DNA of 44,977 nucleotides from a virus (Duplodnaviria; Heunggongvirae; Uroviricota; Caudoviricetes). The number at the start of each line of letters is the position of its first letter. Positions within the stretch are counted from its first letter, which is position 1. The stretch lies in the IMG/VR virus record IMGVR_UViG_2563366968_000003; one strand, written 5' to 3'. Both the position numbers and the translations under genes were made by a program. Shown here piece by piece: positions 1 through 44,977 of this stretch. The notes under the pieces were generated by a model. It was not told the origin of the DNA, ran no database searches, and saw nothing but the letters and a program-made list of their open reading frames with translations.

Positions 1-189
<189 letters not shown>

Positions 190-1307
190 TTAAACGGTAT
201 CCACACATCGGGAAGCGGCTGCAAAACTTGTTTATACGGCTCCGCAGCCTGGCTTGCATACTCTCTGGCTGCGTCTTCACTTGCTTTTGCAGCCGTCTGG
301 CTTGCAGCGGATGCTTTCGCCGAGTTAGTCGCCGCAGTCTCGCTCGCCTTTGCGTTGGTTTCACTGGTTTTTGCAGCTTTTTGACTGTTGGCTGATGCAG
401 TGGCAGAAGAAGCCGCCGCACTTGCAGAACCAGCTGCGGCACTCTCGCTTTGGGCCGCTGCATCCTGACTGTTTTTCGCCGCAGTTTCGCTGGCTTTGGC
501 ATTCGTTTCGCTGGTCTTCGCTGCCGTCTGGCTGGACTTTGCGTTAGTTTCGCTCGTCTTCGCTGCTTTCTGGCTGTTAGCTGCAGCAGTTGCTGATCCA
601 GCTGCTGAAGTCGCAGAACCGGCTGCCGCACTCTCGCTTTCGGCTGCTGCAGCCTGACTGCTTTTCGCCGCAGTTTCACTGGTTTTGGCATTCGTTTCGC
701 TTGTTTTCGCTGCCGCCTGGCTGGACTTTGCGTTGGTTTCGCTCGTCTTTGCTGCTGTCTCGCTATTTTTCGCGTTGTTTTCTGATTTTTTAGCTGCTGT
801 CGCGGAGTTTGCCGATGCAGTCTGCGAGGCCGCTGCCGCCTGTGCGCTGTTAGCTGCATTCGTTTCTGAGGTTTTCGCCGCGTTCTTCGATGATGCCGCT
901 GCTGTTTCTGATTTCTTTGCTGCCGCTGCGCTCTGAGAGGCGGCTTCAGCGTTGCGTGCTGCTTCTTCCACCATTGCCTCAAAACGACGCAATGCCTCCG
1001 GCATGACATCATCTTCCGTCATGGCACCGAGAAAATCATTCAGCGTACCAGGTCTGGAACCTTCATAGACGGTAATGGTTCCGGCATGTGAAGGCGGAAA
1101 ACCTTCAACCAGCAGGGTGACGCTGTACTGGCCATACTCGACATCCATGCTGTAACGCCCGGCTTCATCCGGATTTTCAGAAGCCACCGTGTTCACCAGT
1201 ACCGTGGTGCTGTTACGCTTTGCCTTCAGTTGAATAGTGCAGTTCTGTATTGGTTTTCCCGCACCATCTTTCAGCACACCTGAGATTTTTACTGCTGCCA
1301 TATCCAC
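190..1307 (-). pseudogene. stf: Side tail fibre Stf, N-terminal ~372 codons only; interrupted by IS5 at 189/190
   Basis: ORF 162-1307 translation begins MDMAAVKISGVLKDGAGKPIQNCTIQLKAKRNSTT, matching recalled lambda Stf N-terminus; reading frame runs into the IS5 end. Confidence 0.8.
424..801. repeat. In-frame tandem duplication, two 189-bp (63-codon) units inside stf encoding Ala/Ser/Thr-rich repeats
   Basis: Units starting at 424 and 613 are near-identical (GCAGAACC...GCTGCTGAAGTC); protein shows repeated AAKTSETNAK blocks. Confidence 0.6.
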
Positions 1308-1310
1308 TCC

Positions 1311-1340
1311 ACAAAAAAGCCCGCCTGAACCGGCGGGCTG
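1311..1340 (-). terminator. Hairpin plus T-run between lom and stf (rho-independent terminator-like)
   Basis: Minus strand reads AGCCCGCC-GGTTCA-GGCGGGCT followed by TTTTTTGTG. Confidence 0.45.
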
Positions 1341-1365
1341 TCATAACACTGTGTTACCTGGCTAA

Positions 1366-1965
1366 TCAGAATTTATAACCGACACCCACGATGAAACCGT
1401 CAGTGCGCCAGTCACCACTGCCGGAGCCTTCATAAGCAATATCAATGGCCACGGATTCGGTCGGGTTAAACTGCACGCCAGCTCCCCACGCCAGAGACGT
1501 GTTGCTGTGGCGATCATCATCACTTCCGGTCAGCACATCGTGCGTTTTCCCCTTGTTGTCAGTTACGCGGAGATAATCCCCGGAGAACGTCGAAACACGG
1601 CTGTAAGCCATACCTGCCATCGCATAAGCACTGAACCATTCATTCACGCGTACAGATGGCCCCGCCATCATGCTGAACCAGCGGTTACGCACTGAATCTT
1701 CATGCCAGCGGGTATCGCTGTAATGCGTTTTTTGCTCATCTTTGGCATTGGCATAACTGAATGACGTCACCAGCCCCAGCGTGTCCGTAAATTCATAACG
1801 GTATTTCACGTTAATCCCGTTCAGATTATCGCTGCCGGGAACGTTCGTCGAGGCATGAAGATACCCCGCGCTCAGCGTGGACTGATGTTCAGATGCCCAT
1901 GCAGGCGCACCGGATACGGCCAGACAAATGGCTGCGGACAAAATGGCGGCATAAAGTTTACGCAT
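1366..1965 (-). CDS. lom: Lom outer-membrane protein (Ail/PagC/Lom family)
   Basis: 199 aa with signal peptide MRKLYAAILSAAICLAVSGAPAWA and beta-barrel-like C-terminus ending GYKF; position after J as in lambda. Confidence 0.85.
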   Translation of the reverse strand: MRKLYAAILSAAICLAVSGAPAWASEHQSTLSAGYLHASTNVPGSDNLNGINVKYRYEFTDTLGLVTSFSYANAKDEQKTHYSDTRWHEDSVRNRWFSMMAGPSVRVNEWFSAYAMAGMAYSRVSTFSGDYLRVTDNKGKTHDVLTGSDDDRHSNTSLAWGAGVQFNPTESVAIDIAYEGSGSGDWRTDGFIVGVGYKF

Positions 1966-1987
1966 AATTACCTCTCGCTTTTCTGCA

Positions 1988-2014
1988 ATAAAAAAGGCAC
2001 CATTTCTGGTGCCC
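1988..2014 (-). terminator. Rho-independent terminator-like hairpin downstream of J
   Basis: Minus strand GGGCACCAGAAATGGTGCC followed by TTTTTTT. Confidence 0.5.
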
Positions 2015-2034
2015 TTATATGGGTTATAACAATT

Positions 2035-5000
2035 TCAACGAATACTGATGCCGGAAGCGGCTTTTTTGGTCACAATCACCGTACAGTCGGTGATATTACC
2101 TGCCCGCTGATTGCCTTTATGGAAAACCTTAAACTCCAGAGTGACGCTTCCCCTGCCACTCGGCATATCAATAACCGCACTGTAGCTACCGGGAATGGCC
2201 CCTTTAGTTTCTCTGGATGCGATTAATACACCGTTTTTGCGAACTTCAAAACCATAACCCGTGTATCTTGTACCTCCCGGGTTATTACCACTTCCCGGAT
2301 CGCTATACGCTATTCCGTTAAAGATAATGGGCGGAATAATGATTTGACGGTCAAAGTTATGATCATCGCTGATGGTGACTGTAACCGTCCCGTTTGGTGT
2401 TTCCGTGTTACCCCACGTACCAGCCTGTTTCGGAAATGATTTGGATACAGCTTTAACGAAGTCACCTCTGACCTGAGTCGCCTCCAGCATGCCCTTAATC
2501 GTACAGTTTTCATTTACCGTGACATTGTTGAGCGTCCCGGCGTTCGCATTCACACTGCCACTGATATCCGCATTTTTAGCGGTCAGCTTTCCGTCCGGTG
2601 TCAGGGAAAATGCCGGTGGATTTCCACCACTGGTAATGGTCGGGGCCGTCAGGCGTTTCAGGAACACGTCGTTCATGAATATCTGATCGCCCTGACCAAC
2701 AAACATCGGTTTTGTGTTGCCATTCGCAGGATTAACCATCGCAATCCTGTCCGCCGCCAGCAGCACCTGACTCTGCATGCCGTCAGGGGTGTTCTCAATA
2801 CCGGCACCAATACCCGCGATATAAAGGCGTCCGTCCTGCATCTGCTGCAGCTTCACAGCCCACATGCTGTTCAGGTTATTATTTGTATCAACCTGAACCT
2901 TCTGTATCTGCTGAATTGCCGCACTCTGGTCTTCCAGTTTCTTATTGACGGTCTGCGTGATTTCATTGCTGACATGCGTAATGGACGTCCTGATTTCAGC
3001 CAGGTCAGGCGCAAGCTGACCGTTATCAATCTGCGTCCACAGCTCCTGAGCCAGATGGGTTTTCCCTATCTCGCCTTTGAAAAAATCCAGATAACCGGAT
3101 GCATCATCACTCGGCTGACCAACAGCCTCCACGAATGCCGATTTGCCGACGGTGTTCACACTGCGAACGTAAAAATAATAATCATGGCCCGGTTTGATAT
3201 TGATACTGGCAGCTATCCAGTACAGCGCCGTACCAAGATAGCGGGCTGTGGTTTCAACCTGCCTGATATCCGCAATCCGCTTTTCCGAGAACCAGAACTC
3301 AAACTGTACCGTCGGATCATAAACGGCAAGATGCGGCGTTGCGGTTATCTGAAAATAGCCCGGCGTCAGCTCAATCCGCGACGGTGCTGCCGGTGCGGCA
3401 ATCCGGAACGATACCGATGCCGGATCGCCCTGCTGCCCCCAGGCATTTGCCGCCCGGACTGTCAGCCTGTAGTTTCCCAGCGCCAGTTGCGTGAAGCGGT
3501 ATGTGGTTTCCGTCGTCCGGGCCGTGCTGACCAGCCGCTCACTGCCGTCGTCTGCTGCCACAGTCAGGCGAAGCATAAAGCTCACACCCTTCACCACCTT
3601 CGGCGTGTCCCATCGCGCCAGCACCTGATATTCCCCGCTGTCTGCAGTGACTTCGGCGGTCAGATGCTGCACTGCTGGCGGCGTGACACCATTCACCGTG
3701 CCGCTCTGGTCACCGTCAAAGTGCGCCCCGTTATCCACGATGGCCTCTTTCTCCGGCACATGCTGCACGGCAGTGATGGCATACGTGCCGTCGTCGTTCT
3801 CACGGATACTCACGCAGCGGAACAGGCGCTGGCGCAGCGTCGGCAGCTTAAGCCCCCACACGCTGTATTCAGCAACACCGTCAGGAACCCGGCTCACTTT
3901 TACCTTCACGCCGTCGGTGACGGACTGAACCTCCACGCTGACCGGACTCCCCTGCCCGTCAACCAGGCTTATCAGCGTGGTGCCGGAGGCTGGCAGCGTG
4001 ATTTCACGGTCGAGCGTCAGTGTCCGCGTCTGGCTGTTCACCGCCAGCACGCGCCCACCGGTGCTGATGCCCGCATAGTCATCATCGCAGATTTCAATGA
4101 CATCGCCCGGTACATGGCGAAGCCCTTCGGCACCCACGCTGAAGTCCACGGTCTGCGTTTCCAGCAGTTCTGTTTTAATCAGCCACAGCCCGGCTCGGTG
4201 CGCCTGCCCCCGACTGGTACAGCCAAACGCATCCATCTTCGTGACGTTACGACCGTAACGGGCAATGGCCTGCGTGTCCTCCACAAGCTCTGTCGCCGTC
4301 TCCCAGCCGTTATCCGGGTCAATCCAGTTCACCTCAACGGCATTATGGCGGTCCTTGAGGGCGCTGAAGCTGTAGCGGAACGGCGCGCCATCATCCGGCA
4401 TCACCACATTACTGCGGTTATAGGTCCACACCTTATCCGACGGCCGGTCCTGCACGAACGTCAGCGTCTGCCCGTTCCATACCGGCATACAGCGCATCGC
4501 CGAGCAGAAATCACTGAGCACATCCCACGCCTTGCGCTGTGTGGTCAGGTACGCATTACAGGTGATGCGCGGCTCCGTGCCGCCAAAGCCGTCCGGCACT
4601 GACTGGTCGCAGTACTGGCCGATGACATACAGCGCCCATTTGTCCACATCCGCCGCACCAAGACGTTTCCCCATGCCGTAGCGTGGATGGGTCAGCATAT
4701 CCCACAGACACCAGGCCATGTTATTGCTGTATGCTGGCTTAAACGTTCCGTCCCAGATACCGCTGTATTGCCGCGTCTGCGGGTTATAGTTCGACGGCAC
4801 CTGCAGAATGCGCCCGCGAAGATGATAATTACGGCTCACCTGCTGGCTGCCGAACTGCTCCGAGTCCACCTGCACGCCGACCAGTGCCGTGTTCGGGTAG
4901 CACTGTTTCACATCGATGATTTCTGTGTATGACGACCAGAGCGTTTTGTTCTGCAGCTGGTCTGTGGTGCTGTCCGGCGTCATCCTGCGCATCCGGATAT

Positions 5001-5532
5001 TAAACGGGCGCGGCGGCAGGTTATCCACCACCACCGAGGCCAGATACTGCGACGTGGTTTTGCCCTTAATGGTGATGTCTTTTTCCGTCACCCAGCCACC
5101 GTTACGCTGTATCTGAACCAGCAGACGGACTTCCGACGGATTCCTGTCACCCTTTGAGGTGGTTTCCACCAGTGCCTGCACACCGAAGGTAAAGCGCAGA
5201 CGGTCGATGTTTGCAGACGTGATGGTCCGGGTAATCGGCGTGTCGTACTTCACTTCCGTACCCAGCACCGTCTCGGAGCCGGAGGATTCAAACCCCTCCG
5301 GCGGTGTCTGCTCCTGCTCACCTGCCCGGAACACCACCGTGACGCCGGAGATATTGGTATTCCCCTCACTGTCCAGCACTGGCGTACTGTTCAGCAGCAC
5401 ACTTTTTAATCCGTCCACCGGACCTTCAATCGGCCCTTCACTGATGGCGTCTATCACGCTCAGCATCTGGGATGATTTCAGGTTGTCCTTCGCTTCGCGC
5501 GGGGTATGCCCCTTACTGCTGCCTTTACCCAT
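2035..5532 (-). CDS. J: Tail tip / host specificity protein J
   Basis: 1165 aa; N-terminus [20 protein letters not shown] and long central stretches match recalled lambda J; C-terminal portion diverges. Confidence 0.9.
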
Positions 5533-5592
5533 TCCTCACGCTCCAGAAACGACAAAACCGCCCGCAGGCGGTTTCACATAAAACATTTTGCA

Positions 5593-6264
5593 TCAGCGAC
5601 CAATCACCACAACCTGACCACCATCCCCTTCGTCTGCCGTGCTGATCTCCTGAGAGACCACCCGCGACCCCACGCGCATTTCACCGTACAGAACCGGCAG
5701 AACATTGCCCTGGGCAACCATGTTATCCAGTGAGGAGAAATAGGTGTTCTGTTTGCCGTTATCCGTTGTCTGTGTACGGGGAGTTCTGGCTTTCGGTGCC
5801 AGCATCTGCGCCACACCACCGAGCACCATACTGGCACCGAGAGAAAACAGGATGCCGGTCATACCACCGGCCCCAATGGCTGCCCCCCATGCTGCAAGGG
5901 TGGCCCCGGCGGTAAAGAATGATCCGGCAATGGCGGCAGCCCCCAGGACAATCTGGAATACGCCACCTGACTTGGCCCCGGCGACTCTGGGAACAATATG
6001 AATCACAGCGCCATCAGGCAGAGTCTCATGTAACTGCGCCGTTAATCCGGACGTGCTGACATCCTGCCCGGCAATCCGTACCTGATACCAGCCGTCGCTC
6101 AGTTTCTGACGAAACGCCGGGAGCTGTGTGGCCAGCGCCCGGATGGCTTCGGCTCCCGTTTTCACACGCAGATCGATGCGGCGACCAAATCGTTGTAAAT
6201 CCCCGTAAAGGCAGATGCGTGCCATGCCCGGTGACGCCAGAGGGAGTGTGTGCGTCGCTGCCAT
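5593..6264 (-). CDS. I: Tail assembly protein I
   Basis: 223 aa, same length as lambda I; overlaps K by 103 nt as in lambda. Confidence 0.85.
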   Translation of the reverse strand: MAATHTLPLASPGMARICLYGDLQRFGRRIDLRVKTGAEAIRALATQLPAFRQKLSDGWYQVRIAGQDVSTSGLTAQLHETLPDGAVIHIVPRVAGAKSGGVFQIVLGAAAIAGSFFTAGATLAAWGAAIGAGGMTGILFSLGASMVLGGVAQMLAPKARTPRTQTTDNGKQNTYFSSLDNMVAQGNVLPVLYGEMRVGSRVVSQEISTADEGDGGQVVVIGR

Positions 6265-6947
6265 TTGTCGGTATACCTCTCTCGTTTGCTCAGTTGTTCA
6301 GGAATATGGTGCAGCAGCTCGCCGTCACCACAGTAAATGGCGGCATGATTCGGCACCGATGAACCAAAACAGCACAACAGCACATCGCCCGGTTGTGCTG
6401 ATGACAACGGCACCTGATACAGCCCCGTGGCCTCCAGATTATCCAGATAGAGATTCTGACCGTTACGCCACCAGTCATCCCCGCGATGAAAATCCGGCAT
6501 CTCAATCCCCGCCAGATGATAAGCATCCCGGAACAGCGTGTAACAGTCCGTCACCCCGTGCTCAAAGCGCCGCCCGGTGAGATGCGGCACACAGCGGAAC
6601 TTATGAATCGTCCCCCGGCAGACCAGCCACCACGGCAAATCACTCTGCACCTGCAGCCGCCGGTCGGCCTCACTCAGCCAGGGCAGACCACCGGGGTGGC
6701 TGTGGACCAGCGCCACAATCTCACCCTGCATTTCTGCCTGCAGCCAGTCTTCCGGCGACAGCCTGAAATACGCCTCCGGCTTACCGGAGATATTCACACA
6801 GGGAAAATATCTTTCCCCTTCCGGCGTTCTCACCACGAAGCCGCACGACTCCGCTGGCGCACATCGCCGGGCGTGCGCCAGAATCGCTGATTCTGTCTCT
6901 GTCATGGGTTTACTGCGAAAGTTTGTTAATGGAAAGGAAGCCGCCAA
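6162..6947 (-). CDS. K: Tail assembly protein K (JAMM/MPN motif HSHPGG plus NlpC/P60-like C-terminus); start codon uncertain
   Basis: ORF 261 aa; HSHPGG metalloprotease-like motif; position between L and I. Confidence 0.75.
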   Translation of the reverse strand: MAASFPLTNFRSKPMTETESAILAHARRCAPAESCGFVVRTPEGERYFPCVNISGKPEAYFRLSPEDWLQAEMQGEIVALVHSHPGGLPWLSEADRRLQVQSDLPWWLVCRGTIHKFRCVPHLTGRRFEHGVTDCYTLFRDAYHLAGIEMPDFHRGDDWWRNGQNLYLDNLEATGLYQVPLSSAQPGDVLLCCFGSSVPNHAAIYCGDGELLHHIPEQLSKRERYTDKWQRRTHSLWRHRAWHASAFTGIYNDLVAASICV

Positions 6948-7608
6948 AGTTACCGACGTTATTGCGGAACTTACATCCGCTCAGGCATTTGCTGCATTTA
7001 TCCTTCGTGATATCGGACGTTGGCTGGTCATATTCATCCGCGACCGCCGGACCGTGATAACCGCACTCATCGCCGCGATAGGTCCAGGTGCAGGTGTTGG
7101 CCAGCATGATACGTCCCGGAAAAACAGCGCCGTCCGTTTCCGTCGACGTGGCCAGTACAAAGGAGGCACTGACCGCGCTCAGTTCGCTGCACTGCTCGAT
7201 GCGCCAGTGGCTGATCACCTCCTGCTCCGGATCGGCGTCTCTGTTTCCGTTGACGAAGTTCACCGCATCCAGAAAACGGGCGTAAACCTTACGCCTGACC
7301 ACCGTTCCGCCGACCAGACTCTGCAGGTCTTCCGCCATCCCGGTGACCATGCCGTGCAGGTTAGAAACCGTCAGTGTCGGACGGGCAGCACTGCCCTTGC
7401 CATTCAGTTCAAATCCCGTCCCCTGAATGGGGTATGCCTGATACTGCCGCCCCTGCCAGGTAACCGGCTCACCTTTTTCGTTCTGCTCATTACAGAAAAA
7501 ATAACGTTCTCCACCGACCTCTGTCAGATCGATTTCCCAGAGCACCACGCTGGCCGACTGCTCCGCACGGGTGCATTCATTCAGTGTTTCCTGCCGGATA
7601 TCCTGCAT
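6910..7608 (-). CDS. L: Minor tail protein L
   Basis: 232 aa, lambda L length and position. Confidence 0.85.
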   Translation of the reverse strand: MQDIRQETLNECTRAEQSASVVLWEIDLTEVGGERYFFCNEQNEKGEPVTWQGRQYQAYPIQGTGFELNGKGSAARPTLTVSNLHGMVTGMAEDLQSLVGGTVVRRKVYARFLDAVNFVNGNRDADPEQEVISHWRIEQCSELSAVSASFVLATSTETDGAVFPGRIMLANTCTWTYRGDECGYHGPAVADEYDQPTSDITKDKCSKCLSGCKFRNNVGNFGGFLSINKLSQ

Positions 7609-7937
7609 CAGTTCACCACCTGTTCAAACTCTGCGCTGAACTCAACACGCAGCATACTGACCCGCGACGACCATTTTGCGCAGGTCACCTTTATCTGCCG
7701 CCACTCATAAGGCGGCGTCCACAGAAAGGATTTCCAGCCCCCGTGCTCAGCCAGAAACGACTCAAGCGCCGTGGCCTCCCAACGGGGAACAGAAAGCGTC
7801 ACGCTGTACGTTTTCAGGTCAGCGTTCAGCCCGGCAGGCGCTCGCTGGGAATAGCCATCACCAAAGCGCACCTTTCTTACAGAAGGGACCGAAGCCACAT
7901 CCATACCGGGTTTCACTTTCCAGCGGAAGGTCTTCAT
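7608..7937 (-). CDS. M: Minor tail protein M
   Basis: 109 aa, lambda M length and position. Confidence 0.85.
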   Translation of the reverse strand: MKTFRWKVKPGMDVASVPSVRKVRFGDGYSQRAPAGLNADLKTYSVTLSVPRWEATALESFLAEHGGWKSFLWTPPYEWRQIKVTCAKWSSRVSMLRVEFSAEFEQVVN

Positions 7938-10513
7938 CGTCCACCTCCGGAGAACAGGCCACCATCACGCATCTGTGTCTGAATTTCATCGCGGGCACCC
8001 TTGCGGGCCATGTCATACACTGCTTTCATCATCTGTGGACCTGGCAGACCATTCGTACCGTCGTTCTGAATCACCACGTTGTTGTTCTGCTCAAACCTGA
8101 TACCCTCTGAACGCCGCATTTGCGCCGGACTTCCGGTGCCACCGACATAACCGCCGGTGGCATAGCCGCGCATCAGCCGGTAGAGATTTCCCACGCCAAT
8201 CCGGCTGGTTGCCTCCTTCGTGAAGACAAATTCACCACGGTGAACAATCCCCGCTGGCTCATATTTGCCGCCGGTTCCCGTAAATCCTCCGGTTGCAAAA
8301 TGGAATTTCGCCGCAGCGGCCTGAATGGCTGTACCGCCTGACGCGGATGCGCCGCCACCAACAGCCCCGCCAATGGCGCTGCCGATACTCCCGACAATCC
8401 CCACCATTGCCTGCTTAAGCAGAATTTCTGTCATCATGGACAGCACGGAACGGGTGAAGCTGCGCCAGTTCTGCTCACTGCCGGTCAGCATCGCCGCCAT
8501 ATTCTGTGCAATACCATCAAAGGTCTGCGTGGCTGCACTTTTTACCTGCGACATACTGTCCGTGGCGCTCTCTTCCCACTCACTCCAGCCGGACTTCAGG
8601 CCTGCCATCCAGCTCCCGCGAAGCTGGTCTTCAGCCGCCCAGGTCTTTTTCTGCTCTGACATGACGTTATTCAGCGCCAGCGGATTATCGCCATACTGTT
8701 CCTTCAGGCGCTGTTCCGTGGCTTCCCGTTCTGCCTGCCGCTCAGTCAGCCCCCGGCTTTTCGCATCAATGGCGGCCCGTTTTGCCCGTTGCTGCTGTGC
8801 GAATTTATCCGCCTGCTGCGCCAGCGCGTTCAGGCGCTCCTGATACGTAACCTTGTCGCCAAGTGCAGCCAACTGGCGTTTGTACTCCAGCGTCTCATCT
8901 TTATGCGCCAGCAGGGATTTCTCCTGTGCAGACAGCTGGCGACGTTGCGCCGCCTCCTCCAGTACCGCGAACTGACTCTCCGCCTTCCACAAATCCCGGC
9001 GCTGCTGGCTGATTTTCTCATTTGCTCCGGCATGCCTCTCCAGCGTCCAGAGTTCAGCCTGAAGCGTCAGCAGGGCAGCATGAGCACTGTCTTCCTGACG
9101 ATCGCCCGCAGACACCTTCACGCCGGACTGTTTCGCCTTTTTCAGCGTCGCTTCATAGTCCTTTTTCGCCGCCGCCATCAGCGTGTTGTAATCTGCCTGC
9201 AGAATTTTCCCGTCCTTCAGTGCCTTGTTCAGTTCTTCCTGACGGGCGGTATATTTCTCCAGCGGCGTCTGCAGGCGTTCATAAGCCTTCTGCGCCTCTT
9301 CGGTATATTTCAGCCGTGATGCCTCAGACTCGGCCCAGTCCTTTGCTGCCATCTCTCTGGCCTTTTCAAGATCGGCCTGCAACGTGGCGGCTGAAAGCCC
9401 AAGTTGCGCATTCGCTCTGTCCTCCCATGCTCCCCGGAGATTGGCAAGAAATGCGGATGTTTTACCGCGCCGGTGGCTCCGGCTCTGATACCACTGCCAT
9501 TTTTTGTCCGCCTCATCAAAAGCCTTTTCTGCTTTCTCCAGCATTTCCCGGGCAGTGTCCGGGCGACCAATATCCAGCACCGAATCCCACATGGATTTGA
9601 ATGCCCGTGCTGTCCTGTCTGCCCAGGTCTCCAGCGTGCCCATGTTCTCTTTCAGGCGGCGGGTCTGGTCATCAAACCCTTTCGTTGCGGCCTCGTTCGC
9701 CGCCTGCAATGCCCCGGCTTCATCTCCGGAACGCTGCAACTGAGCAACATACGCAATCTGCTCCGCCGTCACGTTATGGAACTGACGTGCCATCGCTGTC
9801 AGTCCCGACGTCGGGTCAGTGGTCAGCTTCCCGAAGGCTTCAGCGACCTTGTCCACCTCCACGCCGGATGCAGAGGAGAAACGCGCCACACTCTGGCTGA
9901 TCGCCTCAAACTGCTCACCACCACGCACACCGGCATTCACCAGCGCCGTCAGTGACTCGCTGGTCTGGTTAAACGTCAGCCCTGCCGCCTGCCCGGCTCT
10001 GGACAGGGCCAGAATACGATCTGCCGTCAGTCCCGCCTGATTGCCGGACAGGACCAGCGTTTTGTTGAAATCGGACAGGGTTGAGTTGCCCTGATACCAG
10101 GCATACGCCAGCGCACCGGTCGCCACCGCCAGCGAGGTGGCCCCCACCATCGGCAGGGTGATCGCACCGGCAAGCCCCCTGAACATGGGGATCATCCCGC
10201 CGAAGGAGTCCTTAACCTGACCACCCTGTTGCAGCAGGATCAGCCACGGACTTTGCCCGCCTGCAAGCTGCGTGGCCACGTCGGTGAACTGTGCAGGCAG
10301 CATACGCATGGCGGCTTTATACTGCCCGACGGAAATCCCCGCTTTCTGTGCAGCCAGCGCCTGTCGGCTCAGCGACTGTTCAACGACTGCCGCTGTTTTT
10401 TTCGCATCACTTTCCGTACCGGAAAAATGACGCCTGACTCTGGCCATCTGCTCGTCAAATCTGGCCGCATCCAGACTCAAATCAACGACCAGATCGCCTA
10501 CCGGTTCAGCCAT
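7934..10513 (-). CDS. H: Tail tape measure protein H
   Basis: 859 aa, coiled-coil rich, Gly-rich C-terminus; between G-T and M. Confidence 0.9.
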   Translation of the reverse strand: MAEPVGDLVVDLSLDAARFDEQMARVRRHFSGTESDAKKTAAVVEQSLSRQALAAQKAGISVGQYKAAMRMLPAQFTDVATQLAGGQSPWLILLQQGGQVKDSFGGMIPMFRGLAGAITLPMVGATSLAVATGALAYAWYQGNSTLSDFNKTLVLSGNQAGLTADRILALSRAGQAAGLTFNQTSESLTALVNAGVRGGEQFEAISQSVARFSSASGVEVDKVAEAFGKLTTDPTSGLTAMARQFHNVTAEQIAYVAQLQRSGDEAGALQAANEAATKGFDDQTRRLKENMGTLETWADRTARAFKSMWDSVLDIGRPDTAREMLEKAEKAFDEADKKWQWYQSRSHRRGKTSAFLANLRGAWEDRANAQLGLSAATLQADLEKAREMAAKDWAESEASRLKYTEEAQKAYERLQTPLEKYTARQEELNKALKDGKILQADYNTLMAAAKKDYEATLKKAKQSGVKVSAGDRQEDSAHAALLTLQAELWTLERHAGANEKISQQRRDLWKAESQFAVLEEAAQRRQLSAQEKSLLAHKDETLEYKRQLAALGDKVTYQERLNALAQQADKFAQQQRAKRAAIDAKSRGLTERQAEREATEQRLKEQYGDNPLALNNVMSEQKKTWAAEDQLRGSWMAGLKSGWSEWEESATDSMSQVKSAATQTFDGIAQNMAAMLTGSEQNWRSFTRSVLSMMTEILLKQAMVGIVGSIGSAIGGAVGGGASASGGTAIQAAAAKFHFATGGFTGTGGKYEPAGIVHRGEFVFTKEATSRIGVGNLYRLMRGYATGGYVGGTGSPAQMRRSEGIRFEQNNNVVIQNDGTNGLPGPQMMKAVYDMARKGARDEIQTQMRDGGLFSGGGR

Positions 10514-10940
10514 ACCGGACTCCTCCTGCGATCCCTTCTGATACTGTCATCAGCATTACGTCATCCTCCGTCATGTCCGCCACATCCGGGGAAGTAGGGA
10601 TAACTTCATTCCCGTCCGGGCCAAAGCGGACACCTCCGGCAAGCCCTGCCGCTTTCTGCATCAGCACATCATCTTCAGGCTCCTCGTCAGCCTCGCGCCG
10701 GTTCAGCAAACTGAAATCCAGCGGATGCATATCCGGATCGCTGAAAAACAGGCTGAGCACGGTGTACGTCAGCCCGGAAAAGTGCATATCCAGCAGAACA
10801 TCATGAAAATAATGGGTACTGTAAAAGCGGTGCCAGTCGGCATACTCCGTGGATGACATCCCGGCAAGCATGGCACGCCAGTCGGGTCGCCCCATCTCAC
10901 GCGCCAGTTTCAGGGCAAAACTCAGCTCACCGTCGAACAC
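10506..10940 (-). CDS. T: Tail assembly chaperone T reading frame (expressed as G-T fusion by -1 frameshift)
   Basis: 144-aa ORF overlapping the end of G in the -1 frame; slippery heptamer present. Confidence 0.8.
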   Translation of the reverse strand: MFDGELSFALKLAREMGRPDWRAMLAGMSSTEYADWHRFYSTHYFHDVLLDMHFSGLTYTVLSLFFSDPDMHPLDFSLLNRREADEEPEDDVLMQKAAGLAGGVRFGPDGNEVIPTSPDVADMTEDDVMLMTVSEGIAGGVRYG

Positions 10941-11344
10941 TTTCCCGCAGAAACAGGCTCTGCAGGCCCGGCGTCCTCTGTCTGTTCAGGGGTATTATTC
11001 ACAACAAACTCATACATACCAGACAGCCGGTACACCACGTTTTCAGCATGAGAAATTGCCTCCGTGGGCCAGGTGGTAAGCACTTCCTGCTCAATCTGTT
11101 TAACGGCTTCATTCATGGACGGCATCTGCGTCTTCTGCGGATGGTTATGCCACAGGGACATCGCCACCAGAAACGCGCCGGTTCTGATGGCGTCTTCCAC
11201 AGTAAACTTCCGGTTGCTGTCTGACTCCGCCTGTTCTGCCTGCCGTTTCATCAGGGCGAGATGCTCAATACGCTGCAGGGCTGACAGTTCAGAAAGCGTG
11301 ACGGTCACACCGTTATGTTCAAATGATTCGGTTTTCAGGAACAT
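10922..11344 (-). CDS. G: Tail assembly chaperone G
   Basis: 140 aa, lambda G length; precedes T. Confidence 0.85.
   Translation of the reverse strand: MFLKTESFEHNGVTVTLSELSALQRIEHLALMKRQAEQAESDSNRKFTVEDAIRTGAFLVAMSLWHNHPQKTQMPSMNEAVKQIEQEVLTTWPTEAISHAENVVYRLSGMYEFVVNNTPEQTEDAGPAEPVSAGKCSTVS
10940..10946 (-). promoter_or_regulatory. Programmed -1 ribosomal frameshift slippery site G GGA AAG (G to G-T)
   Basis: Minus strand reads TGCGGGAAAGTG at the G/T overlap; conserved mechanism in lambda-like tail chaperones. Confidence 0.7.
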
Positions 11345-11359
11345 CTCTGACTCTCCGGA

Positions 11360-12130
11360 TTAACTGGCGGTGACGGTGATTTCTGCAACCGCAGCAAACT
11401 CACCATTACCGGATACGACCGGAATGTTGACCTTACCTGCAGCAACGCCATTCACGGTGATGGTCATACCACTGACCGACACGGTGGCTTTTGTTTTATC
11501 CGCTGACACCGCACGGAAGCTCTTGTCGGTTGCGCCTTCCGGCTGGAATGCCACGGTCAGCGTGGTGCTCTTCCCTTTCACTACGGAAGCGCTGGCTGGC
11601 GTCACGGTCATACCGGTTGCCGCTGTTACCGTGCTGCGATCTTCTGCCATCGACGGACGTCCTACGTTGGTGACTTTCACCGTGCGGGTGATCACGTCCT
11701 TCGCCGTCACCGCCTTACCGATACTGCTGACCCAGCCGCGGAACACATCGACCGTGCCGTTCGGGAAGCGGATTTTATAGGCACGGGTATCACCTTCATT
11801 AAACCACGCCAGCAGCGCCTGCTGCCCCTGCTCTCCGGGCATCCACGCCAGCGTGAAGCTGGTATCTCCGGCAGATTTCTGCCCCTGTCCGGTCGCGGTC
11901 CAGTCCGCATCTTCATCATCGAGATAACTGTCGTCATAGGACTCAGCGGTCAGTTCGCCGGGCGTCAGGTCTTTAACCTTTGCCAGACGCGACCAGTCAT
12001 TGTCTGAAAGCGGGTTTGCATAAGGGTCGCCGCTCCCGTTATAAACCCACAGTGTGGTCCCGGCCCCTTTCACCGGTGCCAGAGGATTTGGTGTTGGCAT
12101 ATCGTCCTCACATTTCATAGGTAATGACAT
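11360..12130 (-). CDS. V: Major tail protein V (with C-terminal Ig-like domain)
   Basis: 256 aa; position and size as lambda V. Confidence 0.9.
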
Positions 12131-12503
12131 AAGTCAGATCGGCTGAACTCCACAGGCCCGCATCATCGTCGCGCCGGTAGTCATAGCCACTGGCCACCAT
12201 ACTGGTGATCAAATCTGACAGTGCCGGGATATCGCTCATCACCGGATAAATCCGGGACTCCATCCACGAATCCAGCTCTGAATCCGGCACCTGAGCAGGC
12301 AGGAAAACTTCAATATGCAGCTCCGCCTGCCAGGTATCGCTGTCCAGCTCTTCGCCCGTGTATTCAGCGCCGGTGAGATAAACGGCAATTGCCGGAAAAT
12401 CTTCCTCATCAAAAACAGCGGGGCGACCATCAAAAAGCGTCGCCCCGGTGTCATGCTTCTCCAGTGCATCCAGTACGGCTGCACGGAGTTCAGTATGTTT
12501 CAT
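12108..12503 (-). CDS. U: Tail terminator protein U
   Basis: 131 aa, lambda U length and position. Confidence 0.85.
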
Positions 12504-13078
12504 CGCTTTATTACCATTCTCAGTTGATGCTGCAGCGCATAGCCCAGCTCTTTCGGAAGACGCTCACGCCGTATCCGCTCAATATTCTGTTTAAACGCCG
12601 TGGTCAGCGGCACCGCCATCGGAATTTTCACCACATCAATGGGGTAACGGTTTTTCCCGGCCACACGCTGCATGACATGCCACCGGCCATTTTTCAGTTG
12701 CTGAATAAACGCGCCGGGAATACGACGGTTTCCCACCACAAGCACGCTGCCGCCACCTTTCAGGGATGAACGCTGCCCCTTTTTACGACGCCTGCGGCGG
12801 GACAGGACAACCCGCGCATTACCCAGCTTGATTACGGGCAAATCCCCCCGGTTAACCCTGATTCTGGCCTGCGGATTTTTGACCGTGGCCCTTTTCAGCC
12901 TGGCCCTTTCCTTTACCAGTTTCCGGCGTACCTTTGTCTCACGGGCAACCTGTGACGCCGACTGCGATATCGCGGATGAAGCAACGCGGTTAATGGCCAT
13001 TGCGGCGGCACCGGGCACCGCCGTTTTGCTGATACGGCTGAGGTTTTCAACGGCCTGCTCAAGACCTTTTATGGCCAT
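12500..13078 (-). CDS. Z: Tail completion protein Z
   Basis: 192 aa, lambda Z length and position. Confidence 0.85.
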   Translation of the reverse strand: MAIKGLEQAVENLSRISKTAVPGAAAMAINRVASSAISQSASQVARETKVRRKLVKERARLKRATVKNPQARIRVNRGDLPVIKLGNARVVLSRRRRRKKGQRSSLKGGGSVLVVGNRRIPGAFIQQLKNGRWHVMQRVAGKNRYPIDVVKIPMAVPLTTAFKQNIERIRRERLPKELGYALQHQLRMVIKR

Positions 13079-13089
13079 ACATCCCCCTT

Positions 13090-13443
13090 TCAGCGGCGAC
13101 GGTTAACGGCAGGCGGTACGCCCCGCCCAAGCCAGAGATGACAGCTTCCGCCATCATCCGGCGAAATCCGGTCTATCCAGAAGTTTTCCTCACCGATGGT
13201 CAGCGTGTCGCCGCGCCGCAGCTGCCGCACATCATCAGTCCGGACAAACAGGGACGGGCTGGAGCCTTCAACGCGTACGCCCTGTCCGGCATAGCTGATA
13301 TTTTCAGGGTCATCAAAAACACCACGTATTACTGCGCCGGACTGCTCACCGGATGTCATGGTGGCTGACGTTCCCATGTACCCGCGTATCGTTTCATCGG
13401 CGCGGGCAATGGCAGCATCGAACAGGTTATCGAAATCAGCCAC
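13090..13443 (-). CDS. FII: Head-tail joining protein FII
   Basis: 117 aa, lambda FII length and position. Confidence 0.85.
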   Translation of the reverse strand: MADFDNLFDAAIARADETIRGYMGTSATMTSGEQSGAVIRGVFDDPENISYAGQGVRVEGSSPSLFVRTDDVRQLRRGDTLTIGEENFWIDRISPDDGGSCHLWLGRGVPPAVNRRR

Positions 13444-13454
13444 AGCGCCTCCCG

Positions 13455-13889
13455 TTATTGCATTCTGGCCAGGCCACGTTCTGTCATTTCGGCTGCCACA
13501 CCGGCAGAGACACGAAACGCCGTTCCCGGCAGCACAAATGCCACAGCCTCATCCCGCGTGGCGTGAAGTGCATCGGTATGCAGCGTCACCAGTGCCACAA
13601 CCGTGACCAGAGCAGCCGTATCAGTCACGGAATCCGGCTGTGCTGATACCACCTCATTTTCATGTCCGGTCAGCGCATTTTCCGGGCTGACAGACGTGTC
13701 CTGACCGGCTGCGTCATCCGTGTCATCAAGCTCCTCTTCCAGCTCTGCCACACGGAGCGCCAGTTCTTCTTTCGTCCCCGTCAGGCTGACATCACGGTTC
13801 AGTTGCTCACCCAGCGACCGGAGACGGGCAATCAGTTCATCTTTCGTCATGGACTCCTCCACAGAGAGAAAATGGCCCCGAAGGGCCAT
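13455..13889 (-). CDS. FI: DNA packaging protein FI
   Basis: 144 aa acidic protein between E and FII. Confidence 0.8.
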   Translation of the reverse strand: MALRGHFLSVEESMTKDELIARLRSLGEQLNRDVSLTGTKEELALRVAELEEELDDTDDAAGQDTSVSPENALTGHENEVVSAQPDSVTDTAALVTVVALVTLHTDALHATRDEAVAFVLPGTAFRVSAGVAAEMTERGLARMQ

Positions 13890-13891
13890 GA

Positions 13892-14917
13892 TTACGCCAG
13901 TTGAACGGACACGAACTCATCAGGGTCAGCCAGCAGCATCAGCGGTGCTGACTGAATCATGGTGAACTCACGCGCCGGGTCGCCGGTGGTCACCCAGTTT
14001 TTCGGGTAACGGGCAGAGGCGTTAATGCCTTCGCGCTGTGCGTCCGCATCCTGAATGCAACCATAGGTGCGCAGACCGCGTGCCTGAGTGTTCCCCAGCA
14101 CCATCGTGTTGTCCGGCAGGAAGTTCTTTTTGACGCCGTTTTCCACGTACTGTCCGGAATACACGACGATGGCCACATCGCCATACATTCCCTTATAAGA
14201 CACCGCTTTACCCAGGTCTTTTACCGCTGTCTCCAGCTCGGAATGAGAGCCGCGACGGGTATCCAGCTTCTCCTTGACGGCCTTGAAGGAACGGAACAGC
14301 GCCCAGCCTTTCGGATCAAACACGATGATATTCACCACACCGCTGGCGTTCAGCGCGTAGGCTTCGATATCGTCGGTCGGGTCATACGTGGACTTGTCAC
14401 GCTTGCTCCACTCTGTGCCGCCGGACTGCGTGATGTTATTCGCCGCACTGCGGCCCATATCCACCTCAACCGGATCGAAGGCTTCACCGGTCATGGTGTA
14501 TTTGCCCTTAAGCACGGCAGAAACTGCCTGCATCTCTTCGACCTGGGCAATCGCCAGATTTTCATCCAGCATATTCTGCCGAATAATACGGCGACGACGG
14601 TAAGCCGGGTCAGCCAGGTTCTGCGGATCTTCATCCGGCAGGCGACGCAGGGTCATCTGCGGATTCACCTCATGCTTGGGTTTGACATAACCCGGCGTAA
14701 ATTCAGAGGTGGAGCCGCCACGGGATCGGATAACCTCACCGGAAACAATCGGCGAAACGTACAGCGCCATGTTTACCAGTCCCGGAATTTGTGAGAGATA
14801 GACTTTTTCCGTGGTGAAAGGATAGGTTTCACGGAAAAACAGGCGCAGAAACAGCGGATCGAACTTAAAGTGATGCTGGGTCGATGCCAGTAATTCTGCA
14901 GTTGTATATACAGACAT
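13892..14917 (-). CDS. E: Major capsid protein E
   Basis: 341 aa, lambda E length; N-terminus MSVYTTAELLA. Confidence 0.9.
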   Translation of the reverse strand: MSVYTTAELLASTQHHFKFDPLFLRLFFRETYPFTTEKVYLSQIPGLVNMALYVSPIVSGEVIRSRGGSTSEFTPGYVKPKHEVNPQMTLRRLPDEDPQNLADPAYRRRRIIRQNMLDENLAIAQVEEMQAVSAVLKGKYTMTGEAFDPVEVDMGRSAANNITQSGGTEWSKRDKSTYDPTDDIEAYALNASGVVNIIVFDPKGWALFRSFKAVKEKLDTRRGSHSELETAVKDLGKAVSYKGMYGDVAIVVYSGQYVENGVKKNFLPDNTMVLGNTQARGLRTYGCIQDADAQREGINASARYPKNWVTTGDPAREFTMIQSAPLMLLADPDEFVSVQLA

Positions 14918-14930
14918 AAATTATTTCCAT

Positions 14931-14953
14931 AAAAAAAGCCGCACAGGCGGCCT
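14931..14953 (-). other. Stable hairpin followed by T7 run in the D-E intergenic space
   Basis: Minus strand GGCCGCCTGTGCGGC followed by TTTTTTT. Confidence 0.4.
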
Positions 14954-14972
14954 TTGTTGATGAAGGGGAAGA

Positions 14973-15305
14973 TTAAACGATGCTGATTGCCGTTCCGGCA
15001 AACGCGGTCCGTTTTTTAGTCTCGTCGCTGGCAGCCTCCGGCCAGAGCACATCCTCATAACGAAACGAGCCGGACTTGTAGAACGTCAGTGTGGTGCTGG
15101 TCTGGTCAGCAGCAACCGACAGAATGCCAACGGCTGCACCGTCGGTGGTGCCATCCCACACAACCAGCTTACGGGTAGTGCCATCCAGCATCAGCGGGGT
15201 CATTGCAGGCGTTTTCGCACTCAATCCGCCAGGCGCAATTGCTGTATGAGCCGGATCACTGTTACCCAGCGGCTGGTAATGGTTAAACTCTTCTTTTGTC
15301 GCCAT
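14973..15305 (-). CDS. D: Head decoration protein D
   Basis: 110 aa, lambda D length; N-terminus [22 protein letters not shown]. Confidence 0.85.
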
Positions 15306-15314
15306 AACTGCCTC

Positions 15315-16626
15315 TTATACCGGTAAAGCTTCAGGTGTATTAAGTAATTCTTTATTGGTATCAGATGCCAGGTTACCTGCAGCCAGCGGTGCCGGTGTAC
15401 CCTGCATCAGACGATCCAGCGCAGTGTCACTGCGCGCCTGTGCACTCTGTGGTGCTGCAGCCAGAATGCGGCGGGCCGTTTCCACGGTCATTCCGGGGGT
15501 TTCTGCCAGAACGCGCGCCTGTTCTTCGCGTCCGTGAGCCTCCTCACAGTTGAGGATCCCCATAATGCGGCTGTTTTCTGCCGCAACCGCTGCGGTGATC
15601 TGCGCGTTCACGTCCGGCTGCGCCGCGCTGGCGTTTTCGCCCTCCGTCGCTGGCACCACGTCAGTAACGTCAGCCTGCGAAGCAGTGGCTGAAACAGTTG
15701 TTGATTGAGTCTCTTTGGTCATTCGTCCTCCTGAGAGACGGGATTTACGCGCATCCAGTGCATCACGCATGACGGTGATCGCATCGGTGCTGTTAACAAG
15801 TTCATCAGCCAGTCCGGCATCAATGGCCTCCTGACCGCTGTACACTGCAGCCTCGGTATCCAGCACAGCCTGCACAGACAGGCCGGTATATGCCGACACC
15901 TTCTGCGCAAACATCTGGCGGGTTGCGTCCATCCGGGACTGCAGTGTCTCCCGGACGTCATCCGGAAGATGGCTGTAGGGATTGCCATCCACCTTATGGC
16001 TGCCGCTGTAAATCAGCGTGATTTCCACACCCTGTTTCTCCAGGGCAGCACCGTAATTACTGTGAGCCATCATGACGCCGATGGAGCCTGTCCGGGCGGT
16101 CTGCGTGACCAGACGCCGGGAGGCGGCACTGGCAAGCAGCTGACCTGCACTGCAGTTCATGTCGTTGGCCAGCGCCCATACCGGTTTTATGTCACGCACA
16201 CGGGCGATGATGTCAGCGCAGTCAAATGCCCCCGCCACCATTCCGCCTGGCGTGTCCATATCGAGCAGAATGCCGTCCACCATCGGGTCGCTGGCAGCCT
16301 GTTGCAGACGGGCGATAATGCCGTTGTAACCGGTCATCCCCGAGTACGGCTGCAGCGCCCGCGTCCGGCTGACCAGCGTGCCGGACACCGGCAGCACGGC
16401 GATGCCGTTCATGACCTGATAACTGCGGGCCTGTCGTGGTCCGTCATCATCACCGGATAATGCCAGCGTCGCGAGTGCCTCCTGGGCAGTCAGGCTGTCG
16501 CCGGACACCGCATCCGTCAGGCGGCTGATCCCAAGCTGGCCTGCAAGCGCACAAAAGAAAACCCGCGCATAGGCGGGTTCAAGCATCAGCGGCTCATTAA
16601 AGGCCATGCTGGCAATATGCGGGAGA

Positions 16627-16646
<20 letters not shown>
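15315..16646 (-). CDS. C: Prohead protease / scaffold C (Nu3 made from an in-frame internal start); probable GTG start at 16646
   Basis: ORF contains VTAELRNLPHIASMAFNEPL matching recalled lambda C N-terminus; AGGAGG precedes the GTG; 20-nt overlap with B end as in lambda. Confidence 0.8.
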
Positions 16647-20327
<3,681 letters not shown>

Positions 20328-20353
<26 letters not shown>

Positions 20354-20873
20354 TCAGCAACCCCGGTATCAGTTCATCCAGCGCGGCTGCTTTGTTCATG
20401 GCTTTGATGATATCCCGTTTCAGGAAATCAATATGCCGGTTATCCAGCTCAGGAAAACGTCGCTGCACCGACAGAGGAATACCGTCGAGAATACTGGATA
20501 TTTCCCTTGCTATACGCGACAGCACGAAAGTACAGAATGCGGTTTCCACCACTTCAGCCGATTCTTTGGCATTTTTCAGTTCCTGCGCCGTCGCCTGAGC
20601 ACGAGTCAGGCGATGGCGCTCAAATTCAAGTGTTCCGGGGTGAAGATCTGCCTCGCTGGCCAGCCGTAATTCTTCAACCTCCCGGCGCAGCTTTTCGTTC
20701 TCAATTTCAGCATCCCTTTCGGCATACCATTTTATGACGGCGGCAGAGTCATAAAGCACCTCATTACCCTTGCCACCGCCTCGCAGAACGGGCATTCCCT
20801 GTTCCTGCCAGTTCTGAATGGTACGGATACTCGCACCGAAAATGTCAGCCAGCTGCTTTTTGTTGACTTCCAT
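20328..20873 (-). CDS. nu1: Terminase small subunit Nu1
   Basis: 181 aa MEVNKKQLADIFGASIRTIQNWQEQGMPVLRGGGKGNEVLY; lambda Nu1 length. Confidence 0.9.
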
Positions 20874-21050
20874 TGCTCATTCCACGGACAAAAACAGAGA
20901 AAGGAAACGACAGAGGCCAAAAAGCTCGCTTTCAGCACCTGTCGTTTCCTTTCTTTTCAGAGGGTATTTTAAATAAAAACATTAAGTTATGACGAAGAAG
21001 AACGGAAACGCCTTAAACCGGAAAATTTTCATAAATAGCGAAAACCCGCG

Positions 21051-21062
21051 AGGTCGCCGCCC
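21051..21062. other. cosN cohesive-end site (joined ends), flanked by terminase-binding cos sequences
   Basis: AGGTCGCCGCCC is the reverse complement of the lambda 12-nt cohesive end GGGCGGCGACCT; flanks match recalled lambda left and right genome ends. Confidence 0.75.
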
Positions 21063-21261
21063 CGTAACCTGTCGGATCACCGGAAAGGACCCGTAAAGTG
21101 ATAATGATTATCATCTACATATCACAACGTGCGTGGAGGCCATCAAACCACGTCAAATAATCAATTATGACGCAGGTATCGTATTAATTGATCTGCATCA
21201 ACTTAACGTAAAAACAACTTCAGACAATACAAATCAGCGACACTGAATACGGGGCAACCTC

Positions 21262-21495
21262 ATGTCAACGAAGAACAGAACCCGCAGAACAACAACCCGC
21301 AACATCCGCTTTCCTAACCAAATGATTGAACAAATTAACATCGCTCTTGAGCAAAAAGGGTCCGGGAATTTCTCAGCCTGGGTCATTGAAGCCTGCCGCC
21401 GGAGACTGTGCTCAGAAAAAAGAGTTTCTTCTGAAGCAAACAAAGAAAAGAGTGACATTACTGAATTGCTCAGAAAACAGGTCAGACCAGATTGA
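21262..21495 (+). CDS. Hypothetical small protein, possible ribbon-helix-helix fold; homologue of an ORF near the lambda right end
   Basis: 77-aa ORF; DNA 21234-21420 matches recalled lambda right-end sequence then diverges. Confidence 0.4.
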   Translation: MSTKNRTRRTTTRNIRFPNQMIEQINIALEQKGSGNFSAWVIEACRRRLCSEKRVSSEANKEKSDITELLRKQVRPD

Positions 21496-21552
21496 AGCAA
21501 TTTAGATAATCGTGCAGACTACGCCCCCTCATATCACATGGAAGGTTTATCT

Positions 21553-21963
21553 ATGGATCAGGTAGTCATTTTTAAACAAATATTTGATAAAGTTCGAAAC
21601 GATTTAAACTATCAATGGTTTTATTCTGAGCTAAAACGTCACAATGTCTCACATTACATTTACTATTTAGCCACAGAGAATGTTCATATTGTATTAAAAA
21701 ATGATAATACAGTGTTATTAAAGGGCCTAAAAAACATTGTGTCTGTCAAATTTTCAAAGGATAGGCATCTTATAGAAACGACCTCTAATAAGCTGAAATC
21801 CAGAGAGATCACATTTCAGGAATACAGAAGAAACCTTGCTAAAGCAGGAGTTTTTCGGTGGGTTACAAATATCCACGAACAAAAAAGATATTACTATACC
21901 TTTGATAATTCATTACTATTTACTGAAAGCATCCAGAAAACTACACAGATCTTACCACGCTAA
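21553..21963 (+). CDS. ydfO: YdfO-like hypothetical protein (DUF1398-type); start at 21538 or 21553
   Basis: Translation [40 protein letters not shown] is similar to the recalled lambda right-end ORF and to K-12 Qin ydfO. Confidence 0.6.
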
Positions 21964-22114
21964 ACCATAACGTCCGGCTTCTCTCACTCCTGAGCCGGAC
22001 TGCATTGGTTTAATAAAAACCATCAACAATTGTGATTTAGATATTCGGAACCATTCAAATATAACAAAACCCCGTAAAAACGAGGTTTATGGATAAATTT
22101 TATTATTGAATACA

Positions 22115-22291
22115 TCAGATTAAATTAATCTTGACATCATAGCTTTCAAGACCCGTCATTTTTTCCCGTGCGGTAAACTGAATACTGGTAACTTCTTTCC
22201 CGGTCTTTTTCTTAAGTTCAATAATTTTTTTTGTTATATATTCAGAAATATCTGCTTCTGCTTTTGTTTTTAAGTTTTCAATATTCATCAT
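22115..22291 (-). CDS. gnsB: GnsA/GnsB family small protein (58 aa), not in ORF track (<60 aa)
   Basis: Manual translation MMNIENLKTKAEADISEYITKKIIELKKKTGKEVTSIQFTAREKMTGLESYDVKINLI; AAGAGG ribosome-binding site upstream. Confidence 0.75.
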   Translation of the reverse strand: MMNIENLKTKAEADISEYITKKIIELKKKTGKEVTSIQFTAREKMTGLESYDVKINLI

Positions 22292-22322
22292 TTCCTCTTT
22301 TAGTCTGTTATGACTTTCCAGT

Positions 22323-23379
22323 GGCTTTGTTGAATAAATCAGATTTCGGGTAAGTCTCCCCCGTAGCGGGTTGTGTTTTCAGGCAATACGCACGCTTTCA
22401 GGTATACCTGCTTTCGTCATTTTGTTCAGCGCTCGTACCAGGGCCATAGCCTCCGCAACCTGACCATCGTAGTCACGCAGCGTCAGTGAACCCCCGAACA
22501 GCTGTTTTACCCGGTACATCGCCGTTTCCGCTATCGAGCGACGGTTGTAATCTGTTGTCCATTTCCACCGCGCATTACTCCCGGTCATTCGCTGATTAGC
22601 CACTGCACGGTTACGGTCTGCATATTCACCGGGCCAGTAACCCGCACCTTTTCGGGGAGGGATAAGCGCGCTGATTTTCTTACGCCGCAGTTCATCGTGA
22701 CATAGCCGGGTATCGTAAGCGCCATCGGCGGCGGCTGACCTGATTTTCCGGTGGGTTTGCCGGATTAACCCGGGGAAGGCCTCTGAGTCCGTAACGTTGT
22801 TCAGCGACAGGTCAGCGCAGATGATTTCATGTGTTTTACTGTCAACGGCGAGATGCAGCTTACGCCAGATACGGCGGCGTTCCTGGCCATGCTTTTTGAC
22901 TTTCCACTCGCCTTCACCGAAGACCTTCAGCCCGGTGGAATCAATTACCAGGTGTGCGATTTCACCCCGGGTGGGCGTTTTGAAACTGACATTAACCGAC
23001 TTTGCCCGCCTGCTGACACAGCTGTAATCCGGGCAGCGTAGCGGAACGTTCATCAGAGAAAAAATGGAATCAATAAAGCCCTGCGCAGCCCGCAGGGTCA
23101 GCCTGAATACGCGTTTAATGACCAGCACAGTAGTGATGGCAAGGTCAGAATAGCGCTGAGGTCTGCCTCGTGAAGAAGGTGTTGCTGACTCATACCAGGC
23201 CTGAATAGCTTCATCATCCAGCCAGAAAGTTATGGAGCCACGGTTGATGAGGGCTTTATTGTAGGTGGGCCAGTTGGTGATTTTGAACTTTTGCTTTGCC
23301 ACGGAACGGTCTGCGTTGTCGGGAAGATACGTGATCTGATCCTTCAACTCAGCAAAAGTTCGATTTATTCAACAAAGCC
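22323..23379 (-). mobile_element. IS903-group insertion sequence (IS5 family), 1057 bp, with 9-bp target duplication CTTTCCAGT at 22314-22322 and 23380-23388
   Basis: Terminal inverted repeats GGCTTTGTTGAATAAATC at both ends; identical 9-bp direct repeats flank the element. Confidence 0.85.
22379..23347 (-). CDS. IS903-type DDE transposase
   Basis: 322-aa ORF filling the element; C-terminus RRSIAETAMYRVKQLFGGSLTLRDY...AGIPESVRIA typical of the IS903 group. Confidence 0.8.
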   Translation of the reverse strand: MKDQITYLPDNADRSVAKQKFKITNWPTYNKALINRGSITFWLDDEAIQAWYESATPSSRGRPQRYSDLAITTVLVIKRVFRLTLRAAQGFIDSIFSLMNVPLRCPDYSCVSRRAKSVNVSFKTPTRGEIAHLVIDSTGLKVFGEGEWKVKKHGQERRRIWRKLHLAVDSKTHEIICADLSLNNVTDSEAFPGLIRQTHRKIRSAAADGAYDTRLCHDELRRKKISALIPPRKGAGYWPGEYADRNRAVANQRMTGSNARWKWTTDYNRRSIAETAMYRVKQLFGGSLTLRDYDGQVAEAMALVRALNKMTKAGIPESVRIA

Positions 23380-23525
23380 CTTTCCAGTTACACAGTAAGT
23401 CGATTATATGGTGCAAACGTGTAAAAGATAAGATGAAACATCGCAATAATCAACATACGATAGTCTAAATTTTACACAAACAGACAAAGAGAATTTTCCT
23501 GAATTATCAATGCAATAGCATCAAA

Positions 23526-23717
23526 TCAACTCAAGAGCCTTATTGCTGCTTCCAGAATTTCTTCTGAAGTAACATGTCGATCCGCGGCTACATAAATGAC
23601 TTTATGATCTCCGGTCAGAGATGGAAACCCTGCGGCCATTACAGTAAGGTGTGTTTTTTCGCCATTTGGATATTCACGCATGATGGTGTTAACTCCAGTC
23701 ATCGCTGGCACTACCAC
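23526..23717 (-). CDS. ynfN: YnfN-like small protein; start at 23717 or internal Met at 23681 (51 aa)
   Basis: Contains MREYPNGEKTHLTVMAAGFPSLTGDHKVIYVAADRHVTSEEILEAAIRLLS. Confidence 0.5.
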   Translation of the reverse strand: MVVPAMTGVNTIMREYPNGEKTHLTVMAAGFPSLTGDHKVIYVAADRHVTSEEILEAAIRLLS

Positions 23718-24028
23718 TGCTGGTTCAGAGTTAAAAAAAAACTATGATTTTTTTCATGATGTTACCGTAGTATGTGAGTATCCATCGAATAGACACCAAG
23801 CAAAAAAGCTCCCGAAGGAGCCTTCATTTTCACTTTTTTAAATCCAACGACAGACGGCTGGCATTTAAGTATTGTGAAATATTATCAAATGTAATCATCA
23901 TTGATTTACAAAAGATACATTTTGCCCCGAAAGGATTCATGTCAGAAACATCAAAAGATGATGTTCTATACTGGGAACCATGACAACACGGGCATCTAAA
24001 GTGAATATGGTTTGTAATATTGTCTACC

Positions 24029-24241
24029 TCAAAGCGCCACAACATGAACAGCGGCAGGACCTTTAGGTCCGTTCTCAATACCAAATTCAACTTCCTGATT
24101 CTCAGTTAATGTTTTGAAATCGTTGCTCTGAATTGCTGAGAAATGGACAAACACATCTTTGCTGCCATCTTTCGGCGTGATGAAACCAAAACCTTTTTCA
24201 GGGTTAAACCATTTCACTAAACCAGTCATTTTGTTAGACAT
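24029..24241 (-). CDS. cspI: Cold shock protein CspI-like (CspA family)
   Basis: 70 aa [38 protein letters not shown] with RNP motifs. Confidence 0.9.
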
Positions 24242-24604
24242 AATTATTACCTTTTGAAGAAATTAGCCCTTGGGCAGAATGGTCCGAAAAAAAAATATCA
24301 GAGAGAAAAACCAACAAGGAAATCTCAAGAGGTACAAATAATAAAATTATAACAATGACTGCTTCAGATAAATTTGTAACAAACCAGAACACCATTAACG
24401 CATGATTAACCACCCATAGCAAGGATTACTTTTGTAAAGAAAAACACAGCAATGAAAGAATAGCTTTATTTATTAATAAAACGTGTCATTCTGATTAAGA
24501 CCTTTTATCTTACCCTTAAGATTTCAGGAATTTTGGCTCATGGAAGAGTCCTTTTTATTTAAATTTTACATTCCGCGATGTAAATGTTCCGATTTAATAT
24601 TACC

Positions 24605-25628
<1,024 letters not shown>

Positions 25629-25632
<4 letters not shown>

Positions 25633-25940
25633 AGATATTTATGATGAGGACGCTCGTGCTTATTGGCAGGATTTTCAATCTTAAAGGAGTACTGATGCTG
25701 CAGATAAGACTCAACTTTTTCTGACAATTTTTCTGCTACTTCCAGGAAGACTTGCCGGACGCTCCTTCTGGCTGCTGCCTCATAAAACTCCAGCGCAGCT
25801 CCTTCAACACGGTCCATGGCGACATCCAGGTCAAAAATTTCACCGTCAAAGCGTTCTTTGTCCTGTAAGGCTACAGTTACCGTAACTTTATTCTCAAAAT
25901 TACGGACTCCTTTCACAACCAGTTCATAGTCTTGAGTCAT
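25629..25940 (-). CDS. ydfR: YdfR-like protein of unknown function located between holin and endolysin
   Basis: 103-aa soluble acidic protein; no TM segments. Confidence 0.65.
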
Positions 25941-25944
25941 TGGA

Positions 25945-26160
25945 TTACTCTCCTCTCGCAGCCTTACGCCTGTCTTCTTTAATCTTGAAATAAAGATTTG
26001 TCAGATACGTCAGCAGGCCAAAAACCAGGCTACCCAGCACACCGATTGCAGCCCACTGTGACGGAGTTACTTTATCGAGTAACTGCAATGCCCAGAAACC
26101 AGCATTACCCGCCGATGTGCCATAGGCAACACCTGTTGTTAACTTATCCATTGATTTCAT
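25945..26160 (-). CDS. essQ: Holin (71 aa from MKSMDK; possible dual-start motif)
   Basis: Two hydrophobic helices, charged C-terminus [13 protein letters not shown]; GGTGAGGA ribosome-binding site before the Met at 26160. Confidence 0.8.
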
Positions 26161-26379
26161 ATCCTCACCCCGATGTACACGGATGGTGCAATATGTTTGA
26201 AAAGATCGGAGTCTACGGGGTAGTTTTGACAGCACACGTTGTTCTCAACGGCGCTAAAAAAACATACACATTAAAAATGTGGGTAATTATTTTGAAAGAA
26301 AGTCATATATAAAATAATAATACGAGAAATGTTTTCATATTTAGTGTACTGTATACGGCCATTTATACAGGAAAAGCCT

Positions 26380-26550
26380 ATGTCAGAACGTAAAAACTCA
26401 AAATCACGCCGTAATTATCTCGTTAAATGTTCCTGCCCAAACTGCACCCAAGAGTCAGAACACAGTTTTTCAAGAGTACAAAAAGGTGCCCTTTTGATCT
26501 GCCCTCATTGCAACAAAGTATTCCAGACAAATCTTAAAGCTGTAGCCTGA
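26380..26550 (+). CDS. ynfU: Small zinc-ribbon protein (56 aa), YnfU-like
   Basis: MSERKNSKSRRNYLVKCSCPNCTQESEHSFSRVQKGALLICPHCNKVFQTNLKAVA has CxCxxC...CxxC. Confidence 0.5.
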   Translation: MSERKNSKSRRNYLVKCSCPNCTQESEHSFSRVQKGALLICPHCNKVFQTNLKAVA

Positions 26551-26610
26551 TTGATTTTATTAGTAACAAGTATTTTTTATATTTTAATAATATATTTAAA
26601 GCAGATAATA

Positions 26611-26632
26611 AAAAACCCGCCTGAGCGGGTTT
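26611..26632. terminator. Bidirectional hairpin terminator between the zinc-ribbon gene and cspB
   Basis: AACCCGC-CTGA-GCGGGTT with A/T runs on both sides. Confidence 0.5.
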
Positions 26633-26913
26633 GAGATTGTGGTGCTTTTTGTGGGAGTCATCCACTTACGCACTTTGTTTTGCCATGCCAGCAGTTAGCT
26701 TCTGCTGTAAAACTATTCATGCAGCAAACCTGCACTTCACCACAATGGTTAGCATACTTTTCCTGATTAAGATTTTGCCAAATATGCTAGCCATTGTTTC
26801 ATGTATTGGACCTCCTTACTTTTTATTAAAGAGATCCAATATTCACTACTCTGTCCGTATCTCTACTCAGGCATCAGCCTTCTTCGTTATCGTATACAGA
26901 CGAGCGATGAATT

Positions 26914-27129
26914 TTAATCAGTAATGATGACATTTGCTGCTGCAGGACCTTTAGCACCACTCTCTATAGAGAAGGTAACCTTTTGACCTTCAAATAAGGT
27001 TCGATAATTATCATTCTGAATCGCAGAAAAATGCACAAACACATCTTTACTACCATCAACAGGAGAAATAAAGCCGAAACCTTTATCAGCGTTAAACCAT
27101 TTTACTAAACCAGTCATTTTATTTGACAT
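26914..27129 (-). CDS. cspB: Cold shock protein CspB-like
   Basis: 71 aa [38 protein letters not shown]. Confidence 0.9.
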
Positions 27130-27429
27130 TCTACATTCCTTAACTTGAGCCTTTCGGCATAAATGGTTTGCATAACAGAAACGACTTCGTACTTAATTGG
27201 AGAGACTCAAAGAAGGAATAAGTGAATAACACCTGAAATGAGAACTGCTTTAGTAAACTACTTCGTATATCGTCTGTTCTTCAAACCGACGCAATCATTA
27301 ACGCATAGTTGAACATATGAAGCAATGTTTATTTTAGACATCCAGCCATCTTCAACCCCATCAAAAAACTATAGCTTTCTTCAGGAACGTGTGTATAGTG
27401 CGCCAAGTTATCAGTATTAAGGAATTTTT

Positions 27430-27642
27430 TTGTCCCGTAAAATGACAGGAATTGTCAAAACCTTTGACGGCAAAAGCGGCAAGGGTCTTATCACCCCATC
27501 CGATGGTCGTATCGATGTCCAGCTTCATGTTTCAGCGCTCAATCTCCGCGATGCAGAAGAAATTACCACCGGATTACGCGTGGAATTTTGCCGGATAAAT
27601 GGTCTGCGTGGCCCTTCAACTGCCAATGTTTACCTTTCATGA
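27430..27642 (+). CDS. cspF: Cold shock domain protein CspF-like (divergent CspA paralogue)
   Basis: 70 aa [39 protein letters not shown]. Confidence 0.85.
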
Positions 27643-27934
27643 GCTATATTAAAGCTTTAATTTCAGGCCCCATCGGATCACACATGGAGAGTTTTTATGA
27701 ATAACCCCGTCTGTCTTGATGACTGGTTGATTGGCTTTAAAAGCTTATGCTGTACTTTGGCCGTAATAGCTCTGCTAATAATATAATAAGCAGACTCATT
27801 GTGTTTAGGGACATTGTACTGGAAGAAAACATTTTAAACATCAGGCAAATAACCAAGTCACCAGCTAAATAATAAGTTAACAGACATGAGTCCCGGGATG
27901 AGATTCAACATTACCATTGCCCCATTTAAAGCAC

Positions 27935-27957
27935 AAAACCCGCTCATCAGCGGGTTT
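27935..27957. terminator. Hairpin terminator downstream of the Q gene; candidate tR' of the late operon
   Basis: AAACCCGC-TCATCA-GCGGGTTT with T-rich flanks, about 100 bp past the Q stop. Confidence 0.5.
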
Positions 27958-28063
27958 TCTACTTTTTCTTAACGTCGGGTATACAAAGCCCATCGTTGAA
28001 AAAATTTTATCCATATTTTTTGAAAAATGCAAACATCATGTCGCCATCTTCAGCAAAAATCAT

Positions 28064-28816
28064 TTATCTCGTCACCTTCCTCAATTGCGCTTCCGCGTAT
28101 GCTTCTTCCTGCCAGCACTTTGTTACCAGTTTACCAATGACGTCCGCATACCCCTTATACCACTGATAATCGGTCAGGTCTGGTACCAGCTTCTGGACAT
28201 GACGTCGTGCCAGCGTGGTCGGTAAACGACTAAACCGGTTTCCATTACAACGCCCACAAATCTTATATACCGGTACGCCATGAAACCGGGTTCTTTTTTC
28301 ATCCAGAACAATCCCTTTACCCTTACACCCTCTGCACGCTGTACTGGCTTCGCCCTTACCATGGCAATGCTGACATAGTTCCTTCACCCATTCTTCCTTG
28401 ATTACAGATTCCCCGCGTCTGTAGTGTTTCACCACTTCGCGCAATACATTATAAAATCCCGTACCTGAACAATGCTCACAGCGAGCCTTACTTGCCGCAG
28501 ACCTGGAGTAATCAGCAAAGGCAAAACTCACGAGGTAAGGAATAATCTGTAACCGGATTTCTTCACTCAATTTGTTCAATGTCGGGTTATCCAGTGCCAT
28601 CGCGTAATTTAGCAGGCCTTCAATCGCAAACTGAGGGTCCTGAACACCAACTTTTGCCAGAAATAAGGCCAACCCAAGTGGTGCTTTCGACTGCACCATC
28701 CCCTGCGCTGCCATTACATCCGTAATTGTTAAACAACCGGTGCCTGTCGCTGGAGCGTCATCGCTCAATTTTGGAGATTTTGGGGAGTAATATTTTGGTA
28801 AGGCTTCAAGGTTCAT
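28064..28816 (-). CDS. quuQ: Late gene antiterminator Q-like protein (start at MNLEALPKYY)
   Basis: 250 aa from the internal Met; multiple CxxC zinc-finger motifs (CEHCSGTG, CQHCHGKG, CRGCKGKG, CGRCNG); located just before the late region. Confidence 0.8.
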   Translation of the reverse strand: MNLEALPKYYSPKSPKLSDDAPATGTGCLTITDVMAAQGMVQSKAPLGLALFLAKVGVQDPQFAIEGLLNYAMALDNPTLNKLSEEIRLQIIPYLVSFAFADYSRSAASKARCEHCSGTGFYNVLREVVKHYRRGESVIKEEWVKELCQHCHGKGEASTACRGCKGKGIVLDEKRTRFHGVPVYKICGRCNGNRFSRLPTTLARRHVQKLVPDLTDYQWYKGYADVIGKLVTKCWQEEAYAEAQLRKVTR

Positions 28817-28829
28817 GCTCGTTCTCCAC

Positions 28830-29918
28830 TTACGCCAGTACGCCAATTGCCAGCGCGCGATCGATAAAACGAAATATCAGCTCCAGTTGGGAGCCATACT
28901 TATCTTCAAATGCCACTGTATCCGTATGCAGCTCGTTGTGATGCTTTCTGCACAAAGGCAACACAAAGAGATCATGTGCTTTTGTTCCCATTCCGCCCTG
29001 CCCGTGACCAATCAGATGATGCGGATCGTCGGCTGGCATACCGCAGCAAGCACACGGCTGTGTCTTAACCCAACGTGTGTATTTCTCCTTAACCCAGCGG
29101 CGACGTTTAGGCAGCTTCATGAAAGATTCCGGAGACTCTGGATCAACGGTGATGCTTACCACCGTCTTTTCCTGTGGTGATTTTTGTTGCTGGTGGGCGT
29201 AAGGCAACGGTGCAAGATTTTTTGTGCGTTGTTTCAATATGCTGGTGGCGGTCTGCTCTCCCGGTACGATGTCGCTTTCGCGGTACACCGAGCAGATTTT
29301 TTCCGCTGGTAATCCCAGCGAACGACGCGATACAGCCTCAGGTAGTGCATCCACCACCTGATTGCAGACCGCCCACCAGGATAATTCAGCCAAAGATAAT
29401 TCCCGCTCCTGCGTACCGCTTATTGCGTGACGGATGACGTCAATCACCCATGCTGTCAGATTTTGTTGAGCAAGCAGCTCCAGTGATTCCGATGTCTGCT
29501 CACGCAGTTGGTTGTCGCAGTGCCAGCACAACACCATTGCGCCGGTACCATAACGGTGAATGACTGTTTCAGTGTGATGGTAATCGCCATTAGGCCACTG
29601 GCAGGATGTAACATGACGTAATAGCCAGTCGGACAATGCGCCAACGCCGCCAGCAGCACGAATCACCCGTTCGTTACTAAAAAACGGCAGCAATGTTTTG
29701 TCTTCCGCCAGCGGCTGGCGAACGGCAGGAACGACTCCGGATGGCAGATTACGCATGCTTTTTGGTTCCGGTTCCACCAGCACTCGAGGATTATGAAATA
29801 TCTGTATGGATTCACGGCCCGGCTTAAGGACCACCAGCCCAAGCTCAGGCACCAGAACAGGTCTAAGTAATACCCGCACGTTACCTCCAGATCCGTTGCT
29901 GGAAAGTGCGGGACGCAC
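28830..29918 (-). CDS. ydfU: YdfU-like protein (DUF968 / zinc-binding); start uncertain
   Basis: 362-aa ORF with C-terminal Cys/His cluster CACCGMPADDPHHLIGH...CRKHHNELH. Confidence 0.6.
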   Translation of the reverse strand: MRPALSSNGSGGNVRVLLRPVLVPELGLVVLKPGRESIQIFHNPRVLVEPEPKSMRNLPSGVVPAVRQPLAEDKTLLPFFSNERVIRAAGGVGALSDWLLRHVTSCQWPNGDYHHTETVIHRYGTGAMVLCWHCDNQLREQTSESLELLAQQNLTAWVIDVIRHAISGTQERELSLAELSWWAVCNQVVDALPEAVSRRSLGLPAEKICSVYRESDIVPGEQTATSILKQRTKNLAPLPYAHQQQKSPQEKTVVSITVDPESPESFMKLPKRRRWVKEKYTRWVKTQPCACCGMPADDPHHLIGHGQGGMGTKAHDLFVLPLCRKHHNELHTDTVAFEDKYGSQLELIFRFIDRALAIGVLA

Positions 29919-30159
29919 GTGGTGGGCGTTCGGAATAAGGCAGCCTGACAGAGATTATCCAGTGCCGATAGTCGAGACTGAGAGCTTTCTTAACCTCGAA
30001 CCCGCGCCTGCGGTAAGAATGAATCAGCCATTCGGCCTGTTCTGCAGTGCATGGAGGGTGCTGGAACCATTCAGACTTGAATGCGTGAGAATACCGCCCG
30101 TGCGTGCAGGCAAGAACGGGCGAATTATCAGAATTGTAATATTTTGCGTTGCGTGCCAT
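29881..30159 (-). CDS. rem: Rem-like small protein of unknown function
   Basis: 92-aa ORF in the position of rem between ydfU and hokD. Confidence 0.5.
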   Translation of the reverse strand: MARNAKYYNSDNSPVLACTHGRYSHAFKSEWFQHPPCTAEQAEWLIHSYRRRGFEVKKALSLDYRHWIISVRLPYSERPPRASRTFQQRIWR

Positions 30160-30357
30160 CGGTTTTCTCCGGTGGCACGGTGTTACTCAGCGGGAGTTCA
30201 GCCCCGCGCAAGATTTTTGATTCTATTCCGGCACCGTCCAGAACTTCAAACGCGTTGAAAATAAAAACAAAAACCCGCCGAAGCGGGTTAAGTGCGGGTG
30301 CGTTGAGGATGCCTGCCACATCAGAGGTGGCGAGGGATTTCTCCCCCGCCGGGTCTC

Positions 30358-30513
30358 TTACTCCTCAGGTTCGTAAGCTGTGAAGACAGCGACCTCCGTC
30401 TGGCCGGTTCGGATTCGTACCTCGCAGAGGTCTTTCCTCGTTACCAGTGCCGTCACTATGACGGTTAAACAGATGACGATCAGGGCGATTAACATCGCCT
30501 TTTGCTGCTTCAT
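30358..30513 (-). CDS. hokD: Hok family type I toxin (51 aa); not in ORF track
   Basis: Manual translation MKQQKAMLIALIVICLTVIVTALVTRKDLCEVRIRTGQTEVAVFTAYEPEE. Confidence 0.85.
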   Translation of the reverse strand: MKQQKAMLIALIVICLTVIVTALVTRKDLCEVRIRTGQTEVAVFTAYEPEE

Positions 30514-30584
30514 AGCCTGCTTCTCCTGTCAACGCAAAGCAGAAGTGTCACCTTCGGTGCGAAACAGAGATGTCATGCTTTGGT

Positions 30585-30872
30585 TCAGAGAATGCGTTTG
30601 ACCGCCTCGCTATATACTTCCGAGCGTTCTCTTTTCCCAACAGAAATCACGAAAACGACAACTTTCTCGTCTATAACCTGGTATACAAGGCGATAGCCTG
30701 AAGACCGGAGCTTAATCTTGTAACAATCAGGCATACCACGGAGCTTGTTTGCTTCAATCCGGGGTGACTCAAGTACTTCAACCAGCTTCTTTTTCAACTG
30801 TTCACGTACCGTCGAGCCCAGCTTTCGCCATTCCTTTAGTGCCCGCTCGTCAAAATCCAGAAAATACGCCAT
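30585..30872 (-). CDS. relE: RelE mRNA interferase toxin
   Basis: 95 aa MAYFLDFDERALKEWRKLGSTVREQLKKKLVEVLESPRIEANKLRG. Confidence 0.9.
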   Translation of the reverse strand: MAYFLDFDERALKEWRKLGSTVREQLKKKLVEVLESPRIEANKLRGMPDCYKIKLRSSGYRLVYQVIDEKVVVFVISVGKRERSEVYSEAVKRIL

Positions 30873-31111
30873 CAGAGTTCATCCAGCGTCACACGTACTG
30901 GCTTAGGATTACGAAGCCGTTCTTTCACTATCTCCACAAGTTCAGCATCTTCATCACTCAGGAGTGTCTGTTTGAACGGCAAGCGTTCATTGTCAGCGAT
31001 ATACTCGAGCATGAGACGAAGCGCTTCAGAAGGAGTTACACCCATTTTTTCAAGCGCGGCGTAAGAACGCGCTTTAAGTTCATCGTCAATACGCAGGTTA
31101 ATGCTACCCAT
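30872..31111 (-). CDS. relB: RelB antitoxin
   Basis: 79 aa MGSINLRIDDELKARSYAALEKMGVTPSEALRLMLEYIADNERL; overlaps relE start. Confidence 0.9.
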   Translation of the reverse strand: MGSINLRIDDELKARSYAALEKMGVTPSEALRLMLEYIADNERLPFKQTLLSDEDAELVEIVKERLRNPKPVRVTLDEL

Positions 31112-31123
31112 GTCTTACACCTC

Positions 31124-31148
31124 TTGTAATTACAAATGTCATTACAAG
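31124..31148. promoter_or_regulatory. relBE operator: perfect palindrome TTGTAATTACAA plus adjacent half-site copy
   Basis: TTGTAATTACAA at 31124-31135 and TGTCATTACAAG at 31137-31148, immediately upstream of relB. Confidence 0.55.
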
Positions 31149-31441
31149 TATCGCACTACAACATGCTTAGGGCAAGTCACGAAGGAAGTCAGAAAGTAGT
31201 CGTAAGAACGGTGATCACTGTCCGCTTTGTGCCAGGAGCAGCCATTGCTAAGTCCATCCTGTATTGTGCAGGTCAGCTCGTTTTTAAAGAGTCCGGCCAT
31301 CATCTTACTGGTACAGACACCATATACTTTGTGACGGTCAGGCTACATATGCACAACTCAACTTATTCATCTATTTTTTGCTTTAGCATGTCAGTGTTGC
31401 TTTCTCGTCGGCGGGTGAGCGGTGACCTGACCTGTCGATAA
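31136..31441 (+). CDS. ydfV: YdfV-like hypothetical protein (weak call)
   Basis: 101-aa ORF in the position and with the length of K-12 ydfV; no recognisable motifs. Confidence 0.35.
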   Translation: MSLQVSHYNMLRASHEGSQKVVVRTVITVRFVPGAAIAKSILYCAGQLVFKESGHHLTGTDTIYFVTVRLHMHNSTYSSIFCFSMSVLLSRRRVSGDLTCR

Positions 31442-31593
31442 AGGAACGTAACACGTTTTATGCAACACCCGCATGCGGCAGAAAATTATTGCCGAACGTT
31501 TACCCCTGTCAACAAGCTTTACTTTCTGAGGCGCGCCAGCCCGCGAGGAAAACAATCTGAACATCAAACAATTAATGACACAAGAAATACGAT

Positions 31594-31620
31594 TAAAGAT
31601 TTTTTTGTGCATGCCGATAG
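31594..31620 (+). promoter_or_regulatory. Sigma-28 (FliA)-type promoter upstream of flxA
   Basis: TAAAGATTT-N11-GCCGATAG resembles the sigma-28 consensus TAAAGTTT-N11-GCCGATAA; 24 nt upstream of flxA. Confidence 0.45.
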
Positions 31621-31643
31621 TGCTTTTTTAAAAGGAGAAATCT

Positions 31644-31976
31644 ATGTCTGTCACAATTCAGGGAAATACCTCAACCGTTATTTCAAACAACTCCGCCCCG
31701 GAAGGAACATCAGAAATAGCCAAAATCACAAGACAAATTCAGGTGCTGACTGAAAAGCTTGGGAAAATCTCATCGGAAGAGGGGATGACGACACAGCAGA
31801 AAAAAGAAATGGCTGCATTGGTACAGAAGCAAATTGAAAGCCTCTGGGCTCAACTGGAGCAGTTGTTAAGGCAGCAGGCAGAGAAAAAGAATGAAGACGC
31901 GACAGTTCAGCCTGATAAAAAAGAAGAGAAAAAAGACGATACAAATACCGCTGGCACCATTGATATTTACGTCTAA
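31644..31976 (+). CDS. flxA: FlxA-like protein
   Basis: 110 aa MSVTIQGNTSTVISNNSAPEGTSEIAKITRQIQVLTEKL; AAGGAG ribosome-binding site. Confidence 0.85.
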   Translation: MSVTIQGNTSTVISNNSAPEGTSEIAKITRQIQVLTEKLGKISSEEGMTTQQKKEMAALVQKQIESLWAQLEQLLRQQAEKKNEDATVQPDKKEEKKDDTNTAGTIDIYV

Positions 31977-31990
31977 GTGACAGCCGTATT

Positions 31991-32016
31991 GTGGCCCTCA
32001 TCGGGCCACTTTTCGC
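31991..32016 (+). terminator. Rho-independent terminator after flxA
   Basis: GTGGCCC-TCATC-GGGCCAC followed by TTTTCGCC. Confidence 0.5.
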
Positions 32017-32412
32017 CATCAGCCTTTTCTTTAAAGACATATTATCTTTGTATCATTTCTGATAGTTAACATTACAAGATATAAGTAATGGACGCACTCC
32101 CAATTAGTCTATTTAAATCGCCACGAGTTTAACTGACAACCCATGATCAATTATGAATTGCAACTATTTCTGTAGTCACTTTTGTGGGGACAGTCCACAA
32201 AACTGCCAACTTCCGCTTCTTGCTCTTAGCGGACATTAGCATAGGCTATTTACCATAACGCCTCATTACGCGCACCGCCCAGACTGACTCAGCGCGTTTC
32301 TGGCATATCCCCGGTAAAACAAGTAACAAACCACCCGAAAATGAACACCAGAAACGCGACTTAAGAATCTACCCTATGAATGGATATGCACTCAACCGAA
32401 TCGATCTTGGTT

Positions 32413-33726
32413 TCAATCTTTTTTATCGGGATCAGGCTTCTTTTTAGGTAACTTCGGGGGCTTAACTTGCTGATGACTTTGCGTTCGGCGCGTAAGCCAG
32501 GGATGGTCAGCTTTAGGTTTAACATAGTATTTTGAGCGTAAATCAATACGGGCATTATCCACTCGTTCATGGACACTCTTTTCATCATCCAGTGGTATAG
32601 GCTCCGGGCCATCAACATACTTTTCCCAGCCCAGCGCTTTCCCGTCATACAGAACGTTAATTTCACCGTCAAAGTTCTCGCATACAGTAACAACCGAATG
32701 CCTAAGTCGATATCCCCGGCCCTCACTGCGTACCTGAAACGCACTGCTTTTGTACTGGAAAGTGAGATTTTTAGACAGAACGCGCTTCGCCTGTAGGCTG
32801 AAGATATAACCCAGTTCCTCTTCAGAATGGTGCACATCAAGATGAGCATTATCAGTAGTACGAGGCGACGTAGCGAACCGGTTGTTATAGGCTTCAATAA
32901 AGGTCGGCAACCATGCATTTGCTGTTTCAATATCACTGATATTCTGAAGCCGCATTTCTTTGACCAGCCTGTCCTGTAGTGTCTGATTGGCGCGCTCTAC
33001 CCGCCCTTTTGCCTGCGGGCTGTTGGCATGGATTGGCTCGATGCCCAGTGTCTTTATCGCACGAGTGAACTGGGTCAGCTCACCTTCCCGCTCTGGGTTA
33101 TTTACCCTGAATATACTGTGTCTATCAGAGTAGAGAGCGAGCGGTACGCCATGATCATTAAGGTAACCCCGGAGGGTTTCCATGTAAGCCCGAGTTGTTT
33201 CAGCAGGCACAAAACGCAACGCCATCAACGCACTGGTGGCATCATCAATGAAAACGATCAGTGTACATCTGGGGCCTCGATTTTCAAACCAGTCATGAGG
33301 TGAGCCATCAATCTGGATCAGTTCACCGTAAGATGGTCGTCGCATGCGGCGTTGATATATACGGGCAATTTTACGACGGCGTTCACGCCATAACCCCTCT
33401 TCTATCATCCACTTTCTGAGAGTTTCAACGGATAAAGATAAACCGTGTATCTCGCGCAATTTTTCGCACGCAAACGTAGGTCCAAAATCAGCGTAACGGC
33501 CTTTGAGGAGTGAAATTACTGTTGCTCTGAATTCAGTAGAAAAGGAATTATTAGGACGCTTTCCACGTCGGTGGGAAACCAGACCAGAAGGCCCTTCATT
33601 TCTATACCGTTGCACCAGACGTTTAACCTGCCGAATAGAAATGCCAATGCGTGCCGCAGCTTGTTCCTGAATAATCTGAAGTCGGTGGAGTTCCTTATGA
33701 CTCATCGTAACAGTCTCTTTGATCAT
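32413..33726 (-). CDS. DDE transposase/integrase of the rve superfamily with N-terminal helix-turn-helix (IS481/ISNCY-like); element boundaries not resolved
   Basis: 437 aa; DDE residues in IQIDGSPHD, LALYSDRHSIF and KGRVERANQTLQDRL; N-terminal HTH region. Confidence 0.7.
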   Translation of the reverse strand: MIKETVTMSHKELHRLQIIQEQAAARIGISIRQVKRLVQRYRNEGPSGLVSHRRGKRPNNSFSTEFRATVISLLKGRYADFGPTFACEKLREIHGLSLSVETLRKWMIEEGLWRERRRKIARIYQRRMRRPSYGELIQIDGSPHDWFENRGPRCTLIVFIDDATSALMALRFVPAETTRAYMETLRGYLNDHGVPLALYSDRHSIFRVNNPEREGELTQFTRAIKTLGIEPIHANSPQAKGRVERANQTLQDRLVKEMRLQNISDIETANAWLPTFIEAYNNRFATSPRTTDNAHLDVHHSEEELGYIFSLQAKRVLSKNLTFQYKSSAFQVRSEGRGYRLRHSVVTVCENFDGEINVLYDGKALGWEKYVDGPEPIPLDDEKSVHERVDNARIDLRSKYYVKPKADHPWLTRRTQSHQQVKPPKLPKKKPDPDKKD

Positions 33727-34060
33727 GAAAAATCCCCCAGAGAATTGTCTGGGGACATTTTAGAATGGTTCAAAGGGGACATTACAGCTTGGTGTTAACA
33801 ATAGCCTGCTTCTCCGTGCCTTTCGGCACGTAAGAGGCTAACCTACATGTGTCTAGCATGAAATTGGCCTCAGATTAATGTTAAGCGTCTTGCAGGACGC
33901 GTAATGTTAACTGGGGCTTTTCTCTATCTGCCGTTGGTGTCCATGCCCGAGGCAGATAGCCTCAAGCACCCGCAGTCATTCTACTTAACTAAGATTTCCC
34001 CGCAAACCGTTTTTGTCCAGCACAGTAAATATCCAACTAAACCAATGGAGTTCGCTGTAT

Positions 34061-34240
34061 TTACCGCCAGTATTCAATGCACATGACCGCCATGAACACC
34101 CCTAAAAAAAGGGCATTTATATATCCAAATATTAATATCAAAACATCAACTTTTTCCATATACCTTGCTGTGAAGATGATGGGCATACATGATGCGAACA
34201 ACCAGAACGCAACAAACAAAAACTGCAATGCGTTTTTCAT
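34061..34240 (-). CDS. Unannotated small two-helix membrane protein (59 aa)
   Basis: AGGAGG 4 nt upstream of ATG; MKNALQFLFVAFWLFASCMPIIFTARYMEKVDVLILIFGYINALFLGVFMAVMCIEYWR. Confidence 0.45.
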   Translation of the reverse strand: MKNALQFLFVAFWLFASCMPIIFTARYMEKVDVLILIFGYINALFLGVFMAVMCIEYWR

Positions 34241-34351
34241 TATTCCTCCTACAATCAATGTGCAATTACATTTAAACACACCTCAATTTGGCCGGACATA
34301 TAAATATCTAAACCAGAAAAAATCACTTACATAGCGTTACAAACTCTTTAG

Positions 34352-35546
<1,195 letters not shown>

Positions 35547-36591
35547 TTAGTCTAAAGGTTCATCGTAAAACATTCCCCATACTTATCAGTCCGTTCCGCG
35601 CCAGGTAGCTCATTGCCTTATCTGGCAACCTGTAATCAGGTTTCCGCTTTTTCAGTTGGCTGGTCGTTTAACCGACATAGTTAATCCATTAATCTAGTTG
35701 CCGGATGTTGGTGGATTTTCGCGTTTTAGTTGTTCATAAAAGTGCACAGCTTTAACCAGTTCTTCTGATGTAACTGGGACTGGTGAGGCAGTGAATAAGG
35801 CCTGAATTTGATAGTTCGGCCTGTCGTTACAATCCTCTTTTTTCGGTACATATTTCCAGTCACCAGACCACTACTTCCCCTGAAAGTCCGTAACGCCTTT
35901 TTTCACGTAGCGATATCGCCATGCCACTGGTTTTGCTTGCCCCGCCGTTTCATGCCCTTCCTGATAATTAATCTCGCTCATTCATCGCCCCACTCATCAC
36001 AATATGCTTCGACCGGAGTTTTTCCCGCTTCATAGTCATCACGCTAGGATTCGACATCAGCAGCACTTCCACCGCGTAACTCACCATAGTCCATTAATAG
36101 TTCATCCCGCTCTTCAAAACTGATGTTATATTTAGCTGAACAAAAATCAGCCACTTTGTTCTTCCTCATCGTCTTTTATTTCGTGGTATGAGTAATTGCA
36201 GTAGTTAAAGAAAATTTCTTATGCTCCGTCATGAATTTCCTCAGGTGTTGCGTCATCGTCCACTTCGAATACATCCTCAAAATCTCCACCAGCTATTCCC
36301 GTTTCAATAATAATTTTGAACTTTCGCATTTCACTACCGCCCTTTCGGGCGGCCTCCTGATGTTCTGAGGGTGCAGAAATCCATCCGGTTAAGGATTAAA
36401 TTTTATTTACAGAACTGAATTTAATTATTCAGATATACGTATCTGTAGCCTTACGAATCTACTCACTGGATGCCTCTTTCATAAAAATAATCCAGTGGGT
36501 TTTATCGTTTTTTCCCTGTTCGTTGACAGATAACAGGTTTTCTGTCTGTCAGTGCCAGAATCTGGCTTACCGGTATTTGCGTTTCATTCCA

Positions 36592-36948
36592 TTAAAAAAT
36601 CAGAACGCCGTGCGGCCTCAACACCCGAAAGGCTTCTTTAAATCTCTGTCGCGAATCATCACGCCAGGCATCTTTATTCAGCCGTCCATATTTCTTTCCC
36701 ATCCAGGCGTTATCACCAACACTCTCAAGATGCGGAGGGTCTAATACAACCATCGAAAAAGATGCGTCTGCAAATGATAATGCACGAAAATCTGCGATAA
36801 TGTCAGGGCTGATAATCAAGCGTCTCCCATTGCGTAATGTGTATCCTTCTTTTCTGATATCGCTGAATATCGCCCGTTCGTCAGACTTATCGAACCAGAA
36901 CATGCGGCTGCCACAGCACATATCAAGAATGGTTGCCGGTGCACTCAC
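36592..36948 (-). pseudogene. SAM-dependent (probably DNA N6-adenine) methyltransferase, N-terminal 118-aa fragment
   Basis: Motif I-like DMCCGSRMF and motif IV-like DPPH; ORF ends without the expected C-terminal part and is followed by ORF-free DNA. Confidence 0.5.
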
Positions 36949-37367
36949 TGCGCCACGTCCTGAAAATTACCCTGATAGAAAGCCAGTATGCGCTGCATAA
37001 CTTCGCTCTTCCGGCACTCGCGACAGATTATGTTTAGGCGACTGTCGTAGCGACGTATTTCTCCGTCAGGTGATGACCAGATAAGGTCCGGATCAACCAC
37101 AGCAGGTTTCTTCACCTTTGCCCTCGAGAGTTTTTTGCGGGCGTTTTGCCAGTCCTTACGCGCCTGTTCAGAGGGGAATAACCCGTAGCCGGAGTTGTAT
37201 ACATCGCCACTGGCTACCAGCTCTCTGGCAAGAACGCTCATCAGATATCTAGTCGCACCTGTTTTAGCTTCCAGTTGCCGTAACGTCTCACGGCCGCTCT
37301 GGCGCACGAGTTCCACCACCTGCCATTTAATTTTTTCCCGCTCTTCTTGTGTAAAAACTTTTGCCAC
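36945..37367 (-). CDS. Hypothetical protein (140 aa), possible winged-helix fold, immediately after the O-like gene
   Basis: ORF in the position normally held by the helicase loader; no match to lambda P that I can recognise. Confidence 0.5.
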   Translation of the reverse strand: MAKVFTQEEREKIKWQVVELVRQSGRETLRQLEAKTGATRYLMSVLARELVASGDVYNSGYGLFPSEQARKDWQNARKKLSRAKVKKPAVVDPDLIWSSPDGEIRRYDSRLNIICRECRKSEVMQRILAFYQGNFQDVAQ

Positions 37368-37407
37368 AAGTCCCCCTTAAAATTACCTCATGACCTGAAA
37401 TCAACAC

Positions 37408-38427
37408 TTATCCTCTGAAACCAGGCGGAATTTCTGTATCCGGTTCAGAAATATGATTAACACAACGCTGTACAGGTGAACGTCCCAGGCGGATGACCAG
37501 TTCGTCCCATTTTTCGCGGAGCTTTGACGGGCTCATGATGTTTTTTACCCAGAATGGATCTCGCTGAACCCGACCAAACATTTCGCAAATTTGTCTGTGG
37601 CTTCTGCCATCCAGCATCCGCATTGTGCGCACGTCATTGGCCCAGGCAGTCCAGTTAGGCTCTTTTGGTCGCATGATCTCGCCATCATCACTGGCTGCCT
37701 GTTCGTAGAGACCCACGATCCGCCCCCAGATCCACTGCGCACACGCCAAATCCTCCCTGCTACCCCACTGGCGTTTTTTCGCACTAAACACAACCGCGTC
37801 GGAGTTCCGGGTTAAAAAATCCTGTTCAGTCGTCTGCGGGTCCGGTTGCGAAGCTTCCGGACGAAAAGTGTTTTTATTCTCTGTAGTAATCTCTGTTGTA
37901 TTCTCTGTAAGATCATCAGGCCATTTTGACCCGATGACATTGGGTCGTTTTGAACCAATGGAGCGTTTCATTTTGACCTCTTCCATCGTGTCATTTTGAC
38001 CTGATGGAGCGGCGCATTTTGAACCGATGGATTCGCTCAATTTGCCACCATCTAAAAGCTCGCTCCCATAGTTGATCGTGTAGAAATTGGTCATATCGCG
38101 CTTTGATTTATTGAGCTTTTCACAACGCAAAAGCCCCAGCGTTTTCAGACTTGCAAACGCGCGCTTTAACGTTGACTCTGACCAGAATGGGAACTGTTCC
38201 AGCCATTGTTCCGTTGTGTTATAAATCCAGCGAACACCATCACATTCCATGCCGGAGTTGGTATCTCTCAACCAGTAGTGCAGTTGTTGCAAAACAATGG
38301 CTTCGTTTAAGCCAATTTTCATTGCCAGCTGCGTGTTTATAACCAGTGGGCGTTCAGCAAAAAGAAGGCTCATAATTCCATCCAGCTTTTTGTTGGTATT
38401 GCTGTCGATACGCAAGTTTGAAAGCAA
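37408..38427 (-). CDS. Replication initiator, lambda O-like (C-terminal domain similar to O; iterons inside the gene); start may be TTG at 38427 or ATG at 38373
   Basis: C-terminus AAQWIWGRIVGLYEQAA...WANDVRTMRMLDGRSHRQICEMFGRVQRDPFWVKNIMSPSKLREKWDEL parallels the recalled lambda O C-terminus. Confidence 0.7.
   Translation of the reverse strand: MLSNLRIDSNTNKKLDGIMSLLFAERPLVINTQLAMKIGLNEAIVLQQLHYWLRDTNSGMECDGVRWIYNTTEQWLEQFPFWSESTLKRAFASLKTLGLLRCEKLNKSKRDMTNFYTINYGSELLDGGKLSESIGSKCAAPSGQNDTMEEVKMKRSIGSKRPNVIGSKWPDDLTENTTEITTENKNTFRPEASQPDPQTTEQDFLTRNSDAVVFSAKKRQWGSREDLACAQWIWGRIVGLYEQAASDDGEIMRPKEPNWTAWANDVRTMRMLDGRSHRQICEMFGRVQRDPFWVKNIMSPSKLREKWDELVIRLGRSPVQRCVNHISEPDTEIPPGFRG
37922..38060. 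repeat. Origin-type iterons: about six direct repeats of CATTTTGACC-like sequence at ~23-bp spacing inside the O-like gene
   Basis: Repeat starts near 37922, 37946, 37969, 37992, 38015 and 38039; AT-richer DNA follows. Confidence 0.6.
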
Positions 38428-38875
38428 TTGCTTTTTCTATAAGTTCGTCAGTTTCACGATCCACTACGGCAGGATCAGCAAAAAGCAGTCCGGACTCCAC
38501 CACATCGCCATATTCTTTGTTTAACCCGGCGATCATGCACGTGATGCTTTTTCCGTCAGTAATTTCACGATACAACCTGAAATCATTAATCCGGATAGCC
38601 TCCATAATTGCAGGCACTAGCGCCGTGAACTTTTCACGCTTATCCCTGGTGTCGATAGCCTTCCAGCGTTCAAATATCTTCACTCGATTAACGCCAAGCG
38701 CTCGCTGATCAATCGCGCCACCTTCATATGTGACACGCTGAACATCGATGTTCGGGCGCTCTTTCAAAGCCCAGAATGCTTCAGTGATTAATATCGTCGC
38801 CTGCTCCTGTGTCATTCCTGGTCGACATATCCAGGCATCCAGAGCCTCACGAGCCTGTTCAGGAGTGATTTTCAT
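38354..38875 (-). CDS. Hypothetical protein in the cII position (possibly YdaT-like)
   Basis: 173-aa ORF between the cro-like dicC and the O-like gene. Confidence 0.45.
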   Translation of the reverse strand: MKITPEQAREALDAWICRPGMTQEQATILITEAFWALKERPNIDVQRVTYEGGAIDQRALGVNRVKIFERWKAIDTRDKREKFTALVPAIMEAIRINDFRLYREITDGKSITCMIAGLNKEYGDVVESGLLFADPAVVDRETDELIEKAIAFKLAYRQQYQQKAGWNYEPSFC

Positions 38876-39089
38876 TGTTCAACCGCCCCGCCCGCTTCGT
38901 CTTACGATATTCATCATAAACTTTGGGATCATACTGAAGCTCCCCGCCAGATGCCTCCTGTAGACGCATCGCGCGACCTTCGGGAACTAAATCCCCTTTC
39001 CAGCTATAAAGCGAAGCCAAACGAATACCTGCTGCTTGTGCAAGTTTTGTTTTTGAACCGAAATACAAAAGAGCGTCAGTTTTAAGCAT
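38859..39089 (-). CDS. dicC: DicC, Cro-like repressor
   Basis: 76 aa MLKTDALLYFGSKTKLAQAAGIRLASLYSWKGDLVPEGRAMRLQEASGGEL. Confidence 0.85.
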   Translation of the reverse strand: MLKTDALLYFGSKTKLAQAAGIRLASLYSWKGDLVPEGRAMRLQEASGGELQYDPKVYDEYRKTKRAGRLNNENHS

Positions 39090-39099
39090 TTAAAACACC

Positions 39100-39170
39100 T
39101 TTATTGTTAGTCATAACTAACAAGATAGATGTTAACAAAAACATAGTCAATACGATTTAGCATTAGCTAA
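39100..39170. promoter_or_regulatory. dicA-dicC divergent promoter/operator region with TGTTAGT-type palindromes
   Basis: TGTTAGTCATAACTAACA near-palindrome at about 39104-39121 and TTAGCATTAGCTAAC at about 39156. Confidence 0.45.
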
Positions 39171-39172
39171 CT

Positions 39173-39580
39173 ATGGAAACAAAAAATTTAACTATCGGCG
39201 AACGCATCAGGTATCGTCGGAAAAACCTCAAACACACCCAAAGGTCTCTTGCTAAAGCCCTGAAAATCTCCCATGTGTCTGTATCACAATGGGAACGGGG
39301 TGATAGTGAACCTACAGGGAAGAACCTTTTTGCCCTCAGCAAAGTATTGCAATGCTCACCAACATGGATTCTATTTGGCGATGAAGACAAGCAACCAACA
39401 CCACCTGTTGAGAAGCCAGTTGCCTTATCCCCCAAAGAACTAGAGCTCCTTGAGCTGTTTAATGCACTGCCAGAATCAGAACAGGATACCCAGCTCGCCG
39501 AAATGCGAGCTCGAGTAAAAAACTTCAATAAACTCTTTGAAGAATTACTAAAAGCCCGTCAGCGGACAAATAAAAGATAA
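39173..39580 (+). CDS. dicA: DicA, HTH-XRE repressor of the dicB operon
   Basis: 135 aa METKNLTIGERIRYRRKNLKHTQRSLAKALKISHVSVSQWERGDSEPTGKNLFALSKVLQCSPTWILFGDE. Confidence 0.9.
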   Translation: METKNLTIGERIRYRRKNLKHTQRSLAKALKISHVSVSQWERGDSEPTGKNLFALSKVLQCSPTWILFGDEDKQPTPPVEKPVALSPKELELLELFNALPESEQDTQLAEMRARVKNFNKLFEELLKARQRTNKR

Positions 39581-39746
39581 CATCATCAATGAGTTATCTT
39601 TTACCACATCAATTATGTTAGCTATAGCATACAAAATCACTTGGCCGATATGTTAGTCATGGCTAATCTTGTTTGCATCAACACACCGCACGGTGTTCTC
39701 AGCAAACAGTTCCGCTACCCCAGCGTTAAGGGGAAATGAGGTCAGC

Positions 39747-39902
39747 ATGGATACTATCGATCTTGGCAACAACGAATCTCTGGTGTACGGCGTGTTTCCA
39801 AACCAGGACGGCACGTTCACCGCAATGACGTATACCAAAAGCAAAACGTTTAAAACCGAAAATGGTGCCCGTCGCTGGCTGGAAAGAAACTCAGGTGAGT
39901 GA
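39747..39902 (+). CDS. ydfA: YdfA-like small protein (51 aa)
   Basis: MDTIDLGNNESLVYGVFPNQDGTFTAMTYTKSKTFKTENGARRWLERNSGE. Confidence 0.7.
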   Translation: MDTIDLGNNESLVYGVFPNQDGTFTAMTYTKSKTFKTENGARRWLERNSGE

Positions 39903-39903
39903 T

Positions 39904-40032
39904 ATGGATTTCGACACAATCATGGAAAAGGCTTACGAAGAATACTTCGAAGGCCTTGCCGAAGGCGAAGAAGCTCTCAGCTTCAGTGAGTTTAAACAGG
40001 CGCTTTCCAGTTCGGCAAAATCTAACGGCTGA
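39904..40032 (+). CDS. ydfB: YdfB-like small protein (42 aa), not in ORF track
   Basis: Manual translation MDFDTIMEKAYEEYFEGLAEGEEALSFSEFKQALSSSAKSNG; starts 2 nt after the ydfA stop. Confidence 0.65.
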   Translation: MDFDTIMEKAYEEYFEGLAEGEEALSFSEFKQALSSSAKSNG

Positions 40033-40061
40033 TAAGCGAAACAGCACCGCGAGGAATCAGT

Positions 40062-40280
40062 ATGCAGAAACGAGAACCCGTCATCATCGCGCCAGACTAT
40101 ACCGATGATGAACTTTATGAGTGGATGCGCCAGAAAATTAATGCAGCGCAGGATCTGAAATGGGCTAATGAAGCCAGGGCTAAGCAGGCTGAAAATCTGT
40201 CCGCTCTGGAGCAGGATATCACCAATCTGGAAAAAGCAGCGGCATTAAGCATTGCCAGAATGATTACATACCCGCGTTAG
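40062..40280 (+). CDS. ydfC: YdfC-like protein (72 aa)
   Basis: MQKREPVIIAPDYTDDELYEWMRQKINAAQDLKWANEARAKQAENLSALEQDITNLEKAAALSIARMITYPR. Confidence 0.75.
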   Translation: MQKREPVIIAPDYTDDELYEWMRQKINAAQDLKWANEARAKQAENLSALEQDITNLEKAAALSIARMITYPR

Positions 40281-40620
40281 TAGCTAATCAACAAAGCTAA
40301 GGTTAGTAATTAAGGAGTTCTCCACGGGTGAGGTGGAGTGCGTGCGCCGGACACGGGTGCGCATCCGGAACTGACAGTTTACTGAAAGGATATTTCCCTG
40401 AAAAGTCAGACCATAACGCGAAAGCGCACGGCGAGGTAGCTGGTTCATAGATAGCCTGTCGTTAAATTTTCGTCGACCGTGCGCTTCCGGTTGTGGCAAC
40501 CCGCGAAATGGCGCGGCGGTAAGTATGGCGGGGTTATTCCTTCCCCGTTGAGGACACCGGGTTGTCAGGTTGACCATACGCTTAAGTGACAACCCCGCTG
40601 CAACGCCCTCTGTTATCAAT

Positions 40621-40673
40621 TTTCTGGTGACGTTTGGCGGTATCAGTTTTACTCCGTGACTGCTCTGCCGCCC
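40621..40673 (+). ncRNA. dicF: DicF small RNA (cell-division inhibitor sRNA) with 3' terminator hairpin
   Basis: TTTCTGGTGACGTTTGGCGGTATCAGTTTTACTCCGTGACTGCTCTGCCGCCC followed by TTTTT matches the recalled 53-nt DicF sequence. Confidence 0.85.
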
Positions 40674-40847
40674 TTTTTAAAGTGAATTTTGTGATGTGGT
40701 GAATGCGGCTGAGCGCACGCGGAACAGTTAAAACCAAAAACAGTGTTATGGGTGGATTCTCTGTATCCGGCGTTAATTGTTAACTGGTTAACGTCACCTG
40801 GAGGCACCAGGCACTGCATCACAAAATTCATTGTTGAGGACGCGATA

Positions 40848-41036
40848 ATGAAAACGTTATTACCAAACGTTAATACGTCTGAAGGTTGTTTTGAAATTGG
40901 TGTCACTATCAGTAACCCAGTATTTACTGAAGATGCCATTAACAAAAGAAAACAAGAACGGGAGCTATTAAATAAAATATGCATTGTTTCAATGCTGGCT
41001 CGTTTACGTCTGATGCCAAAAGGATGTGCACAATGA
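40848..41036 (+). CDS. dicB: DicB cell-division inhibitor (62 aa)
   Basis: MKTLLPNVNTSEGCFEIGVTISNPVFTEDAINKRKQERELLNKICIVSMLARLRLMPKGCAQ. Confidence 0.85.
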   Translation: MKTLLPNVNTSEGCFEIGVTISNPVFTEDAINKRKQERELLNKICIVSMLARLRLMPKGCAQ

Positions 41037-41224
41037 ATTCAGCATTTGTGCTTGTTCTGACAGTTTTTCTTGTTTCCGGAGAGCCAGTTGATATTGCAGT
41101 CAGTGTTCACAGGACAATGCAGGAGTGTATGACTGCAGCAACCGAACAGAAAATTCCCGGTAACTGTTACCCGGTCGATAAAGTTATTCACCAGGATAAT
41201 ATCGAAATCCCGGCAGGTCTTTAA
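41033..41224 (+). CDS. ydfD: YdfD-like single-TM small protein (63 aa); overlapping ATGA with dicB
   Basis: MNSAFVLVLTVFLVSGEPVDIAVSVHRTMQECMTAATEQKIPGNCYPVDKVIHQDNIEIPAGL. Confidence 0.75.
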   Translation: MNSAFVLVLTVFLVSGEPVDIAVSVHRTMQECMTAATEQKIPGNCYPVDKVIHQDNIEIPAGL

Positions 41225-41316
41225 AACAGTTCCGTAATAAATATCCGGTTTCATTCTTATATGCCAGCAATGGCAGGGATTTGTTCATCCTTAAATCTGT
41301 CATGAGGTTAAAACAA

Positions 41317-43788
41317 ATGAGTAAAGTCTTTATTTGCGCCGCTATTCCTGACGAACTGGCAACAAGGGAAGAAGGCGCTGTGGCTGTAGCCACAGCCATT
41401 GAAGCTGGCGACGAACGCCGTGCTCGAGCAAAATTTCACTGGCAATTCCTGGAACATTATCCGGCTGCTCAGGACTGCGCTTATAAATTTATTGTCTGCG
41501 AGGATAAACCTGGCATACCCCGCCCTGCCCTCGATTCATGGGATGCTGAATATATGCAGGAAAACCGCTGGGATGAGGAGTCTGCTTCTTTTGTCCCGGT
41601 TGAGACTGAATCCGATCCGATGAACGTCACTTTTGACAAGCTGGCCCCTGAAGTACAGAACGCTGTCATGGTTAAGTTCGACACATGTGAAAACATCACC
41701 GTTGATATGGTTATTAGCGCACAGGAATTGTTGCAGGAAGACATGGCAACATTCGACGGACATATCGTTGAAGCGTTGATGAAAATGCCAGAAGTTAACG
41801 CCATGTATCCGGAGCTTAAGTTGCATGCCATCGGGTGGGTTAAGCATAAATGTAAGCCTGGTGCCAAATGGCCCGAAATTCAGGCAGAGATGCGCATCTG
41901 GAAAAAACGTCGCGAAGGTGAACGCAAGGAAACCGGAAAATACACGTCTGTTGTTGATCTCGCCCGCGCCAGAGCCAATCAACAGTACAGTGAAAATTCA
42001 ACAGGAAAAATCAGCCCGGTCATTGCTGCCATTCATCGCGAATACAAGCAGACATGGAAAACACTGGATGACGAACTGGCCTACGCTCTCTGGCCTGGTG
42101 ATGTGGATGCCGGAAACATTGACGGCAGCATCCATCGCTGGGCAAAAAATGAAGTTATCGACAACGACCGCGAAGACTGGAAGCGTATCTCGGCATCAAT
42201 GCGCAAACAGCCTGATGCCCTTCGCTACGACCGCCAAACTATTTTTGGCCTTGTCCGTGAGCGTCCGATCGACATTCACAAAGATCCCGTAGCACTGAAC
42301 AAATATATCTGCGAATACCTGACGACAAAGGGCGTGTTTGAGAATGAAGAAACAGACCTGGGCACTGTTGATGTTCTCCAGTCATCAGAAACACAAACTG
42401 ATGCAGTGGAAACTGAGGTATCTGATATCCCAAAAAATGAAACCGCGCCGGAAGCTGAACCATCTGTAGAGCGTGAGGGGCCGTTCTATTTCCTCTTCGC
42501 AGATAAGGACGGAGAAAAATGCGGTCGCGCAAACAAACTTTCTGGTCTGGATAAGGCACTGGCTGCTGGCGCCACTGAAATCACAAAAGAAGAATATTTT
42601 GCCCGAAAAAATGGCACATACACGGGCTTACCGCAAAATGTAGATACCGCTGAAGATTCAGAACAACCAGAGCCGATAAAAGTTACCGCTGACGAAGTAA
42701 ACAAAATTATGCAGGCAGCCAATATCAGCCAGCCTGACGCCGATAAGTTGCTTGCTGCATCACGTGGTGAATTTGTTGAAGGGATTAGTGACCCGAATGA
42801 TCCGAAATGGGTTAAGGGGATCCAGACCCGCGATTCTGTGAACCAGAACCAGCATGAATCGGAACGGAACTACCAAAAAGCGGAACAAAACAGCCCAAAT
42901 GCGTTACAAAACGAGCCAGAAACGAAACAGCCTGAACCAGTGGCGCAACAGGAAGTGGAAAAAGTCTGCACCGCCTGCGGTCAGACCGGCGGCGGCAACT
43001 GCCCTGATTGTGGCGCGGTGATGGGCGACGCAACATACCAGGAAACATTCGATGAAGAGTATCAGGTTGAAGTTCAGGAAGATGATCCGGAGGAAATGGA
43101 AGGCGCTGAACATCCACACAAGGAGAACACTGGCGGCAATCAGCATCACGATAGCGATAATGAAACTGGCGAGACGGCAGATCGCTCAATTAAGGTGAAC
43201 GGTCATCACGAAATCACATCCACCAGCAGGACGTGTGACCATCTAATGATCGACCTTGAAACCATGGGAAAAAATCCTGATTCCCCGATCATCTCAATAG
43301 GTGCAATATTTTTCGATCCGCAAACCGGAGATATGGGACCGGAATTTAGTAAGACTATCGATCTGGAAACTGCTGGCGGAGTCATTGATCGGGACACCAT
43401 TAAATGGTGGCTTAAGCAATCACGCGAAGCGCAATCTGCCATTATGACCGATGAAATCCCGTTAGATGATGCACTGTTACAATTGCGGGAATTTATCGAC
43501 GAAAACTCCGGTGAATTTTTTGTTCAGGTTTGGGGAAATGGAGCCAACTTCGACAACACGATTTTGCGCCGTTCATACGAACGGCAGGGGATCCCCTGCC
43601 CGTGGCGTTACTACAACGATCGCGATGTACGCACAATCGTTGAGCTGGGGAAAGCCATAGACTTCGATGCCAGAACGGCTATTCCATTCGAAGGTGAGCG
43701 CCATAATGCACTTGATGACGCCCGTTACCAGGCAAAATACGTTTCAGTTATCTGGCAAAAACTGATCCCGAGTCAGGCTGATTCTTAA
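41317..43788 (+). CDS. Large protein with internal zinc ribbon and C-terminal DEDDh-type 3'-5' exonuclease domain, in the recombination-gene position (YdfE-like N-terminus); start at 41281 or 41317
   Basis: MIDLETMGK (Asp-x-Glu motif), GNGANFD and HNALDDARYQ motifs at the C-terminus; CTACGQTGGGNCPDCG zinc ribbon; ORF 41281-43788. Confidence 0.7.
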   Translation: MSKVFICAAIPDELATREEGAVAVATAIEAGDERRARAKFHWQFLEHYPAAQDCAYKFIVCEDKPGIPRPALDSWDAEYMQENRWDEESASFVPVETESDPMNVTFDKLAPEVQNAVMVKFDTCENITVDMVISAQELLQEDMATFDGHIVEALMKMPEVNAMYPELKLHAIGWVKHKCKPGAKWPEIQAEMRIWKKRREGERKETGKYTSVVDLARARANQQYSENSTGKISPVIAAIHREYKQTWKTLDDELAYALWPGDVDAGNIDGSIHRWAKNEVIDNDREDWKRISASMRKQPDALRYDRQTIFGLVRERPIDIHKDPVALNKYICEYLTTKGVFENEETDLGTVDVLQSSETQTDAVETEVSDIPKNETAPEAEPSVEREGPFYFLFADKDGEKCGRANKLSGLDKALAAGATEITKEEYFARKNGTYTGLPQNVDTAEDSEQPEPIKVTADEVNKIMQAANISQPDADKLLAASRGEFVEGISDPNDPKWVKGIQTRDSVNQNQHESERNYQKAEQNSPNALQNEPETKQPEPVAQQEVEKVCTACGQTGGGNCPDCGAVMGDATYQETFDEEYQVEVQEDDPEEMEGAEHPHKENTGGNQHHDSDNETGETADRSIKVNGHHEITSTSRTCDHLMIDLETMGKNPDSPIISIGAIFFDPQTGDMGPEFSKTIDLETAGGVIDRDTIKWWLKQSREAQSAIMTDEIPLDDALLQLREFIDENSGEFFVQVWGNGANFDNTILRRSYERQGIPCPWRYYNDRDVRTIVELGKAIDFDARTAIPFEGERHNALDDARYQAKYVSVIWQKLIPSQADS

Positions 43789-43860
43789 TGTTCAACTGTC
43801 GCCGGTTGTGACTGGTATTCTGCAACCGGCGCTCGTCTGATGTAAGAGATAAAGAAATCG

Positions 43861-44112
43861 ATGAGCGAAGTAATCATGATTGTCTCTCCCGGCAAATGGG
43901 TATCCGAAGAGCAGTTAATTGCGCTGAAAGGAATAAAAAAAGGTACGTTAAAAAAGGCCCGGGAAAAATCGTTTATGGAAGGAAGGGAATATAAGCATGT
44001 CGCTCATGACGGTATGCCATGGGATAACAGTCCATGCTTTTACAACCTAGAAGAAATTGATCGCTGGATTGAGCGCCAGGCATCAGCGAGACCAAGACGT
44101 CATCTTACTTGA
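43861..44112 (+). CDS. xis: Excisionase-like DNA-binding protein
   Basis: 83 aa with EGREYKHV...FYNLEEIDRWIE resembling the lambda Xis DGREYLF region; directly upstream of int. Confidence 0.6.
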   Translation: MSEVIMIVSPGKWVSEEQLIALKGIKKGTLKKAREKSFMEGREYKHVAHDGMPWDNSPCFYNLEEIDRWIERQASARPRRHLT

Positions 44113-44131
44113 CTAAAAGCCACACTAACTA

Positions 44132-44779
44132 ATGAGAGAAGTTGAAATGAAATATCCGACAGGCGTGGAAAACCATGGAGGGAAATTACGTATCTGGTTT
44201 GTTTATAAAGGCGTAAGAGTCAGGGAAAATCTGGGGGTTCCTGACACAGCAAAAAACAGGCGCGTTGCAGGTGAACTACGCTCCTCTGTTTGTTACGCAA
44301 TAAAAACTGGTGTTTTCGACTATGCAAAACAGTTTCCCTCCTCACGCAATCTGGAAAAATTTGGTGAGGCCCGACAAGATTTAACCATAAAAGAACTGGC
44401 TGAAAAATTTCTGGCACTGAAAGAAACTGAAGTCGCCAAAACATCACTCAACACATACCGTGCCGTCATCAAAAATATCCTGAGCATAATCGGTGAAAAA
44501 AATCTTGCCTCATCGATTAATAAAGAAAAATTACTGGAGATTCGTAAAGAGCTACTGACTGGATACCAGATCCCCAAAAGTAACTATATTGTTACACAAC
44601 CAGGGAGATCGGCTGTAACTGTAAATAATTACATGACAAATCTTAACGCCGTGTTCCAGTTTGGTGTTGATAACGGTTACCTGGCAGATAATCCGTTTAA
44701 GGGGATCTCGCCATTAAAGGAATCAAGAACCATTCCGGATCCTCTTTCGCGGGAGGAATTTATCCGTCTTATCGGGTGA
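44132..44779 (+). pseudogene. int: Tyrosine integrase, N-terminal ~215 aa only; truncated by IS1 insertion (stop codon supplied by the IS1 end)
   Basis: MKYPTGVENHGGKLRIWFVYKGVRVRENLGVPDT arm-binding/core-binding N-terminus; ORF ends in GGTGATGCTGCC of IS1. Confidence 0.8.
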
Positions 44780-44977
44780 TGCTGCCAACTTACTGATTTA
44801 GTGTATGATGGTGTTTTTGAGGTGCTCCAGTGGCTTCTGTTTCTATCAGCTGTCCCTCCTGTTCAGCTACTGACGGGGTGGTGCGTAACGGCAAAAGCAC
44901 CGCCGGACATCAGCGCTATCTCTGCTCTCACTGCCGTAAAACATGGCAACTGCAGTTCACTTACACCGCTTCTCAAC
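44775..44977 (+). mobile_element. insA: IS1, partial copy cut by window end (left inverted repeat and start of insA)
   Basis: GGTGATGCTGCCAACTTACTGATTTAGTGTATGATGGTGTTTTTGAGGTGCTCCAGTGGCTTCTG; insA reading frame (M)[42 protein letters not shown] begins at GTG 44830. Confidence 0.9.

Follow-up and report, generated by a model that had tools for sequence, protein, structure and literature searches.

Mosaicism at the J C-terminus is textbook lambdoid genetics, as is the h434 host range. In the J protein of phage lambda, the alpha-helical shaft comprises residues 809-861; when the receptor is bound, the receptor-binding domain (RBD) spreads and the prism undergoes a twist, while the shaft flips over and refolds in part, changes through which the FNIII domains are released and the tip is opened (PMC11101478). 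Lambda gpJ (8iyk, 8xcj, 8xck) is LamB-specific, and point mutations in lambda J are able to switch it to OmpF (PMC11101478). Phage 434 uses OmpC, and placing the 434 fibre gene in lambda retargets the phage to OmpC (PMC3509688, PMC11101478). Likewise, the grafting of natural C-terminal J variants onto lambda gpJ generates particles retargeted to OmpC, and two of these OmpC-targeting natural C-termini, A8 and 1A2, accept different OmpC alleles (PMC11338833). OmpC is also used by the gpJ proteins of phi330 and A8 (PMC12502783, PMC11338833). A 2026 receptor-prediction preprint treats GpJ of the Drexlerviridae type, not lambdoid J.

The window, which is the whole stretch of viral DNA analysed here (IMG/VR record IMGVR_UViG_2563366968_000003; 44,977 nucleotides), contains the gene for a tip attachment protein/central tail fibre at 2035..5532 on the minus strand. 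It is a complete ORF, which on translation gives 1165 aa plus stop; the lengths given in the sequence-only reading, 1165 aa here and 1132 aa for lambda J, are both correct when compared with this translation and with the lambda reference (NC_001416 15505-18903, NP_040600, 1132 aa). In a phmmer search, residues 1-1164 align with residues 1-1131 of lambda gpJ in the PDB (8iyk_J; E=0, 2154 bits), and six Pfam domains are found in the order FNIII-A_GpJ, Phage-tail_3, Ig_J, Ig_J_second, Phage_Tail_Tip (aa 872-1000), and Ig_GpJ_C, the last described as the 'C-terminal receptor binding domain' (aa 1029-1164, window 2041-2448, E=1.3e-25). Homology to the lambda family therefore extends over the full length, through the hub, two FNIII/Ig domains, shaft, fibre, and Ig-like RBD, and Pfam matches in the neighbouring ORFs place the gene in a tail cluster with the order H-M-L-K-I-J-lom-stf. 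The gene is J, and the head and tail module of the prophage in which it lies is of lambda type. This J gene very probably encodes an intact lambda-family J made up of four recombinational segments, the RBD trimer of which would most probably dock on OmpC.

Directly downstream of J, as in lambda, is lom, encoding an Ail/Lom outer-membrane protein (1366..1965, minus strand; Pfam Ail_Lom, E=1e-123), followed by the side tail fibre gene stf (162..1307, minus strand; Pfam phage_tail_N), which has been shortened by IS5 to 381 aa. Window 1-192 is occupied by the IS5 end, which matches the end of a complete IS5 copy at about 34352-35549 with 99.5% identity, and homology to six other genomes with an identical J ends at window 190; in these, stf encodes 782-792 aa. 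Upstream of J are I, K, L, and M and the tape measure gene H, all of lambda type (5593..10513, minus strand; Pfam Lambda_tail_I, JAB/NlpC_P60). These tail-tip genes have 95% DNA identity to lambda 11712-18002 and are in the same order in loci L010-L015. Overall, the minus strand from 21062 to 3036 is co-linear with lambda 1..18002, from nu1 to about J codon 832, at 95-96% DNA identity, broken once by a gap of approximately 200 bp within gene H. The match at this identity is limited to nu1-J, the early region not being lambda-like in its DNA. Window 21062 corresponds to lambda 1, and window 21063-21424 to lambda 48502-48141 with 98% identity. At about 21062/21063 lies the joined cos site, as in a genome of lambda type that is integrated or circularly permuted.

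The non-lambda half of the window contains three transposase ORFs on the minus strand, of the DDE_Tnp_1_5/DDE_Tnp_1 type (22379-23347), the HTH plus rve type (32413-33726), and the IS5 InsH type (34498-35514), and also encodes a Q antiterminator and a lysozyme. On the plus strand is an 835-aa ORF (41281-43788) with a C-terminal Rv2179c-like 3′-5′ exoribonuclease domain, the first ~650 aa of which have no Pfam match, and at the window edge a 215-aa phage integrase ORF (44132-44779) containing only the N-terminal arm-binding and SAM-like parts, which may be truncated. No tRNA genes were found in the window.

This IS-ridden prophage may be defective and, due to the several IS elements, including the IS5 in stf, its J may never enter an infectious particle. 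It is possible, if unlikely, that J is a relic without present function in a decaying prophage, its mosaic form being only history; the three transposase ORFs within the prophage, the shortened stf, and the integrase ORF of just 215 aa are what would be expected on this reading. However, J is an ORF of full length in which none of the six Pfam domains is disrupted, its protein is identical to copies in many genomes, with the flanking tail genes at 99.6-99.9% DNA identity, and the head and tail module has kept its co-linearity with lambda but for the single gap in H. Nor does the shortened side fibre speak strongly for decay, since lambda PaPa, which like the window prophage has no functional stf, reportedly still infects. 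An intact J is therefore preferred.

Compared with lambda J, the divergence lies in two separate cassettes, the shaft and the RBD, with a conserved island of 60 residues between them. Identity is 97% over aa 1-806, falls to 51% over aa 807-945 with 28 gapped columns and a net insertion of 28 aa, returns to 95% over aa 946-1000, and falls again to 43% over aa 1001-1165 with 17 gapped columns. In 50-column bins of the global alignment, 46-50 residues are identical up to aa 800; past this point the next two bins have 22/50 and 14/50, 28 columns being gapped, and the third has 29/50, before aa 951-1000 with 49/50 and later bins with 24, 19, and 14 identical residues to the C-terminus. The sequence-only reading had proposed a sharp drop after about residue 800. 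This is right as to its position, identity being 97% until aa 806, but not as to a single step, as aa 941-1000 are conserved. Similarly, the span on which it was based (2035-2900, aa 878-1165) contains the RBD and the island, but of the first divergent cassette, the start of which is at window 3114, it takes in just the lower half.

The C-terminal cassette (module D; 2035..2532, minus strand; aa 1001-1165 plus stop) is an RBD of the phage 434 type. Its amino acid identity is 95%, without gaps, to 434 J (OL657226, UMO75286.1, 1137 aa), as against 43% to lambda J residues ~973-1132, 50% to Stx2 phage 1717, 48% to phi330, and about 50% to 9wca, so that the divergent C-terminal part recognised earlier is indeed not that of lambda and is not of the A8/phi330 type either. 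Over the last 176 aa, the protein is 100% identical to phi458, 99.4% to Stx2c/Stx1a phages, 94.9% to 434, and 42% to lambda. Structure prediction of the C-terminus, which had been suggested as a check, gives the Ig-like gpJ RBD fold: in the AF2 model the RBD has pLDDT of 77-90 in most 10-residue blocks and 55-69 in two blocks, and the best Foldseek matches are the gpJ fibres 9wca, 8xcj, 8xck, and 9wcb, with probability 1.0. Among these, 9wcb is a gpJ RBD bound to OmpC. The PDB is without any 434-type RBD structure, the best sequence match there being about 50% identical. By both close sequence identity and fold, the RBD is therefore placed with that of 434.

With 95% identity to the RBD of 434, the protein most probably binds OmpC and not LamB as its porin; the sequence gives good grounds for inferring that LamB is not the receptor and that OmpC is the likeliest one. 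In the proposed mechanism, the tail tip would be closed, as in lambda, by three copies of J, which would also form the central fibre extending from it, the trimer being assumed by analogy. At the end of the fibre, the RBD trimer would attach to an outer-membrane porin that is itself a trimer, and this binding would be passed up the fibre via the shaft, causing the tip to open and the DNA to be ejected. In the literature on phages with this J (phi458, Ayreon, mEp332, PhiR series), no receptor experiment was found for any phage with an identical RBD, and no receptor report for phi458 or Ayreon.

Within aa 1001-1165 there are eight differences from 434 (V1006I, E1008Q, S1032A, Q1036K, A1037V, N1047D, S1077D, and R1127G). 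Since point mutations in J shift porin use, these substitutions could alter the range of OmpC alleles accepted relative to 434, or even the receptor. A 434-like RBD that has drifted to another receptor, whether OmpF, LamB, or certain OmpC alleles only, is nevertheless improbable. In its favour, besides the eight substitutions, are the point mutations by which lambda J reaches OmpF (PMC11101478) and the different OmpC alleles accepted by the A8 and 1A2 C-termini (PMC11338833). Against this, the 95% identity to 434 holds across the whole RBD, phages phi458 and Ayreon, with RBDs 97-100% identical, list K-12-derived hosts, as does 434, and the RBD class is highly conserved, being present at >=80% DNA identity in 2114 genomes. 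OmpC therefore remains the favoured receptor, and the tail tip is best annotated as '434-type, probably OmpC-specific' rather than LamB-specific.

The mosaic tail tip proposed from the sequence alone is supported, in that the segments match different phages in turn: lambda/434, 1717, and 434. The J product is put together from four recombinational segments, of which module D is the last. Module A (3115..5532, minus strand; aa 1-806), the hub domains and two FNIII/Ig domains, is lambda/434-type, with 97% amino acid identity to lambda and 98% to 434 and with 90-100% nucleotide identity in 20-codon bins. Module B (2713..3114, minus strand; aa 807-940), the alpha-helical shaft together with the uppermost part of the straight fibre, is of the Stx phage 1717 type; it is 97% identical to 1717 in amino acids and 87-98% in nucleotides, whereas against lambda and 434 it has a net gain of 28 aa, about 51-52% amino acid identity to both with 28 gaps, and 40-65% nucleotide identity. 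Module C (2533..2712, minus strand; aa 941-1000), the lower straight fibre, is the crossover zone between the cassettes. It lies within Pfam Phage_Tail_Tip, has 87-98% nucleotide identity to lambda/434, and contains many invariant columns in an alignment of eight J proteins. When the J proteins of lambda, 434, and the window are aligned together, the first two are identical as far as the end of the shaft; near aa 1000, 434 changes to an RBD of its own, and from this point the window J tracks 434. The simplest description is a 434-type J in which the shaft cassette has been replaced internally.

In a DNA comparison, lambda and the window match at 95% between window 8000 and 3036, the latter equivalent to lambda 18002 near J codon 832; beyond this the only lambda match is at 2866-2479, with a mean of 79%, and there is no lambda DNA match past window 2479 towards the 3′ end of J. 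When J is divided into 20-codon bins, those up to aa 800 match lambda DNA at 90-100%, that of aa 801-820 at 83%, those of aa 821-940 at 40-67%, those of aa 941-1000 at 87-98%, and the later ones at about 40-70%; this codon alignment excludes a uniform identity to lambda along J. G+C is 0.55-0.63 across 3000-5500 and drops to 0.47-0.51 across 2000-3000. Although the receptor-binding fibre ends of phages are generally fast-evolving, the suggestion that the J C-terminus has, without recombination, simply evolved faster from a lambda-like ancestor under diversifying selection is refuted and can be set aside as exceedingly improbable, because the identity shifts abruptly and not gradually in the codon bins, DNA identity is about 90-100% to separate donors (1717 over aa 741-960 and 434 over aa 1001-1165), the block between the 1717-like and 434-like parts is 87-98% identical to lambda, and the G+C changes at the junction.

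Recombination between J lineages is also reflected in the combinations of shaft and RBD among the eight aligned proteins. A short shaft is combined with the LamB-type RBD in lambda and with the 434-type RBD in 434 and Stx2c_JNE091235, and a long shaft is combined with the 434-type RBD in the window J and phi458 and with a third RBD class in 1717 and Lambda_ev203. These four combinations show that the shaft and RBD cassettes assort independently, as does the 97% identity of module B to that of 1717, a phage whose RBD differs. The crossovers sit in two stretches whose sequence every lineage shares, aa ~741-810 and ~941-1000, and the second of these, the universally conserved lower fibre, would serve as a crossover zone. 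The boundaries in aa 941-1000 coincide with the region in which natural J C-termini were grafted onto lambda gpJ (PMC11338833).

The equivalent of the lambda shaft in the window J is probably aa ~809-889 (window 2866-3108), which would make it 28 residues longer than that of lambda. In an AF2 monomer model of aa 801-1165, helices are predicted at J 811-887, with pLDDT for the shaft and fibre of <50, and the helices are for this reason indicative only. Low monomer pLDDT is expected in the shaft and fibre of an interwoven trimer. The insertion of 28 residues equals four heptads, which was considered as coiled-coil evidence and rejected as arithmetic only, the a/d pattern across aa 809-889 being weak in a simple heptad count. 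A longer alpha-helical latch might alter the reach of the fibre through O-antigen or capsule, or the trigger threshold for DNA ejection. That the shaft cassette is a second exchanged functional module and that, separately, the RBD substitutions tune the fibre to particular OmpC alleles is a doubtful proposal.

Comparison with individual phages shows which parts are held in common. The J of 434 is like the window J over aa 1-806 (98%) and the RBD (95%), and its gene occupies an equivalent position, lom and stf following it, but it has the short shaft of lambda, whereas the window cassette at aa 807-940 is 28 aa longer and 1717-type. Lambda gpJ agrees with it in domain architecture and presumably also in trigger mechanism; it differs in its shaft, 28 aa shorter, in its RBD, 43% identical, and probably in its receptor. 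The 1717 and Lambda_ev203 proteins have the long shaft cassette in common with the window J at 97%, however the hub of 1717 J is just 76% identical and its RBD is of the third class. This class, represented by 1717, Lambda_ev203, phi330, and A8, is about 48-50% identical to the window RBD. The A8 structures 9wca/9wcb ('A8 gpJ 713', with the OmpC of EDL933) have an RBD that matches phi330 (L006 2601-3680) over the compared region, so that the engineered A8 chimera (PMC11338833) can be linked to an RBD class found in nature, that of phi330/1717.

The same J mosaic of 1165 aa is already in GenBank in phi458 (OP434518), cdtI (NC_009514), Ayreon (MF807953), and ev099, from which the window J has point differences only; full-length DNA identity of these J genes is 95.6-98%, with more phages at 94.5-95%, and they are annotated just as 'tail tip/host specificity protein J'. 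The J arrangement has long been known and is ordinary, and it is the common natural form in E. coli prophages. In a survey of 5426 complete E. coli genomes, with the RBD counted at >=80% DNA identity, the 434-type RBD DNA of the window is present in 2114, with 2101 of 2117 matching records at >=90% DNA identity, and the long-shaft cassette is present in 3609. The LamB-type RBD of lambda itself was found in 98 of the 5426, all at >=99% identity; among the matches listed, its carriers are three genomes, which are laboratory strains. As the lambda RBD is rare and the 434-type RBD and long shaft are common, lambda is a poor reference for natural lambdoid prophages, and the window J looks divergent only because lambda serves as the reference. 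In a public collection of assemblies, 89 index blocks contain the exact 1165-aa J protein.

Follow-up and report, generated by a model that had tools for sequence, protein, structure and literature searches.

IS903B inserted upstream of gnsB in a Qin-type prophage of Escherichia coli

In the window analyzed here (the whole 44,977-bp stretch of viral DNA, IMG/VR record IMGVR_UViG_2563366968_000003), gnsB and its usual upstream neighbors ynfN and cspI lie on opposite sides of an insertion sequence, which raises the question of what this element is, when it arrived, and what its arrival is likely to have done to gnsB. The initial annotation of this DNA described an IS903-group element with 18-bp terminal repeats and a perfect 9-bp target duplication, located 31 bp upstream of gnsB by a clean and probably recent transposition, and suggested that an outward-reading promoter or polarity might alter gnsB expression. 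We find the description of the element and of its insertion to be accurate, and the outward-reading promoter to be unsupported. The explanation that we hold with high confidence, taken as a whole, is that IS903B transposed into the gnsB leader of a Qin-type prophage, with the expected consequence that gnsB expression would be lowered and decoupled from its native control.

The window consists of a full-length E. coli prophage, lambdoid and of the Qin type (Table 1), in which the right-hand modules were named by comparison with strain B379 and with Pfam and Rfam. The gene order ynfO-ydfO-gnsB-ynfN-cspI is identical to that of the Qin prophage of K-12, from which the prophage in the window differs in being full-length, with tail, head, and terminase genes, and in carrying IS903B. 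The gnsB DNA is identical to that of strain 22AR0118, and its product, WP_001019606.1, has the same accession in K-12. To the right of the IS, the half with the regulatory and lysis genes (23389-44977) is 99.8% identical to B379, whereas the structural half to the left (1-22322) reaches only ≈96 to 97% identity to the best complete genomes, and high identity to both halves is found in no single complete E. coli genome. This difference in identity between the halves indicates that the prophage is a mosaic and that its exact host lies outside the complete-genome collection.

Table 1. Coordinates of features around the IS903B insertion and in the surrounding prophage
Feature	Position in window	Strand	Remarks
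Tail, tape-measure, head, portal, and terminase genes, then nohA	left part of window
ynfO	21262-21495	+	Pfam
ydfO	21538-21963	+	Pfam
Terminator-like hairpin downstream of gnsB	22067-22088	-	only one between transposase stop and gnsB end
gnsB from first ATG	22115-22291	-
gnsB from second ATG (RefSeq start)	22115-22288	-	57 aa; Pfam GnsAB_toxin (PF08178), 3.3e-35
Target-site duplication, left copy (CTTTCCAGT)	22314-22322		9 bp, directly abuts element
IS903B, complete	22323-23379	-	1057 bp; full-length match to annotated copies
Terminal inverted repeat, gnsB-proximal (transposase 3' end)	22323-22340	+	18 bp, 0 mismatches
Transposase gene, GTG start	22379-23302	-	307 aa; one long ORF, intact
Transposase gene, longer form in RefSeq annotation, TTG start	22379-23347	-	322 aa
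Terminal inverted repeat, ynfN-proximal (transposase 5' end)	23362-23379	-	18 bp, 0 mismatches
Target-site duplication, right copy (CTTTCCAGT)	23380-23388		9 bp, directly abuts element
Predicted native gnsB promoter, TTATCT-17-TATAAT	23403-23431	-	best sigma-70-like site in spacer (consensus scan)
ynfN, K-12-type ORF	23526-23681	-	51 aa
ynfR/ynfQ	between ynfN and cspI
cspI	24029-24241	-
Lysis, antitermination, hokD/sok, relBE, dicA/dicC/DicF, exonuclease, and integrase modules	beyond cspI

The terminal repeat of the element, GGCTTTGTTGAATAAATC, is present in exactly two copies in the 44,977-bp window, on opposite strands and without a mismatch, where 0.08 chance matches are expected with up to three mismatches allowed; a repeat finder carries the repeat on to 33 nt at lower identity. 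The transposase matches Pfam DDE_Tnp_1_5 (3.5e-40) and DDE_Tnp_1 (6.6e-33) and scores 357.6 bits against the NCBIfam equivalog NF033579, “IS5 family transposase” (cutoff of 140). Length, inverted repeats, a 9-bp duplication, and a single IS5-family DDE transposase are all as found in the IS903 group, and the assignment to this group can be sharpened. All 1057 bp (positions 1-1057 of the element) are 100% identical to at least 18 copies from E. coli chromosomes and plasmids that RefSeq names IS903B, annotated as “IS5-like element IS903B family transposase” and residing in unrelated contexts. Since, in unrelated contexts, these matches end precisely with positions 1 and 1057, the boundaries of the element are independently fixed. 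At the level of sequence and in RefSeq naming, the isoform is IS903B (IS5 family, IS903 group). The classical IS903 of Tn903 and IS102 of pSC101 are isoforms a few percent divergent from IS903B that have the same architecture as the element in the window and presumably share the terminal repeat given above. RefSeq IS903B copies (e.g., WP_013087110.1 and WP_001118619.1) have the same length, the same 18-bp repeats and 9-bp duplication, and the same 307- or 322-residue DDE transposase, and IS903B is described in the literature as a 1057-bp member of the IS5 family that generates a 9-bp direct repeat (PMC11557698). The element itself does not differ from known IS903B; only the site of insertion has no counterpart in the collections searched. 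The transposase ORF and both element ends are intact, and this copy is presumably active, to judge from its sequence.

Two further observations concern the interior of the element and its neighborhood. A perfect 11-bp inverted repeat (GAACTTTTGCT / AGCAAAAGTTC, at 23351-23361 and 23285-23295) flanks the transposase GTG codon (23302) on both sides; in folds computed for RNA that reads into the IS from outside, it makes up the dominant stem, at an overall z-score of only -1.36. By analogy with IS10 and IS50, this stem may act as a fold-back protection of the transposase gene against read-through activation; because it lies inside sequence that is 100% identical to many IS903B copies, the repeat belongs to IS903B in general and not to this locus. 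A composite transposon was also considered and rejected, since no second IS903 end is found elsewhere in the window.

IS903B is widespread. A copy at ≥80% coverage is found in 1537 of the 5426 complete E. coli genomes, in which its chromosomal places number in the thousands, with up to 47 in a single genome, and similar copies are present on at least 5000 Enterobacterales plasmids, mostly from Klebsiella, followed by Escherichia, Enterobacter, and Salmonella. An identical copy in E. coli AR_0019 is bounded by a 9-bp duplication of its own, TTCTCGATT.

We reconstructed the empty site in silico by deleting the element and one copy of the 9-mer and then searched with a 526-bp stretch across the join. 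This comparison with the K-12 gnsB-ynfN interval, which the initial annotation had proposed as a check, found the full 526 bp with 100% identity in E. coli K-12 MG1655, as well as in C600, ATCC 8739, and many others; the uninterrupted site is present at ≥80% coverage in 2121 of the 5426 complete E. coli genomes. The 9-mer CTTTCCAGT is identical on the two sides of the element; K-12, B379, and 22AR0118 each have it in single copy at the empty site. Since the reconstructed empty site matches K-12 at 100% identity and has the 9-mer only once, the two copies around the element stem from target-site duplication rather than from chance. On either side of the element, the sequence is collinear with that of B379 and K-12, and on this comparison the event is a simple insertion, in which flanking DNA has been neither lost nor rearranged. 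IS903 is known to generate a 9-bp target-site duplication within the motif WTTYA-N9-TRAAW (PMC2577343), to which the flanks of this insertion, TATGA and TACAC, conform at three of five positions each, or 6 of 10 overall; the motif is favored by IS903 but not obligatory, and a match of this kind is nothing unusual. In ≈23 E. coli genomes, the match to the empty site is only partial, and other IS insertions in the ynfN-gnsB spacer may be among these.

With regard to age, none of the 5426 complete E. coli genomes carries IS903B at this site, and the exact left junction has no match in GTDB representative genomes and none in JGI metagenome contigs. The initial annotation had let its reading depend on two points, identical flanking repeats and an element not shared at this site by all relatives; the flanking repeats prove identical, and not one of the 5426 genomes has the element at this site. 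From the uniqueness of the junction, together with a duplication and inverted repeats that are both perfect, a transposase ORF that is intact, and a sequence identical to that of circulating copies, we conclude that the transposition is probably recent and specific to a strain or lineage. Here “recent” denotes absence from all sampled genomes; sister strains lie outside these complete genomes, in which the left half of the prophage finds matches of ≤97%. The insertion is that of a known insertion sequence at a new chromosomal site; it is real and clean, but ordinary.

The position of the element suggests how gnsB might be affected. From the end of the left repeat copy, it is 31 nt to the first gnsB ATG, as initially annotated, and 34 nt to the second ATG (22288), which has the better Shine-Dalgarno spacing and is the start used by RefSeq; the gnsB coding sequence and its Shine-Dalgarno sequence (GAGG) are intact. 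In the empty site, a spacer of ≈170 bp extends from the ynfN stop codon to the gnsB start, and within it the predicted gnsB promoter has a perfect -10 element, TATAAT (23408-23403), which ends 46 nt before the first ATG, and a -35 element that matches the consensus at three of six positions; a stricter promoter scan did not list this site. The predicted transcription start, ≈7 nt past the -10 element, falls at approximately 23394-23397, just outside the right-hand 9-mer, which places the IS at approximately +8 to +17 of the predicted leader. The IS is thereby situated between the predicted -10 box and the gnsB Shine-Dalgarno sequence, where it cuts the predicted promoter off from gnsB, and ynfN and cspI lie across the element, in agreement with the earlier statement that gnsB has been separated from its native upstream region. 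A mapped promoter or transcription start for either gnsB or ynfN was sought in the literature, and nothing usable was found in what was searched.

The transposase gene and gnsB share their direction of transcription, and a hairpin scan found neither a terminator between the transposase stop codon and gnsB nor a terminator-like hairpin on the gene strand of the empty-site ynfN-gnsB spacer. With a codirectional IS between predicted promoter and gene and no terminator found, gnsB would be transcribed only across the IS. The most likely effect is therefore predicted to be a reduced, read-through-dependent expression of gnsB; polarity or dependence on read-through is plausible. A point against a strong effect is that read-through from ynfN or cspI may already supply some of the gnsB transcript in the uninterrupted arrangement. 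A precedent of similar geometry is ompK36 of K. pneumoniae, in which an IS1-type element between the -10 box and the ribosome-binding site, with the coding sequence likewise intact, reduced transcription by ≈199-fold (PMC12086927). That case differs in the IS, the gene, and the species, and the effect on gnsB is a prediction.

Taken together, we envision the following course of events. IS903B transposed into the 5' leader and promoter-proximal region of gnsB, with its DDE transposase cutting CTTTCCAGT with a 9-bp stagger and gap repair yielding the direct repeat, in an event confined to this strain or lineage. From then on, gnsB would be reached only at the far end of a transcript that runs through ≈1.06 kb of IS DNA and that originates from the native upstream promoters or from a weak transposase promoter. 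The net effect would be neither a knock-out nor an activation, but less gnsB expression, decoupled from its native regulation.

Two other accounts of the junction must be weighed against this one. Under the first, an outward-reading or hybrid promoter in the IS end next to gnsB would activate or rewire the gene. In its favor, the transposase gene points toward gnsB, no terminator separates the two, and a hybrid candidate spans the junction, TCAACA-15-CATAAC, with its -35 element in the inverted repeat and its -10 element in the flank. This best candidate is weak, however, matching the consensus at 7 of 12 positions; the stricter scan lists no promoter-like site at this end of the element, and a relaxed scan tops out at 7 to 7.5 of 12. 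In addition, the papers on IS903B that were examined, including PMC11557698, describe no outward promoter for IS903 or IS903B, and the phenotypic effects reported in some of them are those of gene inactivation (mgrB, wcaJ, and rmpA). Activation of gnsB is in our judgment unlikely. The junction could also be thought an assembly artefact, with an IS copy placed at the wrong locus, as repeats are the classic source of mis-joins and IS903B is multicopy in many strains (up to 47 places per genome, as above). A mis-join would not, however, perfectly duplicate 9 bp that are single-copy in the empty site and do so between flanks collinear with K-12, and we regard an artefact as exceedingly improbable.

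It might further be proposed that the spacer between ynfN and gnsB acts as a hot spot for insertion or as a selected target, where insertions recur because silencing or uncoupling gnsB is advantageous. The spacer is AT-rich, with flanks of 33 to 38% GC, and in strain 22AR0118 a separate, independently inserted IS903B of like orientation lies 32 bp farther from gnsB. Yet these are two events only, and the intact site has been kept in 2121 complete E. coli genomes. A gapped search of GTDB representatives and JGI metagenomes, which looked for an IS903 end at 10 to 40 nt past the Shine-Dalgarno region of gnsB, or ≈22 to 52 nt ahead of the first ATG, recovered no further IS903 ends; the published IS903 target motif is matched at only 6 of 10 positions, and, with thousands of chromosomal IS903B places, one coincidence in a spacer of ≈170 bp is unremarkable. 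We consider a hot spot or selected target quite unlikely. Its bolder extension, in which the ynfN-gnsB leader is a recurrently hit, selectable switch, IS903B uncoupling GnsB, a small modulator of membrane lipids and persistence, from the native control of its cold-shock neighborhood while placing the transposase gene under read-through from those promoters, we would offer as a speculation with little chance of being correct. The reading that we prefer is a single, ordinary transposition into the gnsB leader that would lower and decouple gnsB expression.

The 22AR0118 copy has its own history. It lies at 6420-7520 of NZ_CM132257.1, at a point in the ynfN-gnsB spacer that corresponds to 23421/23422 of the window, and is bordered on the left by the 9 bp TGCAAACGT with no repeat on the right, where an IS66-family element takes the place of ynfN; the missing right repeat and this neighbor indicate a later deletion or rearrangement.

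What a change in gnsB expression might mean can be gauged from studies of overexpression. According to Sugai 2001, as cited in 10.1101/2024.03.27.586906, overexpressed GnsB increases unsaturated fatty acids and suppresses the defects of fabA6 and secG-null strains, and GnsB overexpression raised antibiotic persister levels in one preprint (10.1101/310961). Were gnsB expression altered by the insertion, a slight shift in the unsaturated fatty-acid content of the membrane, in cold adaptation, or in persistence would be possible, and any phenotype would be subtle. The chromosome also encodes a paralogue of gnsB, gnsA, and we know of no essential role for gnsB. The insertion matters little beyond strain typing, for which it is usable as a lineage marker, and it opens no long-standing question; it is an example of ongoing IS903B activity in the E. 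coli chromosome, here inside a cryptic or complete Qin-type prophage.

Several features of the surrounding prophage deserve mention in their own right. Just upstream of the K-12-type ynfN start, an A-run at 23733-23741 is A9 in the window, A8 in B379, and A7 in K-12 MG1655; the 76-residue ynfN ORF of RefSeq is open only with A8, and the K-12 copy is flagged “frameshifted.” These differences could be slippage-prone variation or sequencing error. A role for YnfN as an antitoxin partner of GnsB, of the YmcE type, was also considered and rejected, as YnfN matches no Pfam or NCBIfam family and has no evident similarity to YmcE. Other mobile elements are present in the window. A complete IS5 of 1195 bp occupies 34352-35546, with inverted repeats at 34352-34367 and 35531-35546 and a transposase gene at 34498-35514, and another IS5 end at 174-189 indicates that the window begins inside an IS5 (1-189). 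A 437-residue transposase ORF with HTH and rve_3 domains, at 32413-33726, occupies the place at which relatives have an annotated ISNCY family transposase. Finally, Rfam models scoring above the gathering threshold identify two cspA-type thermoregulator leaders, at 24002-24388 (overlapping cspI) and 26898-27290, the sok antitoxin RNA at 33800-33971, and DicF at 40622-40673, a set that is expected for a Qin-type prophage.

Follow-up and report, generated by a model that had tools for sequence, protein, structure and literature searches.

ynfU, the gene for a small, predicted zinc-ribbon protein in a Qin-type prophage, and its association with cold-shock protein genes

The analyzed window, a stretch of 44,977 nucleotides, contains a prophage that is 98.7% identical to phage PhiR42_1. 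Between its holin gene and cspB lies a short ORF that begins with an ATG at 26380, ends with a stop codon at 26548–26550, and encodes a protein of 56 aa (MSERKNSKSRRNYLVKCSCPNCTQESEHSFSRVQKGALLICPHCNKVFQTNLKAVA). The cysteine residues of the product are arranged as C17-S-C19-P-N-C22 and C41-P-H-C44. The original prediction had placed a 56-aa protein with a CxCxxC...CxxC pattern at 26380–26550, and re-reading of the sequence gave exactly the same boundaries, length, and pattern. The ORF and its flanking genes are as follows.

25945..26160, minus strand: holin gene of the essD/essQ type (phage P21 holin S family), from annotation
26380..26550, plus strand: ynfU coding sequence, 56 codons and a stop codon, from the sequence, the K-12 annotation, curated family models, and conservation
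26914..27129, minus strand: cspB, convergent with ynfU, with a CSD domain of the CspA subfamily; the commonest conserved neighbor of ynfU across species
27430..27642, plus strand: cspF, on the same strand as ynfU, from annotation; the second recurrent neighbor

The holin gene and the ORF are divergent across an AT-rich gap of 219 bp (36% G+C). The ORF had been described as encoded divergently between the holin gene and cspB and on the strand opposite to the flanking lysis and csp genes. It is indeed divergent from the holin gene, but its orientation to cspB is convergent; the holin gene and cspB are both on the minus strand, as described, whereas cspF is on the plus strand like the ORF.

The 501 bp around the ORF share 100% identity with E. 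coli K-12 W3110, in which the ORF is annotated as ynfU. This K-12 counterpart (b4776, WP_211180497.1) is located between essD and cspB and carries the annotation "putative zinc-binding protein YnfU." The identity that had been tentatively suggested, YnfU of the K-12 Qin prophage, was right, and comparison with K-12 ynfU showed an identical sequence and locus. At the gene level, there is no difference from K-12 ynfU, which has the same position in a Qin-type prophage, between essD/essQ and cspB; the prophage that carries it in the window has head and tail genes and is more complete than the decayed Qin of K-12. The product scored 107.3 bits with the Pfam model PF23499 (YnfU; cut-off, 27), with residues 1–49 on profile positions 1–49 of 49, and 79.4 bits with the NCBIfam model NF038384 (YnfU; cut-off, 36), and it belongs to the YnfU family by both thresholds and at full length. 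The ORF is ynfU, a gene of Qin-type prophages whose small product, a predicted zinc ribbon, has been annotated and detected by experiment before. It is no new discovery, since RefSeq, Pfam, NCBIfam, and the literature on small proteins all list it.

The translation signals of ynfU were compared across 84 loci. The start codon is ATG in 82 of them and GTG in two, and it is preceded by a conserved ribosome-binding site.

26369..26372, plus strand: Shine–Dalgarno sequence AGGA, 7 nt before the ATG, from the sequence; AGGA or GGAG stands at the same spacing in essentially all 84 loci

A longer reading of 73 aa from an ATG at 26329 was rejected; it is not conserved because in-frame stops occur 1–5 codons upstream in many species, and the ATG at 26380 and its Shine–Dalgarno sequence are conserved instead. 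The median dN/dS of ynfU is 0.12 (629 species pairs). C19, P20, C22, C41, P42, and C44 are invariant in the 83 species-level loci, and C17 is found in 80 of the 83. When the Yersinia, Hafnia, and Erwinia members are added, the invariant positions are only C19, C22, C41, C44, P20, and L39; C17 is a clade-specific extra cysteine. The translation of K-12 ynfU was detected by Ribo-RET and by western blotting of an SPA-tagged protein, and YnfU-SPA was the most abundant among the small proteins newly found in this 2019 E. coli Ribo-RET study (bioRxiv 10.1101/511675). YnfU was independently detected by PIRT-seq (PMC12350097). The original prediction had named a lack of cysteine conservation among homologs, or of translation evidence such as ribosome profiling, as what would speak against it; the cysteines are kept in 83/83 loci, and the translation evidence exists (Ribo-RET and SPA-tag western, bioRxiv 10.1101/511675; PIRT-seq, PMC12350097). 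The finding is already known, because these Ribo-RET, epitope-tag western, and PIRT-seq data are published. Since the ORF is short, lies in a region of 36–40% G+C, and has no known phenotype, it might be an open frame that arose by chance in AT-rich intergenic sequence and has no protein function. This explanation, which we regard as practically nil in probability, is already refuted by the dN/dS of 0.12, the invariant cysteines, the start codon and Shine–Dalgarno sequence kept across at least 80 species, the existence of curated family models, and the experimental detection of the protein. ynfU is a real, translated gene under purifying selection.

The position of ynfU relative to the late transcription unit of the prophage is defined by three further features.

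28064..28816, minus strand: Q-type antiterminator gene (ydfT/quuQ), from the K-12 annotation mapped to the window; PF03589, 181 bits
28033 to 28004, minus strand: candidate late promoter PR' (TTTGCA-18-TAAAAT), predicted from the sequence
27958 to 27935, minus strand: candidate tR'-like hairpin after PR', folding to −24.1 kcal/mol in a 61-nt context, likewise predicted

The late promoter for the holin had been expected in the region of ynfU. This position was rejected in favor of the candidate PR'/tR' pair (about 28033–27935), which is directly after the Q gene and about 1.6 kb away. ynfU is antisense within the stretch from the candidate PR' to the holin gene, and its G+C content is 40%, compared with 50.6% for the window. 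The suggestion that it could be an accessory (moron) gene fits this local anatomy, both in the Q-to-holin position and in the low G+C content. Homologous lysis cassettes and phages were found both with and without ynfU, and ynfU was also found without phage genes. It has the properties of a phage moron, namely, those of an accessory prophage gene that is dispensable for the surrounding module and atypical in composition. The same layout is present in the sequenced phages PhiR42_1 and HannyBb. The Q-to-holin interval is the position of stx in Stx phages. Like the morons in this interval of lambdoid phages, ynfU is a low-G+C accessory gene that is reported to be expressed from the prophage and that may have expression signals of its own. 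Unlike them, ynfU is antisense to the late transcript, and its family is mostly found outside phages. Because of the antisense orientation, Q-dependent readthrough cannot express ynfU and may interfere with it. It is shown or strongly indicated by these observations that ynfU is a low-G+C accessory gene (moron) of a Qin/PhiR42_1-type lambdoid prophage and belongs neither to the lysis machinery nor to the late promoter.

This anatomy bears on a possible role of YnfU as a phage life-cycle regulator of late transcription or lysis timing, which would act by binding to the divergent intergenic region or through interference of ynfU transcription with the incoming late transcript. In the window, a short AT-rich gap separates ynfU from the divergent holin gene. 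The same arrangement is found in Klebsiella phage ST13-OXA48phi12.4, in which the proteins of the window do not detect the holin and lysozyme. Moreover, ynfU lies between Q and the holin gene in sequenced lambdoid phages, and late transcription must therefore cross it in antisense. However, a holin gene is near ynfU in just 8 of 83 loci and a lysozyme gene in 11 of 83, and many copies reside in the non-phage chromosome. In phage PHB10, ynfU and cspB/cspF are located beside the integrase gene, apart from any lysis gene. PHROGs have no YnfU family and gave weak matches only. In addition, ynfU is expressed in uninduced K-12, in which Qin is cryptic (bioRxiv 10.1101/511675). We consider such a regulatory role very unlikely.

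ynfU may have a promoter of its own, and the candidate expression signals in its vicinity are listed below.

26292..26352, plus strand: candidate ynfU promoter region, from a scan and an alignment of 33 loci from many genera
26613..26632, no strand assigned: G+C-rich hairpin located 62 nt downstream of the stop codon of ynfU, with a folding energy of −17 to −21 kcal/mol in a 61-nt context
26898..27290, minus strand: cspA-type thermoregulator mRNA element spanning the 5'UTR and coding region of cspB, with a full-length match to Rfam RF01766 (158.8 bits; gathering score, 78)

A σ70-like match (TTGAAA-18-AATAAT, 26292..26321, 10 of 12) is present in Escherichia only. The promoter-like block that is found across genera consists of an AT-rich stretch, CGAG near −35, and then GTGTACTGT at 26344..26352, about 30 nt before the ATG, with the family consensus GTGTAtgGT. 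With this conserved block, the leader would be about 20–50 nt long at most. RNA polymerase holoenzyme SELEX peaks in the essQ–cspB spacer give weak support to the candidate promoter (PMC5493296). The hairpin downstream of ynfU looks like a cspB terminator because a T-run follows on the minus strand; as no T-run is present on the plus strand, it could at most act as a weak terminator of ynfU. RF01766 matches cspB only, with no match upstream of ynfU at E values up to 1, and a cspA-type thermosensor on ynfU was rejected. Given the expression of ynfU at 37 °C and the lack of this thermosensor, YnfU itself probably does not count among the classic proteins induced by cold shock. Cold-shock induction is reported for ynfR and ynfQ, which neighbor ynfU in Qin (PMC6001520, PMC11228462). 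A literature search for ynfU/b4776 found no cold-shock or other functional data, and it brought up no zinc-binding measurement.

The upstream region also bears on the possibility that YnfU is a metal-homeostasis protein, which might, for example, buffer zinc or iron, deliver metal as a metallochaperone, or sense it as a switch, using its five cysteines with His28 and Glu27. Five conserved cysteines and an invariant S-E-H-S motif are packed into 56 residues, and ynfU was upregulated with suf and Fur-regulon genes in a 2026 preprint (bioRxiv 10.64898/2026.08.03.742565). The promoter region of Escherichia ynfU matches the Zur-box consensus at 15 of 23 positions, but this Zur-like match is confined to Escherichia. 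When the regions upstream of ynfU in 80 species were scanned against shuffled or G+C-matched controls, the mean scores were 10.7 for Fur (10.5–10.7 in the controls) and 12.5 for Zur (12.2–12.3); similarity was no better than in the controls, and control of ynfU by a Fur box or Zur box is not supported. Furthermore, no metal-transport or metal-regulator gene recurs near ynfU, and C17 is absent from the distant members, so that a plain structural Cys4 site remains. There is in our view only a slim chance that metal homeostasis is the function of YnfU.

The gene neighborhood was compared across species. A csp gene is located within 1.2 kb of ynfU in 57 of 80 species loci and is absent from this range in the other 23 (23/80). 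CspB-like genes accompany ynfU in 49, CspF-like genes in 36, and both in 28 of the 80 species loci; 29 loci have a YnfN-like gene nearby, and 10 have a YmcF-like gene. The loci are phylogenetically related, and independent events are therefore fewer than these counts suggest. ynfU has a chromosomal, non-prophage context in Enterobacter, Klebsiella, and Kosakonia. The Hafnia copy has a CSD gene about 0.8 kb downstream, and no csp gene lies near the copies of Yersinia and Erwinia. Because the family is mostly found outside prophages, ynfU is not a phage-specific gene. It is part of a recurrent small-gene neighborhood of Enterobacteriaceae that comprises CspB-like and CspF-like genes, often with YnfN-like or YmcF-like genes, and this neighborhood occurs in the ordinary chromosome and in several unrelated phage contexts. 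The new point of this analysis, a modest one, is that ynfU accompanies cold-shock protein genes across related bacteria, not phage lysis genes. This csp-linked context corrects the natural assumption that ynfU is lysis-associated or phage-specific, and it could matter in that the gene of the most abundant small protein newly found in the 2019 study accompanies CspB/CspF-type genes across many genera. That the identity of ynfU, its status as a gene, its moron anatomy, and its neighborhood are all correct as described here is, taken jointly, likely. A PADLOC search gave no defense-protein match for YnfU, YnfN, or the YmcF-like protein.

YnfU is a basic protein with a pI of 9.6 (9.4–10.0 in the family) and a net charge of +6.6. 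Its invariant residues include R4, K5, R11, and N12 of the basic N-terminal tail and the S-E-H-S-F and R-x-Q-K-G segments. In the most distant members (Yersinia, Hafnia, and Erwinia), the tail is not conserved, whereas the ribbon face is. Judging from the sequence, the two CPxC knuckles would together coordinate one zinc ion, giving a zinc-ribbon fold. In the AlphaFold2 model, which is of only moderate confidence (mean pLDDT, 64), four short β-strands lie where they would be in a zinc ribbon. A Foldseek search of the PDB with this model gave no significant match; the best was PA0128 (E = 0.83), and small ribbons such as LysW aligned at TM scores of 0.43–0.47, with no E value below 0.8. Beyond its own family, profile searches of PDB and Pfam with YnfU gave sub-threshold matches only, all of them generic zinc ribbons. 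A profile search of 1.8 billion cluster representatives returned 44 proteins, which are Enterobacterales-type small proteins or spurious repeats, and no bridge from YnfU to a characterized family. By these comparisons, no characterized family is demonstrably related to YnfU.

Among the sub-threshold relatives, the N-terminal zinc ribbon of PhnA/YjdM (PF08274; Pseudomonas aeruginosa PA0128, PDB ID: 2akl) shares two CPxC-type knuckles with YnfU. PF08274 is the best Pfam match other than YnfU itself (22.4 bits, E = 1.3e-4), but this score is below the gathering threshold of 30.8, which leaves YnfU outside the family, and the profile matches 13 of 19 YnfU family members weakly. YnfU has 18 residues between the knuckles, compared with a spacing in YjdM that we take to be 13 residues, and it does not have the C-terminal PhnA domain. 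PA0128, the top Foldseek match, was also pointed to in the discovery paper of YnfU (bioRxiv 10.1101/511675). The ribosomal proteins eL42/L44e and bL33 and the archaeal small zinc-finger proteins of the HVO_2753 type are small basic Cys4 ribbons, as is predicted for YnfU, and their first knuckle and following strand (C-P-x-C-x-x-x-x-E-H-S) resemble those of YnfU; the PDB profile E values of 0.002–0.03 are marginal and cover about 20 residues.

The remaining likeness is to the DNL-type zinc finger (PF05180; Tim15/Hep1), and it supports the alternative that the zinc ribbon of YnfU binds to, and modulates, a larger protein of the host and does not bind nucleic acid. DNL-type zinc fingers, which escort Hsp70, and YacG, which inhibits gyrase, would be analogs of such an adaptor. 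Tim15 (PDB ID: 2e2z) is among the best PDB matches to the YnfU family profile (E = 0.013, then E = 0.004), and the likeness reaches past the cysteines to S-x-H-[ST]-[FM]-S-[KR] and K-G-x-x-L-I-x-C-P-H-C. The discovery authors expect most small proteins to bind larger proteins (bioRxiv 10.1101/511675), and the distant members keep the ribbon face, not the basic tail. However, YnfU scored 13.5 bits with zf-DNL, below the cut-off of 27, and is not a member of that family; YacG and other families are equally weak, and Tim15 does no better than the ribosomal zinc ribbons (eL42/L44e). Within the YnfU family, the positions that follow the second knuckle vary, and T-N-L, which can be compared with the D-N-L motif of the DNL type, is found in the E. 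coli clade only. Moreover, no chaperone or candidate target gene recurs beside ynfU. An adaptor role of this kind seems unlikely.

Here, we propose with low confidence that YnfU is a basic Cys4 zinc-ribbon protein that binds nucleic acid or a protein partner as part of a csp-linked accessory module. As a putative mechanism, which we put forward tentatively and do not expect to be right with any great probability, YnfU would function together with Csp RNA chaperones as a small zinc-ribbon adaptor for nucleic acid, with RNA or the ribosome as its most likely target. Binding may occur via the basic N-terminal tail (R4, K5, R11, and N12) and the face formed by S-E-H-S-F and R-x-Q-K-G, and YnfU, made from the lysogen, would work beside the accompanying Csp proteins. 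The tail as the functional core is weakened by its lack of conservation in the Yersinia, Hafnia, and Erwinia members. In a broader and rather improbable form of this proposal, YnfU would be the hitherto unrecognized third partner of a mobile "ynfU–cspB–cspF" cold-shock module of Enterobacteriaceae. As a zinc-ribbon protein with affinity for RNA or the ribosome, it would adjust the activity or expression of the atypical Csp paralogs that accompany it, and lambdoid phages such as Qin and PhiR42_1 would have captured the module to alter lysogen RNA metabolism at low temperature.

The YmcF/YnfQ proteins (PF23641) are, like YnfU, small CPxC-containing proteins encoded beside csp genes (cspG and cspI). 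Homology between the two families was rejected, as hhalign gave a probability of 1.7% over seven aligned columns and YnfU had no PF23641 match. A YmcF-like gene is present in the window at about 23830..24018, and such genes co-occur with ynfU in 10 species loci.

In the window, ynfU encodes MSERKNSKSRRNYLVKCSCPNCTQESEHSFSRVQKGALLICPHCNKVFQTNLKAVA and is located among the following features.

25945..26160, − strand, holin gene
26292..26321, + strand, sigma-70-like match (10/12)
26344..26352, + strand, conserved GTGTAtgGT block, ~30 nt before the ATG
26380..26550, + strand, ynfU, 56 codons plus stop
26613..26632, hairpin with a T-run on the − strand only
26914..27129, − strand, cspB
27430..27642, + strand, cspF
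27958 to 27935, − strand, tR'-like hairpin
28033 to 28004, − strand, candidate PR' promoter-like site (consensus scan)
28064..28816, − strand, Q gene (PF03589)

The ORF coordinates were exact in the original prediction, and the CxCxxC...CxxC pattern noted there is present as C17-x-C19-P-x-C22 ... C41-P-x-C44. The strand is indeed opposite to that of the holin gene and cspB; as both of these are on the − strand, ynfU is divergent from the holin gene (219-bp gap, 36% G+C) and convergent with cspB, and it shares its strand with cspF. A 501-bp segment spanning the ORF matches E. coli K-12 W3110 at 100% identity; there, the identical ORF is annotated as ynfU, 'putative zinc-binding protein YnfU' (WP_211180497.1). 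The ynfU segment was found in 1653 of 5426 complete E. coli genomes. The product scored 107.3 bits against Pfam PF23499 (cut-off, 27) and 79.4 bits against NCBIfam NF038384 (cut-off, 36). The W3110 identity and these two matches demonstrate that the suggested identity with YnfU of K-12 Qin was correct. Evidence of translation comes from ribosome profiling of stalled initiation complexes, by which ynfU was discovered, from the SPA-tagged protein, which was the most abundant among the newly found small proteins (bioRxiv 10.1101/511675), and independently from a transposon-reporter screen (PMC12350097). The discovery authors pointed out 'a pair of zinc knuckles' and obtained a threading hit of moderate strength to PA0128 (bioRxiv 10.1101/511675); later papers only repeat a 'possible metal-binding function' or list b4776 among genes without literature. 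Given the K-12 annotation, the family models, and the published translation, the identity of ynfU is already known. The additions made here are modest: the cross-genus neighborhood of ynfU with csp (and ynfN and ymcF-like) genes, the finding that the family occurs mostly outside phages, confirmation of the start codon and the Cys4 site, and a corrected placement of the late promoter.

The comparative set consisted of 80 species-representative ynfU loci plus phage loci. The ATG matching 26380 is kept in 82 of 84 loci and replaced by GTG in two, and a Shine–Dalgarno sequence (AGGA/GGAG) lies 7–10 nt before the start in all loci compared. A 73-aa extended ORF from a mechanical ORF listing was rejected because the closest upstream in-frame stop, 1 to 93 codons off and often 4–5, is near in many loci. 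The median pairwise dN/dS was 0.12 (629 pairs with dS between 0.1 and 1.5). The cysteines are conserved: C19, C22, C41, and C44 are invariant in 83/83 loci and C17 is present in 80/83, and R4, K5, N12, L14, P20, S26-E27-H28-S29, R32, K35, G36, L39, and P42 are also invariant. The dN/dS value, the invariant cysteines, and the conserved start and Shine–Dalgarno sequence exclude a chance ORF. When 1.8 billion cluster representatives were searched exhaustively with a profile, only 44 proteins were returned, with distant relatives in Yersinia, Hafnia, Erwinia, Cronobacter, Mangrovibacter, and Jejubacter. When these are added, the invariant set shrinks to C19, P20, C22, L39, C41, and C44, and C17 is lost. 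Since C19, C22, C41, and C44 are the only cysteines that stay invariant, the predicted metal site is the classic Cys4 arrangement of two CPxC knuckles.

YnfU is basic (pI 9.6, net charge +6.6), as are all family members in Enterobacteriaceae (pI 9.4–10.0). The AlphaFold2 model (mean pLDDT 64, pTM 0.37) has four short strands (residues 13–16, 27–30, 38–40, and 47–49) and floppy ends, which is consistent with a zinc ribbon. A Foldseek search of this model against the PDB gave nothing significant (best, PA0128, E = 0.83), and LysW-like small ribbons align at a TM score of ~0.45. Profile searches of PDB sequences gave marginal matches to eL42/L44e (E = 0.002–0.03), Tim15 (DNL zinc finger; E = 0.004–0.013), bL33, and PA0128. 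All 19 diverse members tested pass the Pfam YnfU model, and the other Pfam matches are below threshold: the YjdM ribbon (22.4 versus 30.8 bits), zf-DNL (13.5 versus 27), DUF7836, and generic Zn_ribbon families. YnfU is thus a small family of its own, restricted to Enterobacterales and probably belonging to the zinc-ribbon fold class. A protein-binding modulator of the DNL-like or YacG-like type is rather unlikely. Homology of YmcF/YnfQ to YnfU was rejected by profile comparison, PHROGs contains no YnfU family, and PADLOC gave no YnfU match.

In an upstream alignment of 33 loci from many genera, the conserved block comprises an AT-rich stretch, C-x-A-G-C near −35, and then GTGTAtgGT, followed by the conserved Shine–Dalgarno sequence. 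The sigma-70-like match is Escherichia-specific and distinct from this block. Genomic SELEX performed before ynfU was annotated found binding peaks of the RpoH and RpoE holoenzymes in the 'essQ-cspB spacer' (PMC5493296), hinting at promoter activity there. A role in metal homeostasis is improbable; similarity to Fur and Zur boxes upstream of ynfU is at background level, and a preprint groups ynfU with iron genes (bioRxiv 10.64898/2026.08.03.742565). ynfU is a translated and constrained gene for a basic Cys4 protein; it carries translation signals of its own, and the promoter-like block before it is conserved. On the 3' side, the hairpin at 26613..26632 looks like a cspB terminator because its T-run is on the − strand only, and transcription from ynfU may continue into the 3' region of cspB. 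The stop codons of ynfU and cspB are separated by an unusually long gap of 363 bp (26551..26913). It holds two − strand terminator-like hairpins (26735..26719 and 26632..26613), so cspB may have a 3'UTR of ~180–300 nt whose end is only ~60 nt away from the stop of ynfU. One evolution study described a polymorphism within the gap (PMC13306010), and Rfam gave no convincing family match for 26551..26913.

The window is a fuller lambdoid prophage than K-12 Qin, with head and tail genes at ~1–20 kb, and its lysis–csp–Q region is 99.9% identical to Qin. Phage PhiR42_1 is 98.7% identical over 91% of a 25-kb query and has the same gene order, Q–ynfS–cspF–cspB–ynfU–holin. ynfS is a 29-aa ORF at 27697..27786 (+) between cspF and Q, and is a validated small protein in K-12 (PMC6001520). 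The late promoter for the holin was originally expected at ynfU. Instead, a promoter-like site and then a strong hairpin, in a region folding to −24.1 kcal/mol (61-nt context), directly follow the Q gene, which appears to be the usual PR'/tR' arrangement. With this candidate PR', the late transcript must cover ~1.8 kb before the holin gene and would cross cspF antisense, cspB sense, and ynfU antisense. The late promoter would then not be at ynfU. The gene occupies the accessory slot between Q and holin, where Stx phages carry stx, and its orientation is wrong for expression by Q-dependent readthrough. The suggestion of an accessory (moron) gene fits, because ynfU has low G+C (40% versus 50.6% for the window) and YnfU is expressed from the uninduced K-12 prophage (bioRxiv 10.1101/511675).

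Neighborhoods were analyzed using the window's proteins as probes and by clustering all ORFs within 3 kb of ynfU. A csp gene lies within 1.2 kb in 57 of 80 species loci (CspB-like in 49, CspF-like in 36, and both in 28), and the commonest layout is that of the window, ynfU(+), cspB(−), cspF(+). With nine csp paralogues in E. coli, we roughly estimate that a random gene would have a csp gene this close (1.2 kb) well under 1% of the time. Among 83 loci, a divergent upstream YnfN homologue (76 aa) was found in 29, a YmcF-like Cys-rich protein (PF23641) in 10, a lysozyme in 11, and a holin in 8. Pfam annotation of the neighbors places ynfU in an ordinary chromosomal setting in several genera. In Enterobacter, it has no csp nearby (tautomerase, GST, and ArsR-type regulator). 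In Klebsiella, ynfU is followed by a CSD gene with metabolic operons on either side; a LysR-type regulator is near ynfU in Klebsiella and Raoultella, and neighbors there look like budA/budB in translated ORFs read by eye. A CSD gene is convergent with ynfU in Kosakonia, and the order in Hafnia is ynfU–DUF2058–CSD. No csp is nearby in the Yersinia (fadR–nhaB–dsbB–ynfU) or Erwinia (beside fliE) loci. Phages carry ynfU between Q and holin with csp genes (Qin, PhiR42_1, and HannyBb), in the same slot without csp beside an unrelated lysis cassette (Klebsiella phage ST13-OXA48phi12.4), or adjacent to the integrase with ynfN, cspB, and cspF (PHB10). These counts and varied flanks indicate a strong ynfU–csp linkage within Enterobacteriaceae that persists through relocation between very different flanks; some loci lack it, and the loci compared are phylogenetically related. 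ynfU is an accessory gene of the window prophage and is csp-associated across genera. Most family members are outside phages, which makes a regulator of phage late genes or lysis improbable.

Here, we tentatively propose that YnfU may be a zinc-ribbon adaptor that would bind RNA or the ribosome, with the basic tail and the invariant SEHSF/RxQKG face making the contact, and would act together with the Csp RNA chaperones. Counting against this possible role, the basic tail is not kept in the most distant members, and the csp linkage is incomplete across loci.

In Yokenella regensburgei (locus L084, ~4755..5160), a cspF-like gene ends ~35 nt before same-strand ynfU, which lacks the usual promoter block; in a Klebsiella locus (L088, 6001..6698), a same-strand CSD gene lies ~315 nt after ynfU. 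These layouts suggest ynfU–csp co-transcription in some genera. Four loci titled Veillonella, Vagococcus, Kocuria, and Bacillota MAG (L007, L029, L039, and L041) have typical enterobacterial flanks around ynfU and are most likely enterobacterial contigs contaminating those assemblies.

cspB has a complete, full-length cspA-type thermoregulator (RF01766, 158.8 bits, 26898..27290, −), and the adjacent cspF gave no RF01766 match in Rfam. The other side of the lysis cassette carries cspI, ynfQ, ynfR, and ynfN.

24029..24241, − strand, cspI, just downstream of the lysis cassette
~23830..24018, − strand, ynfQ, YmcF-like Cys-rich ORF (PF23641)
23762..23833, − strand, ynfR
23526..23717 and 23731..23799, − strand, ynfN, split by a frameshift
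22379..23347, − strand, transposase ORF (DDE domains PF13737 and PF01609)

YnfR is strongly cold-shock induced (PMC6001520), and ynfQ was described as cold-shock induced and covarying with cspI and ynfN (PMC11228462). The lysis genes thus have small cold-shock-associated genes on either side; in other genera, ynfN, ymcF-like, csp, and ynfU types are directly adjacent without intervening lysis genes. The K-12 ynfN copy is likewise split and annotated as a pseudogene. ynfN is intact (76 aa) in PhiR42_1 and 29 species loci, usually divergent from ynfU at 100–400 bp; its product matches PHROG 3425 and no Pfam family. Between the gnsB side and ynfN, a 1057-bp insertion sequence (22323..23379) has terminal inverted repeats of 18 bp (GGCTTTGTTGAATAAATC) and a target duplication of 9 bp (CTTTCCAGT). 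In size, repeats, and duplication, it is consistent with an IS903-type element (IS5 family). K-12 Qin lacks this element, and the gnsB–ynfN interval of PhiR42_1 is annotated without a transposase.

Follow-up and report, generated by a model that had tools for sequence, protein, structure and literature searches.

The closest described relatives of the locus reported here belong to the IS1202 family of insertion sequences (ISNCY in ISfinder), whose transposases combine a DDE triad with two extra D residues between D1 and D2 and a Q, not K/R, at position E+7 (bioRxiv 10.1101/2022.12.17.520857). Within this family, members of the ISTde1 subgroup generate 15–17-bp target duplications, and three transporter IS (tISKpn21, tISKpn65, and tISRel10), which carry one ORF of unknown function, generate 5-bp duplications and insert beside dif-like sites, at 5 bp from the XerC arm (bioRxiv 10.1101/2022.12.17.520857; PMC10132070). 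ISEsa1, whose ISfinder entry is summarized in Table 7 of PMC10132070, is given there as 1,609 bp long, with terminal repeats matching at 15/22 positions and no duplication detected. Its transposase falls in a small separate subgroup with ISCARN112 in the published phylogeny and resembles that of ISAjo2 (41% identity) more than that of IS1202 (27%) (PMC10132070).

A search of the literature for relBE, hok, ISEsa1, and ISNCY in a transposon context returned no description of the element presented below; the integration of relBE into hokD is on record, with no vehicle named in the literature searched. Lima-Mendez and colleagues reportedly found, in 2020, Tn3-family transposons that keep a constant toxin–antitoxin pair beside variable cargo. 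The Tn3-family transposases are unrelated to the one described here, and those transposons have their own resolvase, whereas the present element would borrow a host Xer site.

We analyzed a window of 44,977 nucleotides, the whole of a stretch recorded as a tailed virus in IMG/VR, in which positions 30527–33800 as a whole are best explained as a single IS1202-family transposon, 3,274 bp long and of the ISEsa1 type; we put the probability of this reading at roughly 0.88. The transposase gene, tnp, lies at 32413–33726 on the minus strand and was delimited by its ORF, family profiles, and alignment. Its 437-aa product scores 456.4 bits against the curated model NCBIfam NF033594 (transpos_ISNCY_2; cutoff 250), matches the N-terminal Pfam domains HTH_32, HTH_29, and HTH_28, and gives a weak match to rve_3, bearing out a preliminary description that had recognized an insertion-element transposase here from sequence alone. 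That description left the family open; the alignment shows QIDGSPHDW, FIDDATS, LYSDRHS, and GRVERANQTLQ, with DDE, the DD motif, and Q at E+7, which is the catalytic signature of the IS1202 family, and plasmid genes called 'IS1202-like element ISEsa1 family transposase' by PGAP share 97.9% DNA identity with the gene. Relative to a 446-aa form, the protein has a 9-aa in-frame deletion in its N-terminal HTH region, and in E. coli the element occupies one locus only. Because the missing residues belong to the DNA-binding region, the window copy is probably impaired, and taken with the single E. coli locus, this means that it may be a fossil.

The left inverted repeat (IRL, 33775–33800) begins TGTTAACACC at 33800, and the right inverted repeat (IRR, 30527–30552) begins TGTCAACGCA at 30527. 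The two match at 19 of 26 positions (16/22 over the first 22) with TGT...ACA termini, like the imperfect repeats of ~22–28 bp, starting 5'-TGT and ending ACA-3', that characterize the IS1202 family. On the transposase strand, the IRL end region (33751–33800, minus strand) reads TGTTAACACCAAGCTGTAATGTCCCC; its outer limit at 33800 is set by three unrelated flanks, those of the window, L003, and L004. The IRR end region (30527–30576, plus strand) reads TGTCAACGCAAAGCAGAAGTGTCACC over 26 nt; within the region, the motifs GTGTCACC (at 30545) and GATGTCAT (near 30568) both resemble transposase sites. The segment is bracketed by 15-bp copies of ATAGCCTGCTTCTCC at 30512–30526 and 33801–33815. Aligned to these copies, two uninterrupted prophages (L008, L009) carry a single ATAGCCTGCTTCTCC and lack 30527–33800, so that the comparison proposed in the preliminary description defines both the inserted segment and its duplication. 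The duplication belongs to the 15–17-bp class among the three seen in the IS1202 family (5–6, 15–17, and 27–28 bp) and resembles, by published description only, that of the ISTde1 subgroup. Far from having unusual ends or being truncated, two possibilities raised earlier, the element is whole in the window and conventionally bounded.

Its second end lies 1.9 kb to the left of the interval first considered (32040–33900), and indeed no inverted-repeat pair exists inside that interval: when a partner for IRL was sought at 32100–32420 in both orientations, the best ungapped matches were 11/22 and 14/26. A right end near the transposase stop codon was sought likewise in a plasmid copy and was not found. 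We rejected two other candidate pairs, a perfect 12-nt one at 32064–32075/33901–33912 and a 10-nt one at 32062/33793; both are built on palindromic GTTAAC, lie outside the homology limits, and have no duplication, and the sequence from 33801 on is prophage backbone. A left boundary at 32207 was also discarded, as a joined empty-site query built on it had no contiguous match in E. coli genomes; the same query identified a hok leader as the right flank. Because the other end lies this much further left, relBE, flxA, and a cer-like Xer site become cargo of the element.

The same ends, core, variable cargo, and relBE, with duplications of 13–16 bp, recur at more than 12 loci in Enterobacter, Citrobacter, Kluyvera, Leclercia, Scandinavium, Shigella, and other Enterobacteriaceae, in elements of 4.3–12.8 kb. 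Cargo in these relatives includes transporters and metal-resistance genes (chromate, nickel, arsenic, and cation-efflux genes), and in one clade tacAT stands in place of relBE. Two 6,093-bp copies (L013 and L019) differ by 4 bases (99.93% identity) and sit in unrelated flanks with different duplications, a comparison that shows recent movement of whole cargo-bearing units. A plasmid hok locus is documented by three records, one with the empty site (L011), one with the IRL junction (L012), and one with the IRR junction (L010), and each is consistent with a duplication of 15 bp, GGAGAAGAAGGCCAT. More distantly, a 1,449-bp Hahella IS, 62% identical and present in at least seven copies, has IRL TGTTAGCCC and IRR TGTCAACCC; seven of its copies show duplications of 15–16 bp.

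These relatives bear on how much of the segment is mobile. The conserved core (32208–33800, minus strand), comprising IRL, tnp, and the cer-like site, is 98.1% identical to plasmid copies (L003–L006, L010), and homology to them ends at 32208 and 33800; this is the part annotated as ISEsa1 on plasmids. One could suppose that only this 1.6-kb core moves, with a degenerate or atypical right end and no duplication, leaving relBE, ydfV, and flxA as mere neighbors, a view that has the homology limit at 32208 and the published 1,609-bp length without detected duplication (PMC10132070) on its side. It is contradicted by the empty sites, from which all of 30527–33800 is missing with the 15-bp duplication around it. 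Moreover, the core end has no inverted repeat (best 11/22) and no duplication at 32208, none of ~30 enterobacterial loci holds a 1.6-kb copy that has a right end of its own, and the units that moved whole are 6.09 kb long, so that we consider mobility of the core alone very improbable.

The window element shares with ISEsa1 its left end and, at ~98% DNA identity to plasmid genes so annotated, its transposase and 1.6-kb core; it differs from the published ISEsa1 in its length of 3,274 bp, its right end beyond relBE, and the 13–16-bp duplications of its clade. The preliminary description had held that a match to a known IS with defined ends would overturn its account. ISEsa1 is such a match, with its left end inside the interval, but as published, at 1,609 bp and without a duplication, it misses the real ends. 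Copies diverge at 1,606–1,610 through cargo and nested IS insertions, and we infer that the published length marks this point of divergence, which suggests that the ISEsa1 entry, known to us through its summary in PMC10132070, covers only part of the mobile unit.

Alternatively, a 1.6-kb IS might have mobilized neighboring DNA in the one-ended manner of ISEcp1, through a chance surrogate right end near relE. The cargo is confined to the IRR side and IRR is imperfect (19/26), as such a history would leave them. Chance ends, however, would vary between mobilization events, whereas the right end is kept as CTGCTTTGCGTTGACA in every related element, including those of a Scandinavium clade with a different toxin–antitoxin pair, and the TGTCAAC terminus and two-site layout of the relE-proximal end are also those of the authentic Hahella IRR. 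One-ended mobilization is accordingly improbable, only slightly less so than movement of the core alone, and a two-ended transposon remains our preferred reading.

Three direct copies of an octamer, reported earlier near 32186, 33750, and 33774, prove to be of two kinds. Exact TGGGGACA occurs in the window only at 32185 and 33750, the copy at 33774 reading AGGGGACA; with 1.5 expected, two occurrences are a chance-level result, equalled or exceeded in 40 of 100 shuffles. On the transposase strand, however, the two right-hand copies belong to ATGTCCCC repeats at 33751–33758 and 33775–33782, 24 bp apart within the IRL end region, and the ATGTCCCC pair is found at both ends of the multicopy Hahella relative. 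By position and conservation, the octamers at 33750 and 33774 are subterminal repeats of a predicted transposase site. The copy at 32185 is in cargo DNA, 16 bp beyond the conserved core, and absent from the conserved sequence of related elements; it looks like a chance occurrence, and its direct orientation, too, speaks against taking it as an element end.

Read on the transposase strand, the element runs IRL, tnp, the complete cer-like site plus accessory region, a short hairpin, a variable cargo slot holding flxA and ydfV, relB–relE, and IRR. The suspicion that it carries passenger DNA was therefore correct for relE, relB, ydfV, flxA, and the cer-like site, all on its left side in the window and between its terminal repeats, as in a transporter IS, whose passengers move with the repeats. 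It was wrong for the ORF at 34061–34279, which by comparison with other prophages is backbone: 33801–34351 occurs at 96.6–98.5% identity in prophages without the element. The conserved right-hand module (30527–31239, minus strand) consists of IRR, relE, relB, and the relBE promoter region and, judged by sequence identity, is 96–99% conserved in elements with other cargo (L013–L030) and 98.8% in plasmid L010. The toxin gene relE (30585–30872, minus strand; Pfam ParE_toxin; annotated relE in L001 and K-12) is read outward across IRR toward hokD, and an identical protein accession is found on plasmid L010; the antitoxin gene relB (30872–31111, minus strand) matches Pfam RelB at 112 bits. Between module and core, 31240–32207 (plus strand) is specific to E. 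coli and Shigella and is swapped for unrelated cargo in other elements. It holds the 3' part of the ydfV ORF (31136–31441), which had no match in a Pfam search, flxA (31644–31976; Pfam FlxA), and downstream hairpins. A short hairpin read off the sequence at 32212–32233, TCCGCT...AGCGGA, closes the conserved core and is kept as GTCCGCT..AGCGGAC in related elements.

The candidate Xer core lies at 32248–32276 (minus strand) and consists of GGTGCGCGTAA (XerC arm), a TGAGGCG spacer, and TTATGGTAAAT (XerD arm). With up to 5 mismatches allowed, the window has no other dif-like site; this one occupies a fixed position in every enterobacterial element and occurs nowhere else in 1.28 Mb of loci. The XerD arm is identical to that of ColE1 cer (table in PMC2410131). 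An accessory region spans 32277–32410 (minus strand), its ARG-box-like TGCATATCCATTCATAG coming directly after the stop codon of tnp. This region shows homology to ColE1 cer, with E = 4e-7 when the window is compared and 7e-17 when L043 is, and also to non-coding sequence in thousands of small plasmids of the Col type. The site thus resembles cer in its XerC arm, its 7–8-bp spacer, and ~125 bp of accessory homology; cer-type sites have arms 6–8 bp apart and, flanking the XerC arm, an accessory sequence of ~180 bp, of which only ~125–135 bp aligns here. Unlike ColE1 cer, it lies inside a transposon, straight after the transposase stop codon, and is found on chromosomes and prophages besides plasmids. 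By homology, XerCD, ArgR, and PepA may bind it. Xer recombination is no obvious cause of cargo exchange, because cargo junctions scatter ~30–55 bp past the core, differing by element, and not within the spacer. Nor did an internal Xer site serve as insertion target in the manner of ISAba32, since the true flanks are hok and sok. Elements of the dif/xrs-targeting ISAba32 (ISAjo2) subgroup insert 5 bp from a XerC arm with IRL facing it and duplicate 5–6 bp, whereas in the window IRL lies beside the sok leader, the duplication is 15 bp, and the sole Xer-type site is internal, downstream of tnp. With the transporter IS tISKpn21, tISKpn65, and tISRel10, the element has in common an IS1202-family transposase, TGT/ACA ends, and passengers inside the repeats; its clade is set apart from them by duplications of ~15 bp, a toxin–antitoxin pair with an internal cer-like site, an exchangeable cargo slot, and a preference for hok.

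The insertion lies in a lambdoid (Qin-type) prophage, exactly between the ribosome-binding site and start codon of hokD (30358–30513, minus strand; Pfam HOK_GEF, 82.9 bits) and the sok/mok leader (33800–33971, minus strand). The leader matches Rfam RF01794 (sok) over its full length at 104.1 bits (gathering score 59; E = 1.3e-23) and abuts IRL. In its left copy, the duplication takes in the ribosome-binding site of hokD along with two bases of the start codon. In the uninterrupted loci (L008, L009) the sok leader directly adjoins the hokD start codon; by inserting upstream of hokD, the element has placed it behind relBE, downstream of relE and away from its own leader, giving the known relBEF arrangement and orphaning sok. 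In K-12 the element is truncated, ydfW being a C-terminal stub of its transposase, and that copy is a deletion remnant.

About nine independent insertions share one position in different hok loci, and hok ORFs of six subtypes, HokD, HokE-like, and plasmid Hok among them, abut IRR. About half of the independent insertions lie outside hok loci (L015, L023, L024, L029, L043, L083, L122), so hok targeting is a preference and not an absolute rule. The recurrence at hok could instead reflect a single old insertion that homologous recombination carried from one hok locus to another, or the survival of insertions at harmless or beneficial sites. The conserved leader common to hok loci could support such recombination, all E. 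coli Qin copies descend from a single event, and the insertions elsewhere are compatible with an absence of target choice. Yet the IRR-adjacent hok genes are of very different subtypes, and elements 99–99.9% identical sit in flanks without detectable similarity. At each site the duplication derives from the local sequence, its offset from the leader hairpin is constant, and the orientation is always the same; in Leclercia L027 two to three elements are stacked at one hok site. Recombination or survival bias is thus unlikely to explain the recurrence, though less remote than either alternative account of the mobile unit, and we favor a preference for hok.

In the mechanism that we propose from these patterns, the DDE transposase would bind terminal and subterminal sites at both ends, cut the target with a stagger of 14–16 bp, and prefer, in one orientation, targets marked by a conserved hairpin and a GCAA motif immediately ahead of the ribosome-binding sites of hok genes. 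Stabilization of the element or its replicon would fall to RelBE (in one clade to TacAT), and the cer-like site would recruit XerCD, probably with ArgR and PepA, resolving multimers or cointegrates. Taken jointly, these steps would make the enterobacterial ISEsa1 clade a group of self-stabilizing, hok-homing transposons whose transposase recognizes the hairpin and GCAA motif with which the sok/mok leader ends. Insertion in one orientation would let the outward-reading relBE promoter capture the hok toxin gene and strip it of Sok control; relBEF, flxA, and ydfW of K-12 would be relics of one such event, and the same vehicle would now be spreading chromate, nickel, arsenic, and cation-efflux genes from plasmid to plasmid. 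We advance this combined picture tentatively, at somewhat less than even odds.

The element offers a concrete mechanism for how relBE, a much-studied toxin–antitoxin system, came to lie ahead of hokD in E. coli. In K-12, ydfW can be annotated as a transposase remnant, and flxA and ydfV as transposon cargo. Because the ISEsa1 reference (1,609 bp, no duplication) appears to be partial, a transposon bearing metal-resistance genes on plasmids of Klebsiella and Enterobacter may go unnoticed by annotation pipelines. The locus also raises two ideas: type I toxin–antitoxin loci may be homing targets of a DDE transposase, and a transposon may have borrowed a Xer resolution site that it carries beside an addiction module.

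The window is an E. coli lambdoid prophage of the Qin type, and the 437-aa DDE protein seen in the preliminary description is encoded by a real ORF (32413-33726, minus strand), in which Pfam detects HTH domains at the N-terminus and, weakly, rve_3. Its family, left unassigned in that description, can be named. The NCBIfam model transpos_ISNCY_2 scores 456 bits (cutoff 250), with the IS481, IS21 and IS3 models far lower, and hundreds of plasmid genes named "IS1202-like element ISEsa1 family transposase" share 97.9% DNA identity with the ORF outside a 27-bp gap. Moreover, alignment with relatives reveals the catalytic D, D and E, a FIDDATS motif and Q at E+7, the signature given in a survey of the IS1202 family (bioRxiv 10.1101/2022.12.17.520857). 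Together, these results identify an IS1202-type transposase. The same alignment shows that nine residues of the N-terminal HTH region, ESINRHITQ, are missing from it, corresponding to a 27-bp in-frame deletion at 33640-33670 (residues ~20-28); a Shigella flexneri locus (L022) encodes the undeleted 446-aa transposase at an insertion site identical to that of the window.

Sequence common to the window and two plasmids runs through ...GGTGTTAACA; directly past 33800 these three unrelated contexts diverge, so the left inverted repeat (IRL), read on the strand of the transposase, begins TGTTAACACC. On the opposite side, plasmid homology ends at 32208, and a search for an inverted repeat at this core end found none. 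A query of both presumed flanks joined retrieved no empty site; in the same search, thousands of E. coli genomes matched the sequence from 33801 onward, starting at its first base, in the region immediately upstream of hokD. Two prophages without the element (L008 and L009) carry hokD followed directly by the sequence seen from 33801 on, and their alignment with the window leaves 3,274 extra bp in the latter, 30527-33800. ATAGCCTGCTTCTCC lies on both sides of this segment (30512-30526 and 33801-33815) and is single copy in the uninterrupted prophages. The left end of the segment, TGTCAACGCAAAGCAGAAGTGTCACC, matches IRL at 19/26 positions, and a second transposase-site-like motif ~23 bp inward mirrors IRL. 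The observation in the preliminary description was thus partial and does not point to anything strange: the two ends, at 30527 and 33800, are of the conventional kind but lie far apart. With a full-length Rfam sok match at 33800-33971 (104 bits; gathering score 59), the empty-site alignment and the duplication place the element precisely at the boundary that separates the sok/mok leader from the hokD start codon and its ribosome-binding site.

Three same-orientation octamers had also been reported. The pair near 33750 and 33774 (33751-33758 and 33775-33782) stands: these are subterminal left-end repeats that read ATGTCCCC on the strand of the transposase. An exact TGGGGACA is present just twice, at 32185 and 33750, the chance expectation for 45 kb; the 33774 copy reads AGGGGACA, and the one at 32185 lies inside the cargo and is not conserved.

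The suggestion of passenger DNA is borne out by the empty-site alignment, which puts flxA, ydfV, relB and relE inside the element. Read in the direction of the transposase gene, the element consists of IRL, that gene, a cer-like site, a short hairpin marking the end, at 32208, of the conserved core, flxA and ydfV (encoded on the other strand), relB and relE, and IRR. The relBE genes are transcribed outward through IRR into hokD, which is the co-transcribed relBEF arrangement already known (as cited in PMC5120126). Pfam confirms RelB, RelE (ParE_toxin), FlxA and HokD. The ydfV ORF (31136-31441) begins in the conserved module that holds the relBE promoter and extends into cargo specific to E. 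coli; Pfam gives no match for it and the other elements lack a counterpart, so it may not be a real gene.

The cer-like site, GGTGCGCGTAA-TGAGGCG-TTATGGTAAAT (32248-32276, minus strand), is the sole dif-like site in the window at ≤5 mismatches. In 1.28 Mb of loci, every enterobacterial element has such a site at this position and there are none elsewhere; the arms are conserved, the spacers vary, and the plain IS relatives among these loci have no such site. Both arms of ColE1 cer (table in PMC2410131) are identical in the Scandinavium version, as is the XerD arm in the window. The stretch of 125-135 bp that separates the Xer core from the transposase stop codon is homologous to the ColE1 cer accessory region, matches non-coding DNA in thousands of small Col-type plasmids, and holds an ARG-box-like TGCATATCCATTCATAG. 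By this resemblance, the site has a putative role in multimer or cointegrate resolution.

A family scan that took a single genome from each species gave 79 loci. Both the core (positions 1 to ~1,590) and a 712-bp relB-relE-IRR module are kept in Enterobacter, Citrobacter, Pseudocitrobacter, Huaxiibacter, Superficieibacter, Kluyvera, Leclercia, Pantoea, Shigella and others, and cargo of differing length between them yields elements of 2.6-9.1 kb. This cargo includes a cation-diffusion transporter with cytochrome b561, arsenic resistance genes, LysR regulators with transporters, nested IS110- and IS30-family insertions and, on Klebsiella and Enterobacter plasmids, chrBA with ncrABCY in a 12.8-kb element. 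The target duplication, 13-16 bp, is distinct for every element. Two 6,093-bp copies (an Enterobacter plasmid and Kluyvera) differ at 4 bases and have unrelated flanks and different duplications, which shows that the whole unit is mobile. A Hahella relative, 62% identical, is a plain 1,449-bp IS in at least 7 copies, with IRL TGTTAGCCC, IRR TGTCAACCC, two ATGTCCCC-type sites per end and duplications of 15-16 bp, validating the relE-proximal end and duplication length of the window element. The Scandinavium clade (~70% identical) keeps ends and core, with a TacA/GNAT toxin-antitoxin pair beside IRR replacing relBE; the conserved feature seems to be some toxin-antitoxin pair at this position. 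The TacA-like antitoxin and GNAT toxin (L029 16952-17881; L043 13275-14203) are transcribed inward, whereas relBE elsewhere is transcribed outward. Independent IS110- and IS30-family insertions lie near one point (L013 ~11536; L015 and L028 ~11532; element 1,606-1,610), just past the hairpin that follows the cer-like site, which may be an insertion hotspot.

IRR adjoins the start region of HokD, a HokE-like gene, plasmid Hok and at least three further Hok subtypes, and at these sites IRL adjoins the conserved leader TAGCCTCTT and a hairpin with GCAA or GCAC at its end, with a constant orientation and an offset of 25-26 nt from TAGCCTCTT. At a plasmid hok locus, an empty site (L011), an IRL junction (L012) and an IRR junction (L010) are all consistent with a 15-bp duplication; L010 has lost a further 291 bp beside IRL. 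About nine independent insertions are in hok loci and a similar number elsewhere, and several non-hok sites also have GGCAA or GGCAT immediately before the duplication. We infer a strong, oriented preference for the hok target. Two elements and the stub of a third are stacked at a single hok site in Leclercia sp. EMC7 (L027 6627-17130), resembling the tandem ISKpn21 arrays reported at dif. The two (85% and 71% identical to the window element) lie head to tail, 10 bp apart, and the stub, which follows them, has an IRL-like TTTTAACACGAAGCTGTGATGTCC. In Citrobacter portucalensis (L026), GGCCTTCTTCTCC left of IRL at 9927 is a hok start region oriented as usually beside IRR, suggesting inversion or recombination between two copies. 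In two viral contigs (L120 and L125), IRR adjoins a point within the hokD coding sequence (...CTGCGAGGTACGAATCCGA...), which looks like a deletion that took the first half of hokD.

Near the element, the window also holds a complete 1,195-bp IS5 (34352-35546) with a 4-bp duplication, TTAG (34348-34351 and 35547-35550), missing from the otherwise identical E. coli W5-6 (L001). Just downstream of hokD is a weak, sub-threshold Rfam match to isrK (30268-30349, minus strand; 25 bits, gathering score 50; E = 0.023).

Of 5,426 complete genomes of E. coli, 1,164 have the hokD/IRR junction, 678 the IRL/sok junction and 4,020 an uninterrupted hokD-type locus. K-12 retains IRR, relBE, ydfV, flxA, the cer-like site and the last 61 transposase codons (L002 4175-4359, corresponding to window 32413-32597); the final 49 of them form ydfW (49 aa), the C-terminal end of the transposase. 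A 6.0-kb deletion of window 32598-38597 joins this stub to ydfX and dicC, taking out IRL, the sok leader and several prophage genes. Pedersen and Gerdes, in 1999, reportedly attributed hokD inactivation to a major rearrangement; the element of 30527-33800 would be that rearrangement.

Three duplication classes, passenger genes in some members and a subgroup targeting dif-like sites have been described for the IS1202 family (bioRxiv 10.1101/2022.12.17.520857; PMC10132070), in which ISEsa1 was published as 1,609 bp with 15/22 repeats, no detectable duplication and a small subgroup of its own (PMC10132070). Our results indicate that published ISEsa1 covers the core only, a length that may reflect the divergence of copies at 1,606-1,610 caused by cargo and nested IS insertions. 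That relBE is integrated into hokD was noted earlier (Ramisetty and Santhosh, 2016, as cited in PMC6379469); the accessible literature names no vehicle, ends or duplication for it. The window thus carries a transposon of the IS1202 family that bears cargo, includes a toxin-antitoxin module as a fixed part and has a cer-like site of its own. This transposon appears to prefer hok loci, and it accounts for the classic relBE/hokD locus of E. coli K-12.

Follow-up and report, generated by a model that had tools for sequence, protein, structure and literature searches.

A putative lambda-type replication origin, composed of 23-bp iterons and 12-mers, within the initiator gene of a common Escherichia coli prophage lineage

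Introduction

In phage lambda four iterons, and in the Stx phages six, lie inside gene O beside an AT-rich tract (PMC7466680); four of the six Stx iterons are bound strongly and the other two are still required (PMC7466680). The lambda iterons, at positions 39034, 39054, 39078 and 39101, correspond to nt 349–433 of O, between the segments encoding the N- and C-terminal domains. They are spaced by 20, 24 and 23 bp (~2.2 helical turns) and are followed by AT-rich DNA, in which an A-rich tract of ~40 bp is the unwinding element. A related arrangement is described for plasmid pSK41, in which the Rep boxes are placed centrally in rep and encode a dispensable linker (PMC5703833).

Here we describe an array of 23-bp repeats within the initiator gene of a prophage, contained in a 44,977-bp stretch of viral DNA (IMG/VR record IMGVR_UViG_2563366968_000003; referred to below as the window). 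By analogy with lambda O/ori-lambda and pSK41 RepA we infer an origin function, and we estimate a probability of roughly 0.85 that the prophage replicates from an origin whose initiator-binding half is this array. Judged by its sequence, the proposed origin has every feature expected of a lambda-type phage origin. It is of a known kind, with an iteron sequence and an initiator family that are uncharacterised as far as could be found, and it would locate the start of replication in a prophage lineage that is among the commonest in E. coli.

The initiator gene and its neighbors

The genes surrounding the array are as follows.

39122–39150, minus strand: putative pR-like promoter (TTGACT-17-TATCTT), identified by consensus scan only
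38859–39089, minus strand: cro (DicC-like), from Pfam P22_Cro and the PhiR42_1 annotation
38354–38875, minus strand: cII-like gene, from Pfam YdaT_toxin, PHROG 163 'CII-like transcriptional activator' and the PhiR42_1 annotation
37408–38373, minus strand: O-like replication initiator gene, an intact ORF of 321 aa with its ATG at 38373
36945–37367, minus strand: DUF977/LygF/Ren-like gene, from Pfam DUF977 (5.1e-29) and PHROG 142 'Ren-like exclusion protein' (1.6e-47)
34498–35514: IS5-type transposase, ~2 kb downstream of the initiator gene

An earlier note on this DNA placed the repeats inside an O-like coding sequence, and the 321-aa ORF at 37408–38373 agrees with this, matching PHROG 391 'replication initiation O-like' (E = 1.1e-91) with cross-matches to 'DnaD-like helicase loader' families. 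Escherichia phage PhiR42_1 (from ECOR13) carries an identical gene (100%), annotated 'DNA replication protein O', and the counterparts in phages HannyBb and mEp460_ev081 are 98.3% and 96.9% identical to it respectively. Of 5,426 complete E. coli genomes, 1,956 contain the origin segment; among the eight records listed, six give the gene as 'hypothetical protein'.

The cro and cII-like genes are upstream of the initiator gene in the same transcription unit, with a divergent helix-turn-helix repressor gene beyond them, an order shared with lambda (cI, cro, cII-like, initiator, then a ren-like gene). The DUF977/Ren-like gene directly downstream of the initiator occupies the place of P in lambda and is followed by a methyltransferase gene. 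As predicted, the pR-like promoter would drive the cro, cII-like and O-like genes, with transcription passing through the origin. A search of 37300–38500 against Rfam gave no credible RNA family, and a reading of the region as an RNA element was dropped for this reason.

Anatomy of the initiator protein

The predicted protein is divided into the following parts, with a long linker between the first two.

38053–38373, minus strand: N-terminal winged-helix domain (aa 1–107), the presumed iteron-binding domain
37486–37827, minus strand: C-terminal helical domain (aa 183–296), a homologue of the lambda O C-domain, with helices at pLDDT ~70–85
37411–37473, minus strand: C-terminal tail (aa 301–321), VQRCVNHISEPDTEIPPGFRG, a copy of the DnaT C-terminus that is predicted to be disordered

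The N-terminal domain has no match at E ≤ 10 to Phage_rep_O (PF04492), whether the full protein or aa 1–110 is used (lambda O itself scores 5.7e-36), and BLASTP finds no N-terminal similarity to lambda O. Its predicted fold is of the RepA_N/DnaD-N type and closest to the iteron-binding N-terminal domains of the RepA_N plasmid initiators, and all Foldseek matches obtained with the full-length model fall in this domain. The Pfam RepA_N model (PF06970) gives no match to the initiator at E ≤ 10, and Pfam searches with the whole protein and with each half found no family; matches to Slx4 and YLR146W-A were rejected as noise. The C-terminal domain is 34% identical to residues 135–270 of lambda O over 148 aa (BLASTP, E = 1e-26). 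Because the N-domain lacks PF04492 and the C-domain is homologous to that of lambda O, the initiator is a chimera of a RepA_N-like DNA-binding domain and a lambda-O-like C-domain rather than an orthologue of lambda O, and the 'O-like' label given to it earlier is apt for the C-terminal domain and not for the RepA_N/DnaD-like N-terminal one.

The plasmid initiators of pSK41 and pTZ2162 (RepA) resemble the window's protein in the predicted fold of the N-domain and in layout, with a centrally placed origin and a dispensable linker within rep, and differ from it in the C-terminal domain (pSK41 CTD versus lambda-O-like) and in plasmid rather than phage context. Relative to lambda O, the differences are the N-domain, the lack of a P gene and the additional DnaT-like tail. 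In the full-length model the linker, aa 109–174, has pLDDT <50 and no secondary structure; the iterons encode aa 108–153 and the 12-mers described below aa 156–167, so that both are within this predicted disordered stretch. That the array is in a flexible linker is also borne out by natural alleles in which four iterons have been deleted in frame.

An array of 23-bp iterons

The array occupies 37914–38052 (nt 322–460 of the 966-nt gene) and consists of six head-to-tail 23-bp units on the minus strand, in the gene direction:

38030–38052, minus strand: iteron a, distal and degenerate, GATGGTGGCAAATTGAGCGAATC
38007–38029, minus strand: iteron b, left half-site and core, CATCGGTTCAAAATGCGCCGCTC
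37984–38006, minus strand: iteron c, full dyad and most conserved unit, CATCAGGTCAAAATGACACGATG
37961–37983, minus strand: iteron d, core only, GAAGAGGTCAAAATGAAACGCTC
37938–37960, minus strand: iteron e, full dyad, CATTGGTTCAAAACGACCCAATG
37914–37936, minus strand: iteron f, full dyad adjoining the 12-mer block, CATCGGGTCAAAATGGCCTGATG

Successive units are 24, 23, 23, 23 and 23 bp apart (from 37914 to 38030). Their shared core, CRTTTTGAMC on the plus strand and GKTCAAAAYG on the gene strand, occurs exactly at 37922–37931, 37946–37955, 37969–37978, 37992–38001 and 38015–38024, with a sixth, degenerate copy (CAATTTGCCA) at 38038–38047; the cores in the array are GGTCAAAATG. All five exact matches fall within the array, on the same strand, with none elsewhere in the 44,977-bp window, compared to 0.51 expected, and none of 100 shuffles reaches five. 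Tandem Repeats Finder reports a period of 23 with 3.7 copies (score 70) at 37948–38031, and a second repeat finder returned 23-nt copies in register at 37914, 37938, 37984 and 38007 as well as a 39-nt family at 37938, 37961, 37984 and 38007, again with a spacing of 23. Neither Tandem Repeats Finder nor the core scan shows a second iteron-like array in the window.

Self-alignment of 37914–38052 gives an identity of 0.56 at lag 23 and 0.55 at lag 46. This value is modest and could in principle reflect chance periodicity in a compositionally biased coding region, but none of 20,000 shuffles reaches 0.56 at any lag from 1 to 40 (the shuffle maximum is 0.457), the core is present five times where 0.51 is expected, and the same period recurs in 68 of 78 homologous loci; we therefore discard chance as an explanation. 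Higher periodicity is seen in the window only at stretches of period 21, which are in-frame protein repeats. The earlier note had described about six repeats of ~23 bp and proposed self-alignment and comparison with the ori-lambda spacing as checks; the positions stand, as five exact cores and one degenerate copy, and both checks favor the repeat. Its description is amended in two respects: the gene lies on the minus strand, and the repeat is properly a dyad of 21 bp.

This dyad is seen in a frequency matrix built from 69 units in 12 homologues, which gives the consensus ATCrGGTCA-AAA-TGACCyGAT with its axis on the A-tract; symmetry of this kind points, at the level of sequence, to binding by a dimeric protein. 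In the window, iterons c, e and f (37984–38006, 37938–37960 and 37914–37936) are full palindromes, and the other three are half-sites or degenerate. Among nine homologues the core of iteron c is invariant at 9 of 10 positions, and that of iteron f at 8 of 10. At the position of the degenerate iteron a, homologues have a better copy, GAGGTCAAAGTGA.

In lambda the iterons likewise have dyad symmetry and a central TCAAAAyG-like A-tract, similar spacing (23, 23, 23, 23 and 24 bp in the window) and a position between the coding segments for the N- and C-domains. The iteron sequences differ (ATCrGGTCAAAATGACCyGAT in the window, ATCCCTCAAAACGAGGGA in lambda), and the lambda iterons are followed by AT-rich DNA where those of the window are followed by 12-mers. 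Six iterons, some of them weak, are also found in the Stx phages P27 and 933W.

Conservation of the array in relatives of the initiator

A scan with the N-domain, taking one genome per species, yielded 80 loci from Enterobacterales, Pseudomonas, Acinetobacter, Comamonas, Bacillota and others. Within gene nt 200–800, 68 of 78 homologous loci have their best self-similarity lag at 22–24 bp, as do 39 of the 40 whose self-identity is at least 0.55; by chance ~3 of 26 lags would be expected in this range. The array starts directly after the N-domain in every homologue, and the repeat sequence varies between clades, being GGTCAAAATGACC in the E. coli group, GGACAATTTGTCC in another group, to which the Pantoea allii and Mixta loci belong, GGGCAAnTTGCAC in Pantoea septica and a Comamonas metagenome-assembled genome, GATCAAAATGATCC in Limosilactobacillus, and GGACAAAATGACCC in Clostridia. 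Between Klebsiella phages and the window, the DNA of the N-domain, iterons and 12-mers is 78% identical; the similarity ends exactly at the 12-mers, with a different C-domain beyond. By these sequence comparisons the array is a character of the family, conserved in position and co-varying in sequence with the N-domain.

Selection on the DNA of the array

Since the 23-bp period is not a multiple of three, the same core is translated in three frames: the codon phases of the six cores are 2, 1, 0, 2, 1 and 1, and their translations GGKLS, GSKCA, GQNDT, EVKMK, GSKRP and GSKWP. This bears on the possibility that the array is a tandem repeat at the protein level, a peptide linker with no function as DNA. 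The region is indeed translated, the three phase-1 units do give the peptide IGSK, and a disordered linker is predicted, but the remaining units encode unrelated peptides (GGKLS, GQNDT and EVKMK) and synonymous positions are more strongly conserved than in the folded domains. In a codon-position alignment of nine homologues sharing the window's iteron type, third-codon positions are invariant at 12 of 20 sites in the cores and 9 of 11 in the 12-mers, compared to 11 of 97 in the N-domain (Fisher p = 1e-5 and 2e-6 respectively), and within the array conservation at the first and second codon positions does not exceed that at the third. Third positions are likewise less variable in the iterons (12%) and 12-mers (0%) than in the N-domain (36%) and C-domain (37%) among 46 distinct close alleles, obtained from an IMG/VR scan whose 80 loci are all at least 97% identical and are of no use for diversity.

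The three-phase reading, the synonymous conservation and the maintenance of the array's position while its sequence changes with the N-domain together show, at the level of sequence comparison, that selection acts on the DNA of the array itself, apart from coding constraint. We consider a function as peptide alone to be highly improbable, and retain the array as a set of DNA sites. The 'repeated peptide linker' proposed earlier is therefore correct as to the linker, which is predicted to be disordered, but not as to a repeated peptide beyond the three IGSK units.

A block of 12-mers next to the array

Directly after the array in the gene direction, on its promoter-distal side, is a second type of repeat.

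37873–37908, minus strand: three 12-bp repeats, the proposed DNA-unwinding element, ACAGAGAATACA / ACAGAGATTACT / ACAGAGAATAAA

The repeats have the consensus ACAGAGAwTAm and encode TENT-TEIT-TENK; three matches to the motif are found where 0.06 are expected, and Tandem Repeats Finder reports a period-12 array at 37878–37909. The block is an easily melted tract, with the least stable 36-mer of the gene at 37871–37906 (nearest-neighbor dG -39.8, compared to a gene mean of -49.4) and a dG of -40.3 at 37875–37910, in the 98th percentile of the 36-mers of the window (mean -50.0, sd 4.4). Its AT-richness is only moderate, the GC content of 37871–37906 being 28%. Three ordered 12-mers thus stand where lambda has its A-rich tract, and lambda has a single 12-mer copy, TCAGAGAATTC, just to the right of that tract. 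No convincing match to DnaA boxes, IHF sites or DnaA-trios was seen by eye in the 12-mers.

The DnaT-like tail and helicase loading

Helicase loading in lambda requires P. In the window the gene after the initiator is the DUF977/Ren-like one, and no P, DnaC-like or DnaB-like gene was found after the initiator among the ORFs or with Pfam and PHROG. The homologous phages likewise have no P-type loader. Some of the phages with replisome organizer or DnaD-like initiators have a helicase or loader of their own next door, such as a replicative DNA helicase in an Acinetobacter phage and a DnaC-like loader in a Burkholderia phage.

The initiator does have a C-terminal tail resembling that of the host primosomal protein DnaT. 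The tail, aa 301–321 (tail peptide SEPDTEIPPGFRG), matches positions 160–179 of the 179 in NCBIfam NF002770 (DnaT) and the DnaT chains 2ru8, 6aep and 9zbt in the PDB (E = 0.013–0.044), and the last residues (VNHISEPDTEIPPGFRG in the initiator versus VNTVSEPDSQIPPGFRG in DnaT) are near-identical over 17–21 residues. Similarity to E. coli DnaT is restricted to this tail, the DnaT N-terminal domain and three-helix C-terminal domain being absent: the whole initiator scores 16.2 bits against NF002770, where the cut-off is 201, placing it outside the DnaT family, and the NCBIfam and PDB sequence searches of the initiator returned nothing but the DnaT tail. Relatives whose C-domain is different still have the tail motif IPxGFRG, and the DnaT-like tail accounts for the name 'Primosomal protein I' that RAST gives to homologues.

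As the initiator gene is followed by no gene of the P, DnaC or DnaB type, the helicase is probably recruited by action of the C-domain and the tail on host proteins; a role of the tail in particular in bringing in host factors is speculative, and we hold it with low confidence. The partner of the DnaT C-terminal tail is not stated in the 2026 preprimosome paper or in the 2014 DnaT structure paper.

A model for the origin

The likeness to ori-lambda drawn in the earlier note extends to the dyads, their spacing and position in the gene, the disordered linker, the low-stability block, the synonymous constraint and the conservation in the family. If the array acts as in lambda, dimers of the N-terminal winged-helix domain would bind the dyads, the strong sites probably being the three full palindromes, including the one adjoining the 12-mers, while the half-sites and degenerate unit would probably have an auxiliary role. 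Through the A-tracts, phased at 23 bp, the DNA would be wrapped into an O-some-like complex, and the stress of wrapping, together with transcription from the pR-like promoter, would melt the adjacent 12-mer block. Host DnaB helicase would then be loaded at the melted 12-mers, its recruitment probably, and speculatively, relying on the action upon host proteins of both the lambda-O-like C-domain and the tail resembling DnaT.

Plasmid iterons serve both initiation and copy-number control, and the array could accordingly bind the initiator mainly for control (autoregulation, titration, handcuffing or incompatibility), with the start site elsewhere in the prophage. The Stx phages, where two of the six iterons are needed although only the other four are strongly bound (PMC7466680), could also be read in this way. 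However, there is no other iteron-like array or copy of the core in the window, the array adjoins the stability minimum of the gene, and the order of iterons followed by 12-mers is kept across families, as expected of an initiation site. A role mainly in control therefore seems to us quite unlikely, and initiation at this array remains our preferred reading.

It is also conceivable that the array is a genuine origin by descent but an inactive relic in a defective prophage. The IS5-type transposase at 34498–35514 in the window, the lack of a helicase loader gene and the existence of natural 290-aa alleles, from which an in-frame deletion has removed exactly four iterons, are all compatible with decay. 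Weighing more heavily are the intact initiator ORF, the complete identity of gene and origin to those of a deposited phage, PhiR42_1, the strong purifying selection on synonymous sites among the 46 alleles, and the presence of the segment in over a third (1,956/5,426) of complete E. coli genomes. We regard a relic as unlikely, and a working, initiator-bound origin as the better account.

The 12-mers beyond this initiator family

The 12-mers are conserved at the nucleotide level to a greater degree than their peptide would call for. In ~45 loci all 118 Thr and Glu codons of the 12-mers are ACA or GAG, compared to 387 of 1,432 (ACA) and 687 of 1,533 (GAG) elsewhere in the same genes. This conservation across phyla is, from the sequences compared, the most interesting lead to come from the locus.

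One tentative interpretation, possible but in our view rather doubtful, is a pan-bacterial origin grammar in which a winged-helix domain is followed by 22–24-bp iterons and then by sequence-specific ACAGAGAwTAC 12-mers, with a DnaT-mimic tail in Enterobacterales. On this interpretation the 12-mers may be more than 'AT-rich DNA', being conserved whatever the N- or C-domain of the initiator, from Staphylococcus and Bacillus phages to those of E. coli, Acinetobacter, Pseudomonas and Burkholderia, and may be read by a conserved component of host replication, for example as an entry site for the replicative helicase or primase. The Enterobacterales initiator, without a P-type loader, may engage the host machinery via its DnaT-mimic tail, and the initiators of other branches end in acidic-aromatic tips like that of SSB. 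Such a grammar appears not to have been described before: full-text searches for the 12-mer or its peptide (ACAGAGATTACT, ACAGAGAATACA, TENTTEITTE) found no paper, and literature searches on origin repeats in 'replisome organizer' genes or on 'initiator-solo' gave no directly relevant description. Full-text matches to TEITTE and TENTTE were unrelated words and were set aside. Repeats of 22–24 bp inside an initiator gene, followed by ACAGAGAwTAC 12-mers, would provide a transferable rule for locating phage origins; if the 12-mers and the DnaT-like tail are functional, they would represent conserved points of host contact that many unrelated phages use to start replication.

The 12-mer is not confined to this initiator family: a 47-nt query matches 128 phage records, with hosts including Acinetobacter, Staphylococcus, Bacillus, Klebsiella, Pseudomonas, Erwinia, Burkholderia and Lactobacillus. 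Most of the 60 matches listed are in initiator, DnaD-like, primosomal or replisome organizer genes, and the remainder are in hypothetical or unannotated genes, with a few chance-level exceptions. The replisome organizer and DnaD-like initiators of Firmicutes and other phages have C-domain types that differ from the window's. Their grammar, for example in Staphylococcus phage 37 ORF012 and Bacillus phage PM1 gp10, matches that of the window: an N-domain, four to five family-specific iterons at 22–23 bp, and two to four ACAGAGAwTAC 12-mers that keep the reading frame. In seven loci of other initiator families there are family-specific repeats of 22–23 bp (self-identity 0.53–0.78) followed by two to four in-frame 12-mers; their N-domains have no BLAST similarity to that of the window, with the exception of Pseudomonas phage CF63a, where the similarity is weak (E = 1.9e-5).

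The 12-mer block of phage initiator genes

The repeat ACAGAGAwTAC, present in two to five copies after the iterons, is conserved at the nucleotide level in phage initiator genes from Firmicutes to Proteobacteria. The comparison covered the 12-mers of the window and loci L006, L168-L173 and L088-L167; the repeats accompany N-domains that are unrelated, and C-domains of at least three types. Their codons are ACA/GAG in 118 of 118 cases. In lambda a single copy is kept, TCAGAGAATTC. A full-text search of the searchable library found no mention of the 12-mer sequence.

Window 37873-37908: three 12-mers within the initiator gene
L006 2489-2615: three or more repeats of 23 bp (GGnTTTCCC..CCGCG) and, after them, four 12-mers, within the O gene

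The second of these loci, from the Stx1a phage Stx1_14040, encodes an O protein whose N-domain is unrelated to that of the window initiator, and a 40-bp 12-mer block (97.5% identity) is the sole DNA that it has in common with the window.

Iteron variation in natural alleles

Natural E. coli alleles of 290 aa (P0136-P0141, aligned in A3) lack exactly aa 116-146 of the initiator, an in-frame, iteron-to-iteron deletion of 93 nt that corresponds to four iteron periods (23+23+23+24), leaves two units in place and is reminiscent of the r-deletions of lambda ori. The orthologue in Shigella flexneri CP182557.1 (L097) is 95% identical, but 11 single-base indels are spread over the gene, and one of them falls inside iteron b; the alternatives are a pseudogene in decay and a long-read assembly left uncorrected.

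The initiator C-terminus and the following gene

37411-37473: C-terminal tail of the initiator, aa 301-321
36945-37367: DUF977 / LygF / Ren-like gene, next after the initiator gene

The final residues of the initiator, VNHISEPDTEIPPGFRG, almost match those of E. coli DnaT, VNTVSEPDSQIPPGFRG, and IPxGFRG is retained in enterobacterial relatives even where the C-domain differs. Acidic-aromatic tips (..DDLPF, ..FRFDDET), similar to that of SSB, are frequent at the ends of Firmicutes relatives and of cross-family initiators, for example Bacillus phage PM1 gp10.

No P, DnaC-like or DnaB-like gene follows the initiator gene in the window, and the DUF977 / LygF / Ren-like gene is succeeded by a SAM methyltransferase gene. 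The replication module would be of the 'initiator-solo' type, a term reportedly from Weigel & Seitz 2006.

Database records with doubtful labels

Gp16 of 'Xanthomonas phage SU1' (L172, OR842880.1) and ORF012 of Staphylococcus phage 37 (L168, AY954958.1) are highly similar, their N-terminal halves being near-identical, and this similarity suggests that a record is mislabelled or contaminated. Near-identical copies of the enterobacterial initiator gene occur in MAGs labelled Bacillota and Veillonella, and more distant N-domain relatives in records under the names Hydrogenimonas, Nocardioides and Micromonospora. These occurrences (L089, L091, L119, L139/L140) may be binning or contamination artefacts.

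Other features of the prophage

38859-39580: immunity region, DicA/DicC type
34498-35514: IS5-type transposase ORF, 338 aa, inserted ~2 kb beyond the downstream end of the replication module
329-764: tandem repeats of period 21/42/189, within 162-1307, encoding Ala/Ser/Thr-rich repeats (AAKTSETNAK...)
1366-1965: neighbouring ORF

The repressor looks DicA-like in sequence, and the cro gene is annotated DicC in PhiR42_1, an Escherichia phage with an identical initiator gene. With an immunity region of this DicA/DicC type, the window has the look of an intact prophage related to Qin of K-12. In PhiR42_1, too, transposase genes lie downstream of the initiator gene. Judged by eye from the sequence, 162-1307 seems to encode the N-terminal portion of a side tail fibre, and the neighbouring ORF appears to encode a Lom-type outer-membrane protein; a side-tail-fibre-like protein and a Lom-type ORF are ordinary lambdoid features.

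Follow-up and report, generated by a model that had tools for sequence, protein, structure and literature searches.

The question raised by this locus is whether the TGTTAG palindromes that lie on both sides of the dicA repressor gene are operators and, if so, to which class of immunity switch they belong. The window, by which we mean the complete stretch of 44,977 nucleotides analysed here, had been given an initial annotation that described these palindromes as a bipartite operator arrangement, reminiscent of OL/OR in lambda and placed unusually. Our analysis leads us to regard the palindromes as very probably the operators of a lambdoid immunity switch of the P22 type. The operators as such are already known, with PR-like and PL-like sites described since 1986-88 and revisited in 2012, 2023 and 2024. 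The papers that defined the dic operators are reportedly those of Bejar (1986 and 1988) and Cam (1988).

The dic module and its prophage context

Comparison of positions 38800-40400 with many E. coli genomes revealed 99.9% identity to the annotated dicC-dicA-ydfABC genes, and the narrower interval 39060-39760 was 99.7% identical to K-12 MG1655. Prophages of the DicA type are very common in this species, with matches in 3,866 of the 5,426 complete genomes. The region is thus the dicC-dicA-dicB (Qin-type) immunity module, located inside a near-complete lambdoid prophage. The following genes define it:

38859..39089, minus strand: dicC, an open reading frame of 76 aa encoding a Cro-like repressor, named dicC in the 99.9% identical E. 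coli records
39173..39580, plus strand: dicA, an open reading frame of 135 aa encoding a CI/C2-type repressor without a cleavable C-terminal domain, annotated in E. coli records
39747..39902, plus strand: ydfA (Pfam DUF1391), which opens the DicA-repressed ydfABC-dicF-dicB-ydfD operon
40622-40673: DicF RNA (Rfam, 76.7 bits)

The module extends from 38859 to 41036 and shares the order dicC, dicA, ydfA, ydfB, ydfC, dicF, dicB, ydfD with the E. coli Qin locus, of which it is the same locus. It differs from K-12 Qin in its surroundings, as the window module resides in a near-complete prophage with intact O-like, YdaT-like and 835-aa exonuclease genes, the points at which the K-12 Qin remnant is presumably truncated. 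The 835-aa open reading frame (41281-43788) carries a C-terminal exonuclease region and is called "exonuclease" or "exodeoxyribonuclease VIII" in matching records; its counterpart in K-12 is the ydfE position, which we take to be disrupted.

Unlike the short K-12 Qin remnant, the window (1-44977) represents almost a whole lambdoid prophage. The record of Escherichia phage PhiR42_1 (host ECOR13), whose cI product is 100% identical to the window DicA, matches the right half (20000-44775) at 99.5% identity, covering 90% of it, while the left 20 kb are 95-96% identical to tail, head and terminase genes of the phages ev243, PhiR46_1 and others. Rfam searches additionally placed two cspA-type thermoregulator leaders, belonging to paralogous cold-shock genes, and a sok antitoxin RNA of a hok/sok-type module within the prophage (24002-24388, 26898-27290 and 33800-33971, all on the minus strand). 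As the prophage is near-complete, the DicA/DicC switch described here may belong to a functional temperate phage.

The repressor pair

Pfam analysis assigned DicA to HTH_3 (E=1.3e-16) and Phage_CI_repr (E=7.5e-6), which corresponds to a CI/C2-type helix-turn-helix N-terminal domain, and residues 8-70 of DicA were 59% identical to residues 6-68 of P22 C2. The alignment with C2 covered only the N-terminal 70 residues and left the C2 C-terminal domain unmatched, and none of the Pfam matches within the 135 aa of DicA was to Peptidase_S24. We concluded that DicA acts like CI/C2 at operators, yet falls outside the LexA-like, RecA-cleavable class; that DicA is missing the cleavable C-terminal domain is also stated in the literature (PMC10448788). 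DicC matched P22_Cro in Pfam (E=1.7e-11, 44.1 bits against a cut-off of 30.2) and showed 36% identity to P22 Cro (E=2e-12).

Distribution of the palindromes in the window

All four palindromic sequences quoted in the initial annotation were recovered, at most one base away from the positions given there: TGTTAGTCATAACTAACA at 39105-39122, TTAGCATTAGCTAAC at 39157-39171, TGTTAGCTATAGCATACA at 39616-39633 and TGTTAGTCATGGCTAATC at 39651-39668. Counted over the entire window, the bare heptamer TGTTAGY was not enriched, with six matches against 7.7 expected; four of the six are nevertheless found inside 553 bp around dicA, an arrangement with a chance of about 9e-5 for random positions, while the other two (575 and 848) are isolated and lack a palindrome. 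The full 18-bp dyad TGTTAGYN4RCTAACA, searched with up to two mismatches, occurred three times in 45 kb (39105, 39616 and 39651) against 0.24 expected, and none of 100 shuffles gave three such matches. Allowing three mismatches added 39155-39172, the site that contains TTAGCATTAGCTAAC. The core TTAGYN4RCTAA had three perfect matches (39107, 39157 and 39653) against 0.08 expected, and none elsewhere in the window.

The significance of the motif is therefore limited to its clustering and to the full dyad and does not extend to the window-wide heptamer count. Since the dyad, core and clustering statistics all concentrate at dicA, the palindromes on both sides of this gene are real and non-random, as had been proposed, and the similar frequency elsewhere that would have spoken against the proposal was not observed for dyad or core.

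Operator slots and promoters in the dicC-dicA spacer

The 83-bp spacer between dicC and dicA accommodates three dyads starting at 39105, 39130 and 39155, each with 7-nt arms and a 4-nt centre (18-bp slots). The dyad scan had placed the middle site at 39128, for which 39130 is the better register. The spacer contains the following sites and promoters:

39105..39122: Oc, OR1 slot, a perfect 7-4-7 dyad TGTTAGT-CATA-ACTAACA, located by pattern search and aligning with P22 OR1
39130..39147: Om, OR2 slot, TGTTAAC-AAAA-ACATAGT, with a good left half-site and a poor right half
39155..39172: Oa, OR3 slot, ATTTAGC-ATTA-GCTAACT, with the perfect core TTAGC-ATTA-GCTAA, abutting the dicA ATG
39122..39150, minus strand: predicted dicC promoter, PR-like, with -35 TTGACT (39150-39145), a 17-nt spacer and -10 TATCTT (39127-39122), from a consensus scan
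39158..39163, plus strand: candidate -10 of the dicA promoter, TAGCAT, PRM-like, weak and activation-dependent, the hexamer assignment being putative

The published Oc 20-mer TTGTTAGTCATAACTAACAA corresponds to 39104-39123 and is identical in the window. In vivo binding of DicA to this cloned sequence (pHL1105) was reported by Yun et al. in 2012 to be sequence-specific, with a single A-to-C change abolishing it, and DicA at Oc was found to repress dicC and to activate dicA (PMC3441716). Om and Oa, each alone, were not bound by DicA in vivo in the same study (PMC3441716), and the analogy of Oc, Om and Oa with a three-operator region should, for DicA, be read as a positional one.

Oc overlaps the predicted dicC promoter at its -10 and at its expected start, and P22 PR is annotated at the matching position. 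Om ends 25 nt upstream of the repressor ATG, as does P22 OR2, and may serve as an operator. Six other aligned loci, P22 with its OR3 among them, have a counterpart of Oa directly in front of the ATG, and in L010 and L005 (relatives introduced below) this counterpart lies one base ahead of the ATG. The arms of the site vary with immunity type (TTAGA in L003, L010 and L011; TTAAG in L005). Oa, which overlaps both the promoter and the start of dicA, is likely a target of the Cro-type protein DicC.

The candidate dicA -10 TAGCAT is the positional homologue of the P22 PRM -10 TAAGAT, both ending 10 nt upstream of the ATG, and the annotated P22 record places the PRM RNA start 4 nt before the ATG. 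A Shine-Dalgarno sequence was not visible upstream of dicA, and dRNA-seq has listed the dicA mRNA among the leaderless mRNAs of E. coli (PMC4681348). A simple sigma-70 consensus scan detected the dicC promoter and reported neither the dicA promoter nor the dicB promoter (dicBp).

Probable operators on the dicB promoter

The second pair of palindromes, originally described as lying just downstream of dicA, is correctly placed by its positions; the more apt description is that the pair occupies the promoter of the following operon, ydfABC-dicF-dicB:

39616..39633: distal dicB-promoter operator, OL2 slot (our label), TGTTAGC-TATA-GCATACA, located by pattern search
39641..39669, plus strand: dicBp, PL-like, with -35 TTGGCC (39641-39646), a 17-nt spacer and -10 TAATCT (39664-39669), from alignment with P22 PL
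39651..39668: proximal dicB-promoter operator, OL1 slot (our label), TGTTAGT-CATG-GCTAATC, located by pattern search and aligning with P22 OL1

The distal site ends 7 nt upstream of the dicBp -35, and the proximal site occupies the promoter spacer and overlaps the -10. Both are imperfect dyads with two mismatches each relative to TGTTAGYN4RCTAACA; the site at 39651 is too asymmetric for the dyad scan and was located by pattern search and by matching to the Oc arms. Because of its weak -10, dicBp was missed by the simple consensus scan and was assigned by alignment instead. Transcription from dicBp is predicted to start at A39677, 70 nt upstream of the ydfA ATG.

The ydfA leader (39676-39746, CATCAACACACCGCACGGTGTTCTCAGCAAACAGTTCCGCTACCCCAGCGTTAAGGGGAAATGAGG...) is nearly invariant across heteroimmune E. 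coli loci that differ in their operators and repressors. Two short hairpins, ACACCG/CGGTGT and CCCC/GGGG, are present in it, and its position corresponds to that of nutL in P22. Folded as RNA, the predicted leader (39677-39760) scored no better than shuffles (z = +0.76), which does not indicate a structured leader.

Comparison with P22 and lambda

As a P22 reference we used the annotated record BK000583, oriented like the window, together with its protein_bind and promoter features. In this orientation P22 presents cro on the minus strand, OR1-3 with PR and PRM, c2 on the plus strand, OL1-3 with PL (plus strand) and the early-left genes (plus strand), and the window presents a cro-like gene on the minus strand, three operator slots, the repressor gene on the plus strand, and two operator slots with a rightward early promoter. 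The starts of the 18-bp 7-4-7 dyads obtained in the scan were as follows:

Spacer between cro and repressor gene: 1120, 1143 and 1168 in P22 (locus coordinates); 39105, 39128 and 39155 in the window
Beyond the repressor gene: 1904 and 1939 in P22; 39616 and 39651 in the window

In both P22 (c2) and the window (dicA) the last spacer dyad ends at the repressor ATG. The two downstream sites start 35 bp apart, like the OL2-like/OL1-like pair of P22, and the pair surrounds a -35 that reads TTGACC in P22 and TTGGCC in the window. The spacer aligns column by column with the annotated OR1-3 region, and the downstream sites align with OL and PL; judged from this alignment, the window sites are homologous, slot for slot, to the annotated P22 OR and OL regions. 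The suggested comparison with P22-type operators thus held for the layout and the spacings, which nearly match, while the half-site differs.

The likeness to P22 comprises homology in Cro (36%) and in the N-terminal domain of the repressor (59%), 18-bp 7-4-7 operators, three slots between cro and the repressor gene, two OL-type sites and a CATCA start motif common to both. There are also differences. The half-site is ATTTAAG in P22 and TGTTAGY in the window, which implies a different immunity specificity; P22 C2 possesses a LexA-like cleavable, oligomerisation domain, whereas DicA does not; the PL-type early operon carries gene 24 (N-like) in P22 and YdfABC, DicF and DicB in the window; and P22 has OL1-3, whereas the window shows no clear third OL site. 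Upstream of 39616 no convincing third OL-type site was found, the best candidate being the 5/7 half-site AGTTATC (39591-39597); the third OL site of P22 is itself weak in the dyad scan. Unlike P22, the DicA system does not rely on RecA for its induction, which occurs via the antirepressor Rem, heat or urea (PMC10448788).

In the lambda record, OR1-3 and OL1-3 enclose cI and rexAB, and transcription of cI proceeds towards OL. Lambda therefore shares with the window a repressor gene between two operator clusters, one of which is shared with the divergent cro promoter and the other of which is located on the early promoter towards which the repressor gene points. The lambda operators differ in being 17 bp in length, three per side with start-to-start distances of 23-24 bp, compared with 18 bp in the window, and the separation of cI and OL by rexAB amounts to about 2.3 kb, compared with about 0.5 kb in the window. 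The alignment with P22 and the topology of lambda thus support the view that the sites flanking the repressor gene are operators and the counterparts of OR and OL. The notion of an unusual placement was not borne out, as the P22 and lambda records show the same topology, order and orientation. The short repressor, the lack of a convincing third OL site and the content of the PL-type operon as differences from P22 and lambda are already on record.

Operator arms in heteroimmune relatives

We collected relatives whose repressor identity ranged from 97% to about 60%, using both E. coli genomes and phage records, and both intergenic regions were aligned for six of them (L002, L003, L005, L006, L010 and L011) together with the window and P22. 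Cronobacter phage phiES15 (L012), with an unannotated cro side and operators of another form (TAACTTTTGTTA-like), was excluded from the matrix. The arm types were distributed as follows:

TGTTAGY: window, L002, L006
TGTTAGA: L003, L011
CTTAG (CCTTAG / CTTAGG): L010
TTGAG: L005
TTAAG: P22

In every locus the promoter that follows the repressor gene carries two sites with the arm type of the cro side, at a distance of 34-36 bp from each other. When the arms of the OR1 slot were used as a probe, the locus's own downstream region yielded two matches, a result rarely equalled by shuffles (fraction <=0.003). Matching within a locus was superior to matching across loci where the arm types have no core in common (window or L002 versus L005 or P22), while the arm types that share TTAG (window, L003 and L011) gave no separation between own-locus and cross-locus matching.

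The promoter elements behave differently from the arms. The -35 of the cro promoter (AGTCAA on the plus strand) is invariant in all eight aligned loci including P22 PR, and the dicBp -35 core (CTTGAC type), the -10 (CTAA) and the CATCA motif, which carries the annotated 5' end of P22 PL, are invariant or nearly so (seven loci and P22 PL). The first residues of the recognition helix vary in parallel with the arms (SHVSVSQW, AHVTISQW and SGSSISLW; SNVAISQW in P22). The arm sequences therefore change in concert at OR and OL and track the repressor and Cro pair, while the promoter hexamers stay fixed. Such a concerted change on both sides argues for operators of one repressor/Cro pair; neither a host factor nor chance nor an RNA hairpin would produce it.

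One of the relatives, L011 (OM816835.1, "Stenotrophomonas phage vB_SmeS_BUCT709", 809-1400), contains a DicA-type module with a repressor 62% identical to the window DicA and enterobacterial-style operators (TGTTAGATTTTTCTAACA) in matching slots. Stenotrophomonas is an unexpected host for such a module, and its host assignment or horizontal origin would be worth a look.

Alternative readings of the downstream palindromes

Ragunathan et al. (2023), citing Bejar 1988, describe operators between dicA and dicC and between dicA and dicBp that resemble those at lambda PR and PL, and the same work locates the DicA-repressed dicBp upstream of ydfA and describes a bistable switch that depends on DicC (PMC10448788). 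DicC ChIP-seq yielded peaks on either side of dicA and a motif that includes C(G/A/T)AA (PMC11430063), which fits the TTAG/CTAA arms of the window dyads. In a gSELEX paper DicA and DicC appear solely as dicB-operon regulators, without a site (PMC8249747), and the main text of an E. coli transcription factor ChIP compendium does not mention DicA or DicC (PMC12059191). In the later papers that we consulted, from which the content of Bejar (1986 and 1988) and Cam (1988) is also taken, no DicA footprint on the dicBp sites was found.

From these data one could suppose that the main or sole user of the downstream dyads is DicC or a host factor such as YjdC or H-NS/Cnu, and that DicA represses dicBp from elsewhere or indirectly. 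For DicC, and not for DicA, binding in vivo to both flanks of dicA has indeed been documented directly (PMC11430063), a YjdC ChIP-qPCR signal has been reported at the dic locus (PMC9283627), and the Reg-Seq authors rated the DicA site for dicB as low-evidence and its location as unknown (PMC7567609). However, deletion of dicA derepressed dicBp 22-fold, an effect that deletion of dicC did not have (PMC10448788), and the proximal site matches DicA-bound Oc in 14 of its first 16 bases, which counts against use by DicC or a host factor alone. The tracking of the phage repressor and Cro pair by the arms of the heteroimmune loci is likewise a pattern not expected of a host factor, and the annotated record has P22 C2 bind the homologous OL sites. 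We therefore consider this alternative improbable.

Less likely still is the possibility that the downstream palindromes are RNA or DNA hairpins, representing the dicA 3' end, a terminator or a processing site, instead of operators. The dyads do lie in the 3' flank of dicA, they are able to fold, and a separate strong hairpin covers the dicA stop codon (39571-39603, z = -5.35 versus shuffles). The self-complementarity of the arms is nevertheless weak, with 5/7 pairs at 39616 and fewer at 39651, and likewise in most relatives, while each downstream arm still fits the Oc half-site, the downstream arms of the relatives change to fit their own cro-side operator, and the dyads bracket the conserved -35/-10 hexamers. 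That an AT-rich motif merely recurs by chance in intergenic DNA which is itself AT-rich, as the window-wide count of TGTTAGY might suggest, is contradicted by the dyad, core and clustering statistics and by the matching slots in every relative examined, and is excluded by the shuffles and the slot conservation.

The hairpin over the stop codon is a feature in its own right. It consists of a perfect 11-bp inverted repeat, TAAAAGATAAC / GTTATCTTTTA, with an 11-nt loop, and reaches -12 kcal/mol as RNA; the relative L002 keeps and lengthens the stem (GATAACGCA...TGCGTTATC). A U-tract after the hairpin is absent on the plus strand. The hairpin may be a 3'-end or stability element of dicA, or a weak terminator that insulates dicBp from dicA read-through. 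Within the 3' end of dicA, a terminator-like hairpin followed by a T-run (GTCCGCTGACGGGC TTTTAG) lies in antisense on the minus strand (39554-39567) and could stop leftward transcription into dicA.

Proposed mechanism and significance

Interpreting the palindromes as operators of a P22-type switch suggests the following mechanism. A DicA dimer at Oc would cover the -10 and the start of the dicC promoter and thereby shut dicC off, and from the same site DicA would stimulate the weak promoter of its own leaderless mRNA. On the dyads of dicBp, DicA would exclude RNA polymerase, so that the division inhibitors DicF and DicB stay silent. DicC, in turn, would recognise the TTAG...CTAA dyads on either side of dicA and repress dicA, which would result in a bistable switch. 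The assignment of either protein to the individual dicBp sites, to Om and to Oa, as well as the exact transcription starts, is putative.

The C-terminal domain of lambda CI mediates looping between OL and OR. Because DicA is without the corresponding domain of C2 and CI, lambda-style cooperativity is not to be assumed for it. Oligomers of DicA or DicC might still bridge Oc and the dicBp operators, whose starts lie 511 and 546 bp from that of Oc, in a small loop that encloses dicA, an idea that we regard as unlikely. The distance from Oc to the OL2 slot was not constant among the relatives, nor was a common helical phase seen (496, 511, 536 and 549 bp; 784 bp in P22), and this variability gives no support for strict helical phasing. 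If true, such a loop would provide lambda-like long-range OL-OR cooperativity and autoregulation despite the missing C-terminal domain.

Against the background of operators that have long been described, the gain from this analysis is modest. It consists of the base-level placement of the dicBp operators, with the -35, the -10 and the start assigned by homology to P22 PL, and of a table of arm and repressor co-variation across heteroimmune DicA-type modules. This co-variation table could guide operator-swap work or the immunity typing of DicA-type prophages in E. coli.
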